This document shows, piece after piece, positions 1-64,000 of a stretch of DNA of 64,000 nt. How positions within the stretch are numbered: the stretch's first letter is position 1; each line of letters opens with the position of its first letter. This DNA comes from Thermoplasmata archaeon (lineage in GTDB: Archaea > Thermoplasmatota > Thermoplasmata > Lutacidiplasmatales > UBA184): positions 3,672-67,671 of the forward strand of contig DAHXNZ010000002.1 in assembly GCA_027365105.1 (NCBI GenBank). The letters run 5' to 3'. The notes under the pieces are model-generated. The model saw only the letters and a program-made list of their open reading frames with translations. It did not search any database and was not told the origin of the DNA. The position numbers were made by a program, and so were the translations under genes.

Positions 1-256
1 GGATGGCGGTCTCGACCTGGTCGAGGGACGAGGGGATCAGGATCTCTCCTTCGCTCTTGCCCTTGCGGCTGTCGATGTCGACCTCGATGCGGCCGATTCG
101 GCCGGTCTTCTGGAGGTCCCGAAGGTCGAGCTCGTCGCCGAGCAGGCCTTCGGTCTGGCCGAAGACCGCCCCGACGACGTCGGGCTTGTCGATGACGCCT
201 TCGGCGCCGATGCGGGCTCGAATCTGGTATTTGGCGGCACTGGGATCGTTGCTCAT
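1..256 (-). CDS. dnaG: archaeal DnaG-type primase / exosome-associated Toprim protein, N-terminal 85 aa only (gene runs past window start)
   Basis: Reverse complement of 1-256 reads from ATG (254-256): [85 protein letters not shown]. This matches the conserved archaeal DnaG N-terminus (..[18 protein letters not shown]..[26 protein letters not shown]). It is absent from the ORF track because it is truncated. Confidence 0.75.
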
Positions 257-609
257 GGCTTTTCTTTCTCCGGAAAGGCGCGCCTCCGCTAGTTCAGCGG
301 AGCGCCGGTTCGGAGCCGATCAGGCCCGCCCTGGACCGCCGTCGTGCGGGTCGCGGATGCTCTGCGAAAAGTCCGTGAGGATCATAAACCGAGAGTCCGT
401 GAATCGTCGACGGCGGGACAGAGAAGTTCCGTCCGGCCTCCGAGTCCTTTCGGCTTCAGGGAGCGGAGGGGATTATTTAACATGATGGCCTCCCCGGGGG
501 CCGGGTCCGACCGGCCGGAGGCGGTCCGCTCCCGAGGTCCGATCCGGTACGGACGACCGCATCACTCTAAATATCGGACCCCGTTACACCGACCGGAACG
601 GTACCCATC

Positions 610-1281
610 ATGCCCCGCAAGAGAGGACGTCCCCGCAAGATCAGAATCCCGCCGGCCGAGACCACCCCGGACCCCCCGACCGACGACCAGTTCGTCGAGT
701 CGCTCCGGACGGCGCTCGTGAAGGCGCAGGTCGAGGTGAGCAGCAAGGGCGAGGAGGACCTCCACCAGCGGACCCTGCTCAACAAGCGGCTCATCCAGGA
801 CCTCTGGGAGGTCCACGTCCAGTTCGAGGGGATCGGCGTGCACCTCGCGATGGAGCCGGTGCCGACCCTCTTCGCGACGTTTGCCGAGTACCCGTCGGTG
901 TGGACGTTCCGGGAGAGCTTCGACTTCGGCCGGGTCTCGAGCCTCGAGCTCGGCGACCGCGCGCCGGGCTGGCTCGGCTTCACGCTCAAGTTCTGGTACT
1001 ACCGGACCCCGGAAGGCGAGGGCCGGTTCCGCGGTATCTTCGAGTGGTGCGACGGCGAGTCGTACCACCGCTATGCGGGCTGGATGCGGACGATGAGCCA
1101 GGCGATCCTCTACGACGCGCCGGAACAGTCGGCCGATCTGGACGCGATCCACCAGGCGCTGCGCGACGTCGTCGTCCAGTGGTACTCGGCCCATCTCGAG
1201 AAGTCGGCCGATCCGCTGATCGCGCACCTGAAGGCGAAGTACCCCGCCGGCCCGAGCTACTCCAAGGAGTCGTACCGTTAG
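610..1281 (+). CDS. hypothetical protein with AT-hook-like N-terminus (MPRKRGRPRKIRIP)
   Basis: 223-aa ORF with varied protein-like composition (W/Y/F-rich C-terminal half) and a basic RGRPRK motif at the N-terminus. Its TAG stop (1279-1281) lies inside the direct repeat flanking the IS. No family recognised. Confidence 0.5.
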   Translation: MPRKRGRPRKIRIPPAETTPDPPTDDQFVESLRTALVKAQVEVSSKGEEDLHQRTLLNKRLIQDLWEVHVQFEGIGVHLAMEPVPTLFATFAEYPSVWTFRESFDFGRVSSLELGDRAPGWLGFTLKFWYYRTPEGEGRFRGIFEWCDGESYHRYAGWMRTMSQAILYDAPEQSADLDAIHQALRDVVVQWYSAHLEKSADPLIAHLKAKYPAGPSYSKESYR

Positions 1282-2565
1282 GGTTCGTTAGCAAATAATC
1301 GCTTTATCTAGTAGAATGGGCATCCCCCATCGTGGATGTTCGGGCGCTCCGGGAGAAGTTCGCCTCCTTGGAGGGGGCTCTCGACGAACGCCGTCGCCGG
1401 TTGGTCTTCGCCGCCGAGGCCCGGGCCTTGGGCTATGGGGGAATTCAACTTGTCCATGAGGCGACCGGAATGGCCCGAAGCACCCTCGCCCGAGGGATCC
1501 GGGACCTGGCCCACCCCCCTCGGATGCTCACTTCTCGCATCCGTCGGTCGGGTGCCGGACGCAAGTCCCTCGTCGAGAAGGACCCCGACCTACTCCCCGA
1601 TCTGGAGGCCCTTGTCGAGCCGGGAACCCGTGGAGACCCGGAGACCTCCCTCCGCTGGACCCTGAAGAGCGTCCGAGTGCTCTCCCGGGAGCTCCATCGG
1701 AGAGGTCATGAGGTCAGTTATCCGGTGGTGGCCGAACTCTTGTCGAAGAACGGCTACAGCCTTCAGGGGAACCAGAAGACGAAGGAAGGCACCCGCCACC
1801 CGGACCGCAACGCGCAGTTCGAGTACATCAACGCCCAGGCGATGGCGCAGTTGAGGGCCGGAGACCCCGTCATCTCGGTGGACTCGAAGAAGAAGGAGTT
1901 GGTGGGCGAGTTCAAGAACGGGGGGAAGGAGTGGCGACCCGCGGGGATGCCGGAGAAGGTGCGGGTGCACGACTTCCTGATCCCGGAGAACGGGAAGGCC
2001 ATCCCCTACGGGGTGTACGACCTCAAGCGCAACAACGGCTGGGTCAGTGTGGGGATCGACCACGACACGGCGAGCTTCGCCGTCCACACCATCGGGCGAT
2101 GGTGGAGGAACATGGGTCGAGCCGCCTACCCGCGGGCCCGGTCGCTGCTCCTTACGGCGGACGCTGGGGGAAGCAACGGTCCCCGGATCCGTCTCTGGAA
2201 GTGGGAGCTTCAGCGGTTCGCAAACCGGACCGGCCTGACGATCCATGTGCTCCACTTCCCTCCCGGGACGAGCAAATGGAACAAGATCGAACATCGGCTG
2301 TTCTCCTTCATCACGCAGAACTGGCGAGGACGACCCCTGACGAGCTTGGCGGTCATCGTGAATCTCATCGGGTCGACGCGAACCCAGACGGGGTTACGAG
2401 TGCGCGCGGAACTCGACCGAGGGAAGTATCCCGAAGGCCGGGAGATCACGGACGCTCAGATGGCTCGAGTCCACGTGCGTCCGGACGAGTTTCACGGTGA
2501 CTGGAACTACTCCATCCTCCCGAGAAGGACTGTCCGAAGTAGAGCGATTAAAAATTAACGAACCC
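1281..2565 (+). mobile_element. ISAzo13-family insertion sequence (~1.28 kb) with imperfect 22-23 bp terminal inverted repeats and flanking TTA(GGG) direct repeat
   Basis: The left end GGGTTCGTTAGCAAATAATCGC (1281-1302) pairs with the reverse complement of the right end GCGATTAAAAATTAACGAACCC (2544-2565), 17/22 matching and perfect over the outer 10 bp. TTAGGG occurs at 1278-1283 and at 2566-2571, consistent with a short target-site duplication. A single transposase ORF lies inside, and both ends are locally AT-rich. Confidence 0.7.
1332..2558 (+). CDS. DDE transposase, ISAzo13 family (DDE_Tnp_ISAZ013-like)
   Basis: 408 aa with an N-terminal HTH region and a C-terminal block ..HVLHFPPGTSKWNKIEHRLFSFITQNWRGRPL.. 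that I recognise as the ISAzo13-family signature. It is bracketed by the terminal inverted repeats. Confidence 0.75.
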   Translation: MDVRALREKFASLEGALDERRRRLVFAAEARALGYGGIQLVHEATGMARSTLARGIRDLAHPPRMLTSRIRRSGAGRKSLVEKDPDLLPDLEALVEPGTRGDPETSLRWTLKSVRVLSRELHRRGHEVSYPVVAELLSKNGYSLQGNQKTKEGTRHPDRNAQFEYINAQAMAQLRAGDPVISVDSKKKELVGEFKNGGKEWRPAGMPEKVRVHDFLIPENGKAIPYGVYDLKRNNGWVSVGIDHDTASFAVHTIGRWWRNMGRAAYPRARSLLLTADAGGSNGPRIRLWKWELQRFANRTGLTIHVLHFPPGTSKWNKIEHRLFSFITQNWRGRPLTSLAVIVNLIGSTRTQTGLRVRAELDRGKYPEGREITDAQMARVHVRPDEFHGDWNYSILPRRTVRSRAIKN

Positions 2566-2593
2566 TTAGGGCGGGGTCCGGGCGGCCGCGCCC

Positions 2594-3238
2594 TCACGCC
2601 TTCTGCGCCGTCGGATCCAGGGTCTGGAGCCAGAGCCGGCCCGGGCCGGTGACTTCGAGCGCCTCGAAGCTCATCGCGTGGCCGAGGAGTCCGCCTCCGA
2701 CCGGCTGGTTGACCGACTTGGCCTGGACGCTCGCGTCCTTGAGGAGGAGCGCCCCGTGGTCGATCTGGATCGTCTCCTGGGCGGCCAGCGTGAAGGAGAG
2801 GACATTGCCGTGCCCGTGGAGTGCGACCGTCCCGGGCCCCGAGAGCCGGTCCAGGAAGAAGCCGACCATCCGCCCGATCCGCCCCGTGCCCTTGACGTAT
2901 TCGATGTCGTAGCGGACCGATTCGGTCGCGCAGAGGAGCGAACCCTCGGCGACGTCGACGGTCTCGTTCGGGGCGAGCACGAGCGTGCGGACCTCCCCCG
3001 GGCCGGCGCGGCTCAGCGCGACGTACCCCGGGCCGGTGAAGGTCACCTGGTGGTAGGGGATCCCGCCGATCATCCGGCGGACCGCCCCGCTGAATCCGCC
3101 CTGCTGGATCGCCCGGAGCTGCGGCTGGATCGTCGGGTCCATGTAGACGTCGAGTCCGCTCTCGCAGAAGATCTCCTCGCCGGCGCCGAGCTTCACCAGG
3201 GCCACCGGGATGAACGCCCCCCGAACGTCGATCTCCAT
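2594..3238 (-). CDS. AIM24/DUF124 family protein (TIGR00266), paralogue 1
   Basis: MEIDVRGAFIPVALVKLGAGEEIFCESGLDVYMDPTIQ...TFTGPG...LSGPGTVALHGHGNV. Typical AIM24-type beta-rich protein with GPG motifs. Start ATG at 3236-3238; the R-rich N-terminal extension of the track ORF was discarded. Confidence 0.7.
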   Translation of the reverse strand: MEIDVRGAFIPVALVKLGAGEEIFCESGLDVYMDPTIQPQLRAIQQGGFSGAVRRMIGGIPYHQVTFTGPGYVALSRAGPGEVRTLVLAPNETVDVAEGSLLCATESVRYDIEYVKGTGRIGRMVGFFLDRLSGPGTVALHGHGNVLSFTLAAQETIQIDHGALLLKDASVQAKSVNQPVGGGLLGHAMSFEALEVTGPGRLWLQTLDPTAQKA

Positions 3239-3240
3239 TG

Positions 3241-3897
3241 TCACACCCCGCTCTGCAGAAGGACCTGGCCCGGACCGGTGTAGTGGACCTGGATCATCGG
3301 CCGCGTCACAAAGCCGGTCGGGTTGGGCAGCCAGTAGGAACGGACTTCGAGTCCGACCGTGTCGGCGCATCCCAGGAAGGAGGGGATCGAGCTGCGCATC
3401 TCCTCGCCGGGACCGAGGGTGAACTGGAGGAGGTTCCCGTGCCCCTGGACGACCGCCTGGCCCGGACCGGTCAGCTGATCGCCGACGATCGTCCCGTACT
3501 GGCCCTGGCCCCCCGGGGTCGGGATCATGTACCGGGCGAGGAGCATCGGCCGGTACCGGACCGTCGAGTCGAAGGCGATGAGATGACCCTGGCTGAACTG
3601 GAGCGACTGGCCGGCCGGGATCGTGATCACCCGCGCCTCGCCGCCCTTGTCCCGGGAGAGGGTGAGGCTCCCGGGGCCCTCGAACTCGGCGAGGAAGTAC
3701 TCCTCCTCGGTCCCGCCCTGGCTCTGGAGCATCATCAGTTCCCCGAGGCCCACCCCGAGCGATCTCAGCGTCTGACGGTGGAGCTGGATCGACGGCTCCT
3801 TGTAGAGCATGAGCCCGTGCGGGGCGAGCGCCTTTTCGCCCGGGGCGAGCCGGACCAGGACCGCGGGCGTGATGCTACCGACGGTGTCGGCCTTCAC
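3241..3897 (-). CDS. AIM24/DUF124 family protein (TIGR00266), paralogue 2
   Basis: VKADTVGSITPAVLVRLAPGEKALAPHGLMLYKEPSIQ...EFEGPG...LTGPGQAVVQGHGNL; clear paralogue of the neighbouring genes. Proposed GTG start at 3895-3897 overlaps the TGA stop of the upstream zinc-ribbon gene (GTGA). Confidence 0.65.
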   Translation of the reverse strand: MKADTVGSITPAVLVRLAPGEKALAPHGLMLYKEPSIQLHRQTLRSLGVGLGELMMLQSQGGTEEEYFLAEFEGPGSLTLSRDKGGEARVITIPAGQSLQFSQGHLIAFDSTVRYRPMLLARYMIPTPGGQGQYGTIVGDQLTGPGQAVVQGHGNLLQFTLGPGEEMRSSIPSFLGCADTVGLEVRSYWLPNPTGFVTRPMIQVHYTGPGQVLLQSGV

Positions 3898-4091
3898 GAG
3901 GAGTTCTCCGGGGTCGAGTCGAGGACGTCCAGCGTGAACCCGGTGCCGCAGTACGAGCACTTCGCGATGCCGTTGTGGATGTCCTCGGGGCCGAGCTTCG
4001 CGCCGCAGCTCCGGCAACTGAGGGCCTGCAGGGACGCGCGGCTGATCGTCACTTCGGTCCGCTTCTTCACAAATTCGTCCGGAATCGGCAT
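3894..4091 (-). CDS. small zinc-ribbon protein (2x CxxC), translationally coupled to AIM24 paralogue 2
   Basis: 65 aa: MPIPDEFVKKRTEVTISRASLQALSCRSCGAKLGPEDIHNGIAKCSYCGTGF..; CxxC...CxxC spacing typical of a zinc ribbon. Its stop overlaps the downstream GTG. Confidence 0.5.
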   Translation of the reverse strand: MPIPDEFVKKRTEVTISRASLQALSCRSCGAKLGPEDIHNGIAKCSYCGTGFTLDVLDSTPENSS

Positions 4092-4117
4092 TGCCCTTCC
4101 TCGTCAGATTCCCCGGT

Positions 4118-4765
4118 TCAATAATGCGGTTGCTTGGGATCGATGCTCTGCAGGGCCACCGCCCCCGGGCCCGTGAGCTCGAGCACCTCGAACGACTCGA
4201 ACTTTCCCAAGAGCCCGCTTCCGAACGGCAGGTTGGCCGTCTTGGCCTGGACGCCCGCGGCCTTGTAGAGGAGCGCGCCCAGGTCGGTCGTGATCGTCTC
4301 CTTCGGCGCGAGGGTCATCGAGATGATGTTGCCGTAGCCGTGGATCGCCACCTTGCCGGGGCCGCTCAGCCGGTCGAGCCAGAAACCGACGATCCGACCG
4401 GGCCGGTGCGTGCCCTTGACGTACTCCATCGAGTAGCCGATCGAGTTGGAGGCGCAGAGCAGCGAGCCCTCCATGATGTCCATCTCCTGGCCGGCGGCAA
4501 TCTCGAGGACCCGGATCTCACCGACCCCGTCCCGGGAGAAGGCGACATGGCCCGGGCCGGTGAACTCGGTCAGGAAGAACGGCATGCCGCCGACCGAGAC
4601 CCGCTCGGCCCCGGCGAGAAGGCCGCCGGATTTCACGGTCTTCCGGCCGACCGTGACCGGCGGCTCCTTGTAGAGCATGATGCCGGCCTCGCCGTAGATC
4701 GACTCTGAGGGGCCCAGGGTCGCCAAGACCGAGGGGACGAGGCCGTCCACGATTTCGAGGTCCAT
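4118..4765 (-). CDS. AIM24/DUF124 family protein (TIGR00266), paralogue 3
   Basis: MDLEIVDGLVPSVLATLGPSESIYGEAGIMLYKEPPVTV...EFTGPGHVAF...LSGPGKVAIHGYGNI; same family as the two genes above. Confidence 0.7.
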   Translation of the reverse strand: MDLEIVDGLVPSVLATLGPSESIYGEAGIMLYKEPPVTVGRKTVKSGGLLAGAERVSVGGMPFFLTEFTGPGHVAFSRDGVGEIRVLEIAAGQEMDIMEGSLLCASNSIGYSMEYVKGTHRPGRIVGFWLDRLSGPGKVAIHGYGNIISMTLAPKETITTDLGALLYKAAGVQAKTANLPFGSGLLGKFESFEVLELTGPGAVALQSIDPKQPHY

Positions 4766-5681
4766 CGCGTTCCTCGAATGTCAGCGGGGCATAAAACGTG
4801 CCGGCGAGAACGCCGGTCCGCCACCCCCCGGCGGGCCGGCTGGACCTCGGAAGTCTCCCCGCGGGCCCCCGTCATCCACCGCCGCGGCGGCCGCTCGACC
4901 TCCTTCCGACCCTTCCGGCGGCCTTCGCACGCCGCGCCCGCTTGCGATCCAGACCCGGCGGCACCCTGCCCGAACCGAAGCGATGGTGATCCTTGGGGGT
5001 GGGCCCCGACAGGTCCCGCGTTCTCCGCCTCGGCGGGTAGACTGGGGGGTGCTCGTGGACGGCCGGCTGGACTCCTCAAGGGGGGTTTCTGAAGGGTCCG
5101 GGAACCCGTACGAGCGGGGGGCCGTCGTTCCAGCGAGGGTCCCCGCCGCCCGATGCCGCATCGTGGGCCGGTTCTCCTTCGCACTCCCAAGGAACCGCTC
5201 GGGATCCTCCTGGACCGGGCTCGAAAGGCCACCCCCTCCCGCCGGGTCGTCCCGCGCGCTCGGATCGTCCTCTCGGCTCACCCGCACTCCGCCCTCGCCG
5301 CTACCCCCCGCAGGCGGGCAGGCCCGGAGAACCCCGGCCGCACATGGCCCGGATTTTTCGGGGAACACGGACGGTGAGGATCCAGCGGCGGTGCATCCAG
5401 AGCTCGGAATCGGCGCCGCGCCCTCGGCGCCGGCGGGACCGACCCGGTGGCGAGCCATTCACCGCCCTCGCCGCAGGGAGCCCTCGTCGCAGCATCGGCG
5501 AGCGGTTCTGCTCGAATCGGCCGATCAGGGCACACGCCCGGGGAACCGGGCGACCGGCCCGGCGCGGTCGCGACGCGGGGGCGAGCCGGCCAAGCGTTGA
5601 AATAGGCTCGGCTCCCTTGGACGGCTCCGGAACCTCGTCGGGGCCCTCGGGCCTCCCCAGTCCCGGGGCGGTGGGAGGATC

Positions 5682-7214
5682 GTGCAGAGCGGCTTGCGGG
5701 ACCATCTGGTCGCGTACTTCGAGGAGCACCGGACGCTCGTCGAAGCCGGGGCGCTCCAGCTCCTCCTCTCGGAGCGGCAGCCGCTCGTCCTCTCCCAGGA
5801 GATCCTCGAACGGCTCGATCCCGGTTCACCCTTCGTGACCCGGGAGCTGGTCGAGTCGGTCCTGGCAGGGCACCGGACGGCCCTCGGGGCGGCCGTCCAG
5901 AGCCCGCCCCAGCGGTCCGACCTGCCCTCCGGTCGGCCGTCCCCGGAGGCCGAGGGGACCGACCTCCCGATCTTCCGTCTGATCCAGGAGGGGTTCTCCG
6001 AGCCGCCGAAGCAGCATGTCCCGCTCCAGGCGTACGGCAACCTCTTCCGCCACCGATTCGCCGCGCTGTCGAGGCTCCTCAAGGGCCGACCCGACCTCCC
6101 GAACCAGCGACCGATCGCCGGACTCCGGTCCTCCCCGGAGGCGACGTCGATCGTCGGGATGGTCCGTACGATCCGGGAGACCCCCCAGAAGCACCACCTC
6201 ATCCTGACCGTCGAGGACGATACCGGGGTGATCGAGCTGTTCGTCCCCAAGGACTCCCCCGGGGCGCTGCTCCCGTTCCTCCCCGACGAGGTCGTCGGGT
6301 TCAAGCTCAAGTTCTCGTCGGACCCGGAACGGATCCCCCGGGTCGAGTCGGTCGAGCGGCCCGACGTGCCGGCCCGACGCGCCGCGCGCCGGTCGCCGAC
6401 CGCGCGGCGGACCCTCTTTCTCTCGGACCTCCACATCGGCTCGAAGACCTTCCTCCGGGACGAGTGGGGACGGCTCGCCGACTTCCTGCGCGGTCAGGGC
6501 CCGGGCGGGGAGCTCGCCGGGACGATCGACCAGGTCGTCGTCGCGGGCGACCTCGTCGACGGGATCGGGATCTACCCCCGCCAGGAGCGGGACCTTGCGA
6601 TCGCCGATGTGGCCGAGCAGTACGAGGAGCTCGGCCGCCGGCTCCGCGAGCTGCCCGAACGGCTGACGATCATCGTCGTGCCGGGCAACCACGACGCGGT
6701 CGGCCCGGCCGAGCCGCAGCCGGCGCTCTCCCCGGCGCTCCAACGCGGGCTTCCGCCCAACGTCCGGGCGCTCGCCAACCCGTCGACCTTCAGCCTCTCG
6801 GGCGTCGTGGTGGAGGCGTACCACGGTCGGAGCCTTGACGACCTGATCCCGGCGATCCCGGGCGCCTCGTACGCCCGGCCGACGGCGGTGATGAAGCGGA
6901 TGCTCCAGATGCGCCATCTCGCGCCGATCTACGGCGGCCGCACCCCGCTTCTCCCGTCGGCCCGGGACGGCCTCGTCGTCGATCCGCTGCCGGATCTGCT
7001 CGTGACCGGCCACGCCCATACCTACGGCGTCGACCAGTACCGGGGCGTGCTGCTCCTGAGCGCCTCGACCTGGCAGGCGGAGACCGAGTACCAGCGGATG
7101 CGCAACATCACCCCCGTCCCGGCCCGCGGAGCGCTGGTCGACCTCTCGACGATGGAGCTCCACACCCTCGACTTCTCGCGGCCGACGACGACCGTCGTCC
7201 GGGGGGCCGGGTGA
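5682..7214 (+). CDS. polB1/dp1: DNA polymerase II (PolD) small subunit DP1, calcineurin-like phosphoesterase
   Basis: 510 aa. OB-fold region (IVGMVRTIRETPQKHHLILTVEDDTGVIELFVPKD) followed by metallophosphoesterase motifs DLHIG, GDLVDG, GNHD, GHAH. Archaea-specific replicative polymerase subunit. Confidence 0.85.
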   Translation: MQSGLRDHLVAYFEEHRTLVEAGALQLLLSERQPLVLSQEILERLDPGSPFVTRELVESVLAGHRTALGAAVQSPPQRSDLPSGRPSPEAEGTDLPIFRLIQEGFSEPPKQHVPLQAYGNLFRHRFAALSRLLKGRPDLPNQRPIAGLRSSPEATSIVGMVRTIRETPQKHHLILTVEDDTGVIELFVPKDSPGALLPFLPDEVVGFKLKFSSDPERIPRVESVERPDVPARRAARRSPTARRTLFLSDLHIGSKTFLRDEWGRLADFLRGQGPGGELAGTIDQVVVAGDLVDGIGIYPRQERDLAIADVAEQYEELGRRLRELPERLTIIVVPGNHDAVGPAEPQPALSPALQRGLPPNVRALANPSTFSLSGVVVEAYHGRSLDDLIPAIPGASYARPTAVMKRMLQMRHLAPIYGGRTPLLPSARDGLVVDPLPDLLVTGHAHTYGVDQYRGVLLLSASTWQAETEYQRMRNITPVPARGALVDLSTMELHTLDFSRPTTTVVRGAG

Positions 7215-7672
7215 GCCCGTACCCGGTCGAGCCGGTCCGGGCGACCGGCCCGGTACGGCTGGTCCTGTCGACCTTTCCGGACCCCGCGTCGGCCCGACGG
7301 GTCGGCGCGGCCGCAGTCGAGAGCCACCGGGCCGCCTGCGTGAGCTACCTGGCCACCGACTCGACCTACTGGTGGCAGGGCCGGCGGGTCGACGCGCGGG
7401 AGGTCCTCGCGCTGTTCAAGACCGCCCCCAAGCGGGTCGGCTCCCTCGTCGAGTTCCTGCGCCGACACCACCCGAACGAGGTGCCCGAGATCCTCGAGGT
7501 CGACGTGACCCGGGCCCACCCGCCCTACGTCGCCTGGGTCGACCGGGTCACCGGCGCCGCCGCCGAGGAAGGCCGGATCGCCCGGCTCAGTTCGCGTCCG
7601 GCAGCACCGCGAGGCCGGGGAGGCTCTCCCCCTCGACGAACTCCAGCGCAGCGCCGCCCCCGGTCGAAATGA
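7211..7672 (+). CDS. cutA: divalent-cation tolerance protein CutA family (with C-terminal low-complexity tail)
   Basis: VLSTFPDPASARRVGAAAVESHRAACVSYLATDSTYWWQGRRVDAREVLALFKTAPKRVGSLVEFLRRHHPNEVPEILEVDV matches the CutA1 fold signature (..RLAAC.N..P..S.Y.W.G.I..E.E..L..KT...HPYEVPEI). GTG start overlaps the DP1 stop (GTGA). The last ~35 aa are R/P-rich and overlap the pgk 3' end on the opposite strand. Confidence 0.65.
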   Translation: MSPYPVEPVRATGPVRLVLSTFPDPASARRVGAAAVESHRAACVSYLATDSTYWWQGRRVDAREVLALFKTAPKRVGSLVEFLRRHHPNEVPEILEVDVTRAHPPYVAWVDRVTGAAAEEGRIARLSSRPAAPRGRGGSPPRRTPAQRRPRSK

Positions 7673-8771
7673 AGCTGAACTGGCCGTAGACGCCGAGATC
7701 CCGGGCGATGCGGGCCGAGTCGCCCCCGGCCGCCACATGGACTCCGGGAGCCCCGGCGAGCGAGGCGAGGACGCTCCGGGTCCCCTCGGCAAACCGGGGA
7801 TCCTCGGCGAGGCCCAACGGACCGTTCCAGAAGACGGTCTTCGATCCGGCGATCGCCTCGGCGAACCGCCGGGCCGTCGCCGGCCCCACGTCGCGGGCCA
7901 GGACCCCCTCGGGCACCGCCTCGACCGGCACGGTTGAGACGCCCGGGCGGGCCGGATCCTCGACGACGAGATCGACCGGCAGGAGGACCCGGGTGCCGAG
8001 CCGGTCCGCCTCGGCCAGGAACTCGGCGACCGCCGCATCGAGCCCCGCCTCGACGGGTGTGGCGCCGAGCCGCGCGCCCCGGGCCGCGAGGAACGGGAAG
8101 GCGAGTGCCCCCCCGATCAGGAGCACCTGGGCCCGGCCGAGGAAGCTCGCGAGCAGTGGAAGCTTGTCCCGCACCTTCGCGCCGCCGACGATCGCCACGT
8201 AGGGGGGGGTCGGCCGATCCCGGAGCCGGGAGAGCTCGCGGACCTCACGGTCCAGCAGGAAACCGGCGAACGACGGCAGGTGCTTCGGCACCCCGACCGT
8301 CGAGGCGTGGGCCCGGTGGACGCTCCCGAACGCCTCCTCGACGAACAGGTCGCCCAGGCGGGCCAGCTGGCCCGCGAACGTCGGGTCGTTCGCCTCCTCG
8401 CCGGGGTGGAAGCGGAGGTTCTCGAGCATGAGGACGTCCGAGGGTTTCATCCGGGCCACCGCCTCGATCGCCTGGTAGCCGACGATGTCCTCGGCGAGCC
8501 CGACCGGCTGGCCGAGCAGGGCGCTCACCCGGTGGACGACCGGGCGCAACGAGAACCGGGGGTCCCGATGGCCGTTCGGCCGGCCGAGGTGGGTCATGAG
8601 GACCGTCTTGGCGCCGTGGGCCCGCAGGTGCTCGATCGTCGGCATGGCCTCGGCGATCCGGCGGTCGTCGGCGATCTGGCCGTTCGCGAGCTGCGGGACG
8701 TTGAAGTCGACCCGGACGAGGACCCGCCGGCCCCGGACCGGAGCATCGGCGACGGTGCGCTTCCCGGACAC
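7587..8771 (-). CDS. pgk: phosphoglycerate kinase
   Basis: VLVRVDFNVP...LENLRFHPGEEANDPTFA...FGSVHRAHAS...GGGA; canonical PGK motifs. The track ORF extends to 9164 through an R/S-rich junk N-terminus. Proposed GTG start at 8769-8771 (VSGKRTVADAPVRGRRVLVRVDFNVP) gives ~395 aa; exact start uncertain. Confidence 0.8.
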   Translation of the reverse strand: MSGKRTVADAPVRGRRVLVRVDFNVPQLANGQIADDRRIAEAMPTIEHLRAHGAKTVLMTHLGRPNGHRDPRFSLRPVVHRVSALLGQPVGLAEDIVGYQAIEAVARMKPSDVLMLENLRFHPGEEANDPTFAGQLARLGDLFVEEAFGSVHRAHASTVGVPKHLPSFAGFLLDREVRELSRLRDRPTPPYVAIVGGAKVRDKLPLLASFLGRAQVLLIGGALAFPFLAARGARLGATPVEAGLDAAVAEFLAEADRLGTRVLLPVDLVVEDPARPGVSTVPVEAVPEGVLARDVGPATARRFAEAIAGSKTVFWNGPLGLAEDPRFAEGTRSVLASLAGAPGVHVAAGGDSARIARDLGVYGQFSFISTGGGAALEFVEGESLPGLAVLPDAN

Positions 8772-8793
8772 GCCGGGCCGGAGGAGGGCCGCC

Positions 8794-9774
8794 CTATAGG
8801 GCTTTGGGACGGCGCGTCCCGGGGCCGTCCGAGGCGGCGGAGCCGGCCCGGGGCCGGGCCGTGCGGGCCCGGATCCGGCCGAGCACCCGTTCGGTGTGCG
8901 GGAGCCGCTCGCCGTGGCTCCGGGCGATCTCCACGAGGGCGCCCGAGATCGCCTCGATCTCGGTCGGACGTCCGCGCTCGAGGTCCTGGAGCATGCTCGA
9001 CCGGTTCGCGGCGGTCGACCGCACGACGCTCCAGAGCCGCCGCTCCGCCTCGTCGGCCGGGATCCGGATCCCCGAGAGTTCGGCGGCCCGCCGGGCCTCC
9101 TCGAGGAGCGCGAGCGCCTGGCCCCGGAACGGATCGTCGACCAGCCGGCCGTTCGGGATGCCATGGTCGGCGGTCACGGGATTGATCGCTGCGTTGACGA
9201 GCAGCTTCTCCCAGAGGGCGCGGTCGAAGTCGGCCCGGGGCTCGACCGGGTAGCCCATCGACCCGAGCAGGGCGAGGAGAGTCCCGACCGCCTCGGCGCC
9301 GGGCCCCCTGGGGGCGGGAACGACCAGGGTGCCGGTTCCGGCGGCCCGGACGACCCCGGGCGCCTCGAGCGTCGCCGGGACCGAGTGGACGAACCGGAGC
9401 ACGACCGTCGCGTCGCCCGGCCCGCCGGCCGCCGCGAGGGCCCGACGGACCGTCCGCTCGATCCCCCAGCCGTTCTGGGGCAGGAGGAGGGGGATCGGGT
9501 CGGCCCACTGCCGCCCGATCGCCCCGGACGCCGCCTCCAAATCGAAGCTCTTGACGGCGAGCAGGATCGCGTCGGGCGGGGGAGCCGGCGGGATCGTCGT
9601 CTCGGCCGGAAGCCGGAAGAGTCCCGCCCGCTCCCCGACGATCTGAAGGCCCGCGTCCCGGATCGCCCGGACCTGCTCCGGGCGGCCGACGAGGGTCACC
9701 GCGTGGCCCGCGGCCGCGAGCCGGGCGCCGAAGAGGCTCCCGATCGCGCCGGCGCCGAAGACGAGGATCCGCAT
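8794..9774 (-). CDS. panE: 2-dehydropantoate 2-reductase (ketopantoate reductase, ApbA/PanE family)
   Basis: MRILVFGAGAIGSLFGARLAAAGHAVTLVGR (Rossmann), KLLVNAAINPVTA, and a C-terminal ApbA-type helical domain. Confidence 0.7.
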   Translation of the reverse strand: MRILVFGAGAIGSLFGARLAAAGHAVTLVGRPEQVRAIRDAGLQIVGERAGLFRLPAETTIPPAPPPDAILLAVKSFDLEAASGAIGRQWADPIPLLLPQNGWGIERTVRRALAAAGGPGDATVVLRFVHSVPATLEAPGVVRAAGTGTLVVPAPRGPGAEAVGTLLALLGSMGYPVEPRADFDRALWEKLLVNAAINPVTADHGIPNGRLVDDPFRGQALALLEEARRAAELSGIRIPADEAERRLWSVVRSTAANRSSMLQDLERGRPTEIEAISGALVEIARSHGERLPHTERVLGRIRARTARPRAGSAASDGPGTRRPKAL

Positions 9775-9786
9775 GCCCGGGCCGGC

Positions 9787-10017
9787 CTACGGCATCCTGA
9801 GGAGCAGGTCGGCGAGGCCCGAGACCTGGCCCCAGTCCTTGCGGAGCAGCCTCAGGAGGTCCTCGTAGTAGGCGACCTGCTCGCGCGCCTGCCGGATCTG
9901 CAGCTCGACAAACTCCTCCTCCTGGGCCAGCCGGCCGAGCTCGGCCTCGAGGCTCTGGGCCTCGCGGACGAGGCTTTCGGCCCTATCGGACTCCGAAGGT
10001 CGACCGTCGTACTTCAT
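9787..10017 (-). CDS. small coiled-coil protein (possible C-terminal half of a frameshifted ~155-aa coiled-coil gene, see findings)
   Basis: MKYDGRPSESDRAESLVREAQSLEAELGRLAQEEEFVELQIRQAREQVAYYEDLLRLLRKDWGQVSGLADLLLRMP; heptad-like and charged. It overlaps by 35 nt with another coiled-coil ORF (9983-10234, minus) in a different frame across a G7/C7 homopolymer. Confidence 0.3.
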   Translation of the reverse strand: MKYDGRPSESDRAESLVREAQSLEAELGRLAQEEEFVELQIRQAREQVAYYEDLLRLLRKDWGQVSGLADLLLRMP

Positions 10018-10344
10018 CGGATTGGGAGGGGGGGAGGACCCGGGCCCGGGCCTCGGCCACCGAGCGCGCGAGTCCCTCGACCCGGGCGAGCTCGCGCCGG
10101 ACCCAGCGGAGCCGGTCCTGGAGCCGGGCGCGCCGGCCCCGGATCTCCTCCCGCCGGGCCTCCAGGGTGGCAAGCCGCTGCCGCCACTTGCTCCGTTCCT
10201 CGACATTGAGGAGCACGGCTTCGAAGTCGGGCACACGGCGGGCAGCGGGTGCGGGCGAATGAACCTTTCGGCGGAGGCGACCGGCCGCGTTCCGGGCGGG
10301 GGAAGGGTATATGCGCGCGGCGGTTCGGCCGTCGGAGGCCGGGC

Positions 10345-11289
10345 ATGAGCGGAGTCCGAAAGCTGGTGGTCTTGGGAGCCGGGAATGTGGGCGGATCGTT
10401 GGCGCAGCGGCTCGCCGAGGCCGATCTGGCGGCCGAGGTGGTCCTGATCGACATCGTCGACGGGCTCCCGCAGGGCAAGGCGCTCGACATCCAGGAGTCG
10501 GCCCCGATCGTCGGGTTCAGCACCCGGGTCACCGGCTCGACGAGCCTCGACGCCCTCGAAGGCGCCGACGTCGTGATCGAGACGGCCGGGCTCGCCCGAA
10601 AGCCCGGCATGAGCCGCTCCGATCTGCTCGAGAAGAACGCCGGCATCCTGAAGGGGCATGCCGAGGCGGTCCGGGCGAAGGCGCCCGACGCGGTCGTCCT
10701 GGTCGTGACCAACCCGGTCGACGTGATGACCTACTACTTCCGGCAGGTGAGCGGCCTGCCGGCCGCCCGGGTCTTCGGCGAGTCCGGAACCCTCGACACG
10801 GCCCGGTTCCGCACCTTCGTGGCCGAGGCGCTCCGGGTCGCCCCGAAGGACGTCACCGGCTTCGTCCTCGGGACCCATGGCGACTCGATGGTCCCGCTGC
10901 TCTCGCTCACGAGCGTCGGGGGAGTTCCGCTCACGAAGCTCCTCCCGGCCGACCGGCTCCAGGCGATCGTCCAGCGGACCCGCTCGGGCGGCGGCGAGAT
11001 CGTGAACCTCCTCAAGACCGGGAGCGCCTACTCGGCGCCCTCGGCGAGCCAGGCCGAGCTGGTCCGGGCGGTCGTCCGCAACGAGCACCGGCTCCTGCCG
11101 GTGAGCGCGATGGTCTCGGGCGAGTTCGGGGAGAAGGAGGTCTACATCGGCGTCCCGGTCGTCCTGGGACGGGGCGGGGTCGAGCGGATCGTCGAGGTCG
11201 ACGTGACCCCGGAGGAGCGGGCGCTCTTCCAGGGCAGCGTGCGGGCGGTCCGCGAGGACCTCGCCCTCCTGGCCCGGCTGCCGAAGTAG
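10345..11289 (+). CDS. mdh: malate dehydrogenase (LDH-like MDH family)
   Basis: MSGVRKLVVLGAGNVGGSLAQRLAEADLAAEVVLIDIV...GLARKPGMSRSDLL...VVTNPVDVMT...GTHGDSMVP. The upstream part of the track ORF (from 10249) is an R/G-rich extension; ATG at 10345 chosen. Confidence 0.85.
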   Translation: MSGVRKLVVLGAGNVGGSLAQRLAEADLAAEVVLIDIVDGLPQGKALDIQESAPIVGFSTRVTGSTSLDALEGADVVIETAGLARKPGMSRSDLLEKNAGILKGHAEAVRAKAPDAVVLVVTNPVDVMTYYFRQVSGLPAARVFGESGTLDTARFRTFVAEALRVAPKDVTGFVLGTHGDSMVPLLSLTSVGGVPLTKLLPADRLQAIVQRTRSGGGEIVNLLKTGSAYSAPSASQAELVRAVVRNEHRLLPVSAMVSGEFGEKEVYIGVPVVLGRGGVERIVEVDVTPEERALFQGSVRAVREDLALLARLPK

Positions 11290-11358
11290 CCCCCACCCCT
11301 CCTGTCGAGGGTCAGGTTCAAAGCCTCCCCCGGCCCTCGAACCGGCCGGAGGCAGCCG

Positions 11359-13443
11359 ATGACGTCGCCGGGCCCGCTCGAAGAGTCGATGCGGCTCTTC
11401 CCGTACCGGGTCCGGCCCGGGCAGGAGCCGATCCTCGAGGCGGTCGCCGAGGTCGGCCGCCTCGGCGGCGCGCTCCTCCTCGACGCGGCGACCGGGAGCG
11501 GCAAGACGGTCGCGACCCTGGCCCCGCTGATCGACCACGCCGAAGCGGCCGAGCACCGCATCCTCTACCTGGTGCGGACCCACTCCCAGGAGGTCCAGGT
11601 GCTCCAGGAGGCCCGGGCCGTCGCCCGCCGGCTCGGCCACCCGATCCGGTCGGTGAGCCTCTCGGGCCGCTCCCGGCGCTGCCTGCTCCTCGAGAACGTC
11701 CGGGAGATGAAGGACGCCACCGCCGAGGAGCACGGCAAGCTCTGCGCCGACCGCAAGCGGGCCACCGAGCGCGGCCTCGCCGGGGATCTGACCGCCGCGT
11801 CGGCGGGGGAGCTTCCCGAGGGGGGCGCGATCGATCTCGTCGACCTGGACGGTTGCCCGTACTACGCCCGGGTCCTCCAGTCGGAGCTCGACGTGGTGGA
11901 GTCCCGGCTCGACTCGACGATGCCGACCCCGTCCGAGTTCGAGGAGTTCTGCCAGCGGGAGGACCTGTGCGCCTACGAGCTCGCGAAGCGGCTTTTGCCC
12001 GGCGCCCGGCTCGTGACCGCCCCCTACGCCTTCTTCTTCCACCCGTTCATCCGCACGGCGCTCCTCGGCTGGATGGGCACGACGCTCGACCGGCTTGACG
12101 TGGTCGTCGACGAGGCGCACAACCTGCCCGACTACCTGAGGGAGTCGTCGACCGTCGCGATCCCCCAGGTCTCGGTCCGGCGCGCCCGGCAGGAGATCGC
12201 CGACCGGGGCGACTTCCAGCTCCCCGACGGGCCGAGCGCCTCCCGGTTCCTCGAGGTCGCCGGCGCGGCGATCGAGGAATTGGTCGAGCAGCTCGCCCGC
12301 GACGACGACGGGATCCTGACCGACGGCATCTTCGAGGATGCGCTCCTCGCGGCCCTCGGCGGGACCTCCCACCGGTTCGACACCTGGCTCGGCGCGCTCG
12401 CGACCTGGGGGGAGAACCTCCGGGAGGAACGCCGCCGCGAGCGGCATCTCCCCCGCTCCTGGGTCCATTCGGTCGCGCTCGCGCTGCTCTCCTGGCCGCG
12501 GCTCGCCCCGCCCGAGTACGTCAAGCTCGCGACCCGCACCCCGAGGCCGGCGCTCGAGGCGTACCCGCTGGACGTCGGCGGGATGGCGGCGCCCCTCGCC
12601 GGCGCCCACCTCTCGATCCACCTCTCGGGAACCCTCGCCCCGCTCGAGGAGTACCGCGACGCGCTCGCGCTCGGCGAGCGGGCGCGGCTCCTGACCGTCC
12701 CGCCCCGGTTCCCCCCGGAGCACCGGCTCTGCCTCTACGACCCCTCGGTCACGACCCGCTTCCAGGACCTCGCCCGGGATCCGGCGGCGCTGCCCCACCT
12801 CGCCGACCGGGTCGCGTCGGTCGTCCGAGAGCTGCCGGTCAAGACCGCGATCTTCTTCCCGAGCTTCGACCTGATGGACCGGGTCCTCCAGGCCGGCCTC
12901 CAGGTGTCGCTGCCGGCGAACGCGGTCGTCGAGTCCCGGCGGCTCCCGATGGCCGACCTGTGGAGGTCGATCGACGGGATGCGCAAGGACCCCGACGGGA
13001 CCGTCCTCCTCGGGGTCACCGGCGGCCGCATCGCCGAGGGGATCGACTTTCCCGGGGAGGATCTCGAGGCGGTGGTCGTCGTCGGGATCCCCTACCCCAA
13101 GCCGACCGCGAAGCGGGAGGCGCTGCGCCGGTTCTGGGAGGCCCGCTCGGGCACCGGCTGGCAGTACGCCTTCGAGGCGCCCGCGCAGCGCGCGGTCCTC
13201 CAGGCGATCGGCCGGATGATCCGCTCGGAGAATGACCGGGGCATCGCGATCCTCCTCGACCGCCGGGCGGTCCGGTTCGGGGACGTCCTCCCCGGCCTCG
13301 CCCCGGTCGGCGACCTCGCCCGGACCGCCCGGGAGTTCTACGGGCCGAGGACCCGACGGCCGCGCCACCGGCCGAGGCTGCCGTCGGACGACCCGACGGC
13401 CGCCCGAACCGATAAATCCCCTCCGGCTCCAGGGGGGGCGTGA
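11359..13443 (+). CDS. xpd: XPD/Rad3-family ATP-dependent 5'-3' DNA helicase (DinG-like, FeS-cluster)
   Basis: Walker A LLLDAATGSGKTVATL, DEAH-box VVVDEAHNL, and four Cys in the FeS insertion (RRCLLLEN..KLCADRK..DGCPYY..DLCAYE). C-terminal helicase motifs present (..LLGVTGGRIAEGIDFPGEDLEAVVVVGIPYP..AIGRMIRSENDRGIAILLD). Low-complexity C-terminal tail. Confidence 0.8.
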   Translation: MTSPGPLEESMRLFPYRVRPGQEPILEAVAEVGRLGGALLLDAATGSGKTVATLAPLIDHAEAAEHRILYLVRTHSQEVQVLQEARAVARRLGHPIRSVSLSGRSRRCLLLENVREMKDATAEEHGKLCADRKRATERGLAGDLTAASAGELPEGGAIDLVDLDGCPYYARVLQSELDVVESRLDSTMPTPSEFEEFCQREDLCAYELAKRLLPGARLVTAPYAFFFHPFIRTALLGWMGTTLDRLDVVVDEAHNLPDYLRESSTVAIPQVSVRRARQEIADRGDFQLPDGPSASRFLEVAGAAIEELVEQLARDDDGILTDGIFEDALLAALGGTSHRFDTWLGALATWGENLREERRRERHLPRSWVHSVALALLSWPRLAPPEYVKLATRTPRPALEAYPLDVGGMAAPLAGAHLSIHLSGTLAPLEEYRDALALGERARLLTVPPRFPPEHRLCLYDPSVTTRFQDLARDPAALPHLADRVASVVRELPVKTAIFFPSFDLMDRVLQAGLQVSLPANAVVESRRLPMADLWRSIDGMRKDPDGTVLLGVTGGRIAEGIDFPGEDLEAVVVVGIPYPKPTAKREALRRFWEARSGTGWQYAFEAPAQRAVLQAIGRMIRSENDRGIAILLDRRAVRFGDVLPGLAPVGDLARTAREFYGPRTRRPRHRPRLPSDDPTAARTDKSPPAPGGA

Positions 13444-14417
13444 TCATCACCCAGACGCCGCTGCGGATCGGCCTCGCGGGTGGCGGGACCGACCTCCCGA
13501 CGTTCTACCGTGCCCACGGCGGGGGCGCGGTCGTCAACGCGGCGATCGACAAGTACATCCACGTCCTGGTCAACGCGAAGTTCGACCGCTCGATCCGCGT
13601 CGCCTACTCGAAGACCGAGAACGTCGCGCGGGTCGACGAGGTCCAGCACGCCCTGGTGCGCGAGGCGCTCCGGGCGACCGGGGTTGAGACCGGCGTCGAG
13701 CTCCACACGATCGCGGACATCCCGAGCGAAGGGACCGGGCTCGGCTCGTCGAGCACCCTCACGGTCGGCCTCCTGAACGCCCTCTACGCGTACCGGGGGG
13801 TCCTCAAGGACGCCCGGGAGCTCGCCGAGGAGGCGTGCCGGATCGAGATCGAGCGGCTCGGGGGCACGCTGGGCAAGCAGGACCAGTACATCGCCGCGCT
13901 CGGCGGGGTCCAGCTCCTCGAGTTCCGGCCCGACGACACGGTCCGCTCGACGCCGCTCCCGCTCTCGACCTCCGACCGGCTCGCGTTCGGCGAGCATCTC
14001 GGGCTCTTCTACACCGGCATCACCCGGAGCGCCCAGGGGATCCTCACCCGCCAGGACCGCCGGACCGGATCGAACCGGCCGACCCTCGAGGCGATGCGCG
14101 AGCTCGCCCCCGCGACCGCCCGGGCGATCACCGCCGGCCGTTGGGAGGAGTTCGGCCGGCTCCTGGACGAGGGCTGGCGGCTCAAGAAGGAGCTCTCCCC
14201 GGGGATCACCACCCCCGAGATCGACCGGGCCTACGCCGCGGCGAAGGCGGCCGGGGCGTGGGGCGGCAAGATCACCGGCGCCGGGGGCGGGGGGTTCCTC
14301 CTTGTCGTCCACCCCCCCGAACAAAGCCATCAAATAGCCCGGGCCCTAGAGCCGATGCAGCGCTGGCCGATCCGGATCGATCCGGCCGGCTCCCGGATCC
14401 TGTTCGTGGGCCGGTAG
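13440..14417 (+). CDS. GHMP-family sugar kinase, HddA-like (D-glycero-D-manno-heptose 7-phosphate kinase-like)
   Basis: N-terminus MIITQTPLRIGLAGGGTDLPTFY resembles the HddA-type motif (RxPxRIxxxGGGTDxP.Y). GHMP motif PSEGTGLGSSSTLTVGLLNAL and C-terminal GHMP_kinases_C ..GGKITGAGGGGFLLV. GTG start overlaps the xpd stop (GTGA). Confidence 0.7.
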   Translation: MIITQTPLRIGLAGGGTDLPTFYRAHGGGAVVNAAIDKYIHVLVNAKFDRSIRVAYSKTENVARVDEVQHALVREALRATGVETGVELHTIADIPSEGTGLGSSSTLTVGLLNALYAYRGVLKDARELAEEACRIEIERLGGTLGKQDQYIAALGGVQLLEFRPDDTVRSTPLPLSTSDRLAFGEHLGLFYTGITRSAQGILTRQDRRTGSNRPTLEAMRELAPATARAITAGRWEEFGRLLDEGWRLKKELSPGITTPEIDRAYAAAKAAGAWGGKITGAGGGGFLLVVHPPEQSHQIARALEPMQRWPIRIDPAGSRILFVGR

Positions 14418-14475
14418 CCCCGGCCGGCCGGGAGACGGCGGAGCCGGGGCGGGACCGGCGGGGAAAGGACGCAGC

Positions 14476-15312
14476 GTGACGGTCACGGTCCGCGACTACA
14501 TGGTCCTCGCGGTCGAGCACGTCTTCCTCACCACGACGATCGGCGAAGCGACCGACCGGCTGGTCCGCAGCCGGCACCACGGATTCCCGGTGACCGACGC
14601 GCACGGCAAGCTGGTCGGCTTCGTGAGCTCGAAGGAGCTTCTCCGGCACCAGGCGGAGCGGAACCGGCCCCTCGCGGAGATCCTCCGGTCGGGCACCTAC
14701 ACCGCCGAGCCCGACACGGCGCTCGACGACGCCGCCCGGGTGATGTTCCGCTTCGGGCTGCGGGACCTGCCGATCGTCGACGCGGAGGGCCGGCTCTGCG
14801 GGGTGATCTCGAACCTCGACATCGTGCGCTCCCACTTCGAGCGGGCCTCCCCCCTCAAGGCCGACACCCTGCGGCGGCTGCTCACCGACCGCTACGGGAT
14901 GGGCTTCTCGATGCGCCGGGGGGTCGTCCCGATCCAGGATCTGCGGCCCACCCAGTGGAAGGTCTTCGAAGACGAGCTCGAGGGCCGGCGCTACGAGCTC
15001 GAACGCGGCTTCGCGGAGCCGGTCCTGGTCGTGGAGAAGGGGGGGCGCTGGCTGCTGGTCGACGGCCACCACCGGGCGCTCGCGGCCCGGGAGATGGGGC
15101 TCACCCGGCTCCAGGCGTTCATCCTGACCGCCGACCAGCCGGCCGAGTTCGAGCAGGTCGAGCTCGGGCTCGAGCGGACCGCGAAGGAGCGGCACCTGGA
15201 GAGCCTCGCCGACATCGAGATCGACCGGTCGATGCACCACCCGCTCGTCGAGGTCACGACCCAGCTCCTGCGACGCTTCGACGTGGCGGGGGGTCCGCCC
15301 CCGGTGCCCTGA
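14476..15312 (+). CDS. CBS-domain pair fused to ParB/Srx-like (ParBc) domain protein
   Basis: N-terminal tandem CBS-like segments (VRDYMVLAVEHVFLTTTIGEA.., ..LRDLPIVDAEGRLCGVISNLDIV). C-terminal ..PVLVVEKGGRWLLVDGHHRALAAREMGLTRLQAFIL matches the ParB N-terminal/sulfiredoxin fold (GxxR..A motif with HHR). Confidence 0.65.
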   Translation: MTVTVRDYMVLAVEHVFLTTTIGEATDRLVRSRHHGFPVTDAHGKLVGFVSSKELLRHQAERNRPLAEILRSGTYTAEPDTALDDAARVMFRFGLRDLPIVDAEGRLCGVISNLDIVRSHFERASPLKADTLRRLLTDRYGMGFSMRRGVVPIQDLRPTQWKVFEDELEGRRYELERGFAEPVLVVEKGGRWLLVDGHHRALAAREMGLTRLQAFILTADQPAEFEQVELGLERTAKERHLESLADIEIDRSMHHPLVEVTTQLLRRFDVAGGPPPVP

Positions 15313-15371
15313 GCCGGGATTCGTACATTATCCATATCAACGGCGCGTAGGTCGTGAAGGAAGGTCAACCG

Positions 15372-16412
15372 ATGCGGGGCGAGGGACGATGGGGCCGTCC
15401 CCTGCGGCGGGCGCTGCCGTGGGCCGTGGCCGCGCTGCTGGTCGCCGGGATCGGGCTCCCGATGGTGGCGGCGTCCAGCGGCAGCCTCCGGGCCGGCCCC
15501 GAGATCGGCTACGGCGTCGCCGTGACGCCGCCCATGGCCCACGTCAACGTGACGGTGGCGATGACCGATGCCCCCGCCTACCTCCCGAGCGCGATCACGG
15601 TCAACACGAGCACGATCCTGACCGTCCACCTGGTCAACCAGGGGAACCTGACCCACACCTTCACCGTCTCGAACGTCTCGGGGGCGGACGCGCTGCCGGC
15701 GAACTCGACCCCCCAGCAGGTCGATCGGTTCTTCAACCAGAACGGCAGCCGGGCGAATGTCTCCCTCGCCCCGGGGGCGACCGCGACGGTCAACCTGAGC
15801 TTCGGGGTCGACTCGGCGCTCGACGTCTTCCAGTTCGTGAGCGTCATCCCCTACCAGTTCCAGGCCGGCATGGCGGGGACGATCTCGGTCTCGGGCGGCC
15901 CGCCGAGCGTCCTCCTGGAGGACAATACCTCCGACGCGCTCCAGTTCCTTCCCAACACGCTCGTGGTCAACGTGACCCACTATCCGGTCGTCGTCGGGGT
16001 CGACGTCTCGAACCTCGGGAGCTTCTCCCACACCTTCACCGTCTCCGCCTTTTCCAACTTCAGCCTCTCCCCGGCCAACTTCACCTCCTTCTTCCAGTCC
16101 CACCCGCCGCTCGTCGACGCGCCGGTGCCGTCGGGCGCCGGCTCGTCGGTCTGGGCCAACTTCACGATCGCCCATGCGGGCGTCTACCAGTACATCTGCA
16201 CGGTGCCGGGCCACTTCGCCTCGGGAATGTACGGTTTCGTCTACGCGAACGTCGCGCCGCCGCCGCCCCCGGTCCCCCCGAGCACCGCGATCGTCCAGGG
16301 CTGGGTCCTGGTGGGCGCCGGTCTCCTTCTGGTCGTCGCGCTCCTGGTCGGATTGAGCGCCGCATACGTCGGCCGGCTGCCCCCGAAGCCCGTCGAGCTC
16401 CCCCACGAGTAG
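15372..16412 (+). CDS. membrane-anchored two-domain cupredoxin (blue copper protein, sulfocyanin/halocyanin-like), heavily N-glycosylation-sequon-rich
   Basis: Signal peptide (ALPWAVAALLVAGIGLPMVAASSG), two ..HTFTV.. cupredoxin cores, a type-1 copper site C-x-V-P-G-H-x4-M (YQYICTVPGHFASGMYG), and a C-terminal TM anchor (GWVLVGAGLLLVVALLVGLSAAYVG). At least 12 N-x-S/T sequons. ATG at 15372 preceded by GGAAGG; the track ORF begins at GTG 15354. Confidence 0.75.
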   Translation: MRGEGRWGRPLRRALPWAVAALLVAGIGLPMVAASSGSLRAGPEIGYGVAVTPPMAHVNVTVAMTDAPAYLPSAITVNTSTILTVHLVNQGNLTHTFTVSNVSGADALPANSTPQQVDRFFNQNGSRANVSLAPGATATVNLSFGVDSALDVFQFVSVIPYQFQAGMAGTISVSGGPPSVLLEDNTSDALQFLPNTLVVNVTHYPVVVGVDVSNLGSFSHTFTVSAFSNFSLSPANFTSFFQSHPPLVDAPVPSGAGSSVWANFTIAHAGVYQYICTVPGHFASGMYGFVYANVAPPPPPVPPSTAIVQGWVLVGAGLLLVVALLVGLSAAYVGRLPPKPVELPHE

Positions 16413-16462
16413 GGGACCGGGCGCCGAGGCCGGTTTATATTCCGGCGCCCCCTCTCCGGGGC

Positions 16463-17323
16463 ATGTGCCGATGGATTGGCCAGCTGGGCGACGACCGCGC
16501 CACCCTGGTCGACGATCTGGTCCACGCGCCGACGTCGCTCCTCCGGCTCTCCAACCTCCGGCCGACAGCCCTCCAGTCGGACGGCTGGGGGATCGCCTGG
16601 TGGGACCGCCGGCTCGGCCTCCAGCGAGTGGTCGGTACCGGTGGCGCCTACGAACCCGCCGAGTCGCCGAAGTTCCGGGCGACCGCGGAGAAGGCGCAGG
16701 GTCCGGTGATCGTCGGCCACCTGCGTCGGGCGAGCAACCCGATGGGCCGCCCGGCCGCCGAGCTGATCGGCGAGCCCAACAGCCAGCCGTTCGTGGAGGG
16801 ATCGTACATCTTTGCCCACAACGGCATGATCCTCCACCCCGAGACGACCCGCCGCCGGCTCGGGCGGTTCCGGGACCGGGTCCGCGGGGTGAACGACAGC
16901 GAGGTCCTCTTCTGGCTCCTGCGCGCCCACCTGGATTCGGACGACGACATCGTCTCGGCCTTCGGCCGGACGGTCGCCGATCTCTGGGACGACTGGCGCT
17001 CGGAGGGCTCGCCCACCGCCGGCCCGTACTCGGGACTCAATGTGCTGTGGACCCGGGGGACCGACGAGCTCTGGGCGTTCGGCCTCGCCCGAGGTGAGCA
17101 CGGTTCGGCCCTCGCCGACCCGGACCGACCGTACTACCGGCTCGCCTTCCGGGCCGAACCGGAACGGATCCGGGTCGCGAGCGAGCCGACCGACGGCCAG
17201 CCGGGCTGGGCGTCGCTCGACCATGGCCACTACCTCCATGCCCGGCGCTCCGCGTCGGGGGTCCGATGGGAGACCGGCCGGATCCCGGGGCTCGCCCCGG
17301 AAGCGCTCGCTTCGACCGCCTGA
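16463..17323 (+). CDS. class-II glutamine amidotransferase / Ntn-hydrolase, YafJ/EgtC-like
   Basis: Begins MCRWIGQLG (Met-Cys N-terminal nucleophile as in YafJ/EgtC MCR(L/H)LAYLG); GATase_6-like body (..VIVGHLRRASNPMG..FAHNGMI..). In-frame within the longer track ORF 15389-17323, whose upstream part overlaps the cupredoxin and is rejected. Confidence 0.65.
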   Translation: MCRWIGQLGDDRATLVDDLVHAPTSLLRLSNLRPTALQSDGWGIAWWDRRLGLQRVVGTGGAYEPAESPKFRATAEKAQGPVIVGHLRRASNPMGRPAAELIGEPNSQPFVEGSYIFAHNGMILHPETTRRRLGRFRDRVRGVNDSEVLFWLLRAHLDSDDDIVSAFGRTVADLWDDWRSEGSPTAGPYSGLNVLWTRGTDELWAFGLARGEHGSALADPDRPYYRLAFRAEPERIRVASEPTDGQPGWASLDHGHYLHARRSASGVRWETGRIPGLAPEALASTA

Positions 17324-18207
17324 TGCGCCGCCTGATCTCGGGCCCCGACCTCGGCGGAGGCTACCTCCACCAGCTGAGCCGGGATCTGGAGGACGGCCGG
17401 GAGGGGTTCACCCACCACGCCCAGGCGGGCGGCGACGACGCGGGCGGCCCCCCGATCGGCCCGCTCGACGATCTCGGCTTCGTCCACCCCCCGCAGCCGT
17501 GCATGTTCGGCGGGCCCCGGTGCTACCACCGGACCTACGCCCTGCCCGAGTCGGAGGCGGCCCGGGTCCGGGCCGCCTACCAGCGGTACCGCTTCGTCCT
17601 TTCGACCCTGCTCGCCCAGCGGTTCGCCGGTGCGGTGCCGTCGTCGGAATCCGGCTTGGCGGAGCTCCTCCGGGCCGTCCGGGAGCCGAGGGAGCGGGAA
17701 GGGCCGGGGTGGTATCTTGTCGGGGCGGCTTCGGCCTGGCTCCAGGGCGCCGGGCCTCCGCCCGAGACGATCCGGATCGGCGGAACGGAACCGGCCGGTG
17801 CCCGGCTGGCCGAACGGCTGCGGGAGTATCTCATCGAACCCTGGGCGCCGACCGAATGGTCCGGTCGGCCGTTCCGCGCCGCCGCCCGGGCCTTCCTGGG
17901 CACCCCGAAAGAAGGTATCCGGGCCGAGTGGGGAGTGCCGGCCGCCCCGCGGCCCGGCGACGTGGGGGAGCTCGGCGAGTACGGCGAGGAGGTCCGGATC
18001 CGCCTGGTCGAGTTCGGCGGCCACCGGATCCCGGTGAGCCGCCTCGAGTACGGCTGGGTGGCGGCGTTCCGGGACCGGCGCCCAGCGGAGCTCCGCCGGC
18101 TCGCCGACCGGATCCCGCCGGAGGAGGTCGACCCGCAGTGGCTGGCCGAGCTCGGCCGACGGATCGGGTGGAGCGGCGATCCCCGTCGGTGGATCCATCC
18201 CCGGTGA
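17323..18207 (+). CDS. hypothetical protein, translationally coupled to the amidotransferase
   Basis: ATG at 17323 overlaps the upstream TGA (TGATG). 294 aa with protein-like composition (WYLVGAASAWLQG.., ..RIRLVEFGGHRIPVSRLEYGWVAAF..); no family recognised. Confidence 0.45.
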   Translation: MRRLISGPDLGGGYLHQLSRDLEDGREGFTHHAQAGGDDAGGPPIGPLDDLGFVHPPQPCMFGGPRCYHRTYALPESEAARVRAAYQRYRFVLSTLLAQRFAGAVPSSESGLAELLRAVREPREREGPGWYLVGAASAWLQGAGPPPETIRIGGTEPAGARLAERLREYLIEPWAPTEWSGRPFRAAARAFLGTPKEGIRAEWGVPAAPRPGDVGELGEYGEEVRIRLVEFGGHRIPVSRLEYGWVAAFRDRRPAELRRLADRIPPEEVDPQWLAELGRRIGWSGDPRRWIHPR

Positions 18208-18278
18208 GCCGGCCCGCTCCGCGGAGGGCTTCGATTGGACCCCTACCTTCATAGCCCTCCCCGGCCGAGGCTCCGCCG

Positions 18279-19118
18279 ATGATCGCCCAACCGAGCCCGG
18301 CCGCACTGGAACCGCTCTCGCCGCACGACCTGGTGAACTACTACCGCTGCCCTCACGAGATGGAGCTCCACCGGGTCCGTGTCGACAGCCTCCATCACCA
18401 CGGTCCGGCGGTGGCCCGGACCCCGCCGGATGTGGTGCCGATCCCCCGCTCCCCCCTCATCTCGCCGCCGCTGAGCGGCGTGCAGGTCAACGACGGACGG
18501 CTCGACATCTTCGACGGCGACCGGCTGATCTACGCCGATGAGGCGGAGAAGGACCTGCCGGTGCTCTTTCCTTCGGAGCATGTGACCCTGGACCCTCGGT
18601 TCGTCGGGAGCCAGGCGAACCTCGTCGACCCCGAGCTCCAGCTCCACGGCCGCCCCGACTTCGTGATCCGACGGGCGAACGGGAACCTCGTCCCGGTCGA
18701 GTACAAGGCGACCCACCTCTTCGTCGGCTACCACGAAGCCCACGGCCGGCTCTTCGACACCATCCAGGCGATCGCCGAGTGCCGTCTGGTCGAGGCGGCG
18801 TTCGGCCGCCGGCCCTTGAGCGCGATCGTCCACTACGGCGACCAGACCGGCAGCGGGACCCGGGAGGGCTGGGTCGAGATCCCGTACACGGAGGCCGACG
18901 AGCGGTGGCTCCGCTTCGCCCTCGGGCAGATCCGATCGGACCTGATCCGGGCCCCGGTCACGAACGGCCGGATCTGCGCGAGCTGCGAGGCCAACGAACA
19001 GGGGCTCTGCCGCTACGCCGGCGCCCGGTTCGAAGGTGCCCACCACCACCTGACGAAGCTCTTCGATTCCGCCGGGAACGGTCCGGCGTTGGCCGCCCCT
19101 CGGTTCGGCGGTCGGTGA
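18279..19118 (+). CDS. Cas4-like / RecB-family PD-(D/E)XK nuclease with 4-Cys cluster (DUF83-like), stand-alone
   Basis: N-terminal Cys in YYRCPHE, motif II GRPDFVI, motif III VPVEYKAT (E-x-K), QAIAEC, and a C-terminal C-x2-C-x6-C (CASCEANEQGLC), the arrangement seen in Cas4/AddB-type nucleases. No cas1/cas2 or repeats nearby. Confidence 0.6.
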   Translation: MIAQPSPAALEPLSPHDLVNYYRCPHEMELHRVRVDSLHHHGPAVARTPPDVVPIPRSPLISPPLSGVQVNDGRLDIFDGDRLIYADEAEKDLPVLFPSEHVTLDPRFVGSQANLVDPELQLHGRPDFVIRRANGNLVPVEYKATHLFVGYHEAHGRLFDTIQAIAECRLVEAAFGRRPLSAIVHYGDQTGSGTREGWVEIPYTEADERWLRFALGQIRSDLIRAPVTNGRICASCEANEQGLCRYAGARFEGAHHHLTKLFDSAGNGPALAAPRFGGR

Positions 19119-19181
19119 ACCATCGGGGGGCCCCGGAACGCGCCCCCAAAGGATAATAGCGACGCCCCCATTTTCCCGGAA

Positions 19182-22100
19182 ATGGGGCGCCGGAGAGACC
19201 CCGGGGCGCACCGGGCGGGACGATCGGGAAGGATCGCGCTCCTCGGCCTCGTGGTCTTCGTCCTGGTGAGCGCCTCGCTGGTCGTCCCGGAAAACATTCC
19301 GGGGGCCGTTTTGGGCCCGTCGGAAGGCTCGACCCTCTCGGCGGCTCCCTCCCCGGCCCCGAGCTCCTCGCTCGGCTCGAGCGGCTCCTTCTCGGTCGAG
19401 ACCACCACGGTGCTGGCCAACCAGACCACGCTACCGGGGAACTTCCTCGCCTCGAACGGCATCGCGCCGGACGCGACGGCCTACGATCCCAACAGTTCGA
19501 CCCTCTGGGTCGCGAACGGGGGATCCGGCACGGTCTCGGTGATCAACCTCACCCTCGGCGGGGTGGTCGCCGTCGTCCCGGTGGGCAGCGACCCGACGGC
19601 CCTGCTCTACGATTCGGGCGTGGACCGGGTCTTCGTCGTCAACGAGTTTTCCTACAACGTGAGCGTGATCGACGCGTCGAGCTTCCGCGTCGTGGGCTCG
19701 ATCCCGGTCTCCCTCGCCCCCCTCGCCCTGGCGCTCGATCCGGCGCACCAGACGCTCTACGTGGTCAACTCGAACTACTCCGCCCAATCCGGCCCCGGTA
19801 CCCTCCCCGGCAATGGGAGCCTGACCTGGGTGAACGCCTCGACGCTGGCCGTCGGAGGCAACCTCTCCGTGGGCAAGATCCCGACCGACGCCCTCTACGG
19901 CCCCGGGGGGGATCTCTACGCGGTCGCGCTGGGCTCCTGCCGGCTCTCGACGATCGACCCGGCCAATGACTCGGTCCTGGCCAACGTCTCCCTTCCCGCC
20001 GGAACCTGCGGCGCGGGACGGCCGGTGGGCTGCCCATACTCCGTCAACCCGCTCCCGGGCTCCGCCACCCTGGCGTACGACGCGTCCAACGGGCTCCTCT
20101 ACGTCGGGGTCACGAACATCCGGACCCCCTGCAACTATACGAACTCGGTCGAGGCGTACGACCTCGCGAACGACTCCTGGGTCTACGGCCGGACGGTCCC
20201 CCTCGGGGATGCCGGATTCGGGAACTCGACCCTCGCCCAGATCGCCTACGACCCGGAGATCCCCGCGATCCTCGCCGAGTTCTCCGGCAATGGGAGTGTC
20301 GGGCGCGTGGCCGCGCTCGACCCGGCCGGCCTCGCCACGATCGGGATCCGCTCGATCAACGGCACGGTCTTCGGGCTCCACTACTCGGCCGGCCTTCGGC
20401 AGGTCCTCTGGGCCAACAGTCTCACGGGCCGGGTCACCCGGGCGAACTCCACCACCCTCGATCCCGTGACCCGGTACGCCGTCGGGACCAATCCGGTCGC
20501 CCTCGTCGCCGCGCCCGAGCTGGGCGTGGTGGCCGTGGCCGAATACGCCCAGAACTCGGTCGTCCTCCTGAACGCGACCCAGGGCCGCGTGGTCGGCGAG
20601 TGGCCGGTCGGACGGGAACCCAGCGCGGTCGCCTACGATCCCCAGACGGAGGAACTCGCCGTGGCGAACAGCGGATCCGGCAACCTGACGATCCTCAACC
20701 TGAGCCTCGGTCAGGCGGTGGCGACGGTGCCGATCGGGGGCGAACCCTCCGGGGTCGCCTACGACCGCGCGAACGGCTCGTGGTGGGTCTCCGGCGGGAA
20801 CTCGGGCACCGTCACCGAGATCTCGGTCGCGACCTCCCGGGTCCAGCGGATCGTGCCGGTCGACCCGTCGGCGGTCCTCTCCGGCCTGGCGATCGACTCG
20901 AGGACCGATTCGGTCTACGTCGGACTCCTCACGAACTCCACCGTGGCGGTGGTCAACGCGAGTTCGGGCGCCGTCGAGGCGCTGATCCCCGTCGGGTTGG
21001 CCCCGTCGAGCCTGGCCTATGTGCCGGCGGACGGTGCGGTCTTCGTCGCCAACGCGGGCTCGGGCAACCTCAGCGTGGTGAACGACACCGCGCTCAACGT
21101 GACCAACTCGATCCCGGTGCCCAACCTGCCCCTCTCCGTGGGGTACGACCCCGCGCAGGGCGTGATCCTGGCGGCCCAGTACGGGACCGGCTCCCTGGCC
21201 GTCGTCAGCGTCGCGTTCCAGTCGGTCCAGGGCTTCCTGGAGGTCGGGGCCGGCCCGAGCGGCGTCGCCAGCGACCCGGCGACCGGCGAGGTCTTCATCG
21301 CCAACGCGAACAGCGGCACCGTCTCGACGGTCGGCGTCCGCGGGTTCCCGGTCGAGGTGAACGAGAGCGGGCTGCCCGCGAACTCCACCTGGTGGCTGAA
21401 CCTCACAGGCGGCGCCCACGTGTCGGCCTCCGTTTCCAGCCTGAGCCTCTCCCTCATCAACGGGACCTACGCCTACTCGGCGAGCACGAGCACGCCGGGC
21501 TACGCGGCCAGTCCGGGATTCTTCATCGTCCATGGGGGTCCGGTCCAAGTCCAAGTGACCTTCGCCCCGGCCACCAGCCCGGTCACCTTCGATGCGGTCG
21601 GGCTTCCGGCCGGGACCCCCTGGTTCGTCAACCTGAGCGGAGGGGAGAGCGGCTCGACCCGGGGCACCGCCCTGACCTTCAACCTGACCAACGGAAGCTA
21701 CACCTACGCCGTGGAGACTCCCGATCGGTCGTACGCGCCGTCCCCGGCGTCGGGGCGGCTCCTCGTCCAGGGGAGCCTCCTCGGGGTGGAGGTCCGCTTC
21801 TCCCTCGTCACCTCCCCGGTCATCTTCCAGGAGACCGGGCTGCCCCACGGGACCGTGTGGTATGTGGCGACCGCCGGAGACCGGTTCACCGACAACCGCA
21901 GTTCCATGGCGGCCGGCCTGCCCAACGGGACCTACCGCTACACCGCCGGCACCGCCAACTCGAGCTACCGGGCGGCCGGCGGGGGCTTCACGGTCGACGG
22001 ATCCCCGGTCGAGGTCAACATCAGTTTTTCGCTCGTGGTCTTCTCGGTCGTCATCGCCCAGAGCGGCCTCCCCAACGGGACCGCCTGGTCGGTCGTCATC

Positions 22101-22394
22101 CAAGGACAGACGCTCGTCTCCCGGAACGGCACGGCCCAGATCGAGCTCCCGAACGGGAGCTACGCTTTCCGCCTCGACGCGCCGCCGGGCTACACGGCGG
22201 TGCCCGGGAACGGGACGATTTCGGTCGCCGGGAGCCCGGTCCTCCGCGCCGTCTCCTTCTCGGCCAATGGGGCGTCGTCCTCGACCCGGCTCTACCTGAT
22301 CGGGGGCGTGGCGGTCGCGGCCTTTGCGGCCGGCACGATCATCTTCCTGATCGGGCGCCGTCGCCATCCCCGGCCGCCCGTCGAACCCAAATAG
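19182..22394 (+). CDS. large surface protein: N-terminal signal/TM, YVTN-family beta-propeller repeats, five ~95-aa Ig-like repeats, C-terminal TM anchor
   Basis: Repeated ..VYVVNSNYS.., ..VAVANSGSGNLTILNLS.., ..VFVANAGSGNLSVVNDT.., ..VFIANANSGTVSTVGV.. (YVTN/lactonase-type blades). C-terminal tandem units GLPxGTxWxVxLxGG...NGTYxY...V.F (x5). Final LYLIGGVAVAAFAAGTIIFLIGRRRHPRPP anchor; dozens of N-x-S/T sequons. Confidence 0.75.
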   Translation: MGRRRDPGAHRAGRSGRIALLGLVVFVLVSASLVVPENIPGAVLGPSEGSTLSAAPSPAPSSSLGSSGSFSVETTTVLANQTTLPGNFLASNGIAPDATAYDPNSSTLWVANGGSGTVSVINLTLGGVVAVVPVGSDPTALLYDSGVDRVFVVNEFSYNVSVIDASSFRVVGSIPVSLAPLALALDPAHQTLYVVNSNYSAQSGPGTLPGNGSLTWVNASTLAVGGNLSVGKIPTDALYGPGGDLYAVALGSCRLSTIDPANDSVLANVSLPAGTCGAGRPVGCPYSVNPLPGSATLAYDASNGLLYVGVTNIRTPCNYTNSVEAYDLANDSWVYGRTVPLGDAGFGNSTLAQIAYDPEIPAILAEFSGNGSVGRVAALDPAGLATIGIRSINGTVFGLHYSAGLRQVLWANSLTGRVTRANSTTLDPVTRYAVGTNPVALVAAPELGVVAVAEYAQNSVVLLNATQGRVVGEWPVGREPSAVAYDPQTEELAVANSGSGNLTILNLSLGQAVATVPIGGEPSGVAYDRANGSWWVSGGNSGTVTEISVATSRVQRIVPVDPSAVLSGLAIDSRTDSVYVGLLTNSTVAVVNASSGAVEALIPVGLAPSSLAYVPADGAVFVANAGSGNLSVVNDTALNVTNSIPVPNLPLSVGYDPAQGVILAAQYGTGSLAVVSVAFQSVQGFLEVGAGPSGVASDPATGEVFIANANSGTVSTVGVRGFPVEVNESGLPANSTWWLNLTGGAHVSASVSSLSLSLINGTYAYSASTSTPGYAASPGFFIVHGGPVQVQVTFAPATSPVTFDAVGLPAGTPWFVNLSGGESGSTRGTALTFNLTNGSYTYAVETPDRSYAPSPASGRLLVQGSLLGVEVRFSLVTSPVIFQETGLPHGTVWYVATAGDRFTDNRSSMAAGLPNGTYRYTAGTANSSYRAAGGGFTVDGSPVEVNISFSLVVFSVVIAQSGLPNGTAWSVVIQGQTLVSRNGTAQIELPNGSYAFRLDAPPGYTAVPGNGTISVAGSPVLRAVSFSANGASSSTRLYLIGGVAVAAFAAGTIIFLIGRRRHPRPPVEPK

Positions 22395-22415
22395 GGTCGA
22401 CGGGATGGAACGGAC

Positions 22416-23066
22416 GTGCCCGGAGCGCCCGCCTCGAGGTACGTGGTCGGAGGACCCTTCCCACGGGCCCGGGACGCCGCTGTTCCGTCCCCCCTCAGCG
22501 CCGCCGGGGAACTCCGGGTCTCCTGGAGCTGGCACGACCTTGCGGGAGGACTCGTCGCGTGGAGCTTCGAGAACCCGGGGAGCCAGCCGAAGACCGGGCT
22601 GCTCCTCCGCAACGGCTACTATTTCGGCAACGCCTTCTGGCCGGTCTACCTCGCCCATCCGTCGTTCCGGACCCGGTGGGCGACCGCGCTCGCACCGCTC
22701 GTCGATCAGGGCGTCGGGGCGAATGCCGCCCCGCTCGGGCTGGTCGAGTTTCCGGCCGGACGCCGGATCGTGGCGTTCCTCTTTACGCTCGCCGCCCGCT
22801 CGACCTGGTCGATCCTCGAGGGGGGCTTTTCCTCCGCCCAGCCCCCCCAGGGCGCCGGGATCGTGCCGGTCGACCTTCGGCGGGCGGGCGACTTCTGCAT
22901 CGGCTACGACCCGGCCCAAGTGACCGCCTGGGACCAGCAGACCGGCACCCGGCTCGGCGGCACTTCCCCCAACCCGTCCACGGTCGTGACGGTCGAGGTC
23001 GCCCCGACCGGGGCGGCGCCGTTCGTCCAGCTCTACCCCGACCCGATTGCGGTCGGCCGCTGCTGA
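22416..23066 (+). CDS. hypothetical protein
   Basis: 216-aa ORF with protein-like composition (W/Y/F, ..LLLRNGYYFGNAFWPVYLAHPSFRTRW..), preferred over the overlapping R/S-rich ORF 22405-22923. No family recognised. Confidence 0.35.
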   Translation: MPGAPASRYVVGGPFPRARDAAVPSPLSAAGELRVSWSWHDLAGGLVAWSFENPGSQPKTGLLLRNGYYFGNAFWPVYLAHPSFRTRWATALAPLVDQGVGANAAPLGLVEFPAGRRIVAFLFTLAARSTWSILEGGFSSAQPPQGAGIVPVDLRRAGDFCIGYDPAQVTAWDQQTGTRLGGTSPNPSTVVTVEVAPTGAAPFVQLYPDPIAVGRC

Positions 23067-23212
23067 CCGGGGCCGGGGCGCCCCGATCGGCCCCCGACCG
23101 GCGGAGCGCTTCCGGCCCGACTCGGACCGGCGGAGTGCCGCCGGGAGGATCCGCCCGCCTTCGGCGCGCCGACCCGGGGGAGCGGGACGTCCGGCGCGCG
23201 TCGCTCGGAGAG

Positions 23213-23220
23213 ATTAAATA
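23213..23220 (+). promoter_or_regulatory. candidate TATA box (ATTAAATA) of the 23S rRNA promoter
   Basis: gagagATTAAATAggaagc lies ~175 nt upstream of the mature 23S 5' end in an otherwise GC-rich region with a purine-rich BRE-like stretch just upstream. Spacing allows a ~150-nt processed leader. Confidence 0.3.
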
Positions 23221-23317
23221 GGAAGCCCGAGTCCCACCGCGGCCGACCCTGGCGCCCTGCGTCACGGGAGGCACCGTGCACCCGTCGAGACCCACGTCTC
23301 ACCGGGGAAGTGGCGAG

Positions 23318-23342
23318 GGTCGGCCCGCGGGGGCGGGCCGAC
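23318..23342 (+). other. perfect 11-bp stem / 3-nt loop hairpin in the 23S leader
   Basis: GGTCGGCCCGC-ggg-GCGGGCCGACC, exact reverse complement arms, located between the putative promoter and the processing stem. Confidence 0.5.
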
Positions 23343-23355
23343 CGATGACGCCGAT

Positions 23356-23368
23356 CACACGCGTTCTG
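23356..23368 (+). other. 5' arm of the 23S rRNA processing stem (pairs with 26346-26358)
   Basis: CACACGCGTTCTG is the exact reverse complement of CAGAACGCGTGTG at 26346-26358; further partial complementarity continues on both sides. Such flanking helices carry the bulge-helix-bulge processing site in archaeal rRNA operons. Confidence 0.6.
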
Positions 23369-23394
23369 GACGCTTGTCGAACGTCAGAAGTGTA

Positions 23395-26325
<2,931 letters not shown>

Positions 26326-26345
26326 TTTGGCGCTCGACAGTTAAG

Positions 26346-26358
26346 CAGAACGCGTGTG
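26346..26358 (+). other. 3' arm of the 23S rRNA processing stem (pairs with 23356-23368)
   Basis: CAGAACGCGTGTG, perfect complement of the leader segment. Confidence 0.6.
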
Positions 26359-26361
26359 GTA

Positions 26362-26386
26362 CCCTTTTTTACGGATCGGAAAGGGT
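26362..26386 (+). terminator. oligo-T tract with small hairpin downstream of 23S (candidate archaeal terminator)
   Basis: CCCTTTTTTacggatcggAAAGGG: six consecutive T in a 70 % GC background; CCCTTT/AAAGGG can pair. Confidence 0.35.
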
Positions 26387-26438
26387 CGGCGGGCGGAACC
26401 GCCGCCGGTCCCCTCGGGTTCAGGTCTGCGACCGGTCC

Positions 26439-26739
26439 TTAGCCGGGGGGCCGCTCGACCAAGTTCTGGACGATCGGGAAGACCGACCACTTGTGGCAGA
26501 TCGGGCAGGCCATGTACCGGCTCGGCCCGAGCCGGACCGCCGTCAAGGAGCCGCCCGGGATCCAGTCGTAGTCGAACTCCTTCCCGCACTTCGGGCAGGT
26601 CAGCCGGGAGCGCTGGACGATGCCCCGGGTCCCGACCCTACGGCCTTTCGAGACGACCATCGCCAGGTAGTAGGCGAAGATCCCGATACCGACGACCGCG
26701 ACCGCCGTGATCGCAATCGCCAGCGGGCCGAACGTCATG
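26439..26739 (-). CDS. small membrane protein with C-terminal zinc ribbon
   Basis: MTFGPLAIAITAVAVVGIGIFAYYLAMVVSKGRR.. (one TM) then ..CPKCGKEFDYDW..ACPICHKW (2x CxxC). ATG at 26737-26739 is preceded by CAGGAGG (SD-like) and overlaps the upstream stop (ATGA). The upstream R-rich part of the track ORF 26439-27143 is rejected. Confidence 0.5.
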
Positions 26740-27103
26740 GCCGGCCTCCTGGTCCCGAGGCGGAACCCGCGACGGGCGGGGCGGGATCCGGCCCGGAGCG
26801 GCCCCGAAGCTTCCCGAGCCAGGCGACCAGCAGATCCTCGTAGACCGGGGGCCGGCCCGCGGCGGAGGAACTCTGGGGCCGGAGCCCGGCGTCCCGATCG
26901 GCGGCCGCGAGGTAGAGGGTCCAGCCTTCGTAGGAACGGATCGCCTTCTGCCGGATCCCCCAGCGGATCTTCCGTCGATAGGCCGGATTCGGGAACCTCG
27001 CTTCGATCCTCCCCATCCAGTCGGATGGGTTGCCCTCGGCCACGGTCCTGAGGTAGGCCAGCTCGGCGGAACTGAACATGCCTCCGGTACTGCTTTCGAG
27101 CAT
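26735..27103 (-). CDS. hypothetical protein (122 aa), translationally coupled to the zinc-ribbon membrane protein
   Basis: MLESSTGGMFSSAELAYLRTVAEGNPSDWMGRIEARFPNPAYRRKIRWGIRQKAIRSYEGWTLYLAAADRD..; balanced composition unlike the alternative frame. Confidence 0.45.
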   Translation of the reverse strand: MLESSTGGMFSSAELAYLRTVAEGNPSDWMGRIEARFPNPAYRRKIRWGIRQKAIRSYEGWTLYLAAADRDAGLRPQSSSAAGRPPVYEDLLVAWLGKLRGRSGPDPAPPVAGSASGPGGRP

Positions 27104-27169
27104 AAAGCGTTACTGGAATCAGTAACGGATCGGCATGGAGCACCGAAACCAGATGAACGGCGACCCCTC

Positions 27170-27556
27170 ATGCCGGGCATGCCGTCCCTCGGAGCGGCCC
27201 AGACCCGTTGGCCGGTCGCCGCCTGGATCCGGCTCCAGCTCCCCGCTCCGCCTCCCCCGACGATGCTCCTGGGCCCCCCGCCGCCGCCGGACCCGCCGAT
27301 CGACGGCCTTCGGCCGAACCCGGTCTCCACCGATCCGCGTCGGCGCATCTGGGCGCTCGAGGAGGATCGGGAGGGCTGGATCCTCCGGCTGGTTTGGGAC
27401 GCCGACGACCCGACATTCCTGGAGGCGGAGTACCGGACCCCCCGATCCTCCGGACGACCCTCCAAGGAGAAGATCCGGGCCTTCTGGGAGGCCGTCCGGG
27501 CGCATACCCGGCCGTTGGGCCCGCTGGCGGTGATCGGCGCCGACCCGACTCCCTGA
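27170..27556 (+). CDS. hypothetical protein (start uncertain; Pro-rich N-terminus)
   Basis: C-terminal half ..RRRIWALEEDREGWILRLVWDADDPTFLEAEYRTPRSSGRPSKEKIRAFWEAVRAHTRPLGPLAVIG.. looks protein-like; N-terminus is a PPPP linker. Weak. Confidence 0.25.
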   Translation: MPGMPSLGAAQTRWPVAAWIRLQLPAPPPPTMLLGPPPPPDPPIDGLRPNPVSTDPRRRIWALEEDREGWILRLVWDADDPTFLEAEYRTPRSSGRPSKEKIRAFWEAVRAHTRPLGPLAVIGADPTP

Positions 27557-27655
27557 CGGACCCAGGCCCCCCCGGTAACCCGGGGCGGCCGTCCGGGAGG
27601 CCGGGGCGGAGCCGAGGACCGAGCGGTCCCGCCGAACCGTTAAGCCGAACCGGTC

Positions 27656-28510
27656 GTGACGGGAGGGATGCTCCGGTCGACCTTCCATCACCTCGAGGGC
27701 ATCTCCCTCGCCGGCGAGGCGAGCCTCTGGAGGTCCGGCATCCGGGACTGGAGCGAACTCGCCGGCCAGCTCGACCGGGTCGGAGCCCCGGGCAGCCCCC
27801 GGAGGGAGCGGATCGCCCGGGGCCTGGCCGAGAGCGAGGCGGCCCTCGCCGAGCACCGTGGAGAGTTCTTCGCCCGCCGGCTCCCCTACGCCGAGCACTG
27901 GCGGATCTACCCCGCCTTCCGCCCCGCGACCGCCTTCCTGGACATCGAGACCACCTCCCTCTCGCCCTACGAGGGGATTGTCACGGTGGTGACGGTCCAC
28001 GGCGGGGGGGCCACCCGGAGCTTCGTCGCCGACGACAATCTGGAGGAACTCCCGTCCTACCTGCGTCGGTTCCAACTGATGGTCACCTTCAGCGGTCGGG
28101 TCTTCGACATCCCGTTCCTCCAGTTCCGGTTCCCCCAGTGGACCCCGCCCGCCGGCCACTTCGACCTCCGCTTCGCCCTCTACCGGGTGGGGCAGGCCGG
28201 CGGGCTCAAGCGGATCGAGGAGCGGCTGAGGCTCGGCAGCCGGGCCGGGGTCGAGGGGATCCAGGGGCTGGACGCGGTGCGGCTCTGGGAGCAGCACCGC
28301 CGCGGGTCGGCGTCGGCGCTCGACCGACTCATCCAGTACAACCGGGCCGATGCGGTCAACCTGGAACCGCTCGCGGAGTGGACGGTCCGGGAGCTCACCC
28401 GCCGGTCGGTGGGGAGCGCCGTCGCCCCGCCGAGACCCGACCGGCCGGCCCGGTCCGAGGGCTCCGCGCGGGTCGGGGCTCCGTCGGGGGGAACAGCCGC
28501 CGGCCGATGA
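27656..28510 (+). CDS. predicted RNase-H-fold 3'-5' exonuclease, YprB-like (RNase_H_2 family)
   Basis: ..FLDIETTSLSPYEGIVTVVTV.. (DEDD-type motif I as in YprB FFDIETTGLSPY), ..VTFSGRVFDIPFL.., ..HFDLRFALYR.., ..LIQYNRADAVNLEPL.. follow the YprB/PF13482 pattern. ~95-aa N-terminal extension of unknown function. Confidence 0.55.
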   Translation: MTGGMLRSTFHHLEGISLAGEASLWRSGIRDWSELAGQLDRVGAPGSPRRERIARGLAESEAALAEHRGEFFARRLPYAEHWRIYPAFRPATAFLDIETTSLSPYEGIVTVVTVHGGGATRSFVADDNLEELPSYLRRFQLMVTFSGRVFDIPFLQFRFPQWTPPAGHFDLRFALYRVGQAGGLKRIEERLRLGSRAGVEGIQGLDAVRLWEQHRRGSASALDRLIQYNRADAVNLEPLAEWTVRELTRRSVGSAVAPPRPDRPARSEGSARVGAPSGGTAAGR

Positions 28511-29267
28511 GATCGCAGTACTCCGGCGAGATCTCGACCCCGATTCCCCGTCGGCCCAGCTCCCGGCAGGCCAGGAGGGTCGTGCCGGAGCCCGCGAAGG
28601 GGTCGAGGACCGTGTCGCCGACGTAGCTGAAGAGCCGGATGCACCGCCGGGGCAGCTCCCGGGGGAACGGGGCCGGATGCCCCACCGCCCGGGTCTCCCC
28701 CGAGAAGGTCCACAGGCCGTTGGTCCACGCGATGAACTCCTCCCGCGTGAGGTCGGAACGCCCGCGTTCGACCTTCTTCCACTGCCCCTTGTAGAGGAGT
28801 CCGACCATCTCGACCGGAGCGATCACGTGGGGCGCCGACGCGCTCCGCCAGGAGCCCCACGCGGTCCGCCGGGAGATGTTCTGCTCGTTCCAGACGATCG
28901 TACTGAAGTACTTCCAGCCGACCGACTTGGCGGCCTGGAGGAGATCGGAGTAGACGCTCTGGTGGCCGCCCCGGTTCTTGTCCAGCGGGACGTTGAGGCA
29001 GAACCGTCCGTCGGGCTTCAGCAGGTCGAGGCACCGGCCGAGCCACTCCCGGCTGAACTCGAGGTAGCGGTCGTAGCTCACCGTGTCGTCGTAGTCGGCG
29101 TACGGGATGTCGACCCCGTAGGGCGGGGAGGTCACGATGAGGTCGATGCTCCCCGAGGGCAGCCGAAGCTCCCGGATGTCGCCGAGGTAGAGCTGGAGAT
29201 CGGCCCGGTCGAGCACCGGGGTCGGGGGGGAGGGGGGCGTTTTCGGCCGGTGTTGGGATCGGGTCAC
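28395..29267 (-). CDS. beta-class DNA N4-cytosine/N6-adenine methyltransferase (N6_N4_Mtase), orphan
   Basis: Motif IV TSPPY (..DLIVTSPPYGV..) precedes motif I DPFAGSGTT (beta order). SPPY favours m4C but m6A cannot be excluded. No restriction endonuclease gene adjacent. Confidence 0.75.
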   Translation of the reverse strand: MTRSQHRPKTPPSPPTPVLDRADLQLYLGDIRELRLPSGSIDLIVTSPPYGVDIPYADYDDTVSYDRYLEFSREWLGRCLDLLKPDGRFCLNVPLDKNRGGHQSVYSDLLQAAKSVGWKYFSTIVWNEQNISRRTAWGSWRSASAPHVIAPVEMVGLLYKGQWKKVERGRSDLTREEFIAWTNGLWTFSGETRAVGHPAPFPRELPRRCIRLFSYVGDTVLDPFAGSGTTLLACRELGRRGIGVEISPEYCDLIGRRLFPPTEPRPARSPRTGPAGRVSAGRRRSPPTGG

Positions 29268-29351
29268 GCGCCCTCGGGGGCCGCCGAGTCCGGCCGGGGT
29301 CTTGAGGGTATCCGTGGGGCCCGGCGGTCCGGGGCCGGCCGCCCGCCCCCG

Positions 29352-30026
29352 TCAGCGGCTGCGCGTCCCGGTCCAGAGGTACTCCACGTGGCTCCCGATG
29401 TTGACGGCGTGGTCGGCGATCCGCTCGAAGTACCGGTTCACCAGGATGAGCGAGGCACCCGCGGACGCGCTCAGCGATCCGTCGGCGATCCGGCCGACCA
29501 GCTGCCGGAAGACCGCCTCGTGGAGCCGATCGACCTCGTTGTCGTCCGACTCGATCCGGCGGGCGACCTCGGCCGAGCCGGTCCGGTACGCCCCGGTCGC
29601 CGCCCGGACGATCGCGACGGTGAGCTCGCTCATCCTCCGGATCTCCCGGACCTCCCCGAGCCGGGGCCGCTCCTCGGGGGGCAGCCCGCGGACGACCTCG
29701 GCGATGTCCTTCGCGTAGCGGCCGATCCGGTCGAGGTCGGAGGCGATCTCCAAGTCGGCGGTGATGGTCCGGAGATCCCGGGCGACCGGCGCGTGGAGCG
29801 CCAGGAGGTCGACGCACGTCCCCACGACGTCCTGCTTGAGATCGTAGAGCTGCCGGTCGTAGCCGAAGACCGCCTCGATCGCCGGCGGTTCGGCACTCCC
29901 CAGCAGGTTCACCGCCGTCTCGAGGCTGCGGACGGAAAGATCGAGCATCGACTGCATCCGTCCGGCCAGCCGGTCGAGGCTTTCGGCCATGTCGCGTCGC
30001 GGGGCACCGGTCTCCTTTCCGTTCAT
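29352..30026 (-). CDS. phoU: phosphate-specific transport system accessory protein PhoU
   Basis: [42 protein letters not shown]...[21 protein letters not shown]...[18 protein letters not shown]: two PhoU repeats. ATG at 30026 overlaps the pstB stop (ATGA). Confidence 0.8.
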
Positions 30027-30808
30027 CCAAACCTCCCGGTCACGTAGCTTTCGGTGAGCTTTTCGCGGGGATTCTCGAAGAGCTGGTGGGTGTCGGAGTA
30101 CTCGATCAACCGGCCCTGGTAGAAGAAGGCGGTCCGTTCGGCGACCCGGGCCGCCTGCTGCATGTTGTGGGTCACGAGGATGACCGCGTACTCCTTCCGG
30201 AGATCGAAGATCAGCTCCTCGATCCGCTGGGTCGCCGTCGGATCGAGGCTCGCCGCCGGCTCGTCCATGAGGAGGATCCGGGGCTTGACCGCCAGGGCCC
30301 GGGCGATGCACAACCGCTGCTGCTGGCCCCCCGACAGCGTGAGGCCGGAGCGTTCGACATCGCCGTCCAGCTCCTTCCAGAGCCCGGCCTGCTCGAGCGA
30401 CCGGCGCACCGTCCGGTCCAGCTCTTCCTCGTCGATCCCCTGGAGCCGGAGGCCGAACGCCACGTTCTCGTAGATCGACATCGGAAACGGCACCGGTCGC
30501 TGGAAGACCATCCCGATCCGCTGGCGGACCAACACCGGGTTCACCGCGGGGTCGTAGATCTCCTCCCCCCGGTAGCGGACCGATCCCTCGATCCGGATCC
30601 CGGGGGCGACCTCCGCCATCCGGTTCAATGCTCGGACCAGGGTCGTCTTGCCGCAGCCCGACGGTCCAATGATCGCCGCGACCTCCCGGTCCTCAAAGTC
30701 GAGCGAGACGTCGTCCAGGATCGTCCGGTTCGGGGCCCGGACGGTCAGGTGCCGGACCGAGAGGATCGGGTCGGATCCCCGGGGCCCGCCGCGCTCGGGC
30801 TCGGTCAT
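30023..30808 (-). CDS. pstB: phosphate ABC transporter ATP-binding protein PstB
   Basis: Walker [10 protein letters not shown], signature [15 protein letters not shown], Walker B LLMDEPAS; 261 aa from ATG at 30808. Confidence 0.9.
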
Positions 30809-31713
30809 GCCCGCATCCCCCGGGTGCGCCGACGGTAGCGCTCGGCGACCGCCTGGACGACCACATTGAGCCCGATGACCAGGACCAGGAGCAGGAACGC
30901 CGCCTGGAAGGCGAGCGCCTGGAAGCTTCCCTCCGTCGCCGGGTAGTCGTAGAAGTTCCAGATCGCCCCGGTGAGGAAGCTGGTCGGCTGGAAGAGCCCC
31001 GCGACCGGGGTCGAACTCCACCCCGCGGTGTAGAGGAGCGGCGCGGTCTCCCCGAGGCCGATCGCCATCGCAAGGAAGACCCCGCTCAGGATCGCCGGGA
31101 GCGCGATCGGCCATGCGACCCGGGTGAGGTACTGACCCGGACGGGCTCCCATCGCCAGCGCGGCCTCGCGCTGCTCCGACGGCACGTTCGCAAACGCCAG
31201 ATCCGCGGTCCGATAGATGAACGGCACCATGAACACTCCGAGCGTGATCCCCCCGGCGAGGGTAGTATACCCCCAGTGGGTGTACAGGACGAGCGCGTAG
31301 TAGCCGAAGTAGCCCAGCACGATCGCCGGGATCCCCGCGAGCAGGTTGCCCGCCACGCGGGCCCACCGGGCCACCGGGGGCGGGGCGTACTCCGCCGTGT
31401 ACATGCCGGCGGCGATCCCGACCGCCGCGGCGAACCCGGTCGCGAGCCCGAGGAGGGTGAAGCTTCCGACGATCATCGCGTAGAGGCCGCCGCCGAGGCC
31501 CACCTGGTCGGTGGTCAGGGTCGCGAGGGTGAAGGTCGGAAGGGCCCGGACGGCAATCCAGTAGATCATGTCGAAGAGCGGCGCCAACACCACTAGGAGC
31601 GCGAGCGGGAGCCCCCAGCGCATGATCCGGTCGACGGCGTACCGTCGCCGCCAGCGCGCCGCCGACCCCTGGAGATCGCCCGGCCCTTCGGCCGCCCCGA
31701 CGACGGCGGTCAT
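30805..31713 (-). CDS. pstA: phosphate ABC transporter permease PstA
   Basis: Multi-TM permease; ..[45 protein letters not shown].. (EAA-type loop). Position between pstC and pstB. Confidence 0.85.
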
Positions 31714-32747
31714 GCCCGGCCTCCGGCGCCGGCGACGGCCCGCGGGCGGACCTCCGAGACGGCCCGCTGCCCCAGGAGGTTGAAGGCGATGGTGAGGATC
31801 AGGATCACCAGGGCGAACTCAACGAGGGCGCGCAGGAGTTCCGGATAGAAGAACGCGCTGTCGAGCTGGGTGAAGATGAAGGAGGCGATCGTGGAGGAGC
31901 CTCCGTAGAGGCTCGGCGGGAACTGGACCGTGTTGCCGAGGACCATCGCGAGCGCGACGCTCTCGCCGACGGCCCGCCCGAAGCCGAGGAAGACGGCACC
32001 CCAGAGCCCTCGGCGGGCGACGCGCAGCCGGACCCGGCGCACGACCTCCCAGGGTGTCGCCCCGAGGGCGAGGCCCGCCTCGACCAGCTCCCGGGGCACG
32101 CTGCGCAGCGACTCCCGCATCACGGCGGTCGTGAGCGGGATGACCATGAGGGTAAGGATGAAGATCCCGAGGAGGAGTCCGCTTCCACCGCCGATCGCGG
32201 ATTCGGGACCCCCAAAGCCGGGCAGCCACCCGAGGGCGTTGCGGAGGGTGGGCTCGAGCGAGCTCGCAAAGTACGGCGCGAGGACGACGAACCCCCAGAT
32301 CCCGTAGACCACGCTCGGGATCCCGGCGAGCAGATCGGTCAGGGTCGTCAGGACCCGGCTCGTCCTCGGCGGCAGGTAGACGGTCAGGGCGATCGAGATG
32401 GCCAGCGAGAGGCCCGAGGCGAGGAGCAGGGCAGCGCCCGCGGTGATCGCCGTGCCGAGCGCAAAGAGCGCGATGCCGTAGGTCGATCCGGCGGGGTCGG
32501 TCGGGTTGAACGCCCAGACCGGGCCCCAGAACGACAGGCCGAAGTTCTGTCCCTCGGAGGCGATCGCCAGCACCGCCACCACGATCCCGAGGAGGAGGAG
32601 GGGCGCCAGGGCGAGGGGGCTCCCCAGCCACCGACCGAGCGAACGCTCGCGCCGCGGCGGCGCGGGGGCGGCGGGGGCCGGCGGTCCCAAAAAAGCCGGC
32701 GGCCGGTCCGGGCCGGACCGGTCGCCAGGGGGATGGGGTTCGTCCAC
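31710..32747 (-). CDS. pstC: phosphate ABC transporter permease PstC
   Basis: Multi-TM; ..[49 protein letters not shown]..; order pstS-C-A-B. Confidence 0.85.
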
Positions 32748-32765
32748 GGCCGGCTCCGGGTCCGA

Positions 32766-34007
32766 CTAGGCGCTGACCGACACGGAGGCGAGCGCCGCCA
32801 TGTCGTAGCCGATGACCTCGGCGGTCAGGGGCAGGAAGTGGACCGCCTGCATGTAGGCGGGCAGGTTGCCGTACGAGAGCGCCCACTCGAGGAACGCCAC
32901 GACCCACTTCTGCTTCGCCGGGTTCGCCGGGTGGGTGGAGATCAGCGTGTACTCGAGGTTGGTGTCCGGATACGGGGTGGGGTAGGTCGCGGTCGGCAGG
33001 GTCCCGCCCTTCCCGAGCTGGAGTTGGGTCGCGCCCGGCACGCCGCCCAGGATGAGGCTGATCGCCACGCTGGGCGGCTGGAGGTTCTGGAGCGCCAGAT
33101 TGGCGTCCATGCTGATGTTCGCCGGGCTCGGCAGGATGTAGTTGGCGGGATTGAGACCGTTCTGGTTGGCGGCCTGGTCCCCGAGCGCGGCGTACTGCAG
33201 GCCCGCCGCCTCGGCCTCGGCGAGGTAGCTGATTCCGATGTAGGCGATCCCGTAGGGGGTGTCGGAGAGGCCGGTCACCATGCCGCTGTTGCCCTGGTAG
33301 CCCGGTTGCCCGGCCGCCCAGGAATAGGTGGTCCCGTACCCGCCCGGCCAGCCGGACCAGGAGAGGTAGCAGAGCGACGTGAACATGAACGTGTCCCCGC
33401 TGCCGTCCGACCGGTGGAGGGGGATGATCGTCTTCGCGGGCAGGCTCACGCCCGGGTTCGCCGCCTGGATGAGCGGGTTGTTCCACTGGGTGATCGCCCC
33501 GGCCCAGATCATCGCCAGGACCGTGCCGTTGAGGTTCAGGTGCGCGCTCACTCCGGGTAGGTGGTAGAAGACGAGCTGGGCGGAGATCGCGATCGGGACA
33601 TTGATGAGGTTGTGCTGGGCCGCGACCGAGGGGGTCAGGTAGGCATCGGTCCCGCCGATGTCGACGAGGCCGGCCTCGGCCGAACTGATGCCGGTCCCGC
33701 TCCCCGTCCCGGCCGGCGAGACCTGGATGTTGGGGTAGAGGGCCGTGAAGTTCGGCCCGAGCAGGTTCATCAGGGGGTAGATCAGCGTCGATCCGGTCTC
33801 GGTAATCGTGTAGCTCGGACCGTTGCCCGAGCCCGACCCGGCGAGGGTCTTGCCGATCAGGTACCCGCCGCCGAGCCCGACGACGAGCAGGACCACCGCG
33901 ATCCCGATGGCGACCCCGGTCGTCAGGGTGCCGCGTCGGGCCCTCGATGGGCTCCGGGCCGTCAGGCTGTCGTTTGCCGATGGGGGCGCTGGTGCGTTGC
34001 CGCTCAT
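32766..34007 (-). CDS. pstS: phosphate-binding protein PstS, N-terminally membrane-anchored
   Basis: N-terminal TM (GVAIGIAVVLLVVGLGG). PBP-like body ..TGSTLIYPLMNLLGPNF..SPAGTGSGTGISSAEAGLVDIGGTDAYL.. typical of PstS. First gene of the pst operon. Confidence 0.8.
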   Translation of the reverse strand: MSGNAPAPPSANDSLTARSPSRARRGTLTTGVAIGIAVVLLVVGLGGGYLIGKTLAGSGSGNGPSYTITETGSTLIYPLMNLLGPNFTALYPNIQVSPAGTGSGTGISSAEAGLVDIGGTDAYLTPSVAAQHNLINVPIAISAQLVFYHLPGVSAHLNLNGTVLAMIWAGAITQWNNPLIQAANPGVSLPAKTIIPLHRSDGSGDTFMFTSLCYLSWSGWPGGYGTTYSWAAGQPGYQGNSGMVTGLSDTPYGIAYIGISYLAEAEAAGLQYAALGDQAANQNGLNPANYILPSPANISMDANLALQNLQPPSVAISLILGGVPGATQLQLGKGGTLPTATYPTPYPDTNLEYTLISTHPANPAKQKWVVAFLEWALSYGNLPAYMQAVHFLPLTAEVIGYDMAALASVSVSA

Positions 34008-34010
34008 AGC

Positions 34011-35150
34011 TTACTTTCCTCCTTCGCGACCCGTGGGATAGGGGTGCGTGGAATGACCGCCGGCCGACCGCTCCGGGGGCCGGGAAGGTAGGACCGCCCC
34101 GGCGTCCCGATCGAGGACGACCTCCGCGATGTCCATCGCGTAGGCGGCGGTCCGCTCGACCGACTGGAGGAAGATCCGGACCCAGCCGTCGGCGACCGGA
34201 GGGGTGGATCCCGCGGGATTGCCCGCGGCCCCCCGCTCCTGGATCGTCTCCGTCGCCCGGCGGACCGCCTCCGCGGCGTCGATCACCCGGTCGGCGTCGG
34301 ACGCGCCGGGCCGCAGGAGCTCCAGCGCCTCGGCGAGCACCCCGACGGCCTGGGCCTGCTGGTCGCGGAGCACCTGCCGGACCGCGTCCGGCAGGGCAAC
34401 CTCCGCCAGCCGGGAACCGGTATCGCCGAGCCGGACCGCGTGATCGGCGCTCCGCTCGAGCGCCCGGGCGATGAGGAGCGTCGAAACCGGGTCCCAGAGC
34501 TCGTTCGGCCCCGAGCCGCCCTGCTCGATCCGCTGCCGGACCCGGCGCTCCGCCATCCAGGCATACCGGTCCACCTCGTCGTCCAGCCGGTCCCAATCGA
34601 CCGGGGGAACCATCGGGGCGGCGGCCGACACTTCAGCCGCCCGCCGGTGCAACTCCAGCACCATCGCTCCCAGCCTCTGGAGCAGCTGGGTGGAGGGGAG
34701 GGCCTCCGAATCGGTGACGTCCTGGAGGACGACCCGGTCGGGGGCCTCCTCGACGATCTCGGTCTGGACGGTCCGCTGGAGGAACGCGTGGACGACCTGC
34801 CGGGCGGCCGCGGTCATCCGGGGACGCTGGTCGACCATGATCCGGGGCGCCCCCCGGATGTAGGCGGCCACCAGGTGCCGAAGGAGCTGGTCGTCGGAGG
34901 CCCCCGGCACGACCGAAATCCGGGCGCCGTTCGGGATCGCCGGCTCCCCCGACAGGCGGACGACCACCGCTCCGTCCGCCGTCCGGCGCAGCCGGACCGG
35001 AGCCCCGGGGCGGGCCTTCCAGTCCCGGACCCACCGCCGGGGGATCGTGACCCCGAGGGTGACCGGTCCCACCCGGCGCAGTCGGCGTTCGGCTTCGGCG
35101 TCGGTCCGGGCGGCGGGTTCGAGGCTTCGCATCATGGTCGTCGGCTCCAT
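34011..35150 (-). CDS. AbrB/SpoVT-like swapped-hairpin domain fused to PhoU-like domains (archaeal phosphate-uptake regulator)
   Basis: N-terminus ..VGPVTLGVTIPRRWVRDWKARPGAPVRLRRTADGAVVVRLS.. (AbrB/MazE-like). C-terminal two PhoU-type helical repeats (..LIARALERSADHAVRLGD.., ..FLQSVERTAAYAMDIAEVV..). Sits directly upstream of pstS. Confidence 0.7.
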   Translation of the reverse strand: MEPTTMMRSLEPAARTDAEAERRLRRVGPVTLGVTIPRRWVRDWKARPGAPVRLRRTADGAVVVRLSGEPAIPNGARISVVPGASDDQLLRHLVAAYIRGAPRIMVDQRPRMTAAARQVVHAFLQRTVQTEIVEEAPDRVVLQDVTDSEALPSTQLLQRLGAMVLELHRRAAEVSAAAPMVPPVDWDRLDDEVDRYAWMAERRVRQRIEQGGSGPNELWDPVSTLLIARALERSADHAVRLGDTGSRLAEVALPDAVRQVLRDQQAQAVGVLAEALELLRPGASDADRVIDAAEAVRRATETIQERGAAGNPAGSTPPVADGWVRIFLQSVERTAAYAMDIAEVVLDRDAGAVLPSRPPERSAGGHSTHPYPTGREGGK

Positions 35151-35171
35151 TCTTCGGAGCGACCACGACCG

Positions 35172-35260
35172 AGCAGAATATATAGAAATTCTATCTACTA
35201 AATATTGTAATACAATATACTACATTAAGACAATAGATTGTGTCTACATCGCCCGCTTAC
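35172..35260. promoter_or_regulatory. AT-rich divergent promoter island (pst-regulator operon on minus, marR-MFS on plus) with TATA-like elements and a 17-bp perfect palindrome
   Basis: gagcagaaTATATAGaaattctatctactaaATATTGTAATACAATATactacattaagacaatagattgtg: ~90 bp of <35 % GC in a ~70 % GC genome. Palindrome ATATTGTA-A-TACAATAT at 35202-35218; aatatata ~25-30 nt upstream of the minus-strand ATG at 35150. Confidence 0.5.
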
Positions 35261-35277
35261 CTCTCGGTGCGTGAGGT

Positions 35278-35295
35278 GGTTAGCCTTATCTAACC
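35278..35295 (+). promoter_or_regulatory. inverted repeat GGTTAG-ccttat-CTAACC immediately upstream of marR (candidate MarR operator / TATA-like TTATCTAA)
   Basis: Perfect 6-bp arms with 6-nt spacer ending 20 nt before the marR ATG (35315). Confidence 0.35.
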
Positions 35296-35314
35296 GACGG
35301 GGACGCCGCAGGGC

Positions 35315-35812
35315 ATGGACCCCATCTGGACGCCCTCGTCCGAGCCCGAAGACGCGATCTGGGCCGCCCTCCGGCAGGTCATGACCGAGGGCACCCTGCT
35401 GCGCCGGCAGTACCTCGCCGCGTCCGGCGTGACTTTCGGCCAGTATGTGGTCCTTCAGATGGTCCGGGACGCTCCGGCGGTCCGAAGCTCCCAGTTGGCC
35501 CGGGAGCTCGGGGTGAGCCGACCGACCATGTCGATCCTCCTTCGGGCCCTCGAACGCAAGCGCTGGATTACCCGGACCGTGGCGACGACCGACCGCCGAG
35601 GGCAGAGCGTCACCCTGACCCCCGGGGCCGACCGGCTCCTGGCCCGGGTGGATCGGGCCTCCCGACGGGCCGGCCGGGCGGTCGTTCGGCGCTCACCGGG
35701 AGCCCGGGATCCGAAGGTCATCCGGGCGCTCCAGGAGATCGCCTCGGCCCTCCGGGACGAACGGCAGGCGGCCCCGCCGCGCCGCCCCCCGGCGTCCGGG
35801 AGGGGCCGATGA
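35315..35812 (+). CDS. MarR-family transcriptional regulator
   Basis: Winged HTH: ..VTFGQYVVLQMVRDAPAVRSSQLARELGVSRPTMSILLRALERKRWITR..DRRGQSVTLTPGADRLL.. Confidence 0.8.
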   Translation: MDPIWTPSSEPEDAIWAALRQVMTEGTLLRRQYLAASGVTFGQYVVLQMVRDAPAVRSSQLARELGVSRPTMSILLRALERKRWITRTVATTDRRGQSVTLTPGADRLLARVDRASRRAGRAVVRRSPGARDPKVIRALQEIASALRDERQAAPPRRPPASGRGR

Positions 35813-37302
35813 GCGCCGTCGGGCTTTCCGGCCGGACCTTCGATTCGGCCTACACGCGACGGATCCTGATCGTCCTGGGCGCCCTGGTCACGATCGTCCT
35901 CTACATCGAAGGCATGCTCACCCCGTCGCTCCCGGCGATCGGCTCCGAGTTTCACGTCACGATCGGGGAGGCGAGCCTGGTCCTTTCCTCCTACCTCATC
36001 ACCGGCGTGGCGCTGAGCCCCGTGGTCGGCAAGCTCGGCGACATCTACGGCAAAAAGAAGCTCCTCGCGATCGTGGTCGTCCTCTACGCCGTCTGCGTCT
36101 CGATCACCGGCTTCTCCCCGAACTTCGGGTTCATGGTCGCCGCCCGGGCCTTCCAGGGCATCGGGCTGACCGTCTTCCCTCTCGGCATGTCCCTCGTCCG
36201 GGAGGAGTTCCCGCGCGAGATGGTGCCGAAAGCCCAGGGCCTGCTGAGCGCCATGTTCGGCGTGGGGTTCGCCATCAGTCTCCCCCTCGGTTCCTGGGTC
36301 TCCAACGCCTACGGCTGGCGGACCACCTACCACACGGCGATCCCCTTCGTCATCGCCTTGGCGGTCCTGGTCTTTCTCTGGGTCCGGGAGTCGGAGTTCC
36401 GGCGGCCGGAGACCAAGGTCGACTACCTCGGGGCGCTCCTGCTCGGCGGTTCGCTCGCCGCCTATGTCCTCGCACTCTCGGAGGGCCCCACCTGGGGCTG
36501 GCTCGCGGCCCCGACCTTGGGGCTTGTCGTGCTCGGGACGGTCCTGCTCGGGCCCCTCACGATCTACGAGCGGTGGTACCACGCCCGGGGCGGAGAGTCG
36601 ATCCTGGATCTGCGTCTCCTGAAGGAACGCAACGTGCTGGTCACCAATGTCGTCGGCGCGATCTCGGGGTTGGGGATGTACCTCGCCTTGCTCTCGCTGA
36701 CCTACCTCTTCGAAACCCCGGCGCCGGTCGGCTACGGGCTCTCGATCTTGGGGGCCGGTCTCGGGCTGCTGCCGCTCGCCCTCGCGATGCTGATCTTCTC
36801 TCCGATCGCCGGCGCGCTGGTCTCCCGGGTCGGGACCCGGCCGATGACGGCGTTGGGATCGGTCATCACGGCCGTGGCGTTCCTCTTCGCCATCCCGGTC
36901 CAGTCGCTGGACCAACTCTACGTCGCCGAATTCTTCATGGGAGCCGGCATCGCGATCATGAACGCTTCGGTCATCAACCTCCTGGTCCTGACCGTGGCCC
37001 CCAAGGACATGGGGCTCGCGACCTCGATGAACAGCGTCTTCCGCAATGTGGGCAGTTCGGTCGGCGCCCCCCTTTCGGGGTCGCTCCTCGCCACCTTCGT
37101 CTACGCCGTGATCCCCGGGGTCGGGGCAATCCCCTCGACCGTGGCGTTCCAGTGGTCGTTCGCGATCGCGGCCGTCACCTTCCTGGCCGCCGCCCTGACC
37201 GTCTACTTCGCCCGGGAGGTGCTGGGCCGACCGCTCCGCCAGGCCACCGGGGCTCCCGAACCGGTGCCGACGGGCCGGCCGGGCGGGGAGTCGGGGGGAT
37301 GA
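35809..37302 (+). CDS. MFS transporter (14-TM drug:H+ antiporter, EmrB/QacA-like)
   Basis: ..LGKLGDIYGKKKLLAIVVVLYAVCVSITGFSPNFGFMVAARAFQGIGLTVFPLGMSLV.. (MFS motif A region) and multiple hydrophobic segments. Start overlaps the marR stop by 4 nt. Confidence 0.85.
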   Translation: MSAVGLSGRTFDSAYTRRILIVLGALVTIVLYIEGMLTPSLPAIGSEFHVTIGEASLVLSSYLITGVALSPVVGKLGDIYGKKKLLAIVVVLYAVCVSITGFSPNFGFMVAARAFQGIGLTVFPLGMSLVREEFPREMVPKAQGLLSAMFGVGFAISLPLGSWVSNAYGWRTTYHTAIPFVIALAVLVFLWVRESEFRRPETKVDYLGALLLGGSLAAYVLALSEGPTWGWLAAPTLGLVVLGTVLLGPLTIYERWYHARGGESILDLRLLKERNVLVTNVVGAISGLGMYLALLSLTYLFETPAPVGYGLSILGAGLGLLPLALAMLIFSPIAGALVSRVGTRPMTALGSVITAVAFLFAIPVQSLDQLYVAEFFMGAGIAIMNASVINLLVLTVAPKDMGLATSMNSVFRNVGSSVGAPLSGSLLATFVYAVIPGVGAIPSTVAFQWSFAIAAVTFLAAALTVYFAREVLGRPLRQATGAPEPVPTGRPGGESGG

Positions 37303-37360
37303 GAGCGGCGTCGGGGCTCCGGCCGGAGCCTATTAGCCTCCCGCCGGCTGTACGGGCCGT

Positions 37361-38215
37361 ATGACCGAGCCGACCGCCGGAGTCCCTCCCCCCGGGTCGT
37401 CGGAGCCCGGGCCCTCCCGAGGCGAGGAGCCTCCGATCGCACCCCCCCGGCCCCGCCGGTCGCGCCGGCCCCTCGGGATTGCGATCGCAGCCGTCGCGGT
37501 CGTGGCGGTCCTGGTGGCCGGCACGGTGCTGGCGTCGGGCCTCCTGGCCCCGCCGGCCTCGCCGGCCCCTTCCGGCTCGACCGGGATCCCCTCAGGCACG
37601 GCCCTGGCCCGATCGGAGAGCACAGCCGCCCGCGTTCCGGGCGGCCCCTGGGTCCCTCGCCTCGAGGCCGGCTTCGCCTCGACTTTGGCGCTCGAGAGCC
37701 TCCCGTCGATCCTCCTCAGCCACATTCCCGGCTGCTCGATCACCCCCCTCGCTCCCTTCTTCGTCCCGGCGTCCCTCTCCGAGGTTTCGGCCGGCCGGGC
37801 GGCCGCGTGGGTCGTCGGATTCGTCGATACCAACGGGAGCCAGGGACTTCTGGTCCTGGTCAATCCCCAGGCTTCAGTCGCCCTCGCCCGGCTGACCGGC
37901 AGCTGCGTCGCCAACCTGACCGCCCTCCCCTCGATTCAGTCGGCCGGTGCGGTCGACCCGACCCAGATCGCGGCGCACTACACGGAGAACATCAGCGCCT
38001 TCGTCACCGGACGACCCTCGGTGACCGCCGGGTACTTCCTCGTCGGCCTCGCCGCGGCCGGGCTGGGCGCCCTCTTCGGCTGGGCGCTGGTCTGGACGAC
38101 CTGCCCGACCGCCCTGACCTCCCCCCCGGTCCAGGGCACCACCCTCACCATCATCGCCGACGCGGCGACCGGATCGGTCTTCACCGGCCCCACGGTCCAG
38201 ACGATCGTCTGCTAG
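37361..38215 (+). CDS. membrane-anchored hypothetical protein (N-terminal TM, extracytoplasmic S/T/A/P-rich domain)
   Basis: ..PLGIAIAAVAVVAVLVAGTVLASGLLA.. TM; several N-x-S/T sequons (NGSQ, NLTA, NISA); no family recognised. Confidence 0.4.
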   Translation: MTEPTAGVPPPGSSEPGPSRGEEPPIAPPRPRRSRRPLGIAIAAVAVVAVLVAGTVLASGLLAPPASPAPSGSTGIPSGTALARSESTAARVPGGPWVPRLEAGFASTLALESLPSILLSHIPGCSITPLAPFFVPASLSEVSAGRAAAWVVGFVDTNGSQGLLVLVNPQASVALARLTGSCVANLTALPSIQSAGAVDPTQIAAHYTENISAFVTGRPSVTAGYFLVGLAAAGLGALFGWALVWTTCPTALTSPPVQGTTLTIIADAATGSVFTGPTVQTIVC

Positions 38216-38282
38216 GTGGCCCTCCACCGACGGGGGCTCCCCCCGGAACCGGAGGGGGGCTCTCGATCGCGGCCGGACACTC

Positions 38283-38933
38283 TCAGGGGGCCAGGCTCTC
38301 GAGGAACTTCCACCAGGCCGCCGCCGCGTGCCGCACCCCCCGGACCGCCGCCAGCGCCGCCTCCGGGTCGGTGATCTCCCGGGCGAGGATCGATCGTTCG
38401 ATGCCCGCGTGGGCGGGACCGGCCTCCGAGTGGCGGGTGAAGAATTCGAGGGTGTCCGCCGCTCGGATCCCGTAGTTCTCGCGAAGTCCACGGGACATCT
38501 CGGTGGCGATCTCGGGGAGCTGGGACTCGTAGGCGTAGAGGGCCGCCAGGGCGCTCGCGGCGGAACCTCCCAGCGTCTCCTCGTCGTACGCCTTCAGGAG
38601 CCGACGGGTCGCGGGAAGTATCGGGGTCGCGGGCCCCAGCGGGGGCGCTCCCATCGCCCGGGCGAACCGTTCCCAGAGCTCGGGGCACGTCGGAGATCGC
38701 CCCTCCTCGTCGACCAGATTTCTCAGGAGCGCGGAGCGGTCGGCCGGCCGGAGGATCCGGGCATAGCCGGCCGCCACGTACCGGGCAAAGTTCGCTTCAA
38801 CGTGGGAGTACTGCTCCGCAAACTCCCGCAGCCGGGTCCGCGGCAAGGTTCCGTTCGACCAGGCCCGGTAGAACGGATGCTGGAGGAGGCGGTACGTCCT
38901 CACGATGCGATCCAGATCCCGGACGGTCGTCAT
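38283..38933 (-). CDS. PqqC/TenA/CADD-like haem-oxygenase-fold protein
   Basis: MTTVRDLDRIVRTYRLLQHPFYRAWSNGTLPRTRLREFAEQYSHVEANFARYVAAGYARI..; the HPFYxxWxxGxL...LxxFAxQYxH pattern is characteristic of PqqC/CADD family proteins. ATG at 38933 chosen over the upstream R/G-rich extension. Confidence 0.55.
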   Translation of the reverse strand: MTTVRDLDRIVRTYRLLQHPFYRAWSNGTLPRTRLREFAEQYSHVEANFARYVAAGYARILRPADRSALLRNLVDEEGRSPTCPELWERFARAMGAPPLGPATPILPATRRLLKAYDEETLGGSAASALAALYAYESQLPEIATEMSRGLRENYGIRAADTLEFFTRHSEAGPAHAGIERSILAREITDPEAALAAVRGVRHAAAAWWKFLESLAP

Positions 38934-39070
38934 CGACCGACCAACTCCATCGGATACTCGAACCTTTCCCCCGCCCACCGTTCCGGGCGTGCGTTCCGCG
39001 AGCGATTCCTTCCTGGGCCGCACGGGATCGGGAAACCGGCGGCACCCAAGGATATATTGGTCCCGCCGGA

Positions 39071-40102
39071 ATGCAGTCCAGCATGCTGACCGACCGGTTC
39101 GGGCGGGGGGTGACCGAACTCCGCATCAGCGTCACGAACCGGTGCAACTTCGCCTGCGAGTACTGCCACGACGAAGGGCTGGGACCGATCGCCTCCCCGG
39201 CGCGTCCGCACCCCGAGGAGATGCACCCCGAGGAGATTGAGCGGTTGGTCAGCATCGCGGCGGAGTACGGCGTCCGGTCGGTCAAGTTCACCGGTGGCGA
39301 ACCGCTCGTCCGGCCCGACCTCGAGGCGATTGTCGAGCGGACCGCCCGGCACGTCGCCGAGGTGTCGCTCACGACCAACGGGTCGATGCTCGCGGGCCGG
39401 GCCGCCGGGCTGCGGGCCGCCGGCCTCCGGCGGATCAACGTCTCGTTGGATTCCCTTGATCCGGCGGCGTTCCGGAGGATCCGCGGCGGGAGCCTCCCCC
39501 CGGTGCTGCGGGGAATCGACTCCGCCCTCGCCGCCGGCCTCGCCCCGGTGAAGCTCAACAGCGTCGTCTATCGGGCCACCTGGCCCTACCTCCCTTCGCT
39601 GATCGATTTTGTCCAGGCCCGTCCCGGCCTCGCCCTGCAACTGATTCAGTACATGCCCGAGTGGGTGGGCCGGGCCGACCGGGGGATCCCGGCCGCCGAG
39701 ATCCGGGAGTGGCTCTCCGCCCAGGCGACCCGGGTCCGGACCCGGGAGATGCACCATCGGAATGTGTACCGGATCGGGGGGGCAGATGTCGAACTCGTCG
39801 ATCCCGTCAACAACCCCGAGTTCTGTCGCAACTGCCACCGGATCCGGGTGACCCACCGGGGGGAACTCAAGGGCTGCCTGAACCGCAACGACGACCTCGT
39901 CCCCACCCGGGGGCTCACCGAGGGCGGAGTTCGCGCCGCCTTCGAAGAGGTCGTGCGGGAACGGGTGCCGTACTATGGGGTCTACCGCACGGGGACCAAG
40001 CCGCTCCTCCCGGTGAAGACCCTGCTGGAGGGGGCCGATCCCTTCGCCGAGGCGCCCGCCGCCGCGAAGAGACCGACCCTGACGGCCGAGGCCCCGCGCT
40101 GA
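39071..40102 (+). CDS. moaA: GTP 3',8-cyclase MoaA (molybdenum cofactor biosynthesis, radical SAM)
   Basis: ..LRISVTNRCNFACEYCHDEG.. (CxxxCxxC radical-SAM cluster), ..VKFTGGEPLVRPDL.., ..LTTNGSML.., C-terminal second cluster Cys (..EFCRNCHRIRVTHRGELKGCL..). Confidence 0.85.
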   Translation: MQSSMLTDRFGRGVTELRISVTNRCNFACEYCHDEGLGPIASPARPHPEEMHPEEIERLVSIAAEYGVRSVKFTGGEPLVRPDLEAIVERTARHVAEVSLTTNGSMLAGRAAGLRAAGLRRINVSLDSLDPAAFRRIRGGSLPPVLRGIDSALAAGLAPVKLNSVVYRATWPYLPSLIDFVQARPGLALQLIQYMPEWVGRADRGIPAAEIREWLSAQATRVRTREMHHRNVYRIGGADVELVDPVNNPEFCRNCHRIRVTHRGELKGCLNRNDDLVPTRGLTEGGVRAAFEEVVRERVPYYGVYRTGTKPLLPVKTLLEGADPFAEAPAAAKRPTLTAEAPR

Positions 40103-40146
40103 GCCGGGGACGCCGTCGAGCATCGGCCGGCTTCGGGCCCAGTCGG

Positions 40147-40932
40147 TCAGGCGACGAGGTAACCGCCGTCGACCGGGACCAGCGCCCCCGTCATGTACTC
40201 GGAGAGGCGGCTCGCCAAGAAGAGGACGACCCGGGCGATCTCGTCCGGACTCCCCATGCGCCCCATCGGGATGCGGGCGAGGAACCCGGCCATCGCCCGG
40301 GCGGGGACGGCGCCCGGGGCCACGGCCGCCCGGGCGCCGGGCGTGTCGATCCCCCCGGGCGCGATCGCGTTGATCCGGATCCCGAAGGGGGCCAGCTCGA
40401 CCGCGAGGGAGCGGGTCAGCATCACGACGCCGGCCTTGGAGGCGTCGTACGGGGCGAGCTGCCCGGTCGGGCGGATGGCGTCCACCGACGCGATGTTGAC
40501 GATCCGGCCACCGGCGCCGCCCGCCCGCATCTGGCGGGCGACTTCGGTGGTGAGGAAGAAGAGCCCCCGGAGGTTGAGGTTCAGCACGGCATCCCACCGC
40601 TCGGGGGTCGTCTCGAGCGCCGGGGCGGTCGGGAAGATGGCCGCGTTGTTCACCAGGATGTCGATCCGGGGAGCCTCCTCCCGGATCCGGGCCATCGTCT
40701 CGGGCAGGGATTCGACCCGGGTGACATCGAGGGGGAGGAACCTTGCCCGGCCGCCCCCGTGGATGATCTCCTGGGCGAGTCGGCTCCCCGCGGCCGCATT
40801 CACATCGGTCACCACGACCGAGGCGCCGGCCTCGGCCAGGCGTCGGGCGGACGCCGCCCCGATCCCCTGGGCGGCGCCGGTGACGAGAGCGGTCTCTCCG
40901 GAAAGATCGATGAGCTCCGGGATTCGCGTCAC
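40147..40932 (-). CDS. short-chain dehydrogenase/reductase (FabG-like SDR)
   Basis: TALVTGAAQGIGAASARRLAEAGASVVVTD (TGxxxGIG), NNAAI, catalytic YDASKAG, PGGIDTP. GTG start at 40932 chosen; the track ORF extends further upstream through P/G-rich sequence. Confidence 0.8.
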   Translation of the reverse strand: MTRIPELIDLSGETALVTGAAQGIGAASARRLAEAGASVVVTDVNAAAGSRLAQEIIHGGGRARFLPLDVTRVESLPETMARIREEAPRIDILVNNAAIFPTAPALETTPERWDAVLNLNLRGLFFLTTEVARQMRAGGAGGRIVNIASVDAIRPTGQLAPYDASKAGVVMLTRSLAVELAPFGIRINAIAPGGIDTPGARAAVAPGAVPARAMAGFLARIPMGRMGSPDEIARVVLFLASRLSEYMTGALVPVDGGYLVA

Positions 40933-40979
40933 TGGGATTCCCCGGGGCAGGATCGGGCCGCTCTGGGATAGAGGTTCTG

Positions 40980-43088
40980 TCAAACCGCGTTGACGGGATG
41001 CTCTCCGATCCGGTCGCCCGGGCGGGACGGCGCCCGGGGGAGGAGGCGGACCCAGCGCAGCGAGAGGGAGTTGACCAGGACCAGGGTCGAGGAGAGGGCC
41101 ATCGCGGTCGCTCCGAGGATCGGGAGCACCGAGTAGATGCCGAACCCGAACCACGGGACCAGGGCCCCGGCGGCGATCGGCAGCAGGAAGGCGTTGTACC
41201 CGAGGGCCCAGACCAGGTTCTGGCGCACCTTGCGGACGGTGCGGCGGGCGATCCGGACCGCGACCGGGACCTGGGTCCAGTCGGAGCGGAGCAGCACAAT
41301 CTTGCCGGCCTCCTGGGCCACGTCGGTGCCGGCCCCGATTGCGATTCCCACATCCGCGGCGGTCAGGACGGCCGCGTCGTTGATCCCGTCGCCGACGAAC
41401 CCCACCGCCCCGCCGTTCGACTGGAACCTCCGCAGGATCTCCACCTTGCCCGCCGGCGTGACGCCGGCGTAGAGTTCGGCGATCCCCGCCTCGCCCGCGA
41501 TCTCCCGGGCGACCGTCTCGCGGTCGCCGGTGACCATGACGGTGGGGATCCCCAAGGCCCGCAGCTCCGCGATCGCCGCCGCCGCCGAGGGGCGGAGGCG
41601 ATCCTCGAAGCTCAGGAGCGCCCGGGGCCGACCCTCGATGGCCAGGACCGCCTCGCTCCGGGCGCTTCCGGCGGGCGGCCGGTTCGCGGTCGAGAATCGC
41701 TCGACGCCGCCCCGGCCGAGCGTCACCCGGCGACCGCCGGAGTAGCCCTCCACCCCTTCGCCGGGAAGCGCCCGAAACCGTTCGACCGGGGTCGGAACGA
41801 CCCCCTGGCGGAGCGCCTCGGCGACGACCGCCCGGGCGAAGGGGTGCTCGGAGCCCGATTCGAGCCCGGCGGCCAGCGCCAGCAGCGCCCGGGGATCCTC
41901 CCCCTCGATGGCCCGGAACTCGGCGAGCGACGCCCGGCCTTCGGTCAACGTCCCGGTCTTGTCGGTCAGCAGCCGGTCGAGCCGGGCCGCCTGTTCGAGG
42001 GCGTCGTGCCCCTTGAAGAGGATCCCGTCGCGGGCGGCCCGGCCGGTCCCGACGACGATCGCGGCCGGGGTGGCGAGCCCGAAGGCGCAGGGGCAGGCGA
42101 TGATCGTGACGGTCACGAAGATTAGGATCCCGTCGGTGGGGCTCGCCCCGCCGAACAGCGTCCAGCCGAGCGCGGCCACGACCGCCAGACCCAGCACTGT
42201 CGGGACGAAGGCCGCCGCGATCCGGTCCGCGGTCCGCTGGAGCGGCACCTTCGACTGTTCGGCCTCCGAGACGATCCGGCCGATCTGGCCGACAAAGGTG
42301 TCCTCTCCCACGCTCCGCGCCTCGATTTCGAGCTGGCCGTCCCCGTTGATCGCGCCGGAGACCACCGGATCTCCGGGGCGCTTGCCGACCGGGACGCTCT
42401 CGCCCGTAACGATCGACTCGTCGACCGAGGATCCCCCGGCCCGGACCACCCCGTCGACCGGGATCCGCTCCCCCGGCCGCACCCTGAGATGGTCGCCCGG
42501 CTGGATCTCCTCGAGGGCGATCGGCTCTTCCCGACCGTCCCGGATCCTCCGGACCGTCGCCGGCAGGATCGCCCGGAGCCGTTGGAGGGTGTCCGCGGCC
42601 AGGGCCCGGGTGCGCCGTTCCAGGTAATTGCCCACCAGGATCAGCGTCAGGATCGCGGACGAGGCATCGAAATAGGTGGCCGGGGGGAGCCGTCCGGGGA
42701 GCAGGAGGACCGCGGCGCTGTACAGGAAGGCCGACGTGCTGCCGACCGCGATCAGAAGGTCCATGTTGCCGTGCCGGGTTCGGATCGCATCCCAGGCGCC
42801 CTGGTAGAACGGGCGGCCGAGATAGACCTGGACCGCAAGGGCGAGGGCCCCCGCGACCGCCTCGGCCCCGCCGAACCTCAGGAGACTGTACTGGAGGAGG
42901 ACGATCACGACCGTCGCCGGAGCTCCGAAGGCGATCCGACGGACCAGATCCCGCAGGTCGTGGGTCGGATCGGCGAAGGTGGTCCGGCAGGAGGTCGAGC
43001 AGAAGTAGTAGGTCCGGTTGTCCCGGGTCGCGGAGAGATCGTCGGGCGATCCCTCGACGTACATGCCGCAGATGGGATCAGTCGGCAT
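40980..43088 (-). CDS. copA: copper-translocating P1B-type ATPase with N-terminal YHS/TRASH metal-binding domain
   Basis: N-terminus [23 protein letters not shown] (TRASH/YHS). TM CPC motif [13 protein letters not shown]; phosphorylation DKTGTLT; ..[10 protein letters not shown].. Confidence 0.85.
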
Positions 43089-43118
43089 GTCGGCCCGGGT
43101 GGACTGGGGCTCCGCCGG

Positions 43119-43274
43119 CTACACCGGTTGCGGGGTCCGCGGATGGGTCCGTTCGTACTTTTCCTGGCAGCCCCGCTGGCAGAAGTAGACCTCGACCCCA
43201 TCGTACGTGCCGTGCGCGGCCGCCCGAGTCGTTTCGATCATCATCCCGCAGACCGGGTCCTTGACTTTGGTCAT
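43119..43274 (-). CDS. small YHS/TRASH-domain metal-binding protein (51 aa; below ORF-track cutoff)
   Basis: Reverse complement reads ATG..TAG: MTKVKDPVCGMMIETTRAAAHGTYDGVEVYFCQRGCQEKYERTHPRTPQPV. The pattern PVCGM...YFCxxxC is the YHS/TRASH signature. Ends 30 nt upstream of the copA start. Confidence 0.5.
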   Translation of the reverse strand: MTKVKDPVCGMMIETTRAAAHGTYDGVEVYFCQRGCQEKYERTHPRTPQPV

Positions 43275-43315
43275 GGATTCCTCGGTCCGAGTACCCCCCG
43301 GAACTACTTAAGCGT

Positions 43316-43347
43316 GCTAATGCCATGACAAATTGGTAGGCATTAGC
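43316..43347 (+). promoter_or_regulatory. 9-bp inverted repeat GCTAATGCC-N14-GGCATTAGC between the copper-ATPase operon and the CGNR regulator gene
   Basis: Perfect arms 43316-43324 and 43339-43347; the right arm ends 3 nt before the ATG of the CGNR gene; located in the divergent promoter region. Confidence 0.4.
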
Positions 43348-43349
43348 CG

Positions 43350-43871
43350 ATGACGAAGGGATCCCGCGGTTCCGTCTCCGAAGATCGCGTCCGTTCGCTG
43401 CTCGCTTTCCTGAACACCCGGGCCTGCCCGGCCTGCCGGGCCGGCGAGGCCCTCGGGCCGGGTCGCACCGTCGGGCCGGCGGGCGACGACCTCCGTCAAT
43501 TTCGCGACGACCTGGCCGCGCTCCTCGAGGCCCGGATCGACGGGACCCGCCCCGCTCCCGGGCTTGTCCGACGTGCCAACCGTCGCCTTCGCCGGGCGGT
43601 GCGCGTCCCCCAGATTGCATGGACCGGCGGGACGATGGCGCTCCAATCCTGCCCGCTCCGATCGGACGCTCCGCCGGACGAAGGACCGGGCCCCGCCGCC
43701 GACTGGATCCTCCTGGTGGCGTCCCCCCGGCCACCGATCGACCGGTGCGCGGCGCAGGGATGCCGCCACTTCTTCCTCCGCTGGAGGTCCAACCAGCGGT
43801 GGTGTTCCCCGGAGGGGTGCGGCAACCGGGCCCGGGTCGCCCGGCACCACCTCCAACGGCCCCGCCCGTAA
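43350..43871 (+). CDS. ABATE/CGNR zinc-finger domain protein (putative stress-responsive nucleic-acid-binding regulator)
   Basis: C-terminus ..CAAQGCRHFFLRWRSNQRWCSPEGCGNRARVARHH.. matches the zf-CGNR motif (C..C(R/G)..F.D.S.N.S.RWCSM..CGNRAK..RH) preceded by an ABATE-like region. Confidence 0.6.
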   Translation: MTKGSRGSVSEDRVRSLLAFLNTRACPACRAGEALGPGRTVGPAGDDLRQFRDDLAALLEARIDGTRPAPGLVRRANRRLRRAVRVPQIAWTGGTMALQSCPLRSDAPPDEGPGPAADWILLVASPRPPIDRCAAQGCRHFFLRWRSNQRWCSPEGCGNRARVARHHLQRPRP

Positions 43872-43966
43872 CCCCCGCCCCTCCCGCGGGGGAGGGCCTC
43901 CCCGCCCGCGCGGTTCCCGCGGCAAGCGACGTTACGACCGACCTCGCCGGGACCCCCCCGGTGGCC

Positions 43967-46402
43967 CTATCCTCTTCGTGGCCCGTCACCCGCCCCAGGA
44001 ACCGGGCCCGGGCTCTCCTCCCGAGGCTCTGAGGCCGGGCCGACGCCGGACCGGGCCCTCCGACTCACGCCGAGAACCGCCGCTCCCGCACCGACCCCGA
44101 GCCCGATGATCCCGATCCCGACCACGATCCCGAGGGAATAGCCGGACATCCCCGCCGAGCCGCCTGTCGGGAGCGGGGAAGGGGGCGGCCCGGCGACCAC
44201 GTCCACCACCACCTCGCGCACGACACTCCCCCCCACCGAGTCGTATATCGTCACGGAGACCGTGTGAACTCCCGACGTCATGAACGCCTGGGTCGTCGTC
44301 GCGCCCAGGGCAATATCCCCGTTCCCAAAGTTCCACAGGTAGCTGTACGGCGCCGTCCCTCCCGCCGCGACAGCCGAGAAGGTCACCCGACTCCCGCTGG
44401 TCGTCCGAGTCGCGCTCGCCGATGCATTGGCCTCGAGCGCCGGGTTCACGAGCAGGCTCAGCGAGGCCTGCGTCCCGGCACCCACACTGTCATTGACCCA
44501 GAGCCGCGGCGAGTAGACACCGGCCCGGGAAAACGTGTGCGCCGGGTTCGGGACGGCACTCGAGTTCCCGTCCCCGAACTCCCAGGCATACGTCAGGGGT
44601 CCCGTCCCGCCGTAGGCGGTGGCGTTCCAGGCCACCCGGAGCCCCACGTCGGTCACGTTCTGGCTCTCGGTGGCCCGGACGATCAGGCCCGGATTGACCC
44701 GCACCGACACATTGGCCGAGATCGTGTCGCCCACCGCGTCCACCGCGGTGAAGACCGCCGGATAGGTGCCGGACCCCATGAACGTCGGGCTCCACGAGGC
44801 GTTGGTGTTCGTCACACCCCCGATCCTCCACATCACGTTCATCGGGGGCGTACCCCCCGTCACCACCCCATCGAGCCGCACCGGAATCCCCACGGTCGTG
44901 GGATTCGGAGTGGCAAAGACGCTCACGGAAGGGGCGGGGTTCACCACCAGGGAGGCGGCCACCGTGGCATACGACCCCAGCGTGTCCGTGAGGTTCACCC
45001 CGAACTCGAACGTCCCCGACTGGTTCAGCCGGCACGTCACCACGGTCGTGTTGCTGAACCTCGGAGGCACCGGGCAGCCCGGAGGCGCCGAGGTGACGTT
45101 GAGGCTATACGGCCGGACTCCCCCCGTGGCCGTGATCGTGAAGTTGACCGTCTGGCCCACATCCCGGACCGGCGAGGACCCGGTCACGTTGACCGTCAAC
45201 GGGTCCCGCAGCAGCCACGTCTGGTTCGCGTTGCCGCGATACGAAAGCTCGTCCAGCAAGACAAAATAGCCGTCGGTCGAGTCGTAGGCCATGGCGGCAT
45301 AGGTCTCCCCCGGCGGGGCCGCTCCCAACATCGACGTGGCGTTCGACCAGGTCCCGTTCGCATACTCCCAGGTCGAGTTGTCCGGGGGCCCCCCCGGACC
45401 AAAGAACGCCGCGTAGCCCGCCGCCGAATCGTACCCGTACGTCGTGGAAAAACTCGCGGGCGGGGAGACCGTCGGCCCCAGCCGACTCCAGTTTCCCCCC
45501 TGAAACTCCCACGTCTCCCCGTTCCACAGGATCGCGCCCCTCATCGAGCCCACGTAGAACAGCACCCCGGGCGTTGACGGCATCCGCCCCACCGGGGTGA
45601 GCATCGTCCAGGTGCCGTTCGTGAACTTCCAGGTCTGCCCGTTCGTTCCGAACAGAAGCAGGTAGCCCGCCGCCGCGTCGAAGGTCATGCTCCCCTGAGG
45701 CGCCTGGACCGTCTTCGTTACGTTCGTCCAGCTCCCGTTCGCAAACTCCCATGTGTCGGTAAAATCGTTGAAGGGACCGTCTCCCCCGTGCAGCACCACC
45801 GCTCGTTCCTCGGGATCATACGCCATCGCCGCGAGGTAGCGCGCCGGGGGAGACACCGCACATCTCGGCGGCGCCGACGTGCCCGAACAGAGTTCGGTCC
45901 ACTGCCCGCCCTTCATCAGCCAGGTGTCGTTCAACGCGACGTTTCCGGCGCTGATTCCGCCGAACAGAAGTGCGCCCCCCTCCGCCGGGTCATCGACCAT
46001 CGTCGCAAAATCCCGGGCCGGGGGATTCGTGCTCCGGTTCCAGAGTACCCAGCCTTGGACCGGAGAGATCCCTAGGTCGTTCGCTCCGGCCGGGAGCGGC
46101 CTCCGCATCGCCGCGGGGGCCGGGCTCTGAGCCGCCAGAGGCGGAGCTCCCGTCCGGTCGGCCGACCCCACCCGCGATCCGCCGGGAACCGGTCGGACCC
46201 CCCCGGCCTCTCCCAACGGGACTCCGCTCACCACCACGGTCAGCGCGACAGCAATGATCATCAGGGCCGGGAAAACGGCGCGGCCGGGAACCCGATCGAG
46301 GAGCCCGACCGCCCCGGAACCCAGCCCGCCCCGGCGCCACAACGCCCGCAACTCGATCCGCTTCACTCTCCCTCGACCCTCCGGCCGGTTCCCTTCGTTC
46401 AT
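43967..46402 (-). CDS. surface protein: N-terminal signal anchor, Kelch-type beta-propeller repeats, PKD domains, C-terminal TM anchor
   Basis: Kelch-like units (..YLAAMAYDPEERAVVLHGGDG.., ..YAAMAYDSTDGYFVLL..). PKD signatures (..YAWEFGDGNSSAVPNPAHTF.., ..YLWNFGNGD..). C-terminal ..GYSLGIVVGIGIIGLGVGAGAAVLGV.. anchor; many N-x-S/T sequons. Confidence 0.7.
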   Translation of the reverse strand: MNEGNRPEGRGRVKRIELRALWRRGGLGSGAVGLLDRVPGRAVFPALMIIAVALTVVVSGVPLGEAGGVRPVPGGSRVGSADRTGAPPLAAQSPAPAAMRRPLPAGANDLGISPVQGWVLWNRSTNPPARDFATMVDDPAEGGALLFGGISAGNVALNDTWLMKGGQWTELCSGTSAPPRCAVSPPARYLAAMAYDPEERAVVLHGGDGPFNDFTDTWEFANGSWTNVTKTVQAPQGSMTFDAAAGYLLLFGTNGQTWKFTNGTWTMLTPVGRMPSTPGVLFYVGSMRGAILWNGETWEFQGGNWSRLGPTVSPPASFSTTYGYDSAAGYAAFFGPGGPPDNSTWEYANGTWSNATSMLGAAPPGETYAAMAYDSTDGYFVLLDELSYRGNANQTWLLRDPLTVNVTGSSPVRDVGQTVNFTITATGGVRPYSLNVTSAPPGCPVPPRFSNTTVVTCRLNQSGTFEFGVNLTDTLGSYATVAASLVVNPAPSVSVFATPNPTTVGIPVRLDGVVTGGTPPMNVMWRIGGVTNTNASWSPTFMGSGTYPAVFTAVDAVGDTISANVSVRVNPGLIVRATESQNVTDVGLRVAWNATAYGGTGPLTYAWEFGDGNSSAVPNPAHTFSRAGVYSPRLWVNDSVGAGTQASLSLLVNPALEANASASATRTTSGSRVTFSAVAAGGTAPYSYLWNFGNGDIALGATTTQAFMTSGVHTVSVTIYDSVGGSVVREVVVDVVAGPPPSPLPTGGSAGMSGYSLGIVVGIGIIGLGVGAGAAVLGVSRRARSGVGPASEPREESPGPVPGAGDGPRRG

Positions 46403-46443
46403 GTCCCTCTCCCTCCTCTCAGAACCCGGTCGTTCCCCTCCCC

Positions 46444-48648
46444 CTACTCCGCCCCTCGTACCGGTCCCCTTCGCCGCGGCCGTCCACCGATCCGAACCGC
46501 CAGGCGCACCTCCTGGCGGCCCGGCCGCACGACGATCCCGACCGCCCCGGCTCCCAGTATGCCCGCCGCCGCCGCCACCAGGGAAAGTGACGCCCCCACA
46601 CTGGCGCTCACTACGACCGGGGTCGCCACCGGGGCGGGAGCCGGTGTCGGCAGGCTCGGGCTGGGCAGCGGGACTCCCACCGACGGCGGTGGCGGAGGGG
46701 GTGGGGGAGTGGGCGCCGGGTCGGTCTCAGCGGCCGGCGGCAGGACAGTGACCCGGACGAGCGGAAGGCTCTCCGACAACCGGGTCGCATTGCCCGAAGG
46801 GCTGAACCCGAATGCCGAGAAGAGTCCCCCCACCGCCCTCGTGCCCGCTCCGAGACAGCTGGCCGTGACACAACTGTCGACCGGCACGAGGCCATACGGA
46901 GGCCCGAGGGCCTGCACGTTGAACTCAATCTGCCACGTGTCCCCCTCGCGGAGGGCGTCCGCCGCCCCCGCCGACACCGCGCTCCAGTTCCAGGTCAACA
47001 CCTCGACACCACCATGATGCTGAATCTCCGGGGCCCGAGGACACACCGAACTGGCCCCGCCCGCCTTCGCGCACTCGACCGACACCCCCAGGTTCGGGGC
47101 CGGCGTCAGGTTACGCCAGCCGAGGAACGTCAGGGTCGGGGCCGCCAGCCAATAGAACGGTCCATACAGTACGCTCCCATTGCCCGTATCTTCCCCCCAG
47201 GAAGGGGTCGCCGGCACCGGGTCGATCCTGACGGTCAGACTGACCCGGGTCTCCTCGGTCCCCGCTCCGCAGTTCGGGGAGGCCCCGCTGCAGATGATCG
47301 ATGGAGCCGCCGTCGCTGCCAGACTGACGGCGACAGGGGGGACCGTGTAGATCCAAGTGTCGTTCCAGTCATCCCAGTAATTGCTCCAATACGGGGTCGA
47401 CGGTGAAAGGTTCGTGGGCGAGTCGTTCAGGGGGCCGGAGAAACCTCCAAAGAACAGCACATAGCCATCCCCCTCGTCGAACGTCATCGACGCGTAGCTT
47501 CGGCCCGGAGGACTCGGAATCGATTCGTTCGTCCAGGTGCCCGCCCCATACGACCACGTCACCCCTTCGTCCGTGTAGTCCCACGGGCCATGCGTCCACG
47601 CTAGGGCGCTATACAGCAAGACATACCCATCCTTGGCGTCGAACGTCATCGAAGGATTGCCCAACCCGTCGTTGACTGCTCGGCGGAGTGCGGTCGGGAT
47701 CGCTCCTTGGTTGGTCCAGTTCCCCCCAGAGAAGGTCCACGTGTCGCGCAGCCAATACGAATCATACGTGAATCTTGAGCTGGCGAGCATCAGGGCGTAG
47801 CCGTCCGCGGCATCATATACCAACTGCGACGAGTGTCCGACCGCCGTATCGGCCACCGGAGCGTACGATGTCTGCACGTGGTGCCACTCTCCACCGGAGA
47901 ACGCCCATGTCTCCTCCACCATCCGTGTCTGGTTGGTTCCGTTGGTTCCATTGCCATCTCCTGTTTCAATGTACGAAAACCCATACAGGAGCACGGCACG
48001 ACTGGCCGCATCATACGTCGCCAAAGCAAAGTCGACCACGGGCGGCTCCGCGATGTGCAGTTCGGTCCATCTCCCGTGGGCGAATATCCACGTCTCGGTA
48101 TGGGATTGGGGAGGGGGTTGGGAGGAGGAGAACCCATACCGGCTGAAATTCAGATACGCCACGACGTACCCGTCGGCCGCGTCATAGGCCATCGCCGGAT
48201 GGCAACTGTGGGGACCGGGAATGGAGAGGTTGGTCCACACCCCGTCCCGATAAGTCCATGTGTCGTTGAGGCAGTAACCTCCCCTCCACCCACCGAAAAG
48301 GATGACATAACCATCGGCCGCGTCGTAGACCATTCCCGCATCTGATCGCCCCGAGGGATGCGTCAACGGGTGGAGCTGGGTCCAGTGCGGGCTGGCGTTC
48401 GACTGAGCGGGGTCCGGAGACGCGGATCCGCCCGAGACGACAGGGGTCGCTCCCCGCATCCCGAGTTCGGTCCCGGTTGGGCTCGCCCCAACACCGGTCG
48501 GCAACGCCAGCATCGTGACCAGCCCGACCGCCAGGAGCCCGAGGACCAGCGCCCGCGGCACGCCCCGGGATCCCGATGCCGGACCACTTCTCTCTCCGGC
48601 CATGGTTACCCACGGGTCGCCCCGCCCTCCTTCGGCTGCGAGCCCCAT
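46444..48648 (-). CDS. Kelch-repeat beta-propeller surface protein with Pro-rich stalk and C-terminal TM anchor
   Basis: Repeated ..MVYDAADGYVILFGGWRGGYCLNDTWTY.., ..AMAYDAADGYVVAY.., ..LVYDAADGYALML.., ..MTFDEGDGYVLFFGGF..NDTWIY.. units. C-terminal ..PTPPPPPPPPSVGVPLPSPSLPTPAPAP.. then hydrophobic anchor. Confidence 0.7.
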   Translation of the reverse strand: MGLAAEGGRGDPWVTMAGERSGPASGSRGVPRALVLGLLAVGLVTMLALPTGVGASPTGTELGMRGATPVVSGGSASPDPAQSNASPHWTQLHPLTHPSGRSDAGMVYDAADGYVILFGGWRGGYCLNDTWTYRDGVWTNLSIPGPHSCHPAMAYDAADGYVVAYLNFSRYGFSSSQPPPQSHTETWIFAHGRWTELHIAEPPVVDFALATYDAASRAVLLYGFSYIETGDGNGTNGTNQTRMVEETWAFSGGEWHHVQTSYAPVADTAVGHSSQLVYDAADGYALMLASSRFTYDSYWLRDTWTFSGGNWTNQGAIPTALRRAVNDGLGNPSMTFDAKDGYVLLYSALAWTHGPWDYTDEGVTWSYGAGTWTNESIPSPPGRSYASMTFDEGDGYVLFFGGFSGPLNDSPTNLSPSTPYWSNYWDDWNDTWIYTVPPVAVSLAATAAPSIICSGASPNCGAGTEETRVSLTVRIDPVPATPSWGEDTGNGSVLYGPFYWLAAPTLTFLGWRNLTPAPNLGVSVECAKAGGASSVCPRAPEIQHHGGVEVLTWNWSAVSAGAADALREGDTWQIEFNVQALGPPYGLVPVDSCVTASCLGAGTRAVGGLFSAFGFSPSGNATRLSESLPLVRVTVLPPAAETDPAPTPPPPPPPPSVGVPLPSPSLPTPAPAPVATPVVVSASVGASLSLVAAAAGILGAGAVGIVVRPGRQEVRLAVRIGGRPRRRGPVRGAE

Positions 48649-48756
48649 CGTCGACCTCTCCGCATCCCCCCGGACGGGCGCCCGGGTTGACGGCCCGTGC
48701 TCCTTCGGCCCTCAGATCCCCCGGCCCCGACTCCCATTCGAAGCCTCCCCGTTCGG

Positions 48757-51700
48757 TCAGCCGTAGAGGGTCACCTCGAACCAGACCGGCGCGCCCGCGG
48801 AAGTCGGCGCGCCGAGAAACTCCCAGGTATCGCCCTGGCCGGGCGACGTCCCGGACTCCGTCGTCACGTTTTGCACCAGCCCTCCCGGTCCCGCTGACCC
48901 TCCGATCAGCATCATCATCCCCATCGGGCCGGCGCTTTGGTCGAAGACGAGCCCCATACCCCACCGAGGCCCGATCGGCCATGGCCCGGACAGCTGCGTC
49001 CACCTCCCGGACGCGTAGGTCCACCCGTCCCCCGAAACCGGCTTCCCGCCGGTCGTCAGCCCCCCGACCAGCAGCAGGTAGCCCTCGATCGGGTCGTAGG
49101 CCATCGCGCCATCATACCGAGGGGCCCCCGGAGGGGTGATGGCCAACTGCCGCCAACCCGCCGACAGCGTGAACGTCCACGTGTCCGACAGAATGGCCCC
49201 ACCGGTCGTCACGCCCCCCTCCATCACGACATACCGATCCGTCGGAAGCGCGTCATACCCTATCGCCGCCCCCCACCGCGGCGGCGGCAATGTCCCTTGA
49301 ATCGCGGTCCACTTCCCGCCCACATACTCCCAACTGTCCCCACACACTCCCGAACAGCCGATCCCCCCGAAAAGCACCACGATGTTATCCGCCCCATCCC
49401 ACGTCATCGCCGCATCCCCTCGAGCCGCGAATGGGGGGGTCGGCAAGAGGGTCCAGTTCCCGTTCCCGAACTTCCACGCGTCCCCGAGAACGCTCGCCGT
49501 CGAGCACACCAACGAGGTCGCCCGACACCCGCCCACCAGCAGGAAGTAGTTGTCCGCCTCGTCAAACGTCAACGACGCGTCCCACCGAGCCGACGGGCCA
49601 CAGTTGCTGCAGACCACCTTCCAGCCCCCGTTCACATACTCCCACGTATCCGAATGGCTCATCAACGGTCCGCAGGCTCCGATCCCGGTGTCCTGGCACC
49701 CCCCGACCACCAGGACATAGTTCCCGGTCGGACTGTAGGCCAGGCTCATGCCGTATCGCGGTAGCGGGATCGTCGGCCGGGGAATCGCATTCGATACGGT
49801 CGCCGACCTCCAGTTATTCCCCTGGAACACCCACCCGAGACCTCCCAGAGGCTCGCCGGACGCCCCGATCCCGCCCACCAGCAGGACATAGCCCCCACGG
49901 GTGTCGTTCGCTACGGCGGAATCGTAGCTCCCCGGGGGGGAGTTCGCGGTCAAGAGCCGGGCCCACGACCCCCCCACATAGGTCCAGGTGTCGTCGAGCG
50001 GACAGGTGGCACCGCACCCCCCGAACAGGACCACAAAACGGTCCGCCGAGTCATAGGTCATCGCTGCCCCCCAGCGCGCGGACGGCGCGTTCGACCCCGT
50101 GCAGGCGGTGGCGGTACACTGATTCCAGGTCGACGAATTGTTATCGTAGGTCCAAGTGTCCGCCAGCGGTCCGGTCGCCCCCCGCCCGCCGAAGAGTAGG
50201 ATCTCGCTGTCCCGCGCGTCGTACGTCATCGATGCAGCGTAGCGGGCGGGTGGGGATGTGGCGGGCGTAATGGCGGTCCATTTCCAGCTACTCGAATAGG
50301 AAGAATAATTCAGGAGGTAAGTGTCGGACAGCGGACAGGTGCTCCCGCACCCACCAAAGAGCACCGCCACATTGGCACTGCTATTGTAGGCGAATGCCGC
50401 CGATTGCCGAGGGCTCGGGATCGCTCCGGTCTCGTTTGCCTTGGTCCACACACCTCCGCTGAACGTCCAGAGGTCGTTCAAGAGCGTGCCATTCGTGGCC
50501 AGGCCGCCAAAGAGGAGCACGACTTGGGAGCTGGTGGCGGTGGTGGTGCCGGTGGTGGTGGAATTGAAGAAGATCATGCTGGCGTTCATCCGACCCGGGG
50601 GCGAGTTCGATGGGTTCACCTTCGGCCCGAACGATCCCCAAGGCATCCACAGATTCGCCGTGTAGTTCCAGGTCGTCACGTTGCCGCAGTGCGGTCCGCA
50701 CCCACCGAACAGGACGTCATACCTATCCGCCCGGTCGTAGACCATCGAGCCACCGTATTCCGCGGCCGGTGTCGGGGGCGGCCAGAGCAGCCCGCTGTGG
50801 GGCGAAGGGCTGTTCCCGGCCCACCACGTGTCGCCCAACGACGACCCGGAGGCACTCGACCCACCGAACAGGATCCCTCCGTCATTCCAGTTCCCGAGCA
50901 GCATCGGGTCGTACCGGGGCGCGGGAGGACCCAACGGGTAGGGGCCGAACCAGCCCGGGAGCGACCCGTTGGCCGGCTTGCCCGAGAGGTAGCCCGGGAC
51001 CGAGGGCCATTGCCTCCACGTCGCCGGGCTCGCCATCGAGTCGAAGGTCCACCAACCGCCTCCCTTCTCCGTCGCGTTGCCGAAAACCAGACCGTTCCGT
51101 CCAACCCCACCGTAGATGAGAAGCCACCGCGGCAGACCCGGACCCTGATAGGAGGTCCCCCCCATGTAGTATCGGGCGGCCGGGCAGATCCGCGTGGCCG
51201 AGCAGGAGGAGGCCGCAATGGCCTGGTGCCAACCGCCTCCGTAGAAGAGCCATGTGTCGTTCACCGAACCGGTGCCGTCGGCGCAGCCGCTCACGGACGA
51301 GGTGCACCCGCCAAACAGGGTGACTACCTGGCTCGCCGTCGAGCTGTTCCCTTCCGCAAACGCCATCGCCATCCCATACCGCGCCGAGGGGTGCGTGGCG
51401 AGGTTCAGGTTCGTCCACTGACCCCCAGAAAACTCCCACGTGTCGCCCAACGGTCCCGTCGTTCCATACCCCCCGAACAGGATCACGCCACTCCCGGCGC
51501 ATCCGCCCCCTGTCCCGATGGGGTTGCTGCAATTGGACGCCAGCCCCTCGGCGAACCGAGCGGGGGGAGAGACCTTCGGACTCAGCTTCGTCCACGACCC
51601 GACCCCTCCGGACGGATCTGAGAACGACCACGTCCCCGACCGAATACTGCCCGAACTCGTGTCGCATCCCGGAGTGCTTTGGGTCCACCCCGGCGAGGCG

Positions 51701-52416
51701 ACCGCACACCCCCCGAATAGGACCACATAGGAGTCCGCGGAGTCCCAGGTCGCTGTCGCATCGTGCCGGGCTCCCGGACAGCTCGTCAGCGTGCAGTGGA
51801 GGTAGGGGGTGACGTTCCACCACGTCAGGTTCACTGTGTTGAACTCCCAAGTGTCGTTGAACACCTCCCCGGAGGAGTTGGCCCCTCCGAACAGCAAGAC
51901 ATCCCACTCCGACGTGCCGTTCAAAAACAGGGCGAATGAGGCGCCATACCGAGCGGAGGGTGTCACCCGATGCGGGAAACTCGGGGCGGGAGGGCTGGAG
52001 GACGCCGACACCCCTCCGCTCGTCGTCGAGCAGGTCGCGCCGCCTCCCGTCGGGCTACACACCATCGGCGTCCCGTCGGACGGCCCCCCGCCGGCCGCGA
52101 GGGACTCCTCGGCCTCCTGGAGAAGGGAAACGGTAGATCGGGTCCCGGTGCCGACCGCTGAAGGGATCGCCGACAGCGATCTGGGAACCAACGGCGCGAA
52201 CGCTGTGGTCAACCCGAGCCCGGAGATCACGACCAAGACCGCGACACCACTGGCCCAGAACTCCGGAAGACGAGGCCCCGACCATGATCCAGCTACGCGA
52301 AACCCCTCGGCCCTGCTCCCGACACCCCCCCCCCACTTCAGCTTCGACTGCCCCATGCTCCTACCCCTCCGACAGGTCGGGAGCACCGACATGGAAACCG
52401 GGAACCATGTGAGCAC
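48757..52416 (-). CDS. giant (1219 aa) multi-propeller Kelch-repeat protein, N-terminal signal anchor, Cys/Gly-rich
   Basis: >20 units of the form (A/S)MTYDxxDxxxxLFGG(C)G....DTWxYxxGxWxxL along the whole length (e.g. AMTYDSADRFVVLFGGCGATCPLDDTWTY, AMAYDPIEGYLLLVGG). N-terminal hydrophobic segment GVAVLVVISGLGLTTAFAPLV. GTG at 52416 or a downstream ATG as start. Confidence 0.7.
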   Translation of the reverse strand: MLTWFPVSMSVLPTCRRGRSMGQSKLKWGGGVGSRAEGFRVAGSWSGPRLPEFWASGVAVLVVISGLGLTTAFAPLVPRSLSAIPSAVGTGTRSTVSLLQEAEESLAAGGGPSDGTPMVCSPTGGGATCSTTSGGVSASSSPPAPSFPHRVTPSARYGASFALFLNGTSEWDVLLFGGANSSGEVFNDTWEFNTVNLTWWNVTPYLHCTLTSCPGARHDATATWDSADSYVVLFGGCAVASPGWTQSTPGCDTSSGSIRSGTWSFSDPSGGVGSWTKLSPKVSPPARFAEGLASNCSNPIGTGGGCAGSGVILFGGYGTTGPLGDTWEFSGGQWTNLNLATHPSARYGMAMAFAEGNSSTASQVVTLFGGCTSSVSGCADGTGSVNDTWLFYGGGWHQAIAASSCSATRICPAARYYMGGTSYQGPGLPRWLLIYGGVGRNGLVFGNATEKGGGWWTFDSMASPATWRQWPSVPGYLSGKPANGSLPGWFGPYPLGPPAPRYDPMLLGNWNDGGILFGGSSASGSSLGDTWWAGNSPSPHSGLLWPPPTPAAEYGGSMVYDRADRYDVLFGGCGPHCGNVTTWNYTANLWMPWGSFGPKVNPSNSPPGRMNASMIFFNSTTTGTTTATSSQVVLLFGGLATNGTLLNDLWTFSGGVWTKANETGAIPSPRQSAAFAYNSSANVAVLFGGCGSTCPLSDTYLLNYSSYSSSWKWTAITPATSPPARYAASMTYDARDSEILLFGGRGATGPLADTWTYDNNSSTWNQCTATACTGSNAPSARWGAAMTYDSADRFVVLFGGCGATCPLDDTWTYVGGSWARLLTANSPPGSYDSAVANDTRGGYVLLVGGIGASGEPLGGLGWVFQGNNWRSATVSNAIPRPTIPLPRYGMSLAYSPTGNYVLVVGGCQDTGIGACGPLMSHSDTWEYVNGGWKVVCSNCGPSARWDASLTFDEADNYFLLVGGCRATSLVCSTASVLGDAWKFGNGNWTLLPTPPFAARGDAAMTWDGADNIVVLFGGIGCSGVCGDSWEYVGGKWTAIQGTLPPPRWGAAIGYDALPTDRYVVMEGGVTTGGAILSDTWTFTLSAGWRQLAITPPGAPRYDGAMAYDPIEGYLLLVGGLTTGGKPVSGDGWTYASGRWTQLSGPWPIGPRWGMGLVFDQSAGPMGMMMLIGGSAGPGGLVQNVTTESGTSPGQGDTWEFLGAPTSAGAPVWFEVTLYG

Positions 52417-52998
52417 CCCGGACCTACCACGGGGTGCTAAGTCTCGACACGATATTTAGGGCTTGCTCTTCCACCCTGTCGAGTCGCCGCCCGAGCCCGT
52501 CGAGATATCCCACCTATAATCCGGGTTTCGGGCTCAGGGACGGACCCGCTCACTCGCTCCTTGGCGAGGGATCGCCTGCCAACTGGATCGCCTCATGGAC
52601 CAGCGTCGTTGCAGACCTGGAGGGGATCCCCTTCCCGCGGGGCGGCCAAGCGACCGATACGAGGCGCCCGGCTACTTCGAGGGTTGGCGCACCGACTGAA
52701 GAAAAGAGAAGGCCGTCATCAAGTTCGTTCACCACCTCCAACGGCCCCGTCCGTGAAGGCGAGGACGGAAGCACATAGCGGAGGGTTCCACGGAGGGGCG
52801 ATCCTTCGAAGTCCGCGGATAGACCGGACGCGAACTCCCCACCGGGGGAGGGCGACCGGGAGCCCGAGGGCCGGGGAGACGGGATTCTCCGGCCGCTCGT
52901 TGCGGTCGTCGAGGGCCCGCGGCCCCATCCATGGTCCAGGCGATGCGTCGACCCGGCGGAGCTTCCCTGCCGCGTGAGGCGCCGGACCCCCGCGGGCC

Positions 52999-53640
52999 CT
53001 AAGCGGCCGGTGAAAGCCCGCGGGCCACGGCGGGTTTGCGAAGGCATTCCGTATGGATCCAGCGGCCATGGGCGAGGCCGGGGAGCGGCTCCCACGGCGC
53101 CCGCGCCCGAAGCCGCTGCCATCGCTCCCGGGTCATCCGGAGCGCACGCGCCCGCTCGGAGATCGGCAGGTCGAGGCAGTGGAAATTGACCAGGGCCCGG
53201 CCCCCGGGCTTGAGGATCCGGTACAGCTCGTCGACCGCCTTCTCCTTCTGGACCATGCAGCAGAGAAGCCCGAACGAGAGGGCCAGATCGACCGACCGGG
53301 AGGGGATCTCGGGGAGATCGGCGGCCGAGCGGGCGATCCATCGGACCCGTTCAGCAAACCGCGCCGTTCCGCCCATCCTGAGCCGGGCCACCATCAGGTT
53401 CCGGGGGTCGATGTCGACCATCCAGACGGTGCCCGAATCCCCCACCCGAGCCAGCACCCAAGGCAGGAGGAGGCCGGTACCGGCGCCGAGGTCGGCGACG
53501 GTCTCTCCCGGGTGGACTCCGCACCGCTCCAGCCAGCGGCGCATCGGGGAGAGCGTCCGCCGCATTGGGAGGTTCAGCAGCCAGCTCGGGCAGCGGCGAT
53601 CGGAGTCGCCGGGCCCGGGAGATGGCGGGACGGTGTTCAT
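52999..53640 (-). CDS. class I SAM-dependent methyltransferase
   Basis: Motif I ..VADLGAGTGLL.., post-I ..VWMVDIDP.., motif II/III ..VDLALSFGLL..ILKPGGRAL.. ATG at 53640 preceded by GAGGA. Confidence 0.7.
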   Translation of the reverse strand: MNTVPPSPGPGDSDRRCPSWLLNLPMRRTLSPMRRWLERCGVHPGETVADLGAGTGLLLPWVLARVGDSGTVWMVDIDPRNLMVARLRMGGTARFAERVRWIARSAADLPEIPSRSVDLALSFGLLCCMVQKEKAVDELYRILKPGGRALVNFHCLDLPISERARALRMTRERWQRLRARAPWEPLPGLAHGRWIHTECLRKPAVARGLSPAA

Positions 53641-53743
53641 ACATCCTCGATGGGGCCCAGATCGACCGGCCTGTTAGCCCTGACGCGCGGCGGGGAACCC
53701 CCGGGTCGCCCCGGGGGTCGGGGTCGGGCCCCTGATCGGAGAT

Positions 53744-54013
53744 CTACGGTCGGCGATAGAAGGGGTTGACTGCCCGGATGGTCCGGCGGGTCGGAACGCC
53801 GAGACCGGCGTAGAGGGCTTCCAGCTCCTTGGAGCCGGGCGCCTCCCACACGCACCGGGCCCGGGTCTCGCCCGGTAGTCCATAGATCGCGATGGGGGTG
53901 AACCCCGCCGGCACCTTGCCCGCGGAGGCCAGTTGGACCGCCTCCTGGACTTTGCTCACGACCGCATTCGTCTGGTTGGCGTCCCACGTGTGCTCGATCT
54001 CGAAGGTCGGCAT
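53744..54013 (-). CDS. small conserved-looking hypothetical protein (~89 aa)
   Basis: MPTFEIEHTWDANQTNAVVSKVQEAVQLASAGKVPAGFTPIAIYGLPGETRARCVWEAPGSKELEALYAGLGVPTRRTIRAVNPFY; ATG at 54013 (track ORF starts at upstream GTG 54022). Confidence 0.4.
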   Translation of the reverse strand: MPTFEIEHTWDANQTNAVVSKVQEAVQLASAGKVPAGFTPIAIYGLPGETRARCVWEAPGSKELEALYAGLGVPTRRTIRAVNPFYRRP

Positions 54014-54051
54014 GGTTCTCACGGGGGGTCCATCTCCGCGGGTAGCTTCAT

Positions 54052-54072
54052 CTAACGGGTTACCTATGTAAC
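54052..54072 (+). promoter_or_regulatory. cluster of GTTAC/GTAAC half-sites (TAACgggTTACctatGTAAC) in divergent promoter region upstream of the HTH_10 regulator gene
   Basis: Two overlapping short palindromes sharing the central GTTAC; located ~30 nt upstream of the ATG at 54103. Confidence 0.3.
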
Positions 54073-54102
54073 GCGGGGTCGGGGGAGGGAGAATTTCCGG
54101 CG

Positions 54103-54801
54103 ATGCGGACGGCCAAGTTCACGGTCCGGCACGACTGCCCGTACTCGAACCCGATCCGGGCCGTCGAAGGGCTCCGGGTCACCCACCTCTGCCACCGGGG
54201 GCGGAACGCCTACCTGGAGATTCATTCCGATACCCGGGAGGGGCTCGACCGGTTGGTGGCGGAGTACCAGGAGCAGGGGGGTGAATCGGTCCACCATGAT
54301 CCCGACGATCGAGCCGCCCTGGTCCGGTTCTCCGACTGCGCCTGCTGCCGGCGGGGGCAGGTGATCCCCCGGGTGGAGCGCGGCGAGGCCCTCTACCTTC
54401 CCCCGTCGAGCTACACCTCCGAGGGGGAGACCTACCACTTCCTGCTGAACGAGGGTCCCCCGGTCCAGCGGGCCCTGGAGGAACTCCGTCAGCAGGTCGA
54501 CTCGGTCGACATCTCGCTCCACTCGCTCGAGAGCCTGGGCTTCGAAGGGGCGACGATCGTCTCGGTGGGCCGCCTGTTCGGCCGGCTGACCGACCGGCAG
54601 CGGGCGGCGCTCGGCCTCGCCACCACCGCCGGCTACTACCGGGTGCCCCGGCACGTCCGGACCGAGGATCTGGCGCGTCGGATGGGGATCTCCCGGCCCG
54701 GGTTTGAGAAACTCCTTCGGCGGGCCGAGAATCTGGTCCTGCTGGCGTCCCTGCCGTACATCTCGGTGCCCGAGATGCCGCCGCCCGGCGATCAGCCGTA
54801 A
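54103..54801 (+). CDS. HTH_10 (bacterio-opsin-activator-type) transcriptional regulator with Cys-containing N-terminal domain
   Basis: C-terminus ..LTDRQRAALGLATTAGYYRVPRHVRTEDLARRMGISRPGFEKLLRRAENLVL.. is the HTH_10/Bat signature (LT.RQ.E.L..A...GY...PR....E.A..LGIS.P....HLR.AE.K). N-terminal ~150 aa with HDCPYS..LCH..CACC of unknown function. Confidence 0.65.
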   Translation: MRTAKFTVRHDCPYSNPIRAVEGLRVTHLCHRGRNAYLEIHSDTREGLDRLVAEYQEQGGESVHHDPDDRAALVRFSDCACCRRGQVIPRVERGEALYLPPSSYTSEGETYHFLLNEGPPVQRALEELRQQVDSVDISLHSLESLGFEGATIVSVGRLFGRLTDRQRAALGLATTAGYYRVPRHVRTEDLARRMGISRPGFEKLLRRAENLVLLASLPYISVPEMPPPGDQP

Positions 54802-55085
54802 CGGAAACTGACGCCGAAACCGGCCCGCGGAAACCGCCAGACGAGCGCGCCGTTCCCCAGCTGGTGGCAGGCGATCCGGCAGGCGCCGAGTTCCAGGCAG
54901 TTCTCGTGGTGGATGACGAGCCGCCCGTCCTGCCACTCGTAGACCTTCGCGGGACAGACTTCAAGGCAGGGCTTGAGGACGCACGTGACGCACTTCGCCG
55001 GATCATCCAGGGTGAGGTGGCTCTCCCGGTCGGAGGTGAAGGCATCGACCCCGAGCCGTTCGGAAATCGGGAGCTTGGCGGCCAC
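54792..55085 (-). CDS. fixX: ferredoxin-like protein FixX
   Basis: ..KLPISERLGVDAFTSDRESHLTLDDPAKCVTCVLKPCLEVCPAKVYEWQDGRLVIHHENCLELGACRIACHQLGNGALVWRFPRAGFGVSFRYG is collinear with FixX (..CPAQVYEW..HYENCLECGACRI..WRYPRGGFGV.YKFG). 3' end overlaps the HTH_10 gene by 10 nt (convergent). Confidence 0.75.
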   Translation of the reverse strand: MAAKLPISERLGVDAFTSDRESHLTLDDPAKCVTCVLKPCLEVCPAKVYEWQDGRLVIHHENCLELGACRIACHQLGNGALVWRFPRAGFGVSFRYG

Positions 55086-55206
55086 GGCCCCCCCACTCGG
55101 GCGGCGGTTAAGGGCCTTTGGGAGGGGGATCCGCCACCGCGTGGGACTCCCGGAGGGTCACCTCCTCGTAATGAGCCACCGCGTACCTCCTGCTCCAAGG
55201 AAACCA

Positions 55207-55935
55207 ATGACCAGCACCTGTCCGGACTGCGGTACCGCAGTCGAAGTCAGTGTTCGAAGCGCGCGCATGATGAGCGGCACCTGCCCCGACTGCGGCCGCC
55301 CCATGCTCGTGATCCAGGAGATCTCCCCCCTCGCCGGCGACGAGGCCGCCGCCGAGGGGACGACCGTCGTCGCGCCGGGCGTCTCCCCGCCGGCCCCCGA
55401 CGGGCCGACCTGCGGGAAATGCCATGCCCCCGTCGGGTTCCGCTCGACCGACGAAGAGGGCATCGAGGCAGTCTGCCGGAGTTGCGGAACGACCGTCGCC
55501 TACGTCCTCGCGGAGGCCGACCGCGAGGCTCCGTCGTACCCGCCCTCCGATCGGGGCCGCCGACCTCCCCCCCGCCCGAGGGACCGGGAGTTCGGGTCGG
55601 CCCCCCCGACGCGACCCTGCCGGGAGTGCGGGGGCGCCCTCCGATTTTCCACCAACCCGGACGGGACCGTCGCCGGGGAGTGCAGCTCCTGCGGCAACCG
55701 CTTCAGCCTTCCGCCGAGGTCCGAGGGCCGCGGCCGGGGCGGAGGCGGCGGCTGGAGCGGCGACCGGCGCGGCGGCGGAGGCTTCCGGCCGGGCGGTCGC
55801 CGGGAATGGACGCCGGGCGGCGGACGGGGTCGGGGCCCGCCGGACGGGGGCTTCCGGCGCCGGCCTTCGTTCCGGCGCGCCGACTCCGGGGACCGGGACG
55901 ACCGGCGGCGCCGTCGGCCCCGGGACGACGCGTAG
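55207..55935 (+). CDS. multi-zinc-ribbon protein (4x CxxC pairs) with C-terminal Arg/Gly-rich (RGG-like) disordered tail
   Basis: MTSTCPDCGTAVEV..GTCPDCGRPML..PTCGKCHAPVGF..VCRSCGTTVAYV..RPCRECGGALRF..ECSSCGNRF.. followed by ..GRGRGGGGGWSGDRRGGGGFRPGGRREWTPGGGRGRGPPDGGFRRRP..; ATG at 55207 (track ORF starts upstream at 54973 inside the fixX antisense region). Confidence 0.45.
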   Translation: MTSTCPDCGTAVEVSVRSARMMSGTCPDCGRPMLVIQEISPLAGDEAAAEGTTVVAPGVSPPAPDGPTCGKCHAPVGFRSTDEEGIEAVCRSCGTTVAYVLAEADREAPSYPPSDRGRRPPPRPRDREFGSAPPTRPCRECGGALRFSTNPDGTVAGECSSCGNRFSLPPRSEGRGRGGGGGWSGDRRGGGGFRPGGRREWTPGGGRGRGPPDGGFRRRPSFRRADSGDRDDRRRRRPRDDA

Positions 55936-56046
55936 ACCCCTCTACGGTGTCGGCTCGGCCCCCGATGGGTCCGATCCCGGGCCATGGCTCAGCATCGGAA
56001 CCGCCCCAGGCGGGAACGCTAAGACCTGAGGCGGAATCCACCCCCG

Positions 56047-57336
56047 ATGGAGCGGTTTGACGTCGTCGTGGTCGGGGGCGGCCTCGCCGGTCTTGCGGCG
56101 GCCCATTCGGCCGCCTCCGCGGGCCGCAGCGTCCTGCTGATCGAGCGCGGCAAGGCGCCGGGGACGAAGACCGTCTCGGGCGGACTTCTCTACGGCCACG
56201 GCCTCGCGCAGATCGTCCCCGAGTTCTGGGCGTCGGATCCCTCGCCGGTCGAACGACCGATCGTCCGCAACATCCTTTCCGTTCTCACCGGCGCGCGGGC
56301 GGTCAGCGTCGATCATTTCGACGCGGCCTTCGGCCGGCCCCCGTTCAACTCCTTCAGCGTCCTGCGGCACCGCCTCGACTCCTGGCTCGCCGAGCGGGCC
56401 GAAGCCGCGGGCGCGGTCCCGGTCTACGGGGTCCAGGTGGACGGGCTCCTGCGGGACGGCGAGCGCGTGATCGGGGTCCGGACCGGCGACGACGAGATCG
56501 GGGCCGAGGTGACGATCCTCGCCGACGGGGTGAACTCGCTGCTGGTCCGCGGTCCGGGCGCCCGACCCGAAGCCGACCCGTCGGTGGTCGGCGTCGGCGT
56601 GAAGCAGGTCCTGGAACTCCCCACCGGCACGCTGGAGGAGAGGTTCCAGCTCCGCCACGGGGACGGCGTCCAGATCACGACGATCGGCCACCCGTCGGGG
56701 ATCGAAGGGGGAGGATTCCTCTACACCAACCGAAGCAGCCTCTCCGTCGGCTTCATCGCGAACCTCCGCTCGCTGGTCGCCGCCCACCGTTCGGTCGACG
56801 AGCTGTTCGACGAGTTCCTCCAGCACCCCCTCGTCGCCCGATGGATCGAGGGGGGCCAGCTCGCCGAGTACAGCGGCTGCTTCGTGACCGAGGGCGGATA
56901 TCGGGCTCTGCCCGCCCTGGCCGGGGCGGGCTATCTCGTCGCCGGGTCGGCCGCCGGCCTCTTCCTCAACGCCGGCTTCACGCTCCGGGGCATGGATTTC
57001 GCCCTCGAGTCCGGGCGGATCGCCGGCGGGGTGGCCGCCGAGGCGGCCCTCGCGAAGGACCCGGCGCCCGCGCGGCTCGAGCGGTACGTGGCCGGCCTCG
57101 AGGCGTCGTTCGTCCTCCGCGAGCTCCGCACCCACCGGGGCTTCCCGAAGGTCTTCGCGAACCCCCGACTCTACGGGGCGTACCCCGAGGCGATCAACGC
57201 CCTCCTGCACGACCTCTACTTTGTCGACGGATCCGGGCGACCCCATCTCGACCGGCTCGCCCGCGGCGCGCTCCGGGGACGGGTGGCCTGGTGGAACGTC
57301 GCCCGGGACCTGCTCGGCGCGGGCCGTCGCCTCTGA
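56047..57336 (+). CDS. fixC: FAD-dependent oxidoreductase FixC (ETF-quinone oxidoreductase-like)
   Basis: MERFDVVVVGGGLAGLAAAHSAASAGRSVLLIERG (FAD GxGxxG) ..GVRTGDDEIGAEVTILADGVNSLL.. ..YLVAGSAAGLFLNAGFTLRGMDFALESGRIAG.. are typical of FixC. Confidence 0.8.
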   Translation: MERFDVVVVGGGLAGLAAAHSAASAGRSVLLIERGKAPGTKTVSGGLLYGHGLAQIVPEFWASDPSPVERPIVRNILSVLTGARAVSVDHFDAAFGRPPFNSFSVLRHRLDSWLAERAEAAGAVPVYGVQVDGLLRDGERVIGVRTGDDEIGAEVTILADGVNSLLVRGPGARPEADPSVVGVGVKQVLELPTGTLEERFQLRHGDGVQITTIGHPSGIEGGGFLYTNRSSLSVGFIANLRSLVAAHRSVDELFDEFLQHPLVARWIEGGQLAEYSGCFVTEGGYRALPALAGAGYLVAGSAAGLFLNAGFTLRGMDFALESGRIAGGVAAEAALAKDPAPARLERYVAGLEASFVLRELRTHRGFPKVFANPRLYGAYPEAINALLHDLYFVDGSGRPHLDRLARGALRGRVAWWNVARDLLGAGRRL

Positions 57337-57384
57337 TCCGGGGTCCGGCGCGAACGGTATAGCCCCTCCGTCCTTGCCGTCGGC

Positions 57385-58947
57385 ATGGCCGAATCCCGCA
57401 CGCGATCGTTCCTCCTCGACAATCAGCCGGCGGCCGCGGACGGCCGCCCGACCTTTTCCGTGACCGACCCGGCCGACGGGACGACCGTCGCCCAGGTCGT
57501 CCGGGCGACCGCCGACGACGCCCGGGCGGCGATCGAGTCGGCGGCCCGGGCCCAGCCGGCCTGGGAGGCGATCGGCGCCGCCGCGCGGGCGAAGATCCTC
57601 CGGGAGGCGGCGCTCCGGTTGCGGGCTCGGGCAGAGGAGCTCGCGCTCACCATGACCCGGGAGATGGGCAAGGTCCTGGTGGAGAGCCGGGCGGAGGTCG
57701 AGGGGGCGATCGACAATCTGGAGTTCTACGCGGCGTTCGCCCGGAACCTCACGGGGGAGGAGGTCCAGGGGCTTCCCCGGGGGGAGAGCCTGAGGCTCCT
57801 CTGGCTGCCCCGGGGCGTCGTCGTCGGCATCACGCCGTGGAACTTCCCGGCGTCGACCGTGACCCGCAAGATCGCCCCCGCGCTGCTCGGGGGCAACACG
57901 ATGGTCCTGAAGCCGTCGAGCCAGACCCCGCTTTCGAGCCTCCTCATCGCGGAAACCCTCCACGCGGCGGGGCTCCCGCCGGGGGTCCTCAACGTCGTCA
58001 CCGGCCCCGGCCCGGAGATGGGCCGCGCGCTCGTGGGCCACCCGGCCTGTTCGACCGTCACCTTGACCGGATCGACCGCGAGCGGCGTCGAGGTCCTGAA
58101 GCTCGCCGCCCCGGGGGTCGTGAAGTGCCTCCTCGAACTCGGCGGCAAGGCGCCGGTGCTCGTCGCGGCCGACGCCGACCTGGACTGGGCGGCCCGGGCG
58201 ACCGTCTGGGCCCGGTTCTGGAACGTCGGGCAGGCCTGCATCGCGGCCGAGCGGGTCTACGTCGACGCGACGGTCCGGGACGCGTTCGTCCGGAAGGTCA
58301 CCGAGCTCGTCGGCCGGCTCACCCTCGGCCCGGGGACCCGCCCGGGCACCGATCTCGGTCCGCTCTGCTCCCTCCACGCCCGGGACCAGGTCGCGAAGGA
58401 TGTCGCCGCGGGGGTCGCCGCCGGCGGGCGGATCGTCGCCGGGGGAGCCCCCCCGACTGATCCCGCGCTCGCCCGGGGCGCCTTCTACGCCCCCACCGTC
58501 GTGACCGAGGTCGACGACGCGAACCCGCTCGCCCAGGAGGAGATCTTCGGCCCGGTCCTGCCGATCCTGACCTTCCGCGACTGGGAGGAGGCGATCGCGC
58601 GGGCCAACGCGAGCCGCTACGGCCTGTCGAGCTTCGTCTTCACCCGGGACCTCCGGCGGGCCGAGTCGGCGATCCACGGGCTCCGCTACGGCGAGACCTA
58701 CGTGAACCGGGTCGGCCCCGAGAGCCCCCAGGGCTACCACGCCGGGTTCCGGCAGAGCGGCCTGGGCGGCGAAGGGACCGTCTGGGGCGTCCGGGACTAC
58801 CTCCAGATGAAGTCGGTCTACGTCGACTGGAACGAACCGCACCGGGCCGACTACTTCCTGCCGTACTCGACGCCGGCCCCGAGCGGGGCCCCGACCTCGA
58901 GCGGGACGCCGAGTCCGGGCGCCCGTCGGGACCGGGCGACGAAGTAG
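57385..58947 (+). CDS. NAD(P)-dependent aldehyde dehydrogenase family protein
   Basis: ..VVGITPWNFP.., ..LKPSSQTPLS.., ..GSTASG.., catalytic Glu in LELGGKAP, catalytic Cys in NVGQACIAAERVYV, ..EEIFGPVL.. Last ~40 aa are S/P-rich and overlap the convergent permease gene. Confidence 0.85.
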   Translation: MAESRTRSFLLDNQPAAADGRPTFSVTDPADGTTVAQVVRATADDARAAIESAARAQPAWEAIGAAARAKILREAALRLRARAEELALTMTREMGKVLVESRAEVEGAIDNLEFYAAFARNLTGEEVQGLPRGESLRLLWLPRGVVVGITPWNFPASTVTRKIAPALLGGNTMVLKPSSQTPLSSLLIAETLHAAGLPPGVLNVVTGPGPEMGRALVGHPACSTVTLTGSTASGVEVLKLAAPGVVKCLLELGGKAPVLVAADADLDWAARATVWARFWNVGQACIAAERVYVDATVRDAFVRKVTELVGRLTLGPGTRPGTDLGPLCSLHARDQVAKDVAAGVAAGGRIVAGGAPPTDPALARGAFYAPTVVTEVDDANPLAQEEIFGPVLPILTFRDWEEAIARANASRYGLSSFVFTRDLRRAESAIHGLRYGETYVNRVGPESPQGYHAGFRQSGLGGEGTVWGVRDYLQMKSVYVDWNEPHRADYFLPYSTPAPSGAPTSSGTPSPGARRDRATK

Positions 58948-60323
58948 ACGGCCGGGATCAGGAGGCCGGCCGACGCGTAGAGCAGGGTCGCGTTGGTCAG
59001 GAAGCCGAGGAGGATCATCGTGAACATCGCCCCGGCGGTGATCGGGGCGAGCCACCGGTAGATCGAATGAACGTGGGGCCCGGGCGCCTCGAGGCCGAGG
59101 CCCCGGTGCCGCCCCCGGAACTGGACGGTCGCCGAGACGCTGTCGAGCGCGAACTCGGCGAGGAGGAAAATCCCGGCGGCGGTCAGGACGAGGCTGAAGA
59201 AGGCGAAGACCGACGAGGAGGTGAGCTCGGAGAGCTGGACCGCCACCTCGGCGACCGTGATGACCGCGACGGCCACCCACGGGCTCTTGAACCGCGCGTG
59301 GACCCGGGCGAACGGCTTCGGGAGGAGGCCGTCGCGGCCCATCGCGTACCAGGCCCGGCTCAGGATGAAGGCGGTGAGCCAGAGCGACGAGGCGGTCGAG
59401 ATGATCACCGCGAGGTCGATCCCCCAGACCCCCTCGGGCAGCACCCCGCCCATCCAGGTGGCGAGCGGGTCGGTGCTCGAGGCCAGCGCGCCCAGGGGGG
59501 TCTCCAGGATCAGGAGCGGCATCGTGACGAGGTAGATCGCGAAGACCGAGACGAGCCCGACGATCCCCGACTTGCCGGGCCACTCCCGGGGCTTTTTCGA
59601 CTCCTCCGACGCGTAGCTGTCGATCTCCCAGCCGTCCAGGATCGTCGCGACGACCACGAGCGCAAGGGCAAAGTCGAGCGGGTGGATGCCGAACGAGAAG
59701 AACCAGCCGATCTGGAACGGGTTCACCGTATGGGTCGGGAGCGCCCAGAACCCGATCCCGAGGAAGAGGGCGAGGATCACCCCCTCGACGACCAGGAACC
59801 CTTCGGTGAACCGGGCGGTCGGCTTCGCCCCGAGCAGGAGGGGCAGGGCGGCGACGAGCGCCCAGAGGATCCCCACCATCGACTGCCAGAAGATGCTGCC
59901 CGCGACCGCCGGGCTCGCGAGGCCGAAGGCCACCAGCAGGGAGAGGGTGTAGGCGCCGGCCGGCACGAGGATCGGGGGCAGCGAGAGGAAGTAGGCCAGG
60001 GTGACGATCCACGCCTGGAGCCCGCCGAACCGACGGCCGACGATGCGGGCCCCCCAGTGGTACGACGCCCCCGAATGCGGGTAGTGGATGTTGAGCTGCC
60101 GGAAGATCAGCGCGGCGAAGAGGAAGAACGGGAAGGCGACGACCACCGACATGATCGCCTGCGGCCCGGCGTAGGCGACCATCACGCCGAAGGCGGCGGC
60201 GATGCTGAAGGTCGGGGCGACGCTGGACGTCGAGAGCGGGATGAGGTCGAAGAGGTGGAGGACGCCCCGGCGCAGCTGATGAGGCTCCTGCGCCGGAGCC
60301 CCGCCGGTTCCGGGCGACGGCAT
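58851..60323 (-). CDS. APC-superfamily amino-acid permease (12 TM)
   Basis: Highly hydrophobic 490 aa with APC-type N-terminal motif region (..LIPLSTSSVAPTFSIAAAFGVMVAYAGP..) and ~12 predicted TM segments. Confidence 0.8.
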   Translation of the reverse strand: MPSPGTGGAPAQEPHQLRRGVLHLFDLIPLSTSSVAPTFSIAAAFGVMVAYAGPQAIMSVVVAFPFFLFAALIFRQLNIHYPHSGASYHWGARIVGRRFGGLQAWIVTLAYFLSLPPILVPAGAYTLSLLVAFGLASPAVAGSIFWQSMVGILWALVAALPLLLGAKPTARFTEGFLVVEGVILALFLGIGFWALPTHTVNPFQIGWFFSFGIHPLDFALALVVVATILDGWEIDSYASEESKKPREWPGKSGIVGLVSVFAIYLVTMPLLILETPLGALASSTDPLATWMGGVLPEGVWGIDLAVIISTASSLWLTAFILSRAWYAMGRDGLLPKPFARVHARFKSPWVAVAVITVAEVAVQLSELTSSSVFAFFSLVLTAAGIFLLAEFALDSVSATVQFRGRHRGLGLEAPGPHVHSIYRWLAPITAGAMFTMILLGFLTNATLLYASAGLLIPAVYFVARSRRAPGLGVPLEVGAPLGAGVEYGRK

Positions 60324-60356
60324 GCGACTGCGGCGAGGCGGGCGGCGGGATAAGCG

Positions 60357-61742
60357 TTATGTCGCTTTTGAAATTCGTGCTACCCGACGCCCGGGACGGA
60401 CCAGCCCGACGTGGAGGTCCATCACGTTGGTCCCCGTCGGTCCCCAGACGATCAGATCGCCCAACCGGCGCAGCGCTGGGTAGGCGTTGTGCCGCCGGAG
60501 GGCCTCGGCCAGGTCGACCCCCCGCCGGCCGGCCCGCCGGAGGGTCCCACCGTCCACCCACCCGCCGGCGGCATCGGTCGGCCCGTCGATCCCGTCGGTC
60601 CCGACGCTCAGCAGGCCGACCCCGGCCCGGCCGTCCAGGATCCGGGCCGCGGCGACGGCGAACTCCTGGTTCCGTCCGCCCCGACCGGGCGGGCCCGAAA
60701 AGGCCACGGTCGTCTCCCCGCCGGAAAGGAGGCACCACGGATGACGGTCCCGGCCGCCGGTCGGCGGCGGGTGGGCCAAGATCTCGGCATGGATCCGGGC
60801 GACGTCCCGGGTTTCGCCGGTCACTTCACACGAAATGATCCACGGGCGATAGCCGCGGGCGAGCGCCTCCCGGGCCGCCCCGTCGAGCGCCTGGCGGTTC
60901 GTCGCGACCGGAAGGAACGGCCCGAGGGGGATCGGCGCCGCCGCCGTCCGATTCCGTTCGGCCCGGGCGCCGGCCCGCAGGTGCCGGAGGATCGTCGGGG
61001 GCACCCGGCCGAGGAGCTGGTGTCGGGCGAGGACCGCGACCGCGTCCACGAACCGGGTGGGGTCCGGCACGCTTGGTCCGGAGGCGATCTCCTCCGGCCG
61101 GTCCCCGACGACATCGCTCAGGGCCAGCGTGATCTGGTGGCGCGTCGGCGCCGCCCGGGCGAGCCCGCCCCCCTTGATCCGGGAGAGGTGACGCCGCACG
61201 GCGGTGATCTCCTCGATCGGGGCATCGGTATGGAGGAGGAGATCGGTGGTCTCGGCGATCTCCGCGAGGGTGATCCCCGGGGCCGGTACCTCGGCGATCG
61301 CCGAGCCGCCCCCGCTCACGAGGAAGACGACCCGATCCTCCGCCGCCAGCCGGCGCACGTAGCCGAGGAGGGACCGGCCGGCGGCGAGGCTCCGGCGGTC
61401 CGGGATCGGATGGCTTCCCCGGACGCACCGGATCGCATGCCGGGGCCCCGGATAGCCCCGCGCGGTCGCGACGATCCCCGACGCGCCGGGCCCGAGCCGG
61501 TCGAGCGCCGCGTCGGCCATCGCCGACGCCGCCTTGCCGAGCGCGACCACGTGGAGGGCCGCGCCGGGCGGCACGTCGAACCGGTGGGCGCCGATCTCGA
61601 GCGTCCGGCCCCGGCGCCGGATCGCCCGGGCGACCGCCCGGTAGGGGTCGACCGCCGCCACCCCGGCCCGGGCGATCGCGAGCGCGTCCCGCTTGAGCCG
61701 ACCGGACCGGGCGTCGGAGGCCGGCCGACGGGAGGAGGGCAT
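60357..61742 (-). CDS. glycerate 2-kinase (MOFRL / GckA-TtuD family)
   Basis: ..LHVVALGKAASAMA.., ..FLVSGGGSA.., ..ITLALSDVVGD.., ..LLSGGETTV.., ..LSVGTDGIDGPTDAAGGWVDG.. match the MOFRL glycerate-kinase family. Confidence 0.8.
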   Translation of the reverse strand: MPSSRRPASDARSGRLKRDALAIARAGVAAVDPYRAVARAIRRRGRTLEIGAHRFDVPPGAALHVVALGKAASAMADAALDRLGPGASGIVATARGYPGPRHAIRCVRGSHPIPDRRSLAAGRSLLGYVRRLAAEDRVVFLVSGGGSAIAEVPAPGITLAEIAETTDLLLHTDAPIEEITAVRRHLSRIKGGGLARAAPTRHQITLALSDVVGDRPEEIASGPSVPDPTRFVDAVAVLARHQLLGRVPPTILRHLRAGARAERNRTAAAPIPLGPFLPVATNRQALDGAAREALARGYRPWIISCEVTGETRDVARIHAEILAHPPPTGGRDRHPWCLLSGGETTVAFSGPPGRGGRNQEFAVAAARILDGRAGVGLLSVGTDGIDGPTDAAGGWVDGGTLRRAGRRGVDLAEALRRHNAYPALRRLGDLIVWGPTGTNVMDLHVGLVRPGRRVARISKAT

Positions 61743-61763
61743 GCGGGCCGGAAGCGGGAGGTG

Positions 61764-62666
61764 TTAATACCGAGGCCGGGCGCGTTCGTAGGCGGTCCGA
61801 AGCGCGCTCGTGTCGACATGGGTGTAGATCTGGGTCGTCGCGACCGAGGCGTGGCCGAGCAGCTTCTGGATGTAGCGGATGTCCATCCCCCCGGCGAGGA
61901 GGGAGGTGGCGAGCGTGTGGCGGAGCATGTGCGGGGTCACCCGGCGGGCGATCCCGGCCGATTCGGCCGAGCGGCGGATCAGCCGTTCGACCGAGACCGG
62001 ACCGACGGGGAAGAGCCGGGAGGACCGGCGGCCGGACTCCCGGACGCCGAGGTACCGCTCGATCGCCGCCCGGGCCAGAGGGTCCAGGACGACCTCCCGG
62101 TCCTTGTCGCCCTTGCCGGACCGGACATGGAGGATCTGGTGGTCCAAGTCGATGTCGTGGACCTCGAGGTCGCAGAGCTCGCTCACCCGGAGCCCCCCGT
62201 AGGCCAGCACGTGCACGATCGCCGAGTCCCGGGGAGACCCGGCCACGACTTCGAGGAGGCGGTGGGTCTCTTCGGGCGAGAGGTAGCGCGGGAGCCGCTC
62301 GGGCCGCCGCGGAACCTCGAGCCCCTCGGCGATGGCGAGCCCGAAGCTCCGAAAGAGGCAGGTCAGACCCCGGACCGTCGTGTAGACCGAGTTCTTCGCG
62401 TAGTGCCGTTGGAGCACCAGGTGCTCGCGGTACCGTTCGAGATCCCGGAGCGAGACCTCCTCGAGCGGCTTCGCGACGAACGCGAGGAAGGTCCGGGCGA
62501 TGTGGGTGTACTGCTTGACCGTGCACGGGCTCCGCTCCTGGGTCTTGAGCTGGCGGGCGAACCGTTCGACGATCGCGGCCGGATCGAACGCGGCTTCGCC
62601 CGAGCCCGGGGCGGCCTCGAACCGTCGGGCGAGGCTCCGGGGCCGGGGAGGGGAGGAGACCGCCAT
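61764..62666 (-). CDS. xerA: tyrosine recombinase XerA (XerC/XerD-like)
   Basis: N-terminal SAM-like domain; catalytic R..K..HxxR..H..Y: ..YGGLRVSELCDLEV.., ..TPHMLRHTLATSLL.., ..LLGHASVATTQIYTHV.. Confidence 0.85.
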   Translation of the reverse strand: MAVSSPPRPRSLARRFEAAPGSGEAAFDPAAIVERFARQLKTQERSPCTVKQYTHIARTFLAFVAKPLEEVSLRDLERYREHLVLQRHYAKNSVYTTVRGLTCLFRSFGLAIAEGLEVPRRPERLPRYLSPEETHRLLEVVAGSPRDSAIVHVLAYGGLRVSELCDLEVHDIDLDHQILHVRSGKGDKDREVVLDPLARAAIERYLGVRESGRRSSRLFPVGPVSVERLIRRSAESAGIARRVTPHMLRHTLATSLLAGGMDIRYIQKLLGHASVATTQIYTHVDTSALRTAYERARPRY

Positions 62667-62761
62667 GCGCGGTTCGGTCGGCGGGACCGGGCCTAATAAC
62701 CGTATGGTCCCATCGGAACCGCGGCCCCCGGTTCAAATAGGCGCCGGCGCCTGACCGGTCC

Positions 62762-63688
62762 GTGCTGTGCTCCCAGTGCGACCGCCCGGCCCTCATCGAC
62801 CAGCCGTACCGCGGCGAGCACCTGTGCGACCGGCATTTCGACCGGTCGGTTGTCGAGCGCGCCCGGCACGAGTTCCACCGCCAGATGCCCCGGTTCCCGG
62901 GCGGGACCCTCGCGGTCGCCCTGTCCGGGGGGAAGGATTCGAGCGCCGCGTTGCTCCTCACCGAGGCGTACTTCCGGCGCCGCCCCAACGTCCGGATCGT
63001 GGCGATCACCGTGGATGAGGGGATCCGGGGGTACCGGCCCGGGACGCTCCGGGCCGCCGAGGAGCTCACCCGCCGCCTCTCGGTCGAACACCGGGTGATC
63101 CGGGCCGAGACCGAGATCGGGACGACGACCGACCGGTCGGCCCGCCGGCTCCCCGGGACGGTCCCGTGCTCCTTCTGCGGCGTCTGGCGCCGCACCCTCC
63201 TCAACCGGGCGGCCCGGGACCTGGGCGCCGATGCGCTGGTCCTCGGGTTCAATCTCGACGACCTGGCCCAGACGATCCTCATGAACCTGGTCCGCGGCGA
63301 TCTGGCGCGGCTCCCCCGGATGGCACCCCATCGGCTCCGGCAGCCCGGCCTCGTTCCCCGGATCGTCCCGCTCGCCCGGGTGCCCGAACGGGAGGTCTAC
63401 CTCTTCGCCCGCCTGCGGGAGCTCCCGTTCGACCACGGCGAATGCCCGTACGCCGGCCGGGCGAGCCGCAACCTCTTCCGCGAGACGCTCTTCCGCCTCG
63501 AGGAGGCGCTGCCGGGCACCCGGCAGTCGCTCCTGCGGACCCAGGCGCAGCTGGTCGACCGGCTGCTGGCCGACCCGGGCACCGGCGCCCCCACCCGCTG
63601 TCGGGCCTGCGGAGAACCGGCCTCCGAGGAGTTATGCCGTTCGTGCAGCTACCGGTCCCTGGTGAAGTCCTTCCCGGAGACCGCATGA
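62762..63688 (+). CDS. ttuA: TtuA/NcsA-like tRNA 2-thiolation PP-loop ATPase with N- and C-terminal zinc fingers
   Basis: N-terminal CSQC..CDRH, PP-loop ..VALSGGKDSSAALL.., ..CSFCGVWRR.., C-terminal ..CRACGEP..CRSCSY.. Confidence 0.75.
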   Translation: MLCSQCDRPALIDQPYRGEHLCDRHFDRSVVERARHEFHRQMPRFPGGTLAVALSGGKDSSAALLLTEAYFRRRPNVRIVAITVDEGIRGYRPGTLRAAEELTRRLSVEHRVIRAETEIGTTTDRSARRLPGTVPCSFCGVWRRTLLNRAARDLGADALVLGFNLDDLAQTILMNLVRGDLARLPRMAPHRLRQPGLVPRIVPLARVPEREVYLFARLRELPFDHGECPYAGRASRNLFRETLFRLEEALPGTRQSLLRTQAQLVDRLLADPGTGAPTRCRACGEPASEELCRSCSYRSLVKSFPETA

Positions 63689-64000
63689 CCGACCCGGCCC
63701 CCGCCCCCCGGCCCGTTCGCACCGTGGTCGTGATCGGCGCCGGCATCATGGGCCGGGGGATCGCGGCCCAGGCGGCCCTCGGGGGGCACACGGTCTGGGT
63801 CGAGGATCTCAAGAGGGAGCTCGCCGAGGAGGGCGCGGCCGCGGCGCGCCGGCTGCTCGACCGGGCCGCCGCGAAGGCGGGGCTACCGGCCGAAGCGCTC
63901 CCGGCGGCCCGGGACCGGATCCGGGTCGCCCCCGACCTCGGACCGTGCGCGGAGGCCGACCTGATCCTCGAGGCCGCCCCGGAGAAGCTCGAGCTCAAGC
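63685..64000 (+). CDS. 3-hydroxyacyl-CoA dehydrogenase, NAD-binding N-terminal part (partial, runs off window end)
   Basis: MTDPAPAPRPVRTVVVIGAGIMGRGIAAQAALGGHTVWVEDL.. (GxGxxG Rossmann of HBD family); ATG overlaps the ttuA stop (ATGA). Confidence 0.6.
   Translation, partial: MTDPAPAPRPVRTVVVIGAGIMGRGIAAQAALGGHTVWVEDLKRELAEEGAAAARRLLDRAAAKAGLPAEALPAARDRIRVAPDLGPCAEADLILEAAPEKLELK

Follow-up and report, generated by a model that had tools for sequence, protein, structure and literature searches.

A conserved module of three AIM24 paralogues and a predicted zinc-ribbon protein in Thermoplasmata archaea

Layout of the four-gene module

The window, a stretch of 64,000 nucleotides, comes from a Lutacidiplasmatales (TMEG) archaeon, a member of an order of soil archaea. 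Four genes lie on its minus strand, three of them encoding AIM24 proteins (A1, A2 and A3) and one, embedded among them, encoding a small protein with two cysteine pairs (Zn), at the coordinates given in a sequence-only reading of the same DNA. The features are listed below in the 5' to 3' order of the minus strand.

4791..4796, minus strand: TATA-like box TTTTAT, 26-31 nt 5' of the A1 start, possible promoter of the operon
4118..4765, minus strand: A1, AIM24 paralogue 1, ATG start, 215 aa, opens the module
4092..4117, minus strand: A1-Zn spacer of 26 nt, with the purine-rich tract GAGGAAGGG at 4094-4102
3894..4091, minus strand: zinc-ribbon gene (Zn), ATG start, 65 aa, C26/C29 and C45/C48
3241..3897, minus strand: A2, divergent AIM24 paralogue, GTG start, 218 aa, start overlaps the Zn stop
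2594..3238, minus strand: A3, AIM24 paralogue 3, ATG start, 214 aa, closes the module

The stop of Zn and the GTG start of A2 share the nucleotides GTGA (3897-3894), and a gap of 2 nt (CA) separates the A2 stop from the ATG of A3, both as read earlier. The claim that all of the genes are translationally coupled holds for these two of the three junctions; however, it does not extend to A1 and Zn, which are separated by the spacer and do not overlap. In other loci that begin with A1, this spacer measures 7-39 nt, and across species the junctions of the module range from -4 to +62 nt. The purine-rich tract in the spacer might have a ribosome-binding role. Most loci that begin with A1 have AT-rich boxes (TAATAT, TTTTAT, CATAGTA) 25-45 nt 5' of this gene, in surroundings that are otherwise GC-rich, and the TTTTAT of the window is accordingly given here as a putative promoter.

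The GC3 of the four genes ranges from 0.91 to 0.94 (A1 0.93, Zn 0.91, A3 0.94), compared with 0.48-0.53 in the N-terminal "extensions" of two 258-aa ORFs. Because of this low GC3 and of the lengths called in relatives (215/65/218/214 aa), the 258-aa versions were rejected as artefacts, in agreement with the earlier judgement. A candidate fifth gene 5' of A1, seen in a cluster of 14 loci, was rejected as an artefact, being A1 read in an alternative frame.

The AIM24 paralogues and the zinc-ribbon protein

All three larger ORFs match the Pfam AIM24 model (PF01987; 205 positions, gathering threshold 25.7 bits) over nearly their full length, as had been supposed from the sequence: A1 with 120.9 bits (E-value 7.7e-35; model positions 4-204, residues 6-207 of the protein), A2 with 71.1 bits (1.4e-19; 7-204) and A3 with 122.9 bits (1.9e-35; 6-205). 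The more specific label TIGR00266 was not upheld, since A1, A2 and A3 score 28.0, 14.0 and 51.4 bits, all far under the curated cut-off of 96.6, and therefore fall outside that equivalog. TIGR00266 is a hypothetical equivalog of mainly bacterial and haloarchaeal AIM24 proteins; the homology is distant, with about 30% identity to Firmicutes members, and the archaeal proteins align to its HMM only in part. The proteins agree in fold with the solved members 1YOX and 1PG6 (A3 against 1YOX in phmmer, 1.8e-8). Three internal repeats were recovered by hhalign between repeat sub-alignments (probability 97.1-98.4%, E-values from 1e-10 to 5e-14), and the GPG turns of A1 lie at residues 70, 135 and 199. 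Each of the three AIM24 proteins is a pseudo-threefold all-beta protein made of three repeats of about 64 residues, with a (T/S)GPG turn at the end of each repeat.

The pairwise comparison suggested earlier gave identities of 51% for A1-A3, 34% for A1-A2 and 30% for A2-A3. In a neighbour-joining tree, the paralogues form three monophyletic clades, and because each clade holds both gene orders as well as the divergent L037 lineage, A1, A2 and A3 must already have been distinct, and each retained, when these lineages diverged. Thus, the tandem triplication read from the DNA stands as regards the three paralogues, but its sequence divergence (30-51% identity) indicates an old event rather than a recent one. 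Purifying selection acts on each of the four genes, with dN/dS values of 0.04-0.14 (A1 0.09-0.11 against L001 and L006, A3 0.13-0.14, and the minimum, 0.04, in Zn). A 325-aa protein (P0182), considered as a fusion, is actually a frameshift-fused A2/A3 fragment.

No transmembrane segment was found in the four proteins (Kyte-Doolittle 19-residue maximum 0.5-1.31). The window proteins carry no C-terminal extension of the AIM24-B/PAWH type and do not belong to that membrane-anchored type. Across the paralogues, no position with His or Cys reaches 90% conservation, and a cupin-type metal enzyme is disfavoured for this reason. The polar residues E21, S77, R78, E83, R85, Y111, N146 and E156 are kept in all paralogues; this conservation could reflect a site for a ligand and not a contact surface between subunits. 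By analogy with TerD-linked AIM24, the module might be a ligand- or metal-binding stress-response unit, in which a small molecule would be bound by the double-stranded beta-helix repeats and sensed or relayed by the zinc ribbon. AIM24 was reportedly placed in group I ter operons by Anantharaman, Iyer and Aravind in 2012, and the archaeal module resembles these in its conserved operon and presumed interacting partners. Unlike them, however, it lacks TerD and ter genes: neither was found among the Pfam-annotated neighbours of archaeal modules, in five distinct contexts, and no TerD or stress gene is linked in the inspected loci. With no conserved His/Cys/Asp cluster of the kind found in cupin metal sites, and with cupin matches that are weak and local, we consider a stress-response unit improbable.

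The Zn protein comprises an N-terminal peptide (residues 1-21, MPIPEEFVKKRTEVTISRASL), a CxxC...CxxC ribbon (C26, C29, C45 and C48) and a variable tail. Conservation of this ORF, on which the earlier reading depended, was observed in 41 protein clusters (58-97% identity, Thermoplasmata only) and 44 species. In an alignment of 35 sequences, C26-x2-C29 and C45-x2-C48 are invariant, in accordance with the generic zinc-ribbon pattern, as are most of residues 1-21, the best-conserved and nearly invariant stretch of the protein. In an AlphaFold2 (AF2) model of the monomer, short strands flank the knuckles and the pLDDT is 71-82 in the ribbon and about 50 at the N-terminus. On the basis of the cysteine pattern and this model, the 65-aa protein is predicted to be a zinc ribbon. 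High conservation of residues 1-21 together with a pLDDT of about 50 when modelled alone is what is usually seen in peptides that become ordered upon binding to a partner.

Against the curated zinc-ribbon models (Zn_ribbon_3, DZR, LysW, L37ae, RpoP and Elf1), all matches are sub-threshold, the best being Zn_ribbon_3 (19.9 bits against 27) and L37ae (16.7 against 87), and the names L37ae, Elf1 and RpoP given by JGI to Zn homologues are therefore unsupported. A profile search of 1.84 billion representatives placed 3 full-length clusters and 1 fragment in the Zn family and revealed no distant homologues or fusions, the ten longer weak matches all being without an AIM24 domain.

Occurrence and genomic context

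A search anchored on Zn in GTDB genomes (species representatives) yielded 44 species loci, all in Thermoplasmata. The gene order is A1-Zn-A2-A3 in 33, Zn-A1-A2-A3 in nine and Zn-A2-A3 in one, and the remaining locus is cut by a contig end; the order around Zn has changed once, with the module intact. In the metagenome loci anchored on A2 that include upstream sequence, the Zn gene lies directly 5' of A2 in 15/15. The neighbourhood survey proposed by the sequence-only reading thus found co-occurrence in both directions, and among the loci from both searches neither Zn without AIM24 genes nor A2 without Zn was seen. The module is observed in virtually every species sampled from the order, in one copy per contig or locus examined, and is largely confined to Lutacidiplasmatales and one low-GC lineage of Thermoplasmatota. 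In locus L007, no A1 adjoins the module.

These data bear on the possibility that the AIM24 proteins act separately or as sub-functionalised homo-oligomers, with the Zn protein not a structural subunit but a nucleic-acid-binding or post-transcriptional regulator, acting on the operon or on what it encodes. Many bacteria have a single AIM24 gene, as does one A3-like relative, and a lone AIM24 is therefore viable; PDB 1YOX contains six identical chains. A regulatory Zn protein would likewise be consistent with the basic patch KKR within the conserved peptide of Zn and with the one change of order around this gene. However, the constant association of Zn with the AIM24 genes, and of A2 with Zn, argues against this view, as do the restriction of the Zn family to the module, the absence of an HTH or other DNA-binding domain (Pfam and NCBIfam models) and the retention of three paralogues in essentially every lineage. 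We regard separate action with a regulatory Zn protein as unlikely, if still deserving consideration.

Shared neighbour genes were sought by GC3-filtered nearest-gene clustering, and the top flank family is common to at most 7 of the 44 loci. There being no conserved neighbours, the four genes themselves therefore appear to be the functional unit. A 333-aa membrane protein considered as a conserved upstream gene is confined to L004, L005 and L045.

The different contexts between species, and the ISAzo13 element and 776-nt insertion that bracket the module in the window, might also suggest a mobile defence or conflict system moving between genomes. However, neither insertion is present outside the lineage of the window, and close relatives share the position of the module. 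Moreover, the paralogue trees are mutually congruent, a single module was found per contig or locus examined, in virtually every species sampled from the order, and nuclease, ATPase and toxin domains are absent. In PADLOC-DB v2, A1, A2 and A3 match no defence model, and the Zn protein shows weak zinc-finger matches to Cas12 TNB regions (E-values 0.002-0.04) that amount to noise and do not make the module a defence system. A mobile defence system is thus very improbable. The 776-nt insertion contains no repeats, Rfam match or coding signal and has no copies elsewhere.

Comparison with known AIM24 systems and a proposed complex

To our knowledge, AIM24 (arCOG01907/COG2013) is, among protein families that lack an assigned molecular function, one of the widest-spread across archaea, bacteria and eukaryotes. 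Eukaryotic AIM24 is linked to MICOS, to ERAD and to fungal cell-fusion signalling. In agreement with the earlier statement that no function is established in archaea, arCOG01907 appears in a list of widespread archaeal families that are still uncharacterised (PMC6393860). Eukaryotic AIM24 proteins are described in PMC3975624 and PMC6677890 as stabilising membrane complexes, and yeast Aim24 (a MICOS partner) and Arabidopsis PAWH1/2 (in the Hrd1 ERAD complex) in these and in PMC10203443 as non-catalytic complex stabilisers. The archaeal proteins belong to the same domain family; however, the eukaryotic ones are membrane-associated, with C-terminal transmembrane helices in AIM24-B, whereas the archaeal module has proteins with no transmembrane segment, no MICOS or ERAD partners, and a triplet accompanied by a Zn protein.

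The solved bacterial members (1YOX, PA3696; 1PG6, SpyM3_0169) are structural genomics products without known partner or function, and the module stands out within the PF01987/DUF124 family by its three anciently diverged paralogues and dedicated Zn protein in one operon. In Clostridia, conserved tandem AIM24 pairs (261/250 aa and 223/214 aa) are found, without the Zn gene that accompanies the archaeal triplet. In Ca. Chlorohelix allophototropha (WP_341472007.1), an AIM24 domain carries an N-terminally fused CxxC..CxC ribbon that lacks the archaeal N-terminal peptide; this ribbon is absent from homologues of 52-58% identity, and a search on plasmids revealed no further fusion. The tandem and zinc-ribbon themes therefore both recur.

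Herein, we tentatively favour, at a little under even confidence, a soluble hetero-oligomer as the best explanation of the module. First, the four genes would form a single operon, transcribed from a TATA-box promoter just 5' of A1. Second, the encoded proteins would come together in a single hetero-oligomer, soluble in the cytoplasm, in which A1, A2 and A3 are non-redundant AIM24 subunits packed together and the 7-kDa Zn protein is a fixed partner that docks by its N-terminal peptide, probably as an added beta-strand. Third, this complex might serve as an adaptor or scaffold without enzymatic activity, by analogy with eukaryotic AIM24 in MICOS and the Hrd1 ERAD complex. A hetero-oligomer with a stoichiometric Zn partner had been suggested earlier, and the suggestion is strengthened by the two-way co-occurrence, the retention of old clades, the purifying selection and the invariant Zn peptide. 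Against the complex, tight operons also contain non-binding proteins, a fusion of a ribbon to AIM24 is known from one protein and L007 has no A1 beside the module; against the scaffold analogy, the eukaryotic homologues are distant and membrane-anchored, unlike the archaeal proteins. A more specific form, an obligate 1:1:1 heterotrimer of A1, A2 and A3 in which nine cupin-like repeats make a closed or near-closed beta assembly locked by the inserted N-terminal strand of Zn, is more doubtful, although we still take it seriously.

If the complex is not real, the locus would be an ordinary conserved operon. If it is, the module would offer a convenient entry into the biochemistry of the AIM24 family, with a testable subunit composition of four small soluble proteins and a candidate interaction peptide. 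A heterotrimer locked by Zn, if true, would give the AIM24 family its first defined holo-complex and provide a tractable prokaryotic model for the AIM24 domains of MICOS and plant ERAD.

Gene layout and family membership

In the window, where G+C content is approximately 70%, the module comprises four minus-strand ORFs arranged head-to-tail from 4765 to 2594, with three AIM24-family paralogues (A1, A2 and A3) and a zinc-ribbon gene (Zn).

Features of the module in the window
4796-4791: TATA-like box TTTTAT, upstream of A1
4765-4118, minus: A1, ATG start, 215 aa
4091-3894, minus: Zn, ATG start, 65 aa, C26xxC29 and C45xxC48
3897-3241, minus: A2, GTG start, 218 aa
3238-2594, minus: A3, ATG start, 214 aa

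The stop codon of Zn and the start codon of A2 overlap in GTGA, A2 and A3 are separated by 2 nt, and the 26-nt spacer between A1 and Zn contains a GAGGAAGGG tract. An AT-rich, TATA-like box is observed 25-45 nt 5' of A1 in most A1-first loci. GC3 is 0.91-0.94 in the four frames versus 0.48-0.53 in the N-terminal extensions producing two 258-aa ORFs, and the genes called in relatives encode 215, 65, 218 and 214 aa. Therefore, the layout proposed in the sequence-only reading is confirmed, including its dismissal of the 258-aa versions as artefacts. Long plus-strand ORFs over the region were rejected as shadow ORFs of a GC-rich genome.

The membership of the three ORFs in the AIM24 family was likewise borne out, as nearly the whole Pfam model PF01987 was matched (A1, 7.7e-35; A2, 1.4e-19; A3, 1.9e-35). 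The TIGR00266 label also used in that reading should be dropped, because none of the three (28, 14 and 51 bits for A1, A2 and A3) attains the curated cut-off of 96.6 bits. Each paralogue consists of three repeats of approximately 64 residues, every one closed by a (T/S)GPG turn, and repeat-versus-repeat profile-profile comparison gave 97-98% probability. Pairwise identities of 51% (A1-A3), 34% (A1-A2) and 30% (A2-A3) indicate that the triplication is old rather than recent. Generic zinc-ribbon models match the Zn protein only below threshold; under the NCBIfam L37ae model it reaches 16.7 bits (cut-off 87). The JGI automatic names of its homologues P0006, P0012, P0015, P0018, P0033 and P0039 (ribosomal protein L37AE/L43A, Elf1, RpoP) are unsupported.

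Distribution and evolution of the module

The closest relatives of the window are MAGs named Thermoplasmata archaeon, several from the study defining the order Lutacidiplasmatales (TMEG), a group from acidic soils with approximately 69% G+C and 2.1-Mb genomes (PMC9287336). First, all 41 homologous clusters of the Zn protein (58-97% identity) fall within this group, and a Zn-profile search of 1.84 billion representative proteins recovered no more than three full-length clusters plus a fragment, the remaining matches covering the generic ribbon part only. Second, when the Zn alignment was searched against one genome per GTDB species and the genes were located in every locus, 44 loci were obtained, all from Thermoplasmata, with module junctions spanning -4 to +62 nt.

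Gene order in the 44 Zn-anchored loci
A1-Zn-A2-A3: 33 of 44, of which one has A2 frameshifted and one is truncated by the contig end
Zn-A1-A2-A3: 9 of 44
Zn-A2-A3: 1 of 44 (L007), ABC permease in A1's place
Ending right after Zn: 1 of 44

In L007 (module at 4274-5792), the position expected for A1 is taken up by the ABC-type permease gene together with approximately 340 nt of non-coding DNA. Third, since this retrieval was Zn-anchored, an A2-anchored scan of metagenome contigs was run as the converse, and the Zn gene lay directly 5' of A2 in 15/15 loci having upstream sequence (16 A2-type loci in total). In a low-GC, divergent Thermoplasmatota lineage (L037, L076), all four genes recur in unchanged order.

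When 135 AIM24 proteins of the module were placed in a neighbour-joining tree, with bacterial TIGR00266 sequences as the root, A1, A2 and A3 formed three monophyletic clades, with A1 sister to A3. Each clade includes the L037 lineage as well as loci of either gene order, which places the triplication before the split of these lineages and indicates that all three copies have been retained since. Comparison with L001 and L006 (approximately 89% identical) gave dN/dS ratios of 0.09-0.14 in the AIM24 genes and 0.04 in Zn. The Zn-first order is confined to one lineage (L003, L017, L023, L028, L034, L036, L039, L041, L046, L049), in which A1 is shorter (206 aa) and A1 and A2 are far more diverged by phmmer score than A3 or Zn, which hints weakly at co-evolution of A1 and A2, perhaps after the rearrangement. 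Some A3 orthologues bear Gly/Ala/Ser-rich C-terminal tails of 25-40 residues with short hydrophobic end motifs, and some A2 orthologues a Gly/Ala-rich insertion (loci L011, L015, L018, L048; proteins P0147, P0154, P0164); neither occurs in the window proteins.

Outside the module, AIM24 genes are single or form conserved tandem pairs in Clostridia. Such a pair (261/250 aa and 223/214 aa; L050/L051 3167-4672, L080/L081 3173-4645) is flanked by genes for an M50-like peptidase and a glycogen synthase, a context we read as clostridial. A single AIM24 gene (L078 4001-4660), 50% identical to A3, adjoins a beta-helix protein gene with no Zn or additional AIM24 gene nearby, and may resemble the pre-triplication state.

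Flanking context

The Pfam-annotated neighbourhoods of the module are wholly different from lineage to lineage.

Flanking genes by lineage
Window lineage: PolD small subunit, CutA, PGK
Second lineage: UvrB, ABC transporter
Third lineage: ETF, Fe-dependent repressor, MFS transporter
Fourth lineage: AspRS, endonuclease V

When the nearest flanking genes were clustered with a GC3 filter, no family was common to more than 7 of 44 loci, and an apparent conserved fifth gene was an alternative-frame artefact; therefore, the four genes are a self-contained unit. That they constitute a mobile defence module is highly improbable in our view, and PADLOC returned no match to the AIM24 proteins.

Directly downstream of A3 lies an ISAzo13-family insertion sequence (1284-2579), which three relatives of 87-89% identity (L001, L006, L059) lack.

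Features of the insertion sequence
1332-2558, plus: transposase, 408 aa, PF07592 3e-141
1275-1306 and 2540-2571: imperfect terminal inverted repeats

A 776-nt GC-rich segment (4809-5584) separates the putative core promoter of A1 from the divergent gene for the PolD small subunit and is also absent from these relatives; it is single-copy in the window and showed no coding periodicity, repeats, Rfam match or similarity to any fetched locus. The window further contains a complete archaeal 23S rRNA gene (23389-26321). Neither 16S nor 5S rRNA was matched above the Rfam gathering score, and a search of the 64 kb yielded no tRNA gene. Unlinked rRNA genes are typical of Thermoplasmatota, and the lone 23S gene fits this pattern.

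A candidate hetero-oligomer and its possible role

Across 35 sequences, residues 1-21 of the Zn protein, MPIPEEFVKKRTEVTISRASL, are nearly invariant and exceed the ribbon in conservation, yet they are modelled in the monomer as a low-confidence coil (pLDDT approximately 50, versus 71-82 for the ribbon), a combination typical of peptides folding on a partner. No hydrophobic segment is present in the four module proteins (maximum KD19 1.31). As the best-supported reading, held tentatively, we propose that the four genes would be co-transcribed and that their products would associate in one soluble hetero-oligomer of three non-redundant AIM24 subunits and the Zn protein, the latter docking through its N-terminal peptide, and that this assembly could serve as a non-catalytic scaffold or adaptor. 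It is unlikely, in our estimation, that the AIM24 paralogues instead act separately with the small protein as a regulator.

Across A1, A2 and A3, most positions conserved at 90% or above are Gly, Pro or Leu; E21, S77, R78, E83, R85, Y111, N146 and E156 also belong to this set. It lacks His and Cys, which speaks against a cupin-type metal enzyme. That the module is a unit related to a ligand or to stress, by analogy with Ter-linked AIM24, appears rather improbable. The scaffold role suggested for the proposed hetero-oligomer is modelled on yeast Aim24-MICOS and plant PAWH-Hrd1 (PMC3975624, PMC6677890, PMC10203443). In a plasmid protein of the chloroflexote Ca. Chlorohelix allophototropha (WP_341472007.1; L056 3761-4636), an N-terminal CxxC..CxC ribbon is fused to AIM24, and a low-complexity linker is present; the ribbon is absent from its homologues of 52-58% identity in Burkholderia, Caballeronia, Nostoc and Mycolicibacterium, and this Rosetta-stone support is therefore anecdotal.

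AIM24 (arCOG01907) is counted among the widespread uncharacterised archaeal families (PMC6393860). The family is already known, and what is new is the fixed triplet with a dedicated zinc-ribbon partner, of which no description was found in the literature searched. The interest of the module is moderate and lies in the concrete, readily testable subunit composition that it proposes for AIM24, a family without known biochemistry.

Follow-up and report, generated by a model that had tools for sequence, protein, structure and literature searches.

Five co-oriented genes in a Thermoplasmata genome probably straddle the border between two chromosomal blocks, each conserved on its own

The five plus-strand genes found between positions 14476 and 19118 of a 64,000-nt stretch of Thermoplasmata DNA (the window) are likely to lie across the border between two chromosomal blocks that are conserved independently of each other, i.e. 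to be a mosaic of housekeeping genes and not one system. This view draws on gene content, folds, conservation of catalytic residues, synteny statistics and promoter elements, all of which were observed, in a lineage of uncultured high-GC Thermoplasmata from soil, peat and mine drainage. The first block (block A) would end inside the region, with the gene of a CBS-ParB protein belonging to an XPD/heptose-kinase/(SIS) unit, followed by that of a cupredoxin. The second (block B) would start at the promoter of the gene for GAT, an amidotransferase-type protein, and would consist of two transcription units: a leaderless two-gene operon encoding GAT and a 294-aa protein, P4, and a separately promoted gene encoding a solo Cas4-family Fe-S nuclease (Cas4-like).

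All five ORFs that a sequence-only reading of the window had proposed were found at their coordinates on the plus strand, with domain assignments that stand, and the public gene calls on the contig agree in length: CBS-ParB (14476-15312, 278 aa), cupredoxin (from a GTG at 15354 to 16412; the public call starts at the ATG in 15372 and has 346 aa), GAT (16463-17323, 286 aa), P4 (17323-18207, 294 aa) and Cas4-like (18279-19118, 279 aa). That they share one strand is little informative, because a same-strand run extends from an MDH gene starting at about 10345 to past 23 kb. The GC shift that had been suggested as a check on the cluster borders was not seen, the content being 70-75% across 5-23 kb. 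Neither co-orientation nor GC content thus singles out the five genes.

Two samples were used for the study of synteny: 80 species-level Thermoplasmata genomes (GTDB species loci) for the trio GAT, P4 and Cas4-like, and 80 metagenome loci fetched with CBS-ParB for block A. The order and strand of the trio are kept in at least 72 of the 80 species, at protein identities of 42-65%. Pairing of GAT with P4, a coupling that had been noticed in the window, recurs in every locus examined, and Cas4-like comes next in nearly all; in L049, L059 and L079, 4-9 kb of unrelated DNA, a glycosyltransferase gene included, lies between P4 and Cas4-like. Upstream of the trio there is a divergent IscA pair in 64 of 66 loci, and downstream of Cas4-like a same-strand 23S rRNA gene in 38 of 41 (127-305 nt away in 27 of them); the window has an unlinked 23S rRNA gene at 23389..26321 (+; Rfam LSU_rRNA_archaea, 2643 bits). 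The genes for MDH, XPD, GHMP kinase, CBS-ParB and cupredoxin co-occur with the trio only in L001 and L002 among the 80 genome loci, and neither CBS-ParB nor cupredoxin is ever found less than 10 kb from the trio in the other 78. Likewise, a single metagenome locus, L088, which is 93% identical to the window, runs on into GAT-P4-Cas4-like, the trio being absent from the other 79. The five genes are therefore together in close relatives only, as the mosaic of unrelated housekeeping genes envisaged by the earlier reading would have it. Adjacency within the trio outlasted the rearrangement by which, in the clade of the window, the trio lost the genes normally found upstream of it, and so strong a linkage could mean a functional link that takes in Cas4-like, beyond GAT-P4. 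Synteny is generally strong in this lineage, and its depth thus limits the weight of adjacency statistics, whether for or against a link.

Some 30 nt 5′ of the start codon, the genes for cupredoxin, GAT and Cas4-like each show a conserved putative TATA element of their own. Upstream of cupredoxin, a non-coding element of 23 nt, ATTCGTACATTATCCATATCAAC (15319..15341, +), is nearly invariant in 25 of the 26 loci with a locatable cupredoxin N-terminus, and is probably a promoter plus operator. The candidate TATA box of GAT, TTTATATT (16434..16441, +), lies 22-29 nt 5′ of the start codon; a TTATCTA-like box is present at about -30 from the ATG in 76 of 77 loci, and at least six of its eight bases are A or T in 76 of 77, compared with 4% of coding-sequence windows. 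This placement suggests that the GAT-P4 transcript is leaderless or nearly so. The spacer between GAT and P4 is GC-rich and about 0-45 nt long, or is replaced by a 1-nt overlap, and an AT box occurs there at background level (six of eight A+T positions in 3 of 71 spacers); GAT-P4 looks like the sole part of the region that resembles an operon. In front of Cas4-like, the TATA-like box TTCATAG (18248..18254, +) stands 31 nt 5′ of the start codon, and similar heptamers at -29 to -32 of the ATG were found in 58 of 61 loci as against 18 of 3850 coding windows (0.5%), which argues for a separate promoter. A single transcription unit for the five genes was rejected in view of these conserved internal TATA-type elements. 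Transcription may nevertheless read through the putative promoters, which were recognized from conserved sequence alone.

Block A recurs in the metagenome loci in the order MDH-Fdx-XPD-GHMP-SIS-CBS/ParB-unk328-cupredoxin, where Fdx is a ferredoxin and unk328 a membrane protein encoded between CBS/ParB and cupredoxin. Its upstream genes in the window are those of an XPD/Rad3-type helicase (11359-13443, +; Pfam DEAD_2, HBB and Helicase_C_2) and of a GHMP kinase resembling D-glycero-D-manno-heptose-7-phosphate kinase (13440-14417, +; Pfam GHMP_kinases_N and GHMP_kinases_C), whose match to the HddA-like NCBIfam model has an E-value of 1e-46 and is under the cut-off. The two genes (11359..14417, +) overlap via GTGA, and both accompany CBS-ParB in about 70 of 79 metagenome loci. 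The CBS-ParB gene (14476..15312, +) closes this XPD-GHMP-(SIS)-CBS/ParB unit; the 58-nt gap in front of it contains no AT-rich box and, in relatives, there is a 4-nt overlap with the SIS gene upstream. It encodes a CBS pair fused to a predicted ParB/Srx (ParB-CTPase) fold. The CBS half is clear (E=6e-20), and the ParB half was recognized from weak, sub-threshold HMM matches (ParBc_2, TIGR00180), from PF02195 on some homologues and from an invariant DGHHRALAA motif; identity within the lineage is 72-77%. Fusions of CBS with a ParB-CTPase fold have been described as a chromosomal archaeal architecture, in a survey that found them mainly in Methanobacteriota and Haloarchaea (PMC12704722). The present protein would share with them the CBS pair and the ParB/Srx-type NTP-binding fold, and its gene is likewise chromosomal and vertically inherited; it differs by its occurrence in Thermoplasmata and, in relatives, by translational coupling to the genes for the heptose-pathway-like GHMP kinase and SIS proteins. 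We would expect it to be, probably, an adenine-nucleotide-sensing NTP-binding protein.

The final gene of block A (15354..16412, +) encodes a membrane-anchored protein with two cupredoxin-like domains, rich in N-x-S/T sequons. The score against Pfam Copper-bind (35.6 bits for a cut-off of 21.2) and the His ... Cys-x4-His-x4-Met ligand set read from the sequence of the second domain predict a type-1 (blue) copper protein; the scores against NCBIfam equivalogs are all far under cut-off. Homologues with 40-54% identity come after CBS-ParB and the membrane protein in most block-A loci. Like the membrane-bound type-1 copper proteins of archaea (sulfocyanin, rusticyanin, halocyanin), it combines membrane anchoring with a C-terminal His/Cys/His/Met domain, and in one relative its gene is near COX2 and Rieske/cytochrome b genes; unlike them, it has an additional N-terminal cupredoxin-like domain without type-1 copper ligands. 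It is probably a respiratory electron carrier, and would be expressed from its own strongly conserved promoter/operator.

Block B opens with GAT (16463..17323, +), predicted to be a stand-alone class-II (Ntn) glutamine amidotransferase-type hydrolase of the YafJ/EgtC branch. This assignment comes from the HMM (GATase_4, 31.2 bits for a cut-off of 23), from a nucleophile Cys right after the initiator Met and from the glutamine-binding residues. The gene opens with ATG TGY in the window and in 77 of 77 loci with a located start, starts that were themselves located by searching for this motif. Cys2, GWG, HLR88, N92, NSQPF, HNG121 and DSE147 are invariant in 74 orthologues, and with them R88, N120-G121 and D145, which by analogy with PurF, GlmS and EgtC we take to be the glutamine-binding Arg, the oxyanion Asn-Gly and the Asp. 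Among PDB entries, 3mdn (E=1.7e-8) and EgtC 4zfj come closest. As in EgtC/YafJ (4zfj, 3mdn), there is a single Ntn hydrolase domain with the nucleophile next to the initiator Met, and the glutamyl-binding Arg, Asn-Gly and Asp are kept. GAT was rejected as EgtC itself because it scores 70.6 bits with the TIGR03442 equivalog, for a cut-off of 218.65; it differs also by its NTase-fold partner and by its neighbourhoods, in which none of egtA, egtB, egtD and egtE was found.

P4 (17323..18207, +) joins a family-specific N-terminal domain to a minimal nucleotidyltransferase (NTase) fold of the TM1012/MenT type. Its C-terminal ~170 residues have the TM1012-like fold of the pol-beta NTase superfamily, with detectable sequence homology to TM1012. 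The N-terminal domain, of about 100 residues, comprises a beta-meander, Cys/His loops and a first helix bearing Arg/Tyr; it gave no match to solved structures, and S6-G13, H32, Q34, D39, C60, C67, R83, Y86, R88 and R90 are 100% invariant. P4 resembles the TM1012-like and MenT/AbiEii minimal NTases (PDB 2ewr, 8an4) in its C-terminal fold and in that most family members retain hG[GS], DxD and the third carboxylate. It departs from them by having an N-terminal Cys/His domain of its own, which is the more strongly conserved part, by being operon-linked to an amidotransferase outside any toxin-antitoxin context and, in the window, by lacking DxD. This motif is kept in 68-69 of 76 sequences and is absent in the clade of the window; the window's own copy has G134-A135 and T149-I-R151 in place of hG[GS] and DxD and keeps E172 alone. 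The family is thus best described as an NTase family of which the window's copy is predicted to be catalytically inactive.

The last gene (18279..19118, +) encodes a PD-(D/E)XK nuclease with a predicted 4Fe-4S cluster (C24, C233, C236, C244). A D...ExK active site, the four cluster cysteines and a fold matching Cas4/Cas1, type I-C Cas4, ACE1, Exo5, MGME1 and Dna2 all point to a divergent member of the Cas4 family. Curated models do not recognize it (TIGR00372, 17.7 bits for a cut-off of 65; no Pfam match), nor do PDB sequences, profile search included. Cas4 proteins usually have a CX2CX5C spacing; here it is CX2CX7C, with an additional invariant C168, an N-terminal insertion of ~100 residues and a very divergent sequence. 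Inheritance looks vertical, with a lineage-consistent distribution. A CRISPR-associated Cas4 of an adaptation module was rejected: the 64 kb window contains no array and the called neighbours include no cas genes, hence our designation as solo Cas4. Archaea commonly encode such solo Cas4 nucleases away from CRISPR-cas loci and inherit them vertically (Hudaiberdiev et al. 2017, PMC5704561); the PD-(D/E)XK core, the D...ExK, the one N-terminal and three C-terminal cysteines and the lack of nearby cas genes or array are shared with them, while a position fixed between the GAT-P4 operon and the 23S rRNA gene is peculiar to the present family.

That all five genes make up a new system for targeting or modifying nucleic acids, one that includes a membrane redox component, as the sequence-only reading had also proposed, was suggested by their common strand, short gaps and combination of two nuclease-superfamily folds with one redox protein. 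This is very improbable and largely refuted by the synteny data: adjacency of the five is confined to close relatives of the window, in 2 of the 80 genome loci and 1 of the 80 from metagenomes, and CBS-ParB and cupredoxin belong to another conserved block with different transcription signals. The two outcomes that reading had named as contrary to it, unconserved adjacency and separate promoters, were thus largely what was found, the latter as putative elements before cupredoxin, GAT and Cas4-like. Nor does PADLOC support a system, since each of its four matches concerns one protein and no multi-gene system is defined by any of them: the upstream XPD (DinG/XPD helicase models), CBS-ParB (a Type II methyltransferase model, E=0.013), GAT (a Cas6 model, E=0.0017) and Cas4-like (generic Cas4 models, best E=2e-6). 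P4 had zero matches, which also counts against the idea that GAT-P4 serves in defence or as a toxin-antitoxin pair, with a MenT/AbiEii-type NTase as the toxin and Cas4-like in a defence island. We give this idea hardly any credence. The chromosomal position of the pair is fixed in all recovered loci, between conserved flanks and away from mobile elements, and its distribution is uniformly vertical; the neighbours are GAT, IscA and Cas4-like instead of an AbiEi or MenA-type partner; GAT is a fully conserved enzyme and not a small antitoxin; and about 10% of P4 proteins have no catalytic site though the gene pair is kept.

A less sweeping proposal is that GAT, P4 and Cas4-like form one functional module, possibly with the divergent IscA proteins as Fe-S carriers, in a lineage-specific system of nucleic-acid repair, processing or modification: the ends of DNA or RNA would be the target of the NTase and the Fe-S nuclease, and an amide group would be supplied or removed by the amidotransferase. 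The conservation of the trio in at least 72 of 80 species at 42-65% identity, also after the upstream rearrangement, speaks for it, as do the adjacent IscA genes (64 of 66 loci) beside a predicted Fe-S protein, the position directly 5′ of the 23S rRNA gene and the fact that the nearest characterized structural relative of the P4 fold is MenT1, which acts on tRNA. We nonetheless hold it to be rather unlikely. Cas4-like appears to be under its own conserved promoter and is split from P4 in the three loci mentioned above; heterogeneous genes stay syntenic in block A too, so that adjacency alone is weak evidence; and solo Cas4 is widespread in archaea without such partners (PMC5704561).

Under the preferred reading of a junction between two blocks, Cas4-like would most likely be independent, a housekeeping 5′-end-processing DNA nuclease. 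GAT carries all the catalytic residues for cleavage of glutamine or gamma-glutamyl amides and could form with P4 a two-subunit enzyme; their physical association and substrates, like all cellular roles given here, are what we infer. GAT might hand ammonia to a substrate bound by P4 and, in most species, nucleotidyl-activated by it, or might strip a gamma-glutamyl group from a P4-bound substrate. Loss of DxD next to an intact GAT argues against a simple scheme in which the NTase activates and GAT amidates, at least in this genome; since the NTase site appears dead in the window's clade, P4 would there act via its invariant N-terminal domain only. As a functional analogy only, GlmS, PurF and AsnB also couple an Ntn glutaminase to a second module that binds the activated acceptor, a fused domain in their case; here two translationally coupled subunits would be joined, which we offer as a hypothesis and not as a claim of membership. 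We know of no amidotransferase that has a pol-beta-type NTase fold as acceptor module.

The novelty is thus modest and resides in the lineage-restricted GAT-P4 pair. A bolder version, which we judge distinctly unlikely, is that GAT-P4 is a new two-subunit amidotransferase (an Ntn glutaminase plus a pol-beta-fold NTase with an undescribed Cys/His domain) that, together with the solo Cas4 and the IscA carriers, acts on a nucleic-acid or glycan substrate beside the 23S rRNA locus. If true, GAT-P4-Cas4-IscA would make up a pathway of modification or processing specific to this lineage, with a chemistry not so far known among NTase-fold enzymes.

The five plus-strand ORFs lie where the sequence-only reading had placed them, and its domain calls are upheld: a CBS-ParB protein (14476-15312, 278 aa), a cupredoxin (15354/15372-16412, 346 aa), an amidotransferase, here called GAT (16463-17323, 286 aa, with a Met-Cys start at 16463), the protein P4 (17323-18207, 294 aa) and a Cas4-like protein (18279-19118, 279 aa). 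The product lengths are those of the public gene calls for the same contig, checked by exact-sequence look-ups; the contig comes from a metagenome-assembled Thermoplasmata genome whose relatives occur in metagenomes of mine drainage, soil and peat. In TGATG, one base belongs both to the stop codon of GAT and to the start codon of P4. Since the same-strand run goes from the MDH gene (about 10345) past 23 kb, and is thus far longer than five genes, co-orientation is uninformative. The window has about 72% G+C, with an even composition from 5 to 23 kb. A shift in GC or codon usage at the cluster boundaries, which had been proposed as a check, is not seen, and a compositional island at the cluster is ruled out by the flat profile across the region.

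A profile of P4 homologues yielded 125 confirmed candidates overall and 80 loci in as many species-level Thermoplasmata genomes; the neighbourhoods of these loci were compared by tblastn with nine proteins of the window. The order and strand of GAT, P4 and the Cas4-like gene are kept in essentially all 80 loci, the exceptions being contigs that end early and three loci (L049, L059 and L079) with a 4-9 kb insert ahead of the Cas4-like gene. In the L049 (10900-15000) and L059 (10880-16680) inserts no mobile-element genes were recognised; the sole gene identified is for a glycosyltransferase, a GT1/GT4 enzyme encoded in L049. The trio has conserved neighbours of its own: a divergent pair of IscA-type Fe-S carriers directly upstream of GAT in 64 of the 66 loci with sufficient flank, and an unlinked 23S rRNA gene directly downstream of the Cas4-like gene on the same strand (38/41 loci), at a distance of 127-305 nt in 27 loci. 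Downstream flanks are short because many contigs (among loci L003-L078) break at this 23S gene. In the window, the 23S gene is at 23389-26321 on the plus strand, and neither 16S nor tRNA genes accompany it within the 64 kb. By contrast with the trio, MDH, XPD, GHMP kinase, CBS-ParB and cupredoxin are found near it only in the window's two nearest relatives, L001 and L002 (83-95% identity).

Some loci carry additional features. Two genes, inserted in the window's arrangement only, lie between the Cas4-like and 23S genes: one for a 1070-aa beta-propeller protein (19182-22394), secreted or membrane-anchored, with YncE/lactonase-like repeats and numerous N-glycosylation sequons, the other being a 216-aa ORF (22416-23066). 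In three species (loci L029, L040 and L051) GAT and P4 are set 470-610 nt further apart, which may reflect a small extra gene. In locus L081, the distal IscA-like protein of the pair ahead of GAT (8117-8563, minus strand) contains an insertion rich in Gly and Cys and ends in a GGGCGCGSGGCGCG tail, both unusual among A-type Fe-S carriers. Just past the IscA pair of locus L082 (5873-8009) lie a phage-type integrase gene and several small ORFs, near an apparent tRNA gene; this arrangement suggests that the upstream edge of the trio's block is an integration hot spot.

The remaining genes belong to a second block. CBS-ParB is 72-77% identical across the lineage (2116 matches), and in the gene calls of two distant orthologue loci, PGK/ApbA genes on the minus strand are followed by MDH, ferredoxin, XPD, GHMP kinase, SIS and CBS-ParB. 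Running a CBS-ParB profile over metagenome contigs gave another 80 loci, most of which show the order MDH, ferredoxin, XPD, GHMP kinase, SIS, CBS-ParB, (membrane protein), cupredoxin; in only one of them, L088, 93% identical to the window, does this block continue into GAT, P4 and the Cas4-like gene. The window's clade is without three genes of the second block, namely SIS, the ferredoxin that follows MDH and the 328-aa membrane protein that precedes the cupredoxin, and without the IscA pair of the trio's block. Because the trio and the second block are conserved separately, the five-gene cluster is a seam where two independently conserved blocks meet, and this seam arose by rearrangement within the window's own clade.

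Comparison of upstream regions, aligned across loci, divides the region further. A TTATCTA/TTTATAT box stands about 30 nt upstream of the GAT ATG in 76 of 77 loci; at least six of eight bases are A+T in 76/77 loci, as against 4% of coding windows, and this putative promoter is the archaeal pattern of leaderless mRNA. The GAT stop is 14-62 nt from the SGPDLG motif of P4, which leaves a true spacer of about 0-45 nt. This spacer is GC-rich, reaches six of eight A+T in 3/71 cases, not above coding sequence, and frequently contains a GGAGG-like motif; in four loci, the window among them, the two genes overlap. Of 61 loci, 58 have a TTCATAG-like heptamer at -29 to -32 of the Cas4-like ATG; among background windows it occurs in 18 of 3850. 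Upstream of the cupredoxin, a 23-nt non-coding element, ATTCGTACA[CT]TATCCATATCAAC (window 15319-15341), is near-invariant in 25/26 loci, although the proteins of those loci (the window and L088-L160) are only 40-54% identical. Such conservation goes far beyond that of an ordinary TATA box, and the element may serve as the operator of a regulator that responds to copper or oxygen. No AT-rich box was found upstream of CBS-ParB. A scan for sigma-70 promoters and intrinsic terminators, bacterial-type signals that are not applicable to an archaeon, gave nothing above chance. From these patterns we infer five probable transcription units: GHMP kinase with CBS-ParB (and possibly XPD), the cupredoxin alone, GAT with P4, the Cas4-like gene and the 23S gene.

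The sequence-only reading had left a choice between a mosaic of unrelated housekeeping genes and a novel nucleic-acid-targeting or modification module. The two separately conserved blocks bear out the mosaic. A module of five genes is not supported, given a joint adjacency limited to the window's close relatives and separate, predicted promoters; the reading had itself named lost adjacency and separate promoters as observations that count against the module, and the set of five presents both, as far as promoters can be predicted from conserved boxes. A defence system was likewise rejected, since the PADLOC matches concern single proteins and add up to no system: the models matched are generic ones for Cas4 and DinG/XPD, and there are weak matches of CBS-ParB to a Type II methyltransferase and of GAT to Cas6. 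The XPD/Rad3 helicase of the window (11359-13443) matches the PADLOC 'type IV-A DinG' model with E=4e-86 and has no CRISPR-Cas context; evidently, this model also picks up housekeeping archaeal XPD.

Within the trio, only GAT and P4 look like an operon. GAT is a class-II Ntn amidotransferase of the YafJ/EgtC branch, and the residues invariant in 74 orthologues (Cys2, GWG, HLR88, N92, NSQPF, HNG121 and DSE147) are the full set expected of such an enzyme. It is not EgtC itself: its score of 70.6 bits falls short of the cut-off of 218.65, and egt genes are absent nearby. P4 had no family match in domain and family searches, and the single sequences of P4 and of the Cas4-like protein had none in the PDB. 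The predicted structure of P4 is of high confidence (pLDDT 90.7, pTM 0.89): the C-terminal ~170 residues form a minimal nucleotidyltransferase (NTase), in agreement with Foldseek against the PDB, and the family profile matches TM1012 (E=6e-11). The N-terminal part, a predicted three-stranded beta-meander followed by Cys/His-rich loops, has no convincing match among solved structures and no relatives outside the family in a search of 1.84 billion representatives. In that search the two-domain protein is restricted to this lineage (about 51 representatives at E<1e-30), and distant matches reach the NTase part only. Those examined are bacterial, stand-alone or fused to RNase III, P-loop kinase or GNAT domains; three stand-alone relatives (P0163, P0165 and P0167) are on short contigs of uninformative context. 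A GAT-P4 fusion finds no support in three longer P4 homologues read directly: P0116 (481 aa) and P0172 (423 aa) owe their length to Arg/Pro-rich stretches read in the wrong frame, as is typical of gene calls on high-GC DNA, and P0103, a RibF-P4 fusion on a 2-kb contig, is probably an assembly chimera.

Across 76 P4 orthologues, S6-G13, Q17, H32, Q34, D39, C60, C67, R83, Y86, R88 and R90 are 100% invariant, and the DxD of the NTase is retained in 68-69; it is lost in the window's clade, where T149 and R151 stand in its place and E172 remains. Since in the window a dead NTase site stands beside an intact GAT, nucleotidyl transfer is not essential to the conserved role of the pair, which, judging from sequence, must involve the N-terminal domain of P4. 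GAT and P4 could be the two subunits of a single enzyme; the Ntn hydrolase would then either provide ammonia to a P4-bound substrate or strip a gamma-glutamyl group from that substrate. Every component of the region falls in a known superfamily; what appears to lack a previous description is the N-terminal domain of P4 and the combination of an Ntn amidotransferase with a partner of NTase fold.

The Cas4-like protein is a divergent PD-(D/E)XK protein of the Cas4 type, whose profile matched no PDB sequence; PDB matches came only via structure comparison and the P4 profile. The window has no CRISPR array, and the neighbourhoods examined are free of cas genes; the protein thus fits the 'solo Cas4' class, which is reported from most archaeal genomes and is vertically inherited (PMC5704561). 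One could suppose that it is functionally linked with GAT and P4 as a set of three, which it adjoins almost universally, but we find this improbable: its own predicted promoter and its occasional separation from P4 by inserted genes point to an independent unit. Adjacency alone is, moreover, weak evidence for shared function in this lineage, since the eight genes of the second block, functionally heterogeneous (dehydrogenase, repair helicase, sugar-phosphate enzymes, copper protein), remain syntenic over the same divergence.

In CBS-ParB, the CBS pair is clear (E=6e-20), and the ParB/Srx-like half is sub-threshold and plausible, with an invariant DGHHRALAA motif. Fusions of CBS with the ParB-CTPase fold are a chromosomal, vertically inherited class (PMC12704722). 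Here a heptose-kinase-like (HddA-like) GHMP kinase and a GmhA-like SIS protein, rather than the nuclease or amidotransferase genes, are the conserved partners of CBS-ParB; in relatives the three genes have 4-nt overlaps (6425-8846 in orthologue locus L086, 6425-8843 in L087), which suggests an operon tying a ParB-CTPase-fold protein to heptose-phosphate metabolism. The counterpart of this run in the window is 13440-15312. The cupredoxin is a two-domain, membrane-anchored protein with a type-1 copper site, the Cys/His/Met ligands being in the second domain only; its gene is near COX2 and Rieske/cytochrome b genes in one relative, consistent with a respiratory electron carrier.

The main value of these results is corrective: a same-strand cluster with an odd set of domains is a lineage-specific junction of two synteny blocks and has no place in a catalogue of candidate systems. 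Three leads, with no major surprise among them, are reasonable targets for Thermoplasmata biochemistry: CBS-ParB in its translational coupling with heptose-pathway-like genes; a solo Cas4 with a fixed place immediately ahead of an unlinked 23S rRNA gene; and the GAT-P4 operon, uncharacterised, confined to this lineage and present in at least 125 species-level genomes, which, beside the solo Cas4, is of moderate, specialist interest.

Follow-up and report, generated by a model that had tools for sequence, protein, structure and literature searches.

The closest described counterpart of the locus reported here is the archaeal cop cluster, which comprises the regulator CopR (also CopT or CopY; an Lrp-type HTH combined with a TRASH domain), a CopM/CopT/CopZ chaperone and the ATPase CopA, and which has been studied in Saccharolobus solfataricus, Pyrococcus furiosus, Thermococcus onnurineus and Ferroplasma acidarmanus (PMC7830388). 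A stand-alone TRASH/YHS chaperone encoded beside copA (CopM) is a known archaeal feature (PMC7830388). The second point of reference is Jann_2411 (PDB 3H0N), the one member of the ABATE/CGNR (DUF1470) family with a characterised structure. Its authors proposed a dimer in which the ABATE domain senses a ligand and is coupled to a finger that binds DNA (PMC2954205). The ABATE/CGNR family is large (8150 representatives at E<=1e-3). Our search of the literature on this family found only the 3H0N structure paper, and no function, ligand or DNA target.

The locus lies in a 64-kb stretch of DNA from an uncultured Thermoplasmata archaeon, called the window below. Like the archaeal cop cluster, it contains a gene for a Cu P-type ATPase, a small TRASH-type chaperone gene (optional in the cop cluster) and a divergent, apparently dedicated regulator gene, with the putative regulator site between the divergent promoters and autoregulation likely. 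Its features are as follows.

40980-43088, minus strand: copA, 702 aa, predicted P1B-1 type Cu(I)-exporting P-type ATPase
43119-43274, minus strand: stand-alone YHS/TRASH gene, 51 aa, CopM-like Cu chaperone candidate
43298-43312, no strand assigned: putative core promoter, with TACTTAAG (43305-43312) TATA-like and a conserved GGAAC (43300-43304, within CCGGAAC) BRE-like
43316-43347, no strand assigned: inverted repeat, putative operator, GCTAATGCC-N14-GGCATTAGC
43350-43871, plus strand: ABATE/CGNR zinc-finger gene, product of 173 aa, candidate transcription regulator responsive to Cu(I)
43425-43436, plus strand: codons of Cys26-Pro-Ala-Cys29, the CxxC specific to the subfamily (ABATE domain, region of the first beta-hairpin), putative ligands of Cu(I)
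43746-43850, plus strand: CGNR treble-clef zinc finger, zinc ligands C133, C138, C152 and C157, recognition helix CGNRARVARHH
43767-43769, plus strand: codon of His140, two residues past the zinc ligand Cys138, possible third Cu(I) ligand

A sequence-only reading of this DNA had described four elements here (copA, the small YHS ORF, the CGNR gene and the inverted repeat), and all of them were recovered where it had placed them. The copA translation matched the Pfam E1-E2_ATPase (1e-55) and Hydrolase (2e-26) domains, scored 526 bits against the NCBIfam model TIGR01511 (ATPase-IB1_Cu; cut-off 397) and contained the whole transmembrane signature CPC / YN-x4-P / M-x2-SS (the last as MALSS). Judged by this subfamily HMM and signature, its predicted product is a P1B-1 Cu(I)/Ag(I) ATPase. 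Its N-terminus carries a YHS/TRASH metal-binding domain where an HMA domain would stand, as had been claimed; the match covers residues 3-41 with an E-value of 6.5e-5, which is below Pfam's cut-off. Orthologues of copA, 51-90% identical and syntenic, were found at 30+ related loci.

The small YHS gene shares the strand of copA and precedes it by 30 nt, and the two are probably co-transcribed. Its 51-aa product scored 29.0 bits against Pfam YHS, just short of the 30.3 cut-off. The suspicion that this small ORF is genuine was borne out by the conservation check: 29 distinct orthologues were found, each of 46-57 aa and always directly upstream of copA, with tblastn identities of 43-92% at every copA-linked locus. 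Eleven residues (M1, D6, P7, C9, M11, G22, Y24, F31, C32, C36 and Y40) are invariant among the 29, giving the pattern DP-C-M ... G-Y ... FC-x3-C-x3-Y. This conservation in length and in invariant residues indicates that the ORF is a real gene. With its one domain, its Cys pattern and its place beside copA, the protein, predicted to bind copper, is a good candidate for a CopM-type stand-alone TRASH/YHS chaperone. Since the pairing of chaperone and copA is already known, the novelty at this locus is the regulator and its operator.

The divergent gene had been read as encoding an ABATE/CGNR protein rather than a CopR-type Lrp/TRASH regulator, and Pfam agreed, with both domains above their gathering cut-offs. 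The C-terminus of the 173-aa protein matched zf-CGNR at residues 131-167 (39.2 bits against a cut-off of 24; Pfam PF07336 and PF11706 family, DUF1470), and its N-terminus matched ABATE (31.9 bits against 24.4), the match being limited to residues 33-99. The ABATE domain of the window's clade carries a deletion: a segment of about 16 residues with a conserved Trp, found in other family members, is absent. In the same protein, no HTH family (Pfam and NCBIfam), no TRASH/YHS domain (Pfam) and no CsoR/RcnR four-helix bundle (DUF156; Pfam) was matched, and its exact sequence had no entry in the protein collection searched. A profile search against the PDB returned 3H0N as the sole match (E 1e-4), and with an AF2 model of moderate confidence (pLDDT 72.9) Foldseek likewise matched only 3H0N in the PDB (probability 0.97, TM 0.41). 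The zinc ligands C133, C138, C152 and C157 align to Cys147, 152, 168 and 172 of Jann_2411 (3H0N; PMC2954205). The two proteins agree in their two domains, in the four zinc cysteines and in the CGNR helix, but they share only about 19% identity, and Jann_2411 has neither the N-terminal CxxC nor a His after the second zinc ligand. On its Pfam matches, the regulator is assigned as a bona fide ABATE/CGNR protein and not as a CopR-type Lrp/TRASH regulator. A TRASH-like regular expression run over the 64-kb window for CopR-like TRASH regulators matched only the small ORF and the CopA N-terminus.

We then turn to the inverted repeat. Its arms (43316-43324 and 43339-43347) are complementary at 9/9 positions and flank a 14-nt spacer, and its core reads TAATG (43318-43322)-N18-CATTA (43341-43345). 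The G+C content around the locus is 62-77%, which makes the AT-rich half-sites conspicuous. The repeat ends at 43347 and the CGNR ATG begins at 43350, with two nucleotides between them; the earlier description of a 9-bp repeat ending "3 nt before" the ATG differs in counting convention only. It is unique in the window even at 3 mismatches (0.01 expected from shuffles). TAATG-N18-CATTA occurs exactly or with one mismatch in 28/29 distinct intergenic regions, its spacing fixed, and in these 29 distinct sequences the arms hold 1.6-2 bits per position while the spacer holds about 0. The looser form TAAY-N20-RTTA gave 36 matches in the window and 40 loci (380 kb), all of them in the YHS-CGNR intergenic region and 0 elsewhere. 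No second operator was detected in the 64 kb, even with 2 mismatches or a degenerate motif, and the idea of a wider regulon within the window was dropped. An RNA or DNA hairpin was ruled out, given that the arm sequence itself is conserved, inner positions of the arms do not pair at the majority of loci, no compensatory changes occur and the spacer is unconserved.

The relaxed form of the palindrome was also found beside CGNR genes far outside this lineage. TAAY-N20-RTTA occurred 11 times in 4.9 kb upstream of CGNR genes (from Kribbella, Pseudonocardia, Ktedonobacteria, Alloacidobacterium and a thaumarchaeon) and 0 times in 167 kb of background, and two alphaproteobacteria have an N10 version with the same CTAATGCC half-site. 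In an independent plasmid/chromid set, N20/N21 sites were present at 5/8 loci (10 in 2.7 kb versus 1 in 49.6 kb). For TAAY-N20/21-RTTA, the sets combined give about 25 sites in 7.6 kb upstream versus 2 in 217 kb; here the motif had been relaxed to TAAY/RTTA after the bacterial data were seen and was then confirmed on the independent, small set. Because this relaxed form recurs upstream of CGNR genes across phyla, the palindrome is most likely the CGNR protein's own operator. The same recurrence indirectly suggests that the protein binds DNA as a homodimer, and we regard binding of the palindrome by the CGNR protein as highly probable. Could the palindrome instead be bound by a regulator encoded elsewhere, for example one of the CopR type, with the CGNR protein otherwise employed, for example in RNA binding? 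Some sources do name the homologues "predicted RNA-binding Zn ribbon-like protein", but the operator architecture follows CGNR genes into unrelated bacteria with wholly different neighbours and, moreover, abuts or overlaps the CGNR start codon. An RNA hairpin is further opposed by arms that are conserved beyond complementarity and whose inner positions do not pair at the majority of loci. We therefore hold this alternative to be extremely improbable.

Among the loci examined, the linkage to copper genes was confined to Thermoplasmata genomes and related metagenome contigs. The layout copA<-YHS<- ->CGNR was seen in every related metagenome contig that had sufficient sequence and in 23/25 Thermoplasmata genomes (species representatives for which DNA upstream was available), with regulator identities as low as about 30%; copA or YHS was near the CGNR gene at 0/18 non-Thermoplasmata loci. 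Co-localisation of the CGNR gene with copA in relatives, on which the sequence-only reading had let its proposal stand or fall, is thus essentially universal, and the small ORF is conserved with it. Counting against the copper module, a CxxC-type CGNR gene is found in two genomes (L024 and L038) without an adjacent copA and with no clear operator. The orphan in L024 adjoins exosome RNase PH genes and an ABC-3 (Zn/Mn-type) permease, and that in L038 adjoins a GH15 enzyme and ATP sulfurylase.

Comparison of the regulators points to residues that may sense copper. The four finger Cys as well as G158, N159, R160, R162, R165 and H166 are conserved in the copA-linked and the generic members alike, and the recognition helix CGNRxRVARH is conserved family-wide. 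In contrast, C26, C29 and H140 are invariant in 57/57 copA-linked proteins and occur in 0/87 generic relatives, where position 140 is most commonly Leu and never His (0%). Every full-length Thermoplasmata homologue has a single N-terminal CxxC, whereas 0/18 bacterial homologues have any CxxC. In the full representative search, the CxxC is found in the top ~55 proteins (ids up to P0055) and is absent from the next ~100; the sole exception among the top ~55, P0016, is apparently missing its N-terminus. These patterns mark the copA-linked CGNR proteins as a distinct subfamily by sequence, in which His140 is a possible link between the sensor and the DNA-binding finger. The subfamily comprises about 55 clusters at 50% identity. 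Its members from species genomes are all labelled Thermoplasmata except L014, labelled only "bacterium"; most members are unlabelled metagenome proteins, and the Thermoplasmata assignment comes from genome-record labels only. The hint of horizontal acquisition in the earlier reading gained no support: the G+C composition equals that of the flanks, and the copA-linked clade appears old, diverse and Thermoplasmata-labelled wherever labelled. The same G+C match and the ~55 clusters give a recent acquisition no support.

What the CxxC senses can be read in more than one way. Cu(I), sensed through the CxxC (probably with His140), is the signal that we consider reasonably likely. CxxC motifs are common redox switches, and this one might instead form a thiol (disulfide) switch or sense another thiophilic ion, placing the module in an oxidative or general metal stress response. 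Such a role would suit the "stress-induced" function proposed for the ABATE family (PMC2954205), as well as the generic ABATE gene that adjoins merA on a Rhodococcus plasmid and the orphan CxxC-type gene next to the Zn/Mn-type permease. Against it, the CxxC subfamily occurs almost exclusively with a P1B-1 ATPase and a YHS chaperone (23/25 genomes and all the metagenome contigs), and the invariant His140 completes a Cys2His set. A set of this kind is typical of Cu(I) sensors such as CsoR. We consider a redox or other-metal switch improbable.

The finger itself offers another route. In Enterococcus hirae, Cu(I) delivered by CopZ displaces Zn(II) in CopY; by analogy, copper donated by the YHS protein could displace the structural Zn(II) of the Cys4 CGNR finger, leaving the CxxC a structural or accessory role. 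The DNA-binding domain is indeed a Cys4 zinc site, and the small Cu chaperone gene is always co-encoded. Nevertheless, the same Cys4 finger is present in all generic CGNR proteins, none of which is linked to copper genes, and the invariant, subfamily-specific C26, C29 and H140 argue for a dedicated site. Zinc displacement accordingly seems to us very improbable, and dedicated Cu(I) sensing through the CxxC is the reading carried forward.

The position of the operator relative to the promoter bears on how the regulator may act. As read from the sequence, no A/T-rich candidate other than the TATA-like box stands between the two start codons, and for this reason the box is probably common to both divergent units. 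Measured from its centre, the YHS ATG is 34.5 nt away and the CGNR ATG 41.5 nt away. The form GGAACTAC(T/A)TAA is conserved in relatives L001, L002, L011, L022 and L058, which share the window's arrangement (type B). Type B comprises the window and 7 further distinct sequences; here YHS-copA has the operator upstream of the TATA box and the regulator gene has it downstream, and at the window locus it begins 4 nt past the TATA-like box. At 21/29 distinct loci, the space that separates the TATA box (TTATTTA) from the YHS start codon is taken up by the operator, which is the classic archaeal repression position. The operator thus appears to have switched sides of the common TATA box between lineages. 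L058 has the regulator ATG within an arm of the operator, at a distance of 29 nt from the TATA centre, and this implies that the gene is probably leaderless and autoregulated.

As the operator is on the regulator's side of the TATA box in the window's lineage, direct repression of copA is less self-evident there and an activator role is possible. In such a scheme the CGNR protein, acting with copper at the same operator, would activate YHS-copA and repress its own gene. The type-B operator directly precedes the YHS-copA TATA box on its BRE side, where archaeal activators are able to act, and with one CxxC per protomer, metal could conceivably bridge a dimer that would need the metal to bind DNA. 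P. furiosus CopR, for its part, activates copA and represses copR in vitro from a site between the divergent promoters (PMC7830388). On the other hand, 21/29 distinct relatives have the repression geometry with an otherwise same protein and operator, and the operator lies only 4-5 nt from the TATA box and hence overlaps the TFB contact at the BRE. We judge activation to be unlikely, while repression by the CGNR protein is, by a modest degree, the expected mode of action.

Taken together, these data lead us to favour, with some reserve, a copper-detoxification module under a dedicated CGNR-type Cu(I) regulator that works by derepression. The YHS-copA operon would supply both the P1B-1 ATPase that exports Cu(I) and a small Cu chaperone of the TRASH/YHS type, and the divergent gene their dedicated regulator. 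This ABATE-CGNR protein would bind, as a dimer, CTAATG-N18-CATTAG abutting the lone TATA-like box, and without copper the bound dimer would occlude the promoter. In the window's lineage, the operator would span from the TATA box to the regulator's start codon, giving autorepression, and at the YHS-copA promoter it would also cover the BRE side; most other lineages have this operator across the TATA box, in the interval that leads to the YHS start codon. When copper is present, Cu(I) would bind Cys26-x2-Cys29, probably together with His140 beside the zinc knuckle, the DNA affinity of the regulator would fall and YHS-copA would be derepressed. The idea of a distinct copper-responsive circuit at this locus is supported by the synteny and by the clade-wide conservation of the palindrome, with the response to copper as the part that we infer.

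A broader proposal, for which we see the prospects as evenly balanced, is that ABATE-CGNR proteins are widespread, autoregulated, palindrome-binding transcription factors with the operator TAAY-N20/21-RTTA (N10 in some), and that a Thermoplasmata-labelled subfamily gained the CxxC and the His, giving rise to a Cu(I) metalloregulator of a new structural class that replaced CopR at the cop locus in a large uncultured archaeal group. If true, this would give a first function, ligand and operator to a family with a structure since 2009. Metal-sensing transcription factors belong to few structural families, and adding one would be significant for metal homeostasis. A family-wide operator consensus would permit regulon prediction in Actinomycetota, Pseudomonadota and other phyla, and copper export in a large group of uncultured Thermoplasmata, which come from acid mine drainage, peat and soil, would be seen to be controlled outside the CopR paradigm.

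Among bacterial Cu(I) sensors, CsoR has a trigonal Cys-His-Cys site, CopY/CopZ work by displacement of Zn by Cu, and CueR uses two Cys. The regulator proposed here would resemble them in logic, i.e., a thiolate-rich Cu(I) site controlling DNA binding at copA; a Cys2His ligand set as in CsoR is plausible, and, as in the CopY/CopZ system, the locus also encodes a small chaperone. Their folds, however, are unrelated and share no sequence similarity with it, and the likeness is one of possible working only. In Archaeoglobus fulgidus MDR1 and Pyrococcus LrpA/Phr, operators just downstream of the TATA box block recruitment of RNA polymerase. The present operator likewise sits directly beside the TATA box and extends across the predicted start of transcription (that of YHS-copA in 21 relatives, that of the regulator gene in the window), but it belongs with a different protein family, and one operator and one TATA box apparently serve two divergent units. 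In contrast to CopR, whose octamer wraps multiple weakly conserved sites, the regulator would recognise a discrete palindrome of 2 x 6-9 bp with a fixed N18 core spacing, and its proposed sensing residues are a CxxC plus a His. As it has ABATE and CGNR domains instead of HTH and TRASH, the CGNR regulator is best described, from its domain composition, as a predicted non-orthologous replacement of the canonical archaeal CopR.

The copper-efflux module described in the sequence-only reading was located by ORF listing and direct reading of the sequence, and all four of its claimed elements are present between 40980 and 43871, arranged around a 75-nt intergenic region between the YHS and regulator genes; a putative TATA-like box is listed with them:

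40980-43088, minus strand: copA, 702 aa, Pfam P-type ATPase match with a weak N-terminal YHS match
43119-43274, minus strand: YHS gene, 51 aa, 30 nt upstream of copA, Pfam YHS 29.0 bits (cut-off 30.3)
43305-43312: putative TATA-like box TACTTAAG of the window (type-B layout, see below)
43316-43347: inverted repeat GCTAATGCC-N14-GGCATTAGC, in the shared promoter region as claimed, 2 nt before the regulator ATG
43350-43871, plus strand (divergent): ABATE/CGNR gene, 173 aa, zf-CGNR at 39.2 bits, ABATE at 31.9 bits, each over its Pfam cut-off

The ATPase at 40980-43088 was assigned to the copper P1B-1 subfamily (NCBIfam TIGR01511, 526 bits; cut-off 397), and the CPC, YN-x4-P and M-x2-SS motifs are readable in its translation. 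The G+C content of the locus (62-77%) is the same as that of its flanks. On the far side of copA, a MoaA-like radical-SAM gene (39071-40102, plus strand) is found in the same position across the window's clade (window 39071-41154; L001, the closest relative, 358-2216; L058, another homologous locus, 1634-2638), and an SDR gene also flanks copA identically in L001. The listed 335-aa SDR ORF (40147-41154) overlaps the copA 3' end only because its upstream start is over-long, the L001 orthologue being 261 aa. Convergent to the regulator gene lies the gene of a protein of 811 aa with Kelch/PKD repeats and a hydrophobic segment at its C-terminus (43967-46402, minus strand). This is probably a surface protein, and its gene is not kept beside the module in relatives.

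We then compared this arrangement with that in other genomes. The nearest relatives of the regulator come from Thermoplasmata MAGs and mine-drainage metagenomes (59-77% identity), followed by a second tier at 33-37%, and every examined contig encoding these relatives, the 35%-identity ones included, shows the order copA <- YHS (46-53 aa) <- -> CGNR. Scanning prokaryotic genomes, one for each species, yielded 28 full-length-type loci, 27 of them in MAGs labelled Thermoplasmata and one (L014) in a MAG labelled only 'bacterium', as well as 18 bacterial or thaumarchaeal loci whose match is confined to the zinc finger. In tblastn searches with the window's three proteins, 23 of the 25 full-length-type loci with upstream DNA had YHS and copA upstream in divergent orientation, as did none of the 18 other loci. 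Co-localisation of CGNR and copA in relatives, which had been set as a test, is thus borne out. As the previously unlisted 51-aa ORF is also kept beside copA in these 23 loci, and its 29 distinct orthologues share an invariant D-P-x-C-x-M ... G-x-Y ... F-C-x3-C-x3-Y pattern, it is a genuine conserved gene. Judged by sequence, its product would be the functional counterpart of CopM, the TRASH-type chaperone encoded in the standard archaeal cop cluster (PMC7830388).

When 1.84 billion representative proteins were searched with a profile, 8150 family members were found at E<=1e-3. The motif N-T-x-x-C-x-x-C-(R) occurs in the top ~55 proteins (ids up to P0055), except P0016, which apparently lacks the N-terminus, and is absent from the next ~100. 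When 57 of these CxxC proteins were compared with 87 generic family members, Cys26, Cys29 and His140 (two residues past the zinc ligand Cys138) proved to be present in 100% of the former and absent from the latter, and Arg30, Arg145 and Gln149 were likewise group-specific. The nearest generic relative lies in a bacterial LysR/MerR/MFS gene context without copA. A Cys2His set is typical of Cu(I) sites, with CsoR as the precedent, and by this analogy Cys26, Cys29 and His140 form a candidate Cu(I) site. The AlphaFold2 model of the regulator is of moderate confidence (pLDDT 72.9), and its sole structural match, which is also the only match in a sequence-profile search, is 3H0N. The window's clade lacks a ~16-residue ABATE segment (regulator residues ~36-45; columns 81-97 of alignment A1), which bears a conserved Trp in 82% of subfamily and 97% of generic members; the predicted sensor domain of the window regulator is a trimmed ABATE version. 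Two Thermoplasmata genomes also encode CxxC-type CGNR proteins (L024, 4941-5525, CPEC; L038, ~4989-5540, CPGC) with neither adjacent copA or YHS nor an N20 operator. The L024 gene is flanked by those for exosome RNase PH subunits and an ABC-3 metal permease, the L038 gene by those for a GH15 enzyme and ATP sulfurylase.

The inverted repeat occurs once in the 64-kb window with three mismatches allowed (0.01 expected). Across the intergenic regions of 29 distinct loci, TAATG-N18-CATTA was found exactly or with one mismatch in 28 (N18 in 27, N19 in L020); the flanking C/G and inner c/C positions are partly conserved, and the 14-nt centre carries essentially no information. All 36 matches to TAAY-N20-RTTA in the window and 40 Thermoplasmata loci (380 kb) fall in the YHS-CGNR intergenic region. 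The palindrome is therefore a conserved candidate operator. It occurs in two layouts; in both, the two genes have a single A/T-rich box between them, at a distance of about 35-42 nt from either start codon, for which we infer the promoter assignments. Type A comprises 21 distinct sequences. Here the operator starts 2 nt away from the start codon of YHS, with a TTATTTA-type putative TATA box 2-3 nt past its other arm, and so occupies the gap from this box to the start of the YHS-copA unit. In type B (eight distinct sequences, including the window), the putative TATA-like box lies ~30 nt from the YHS ATG, and the operator follows 4-5 nt past it, ending 2-5 nt before the regulator ATG or, in L058, overlapping it. 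Type-B loci cluster in a rough neighbour-joining tree, indicating that the operator moved across the TATA box in one or a few lineages. The L014 MAG (DAIDCO010000046.1) has a type-A module with all its parts, and its operator is that of the Thermoplasmata-labelled genomes; the bin is probably archaeal and either unclassified or mislabelled. In L001 (Thermoplasmata MAG GCA_054610955), a 412-aa TnpB/Cas12f1-like_TNB ORF with flanks (4629-6001) is inserted precisely between operator and CGNR coding region, directly after ...GGCATTAGTTCAT. This separates the CGNR gene from promoter and operator and gives it a new N-terminus, while YHS-copA retains the operator; in L001 the regulator may thus have been knocked down or rewired naturally.

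The same operator architecture was found immediately upstream of bacterial CGNR genes with unrelated neighbours: CCTAAY-N20-GTTAGG in Kribbella and Pseudonocardia, TGTAAC-N20-GTTACA in two Ktedonobacteria and one Alloacidobacterium, and an N10 version in two alphaproteobacteria, one of which (CTAGCACTCCTAATGCC-CACA-GGCATTAGGAGTGCTAG) has a half-site identical to the window's. A thaumarchaeon has two sites upstream of its CGNR gene. With the motif relaxed to TAAY/RTTA after the bacterial data were seen, TAAY-N20-RTTA gave 11 sites in 4.9 kb upstream of CGNR genes versus 0 in 167 kb of background. Because of this post hoc relaxation, an independent set of eight loci was assembled from PLSDB records, in which one to three N20/N21 sites lie directly upstream in five (Nonomuraea, Rhodococcus, two Ralstonia and Pantoea), amounting to 10 sites in 2.7 kb versus 1 in 49.6 kb. 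The recognition helix CGNRxRVARH is kept across the family, which fits a common half-site. Since the CGNR gene is the sole element shared by all these loci, the palindrome is best read as the putative autoregulatory operator of the CGNR protein itself. In many bacterial operators (upstream regions of L045, L046, L057, L061, L062 and L067), a conserved GTCAA comes after the left half-site (TAAYnnGTCAA; e.g. CCTAATGGGTCAA, TGTAACTTGTCAA), which makes these operators asymmetric; at the equivalent position (43325-43333), the window reads ATGACAAA. Generic bacterial ABATE/CGNR genes without CxxC repeatedly occur in divergent orientation to an alpha/beta-hydrolase gene (L060 4070-5588, L062 1889-3540, L067 1900-3531), with TAAY-N20/21-RTTA sites in between, and on a Rhodococcus plasmid this pair adjoins merA. 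The arrangement suggests that the bacterial members have a recurrent target of their own, differing from copA.

Taken together, the finding is genuine and its first interpretation is upheld: on sequence evidence, this is a conserved copper-efflux module with a regulator from a family without assigned function and a now defined candidate operator. Most likely, Cu(I) would relieve repression of YHS-copA by the regulator, which would also repress its own gene. For the window's type-B lineage, the main rival explanation is that the CGNR protein is a CopR-like activator. CopR, an Lrp-type HTH and TRASH protein, is the established archaeal copper regulator, including in Ferroplasma, of the same class as the window's organism (PMC7830388). 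In contrast, the window regulator matches zf-CGNR and ABATE and has neither HTH nor TRASH, in agreement with the claim of a CGNR-type rather than CopR-type regulator. In full-text literature searches, ABATE/CGNR (DUF1470, PF11706, PF07336, COG5516) turned up only in a structure paper of 2009 and in incidental mentions. The authors of the structure paper suggested a dimeric regulator of transcription that senses a ligand, and identified no ligand, target or operator (PMC2954205). Control of an efflux ATPase by a regulator that senses a metal is a kind of system already known; what would be new is the candidate sensor class and its operator.
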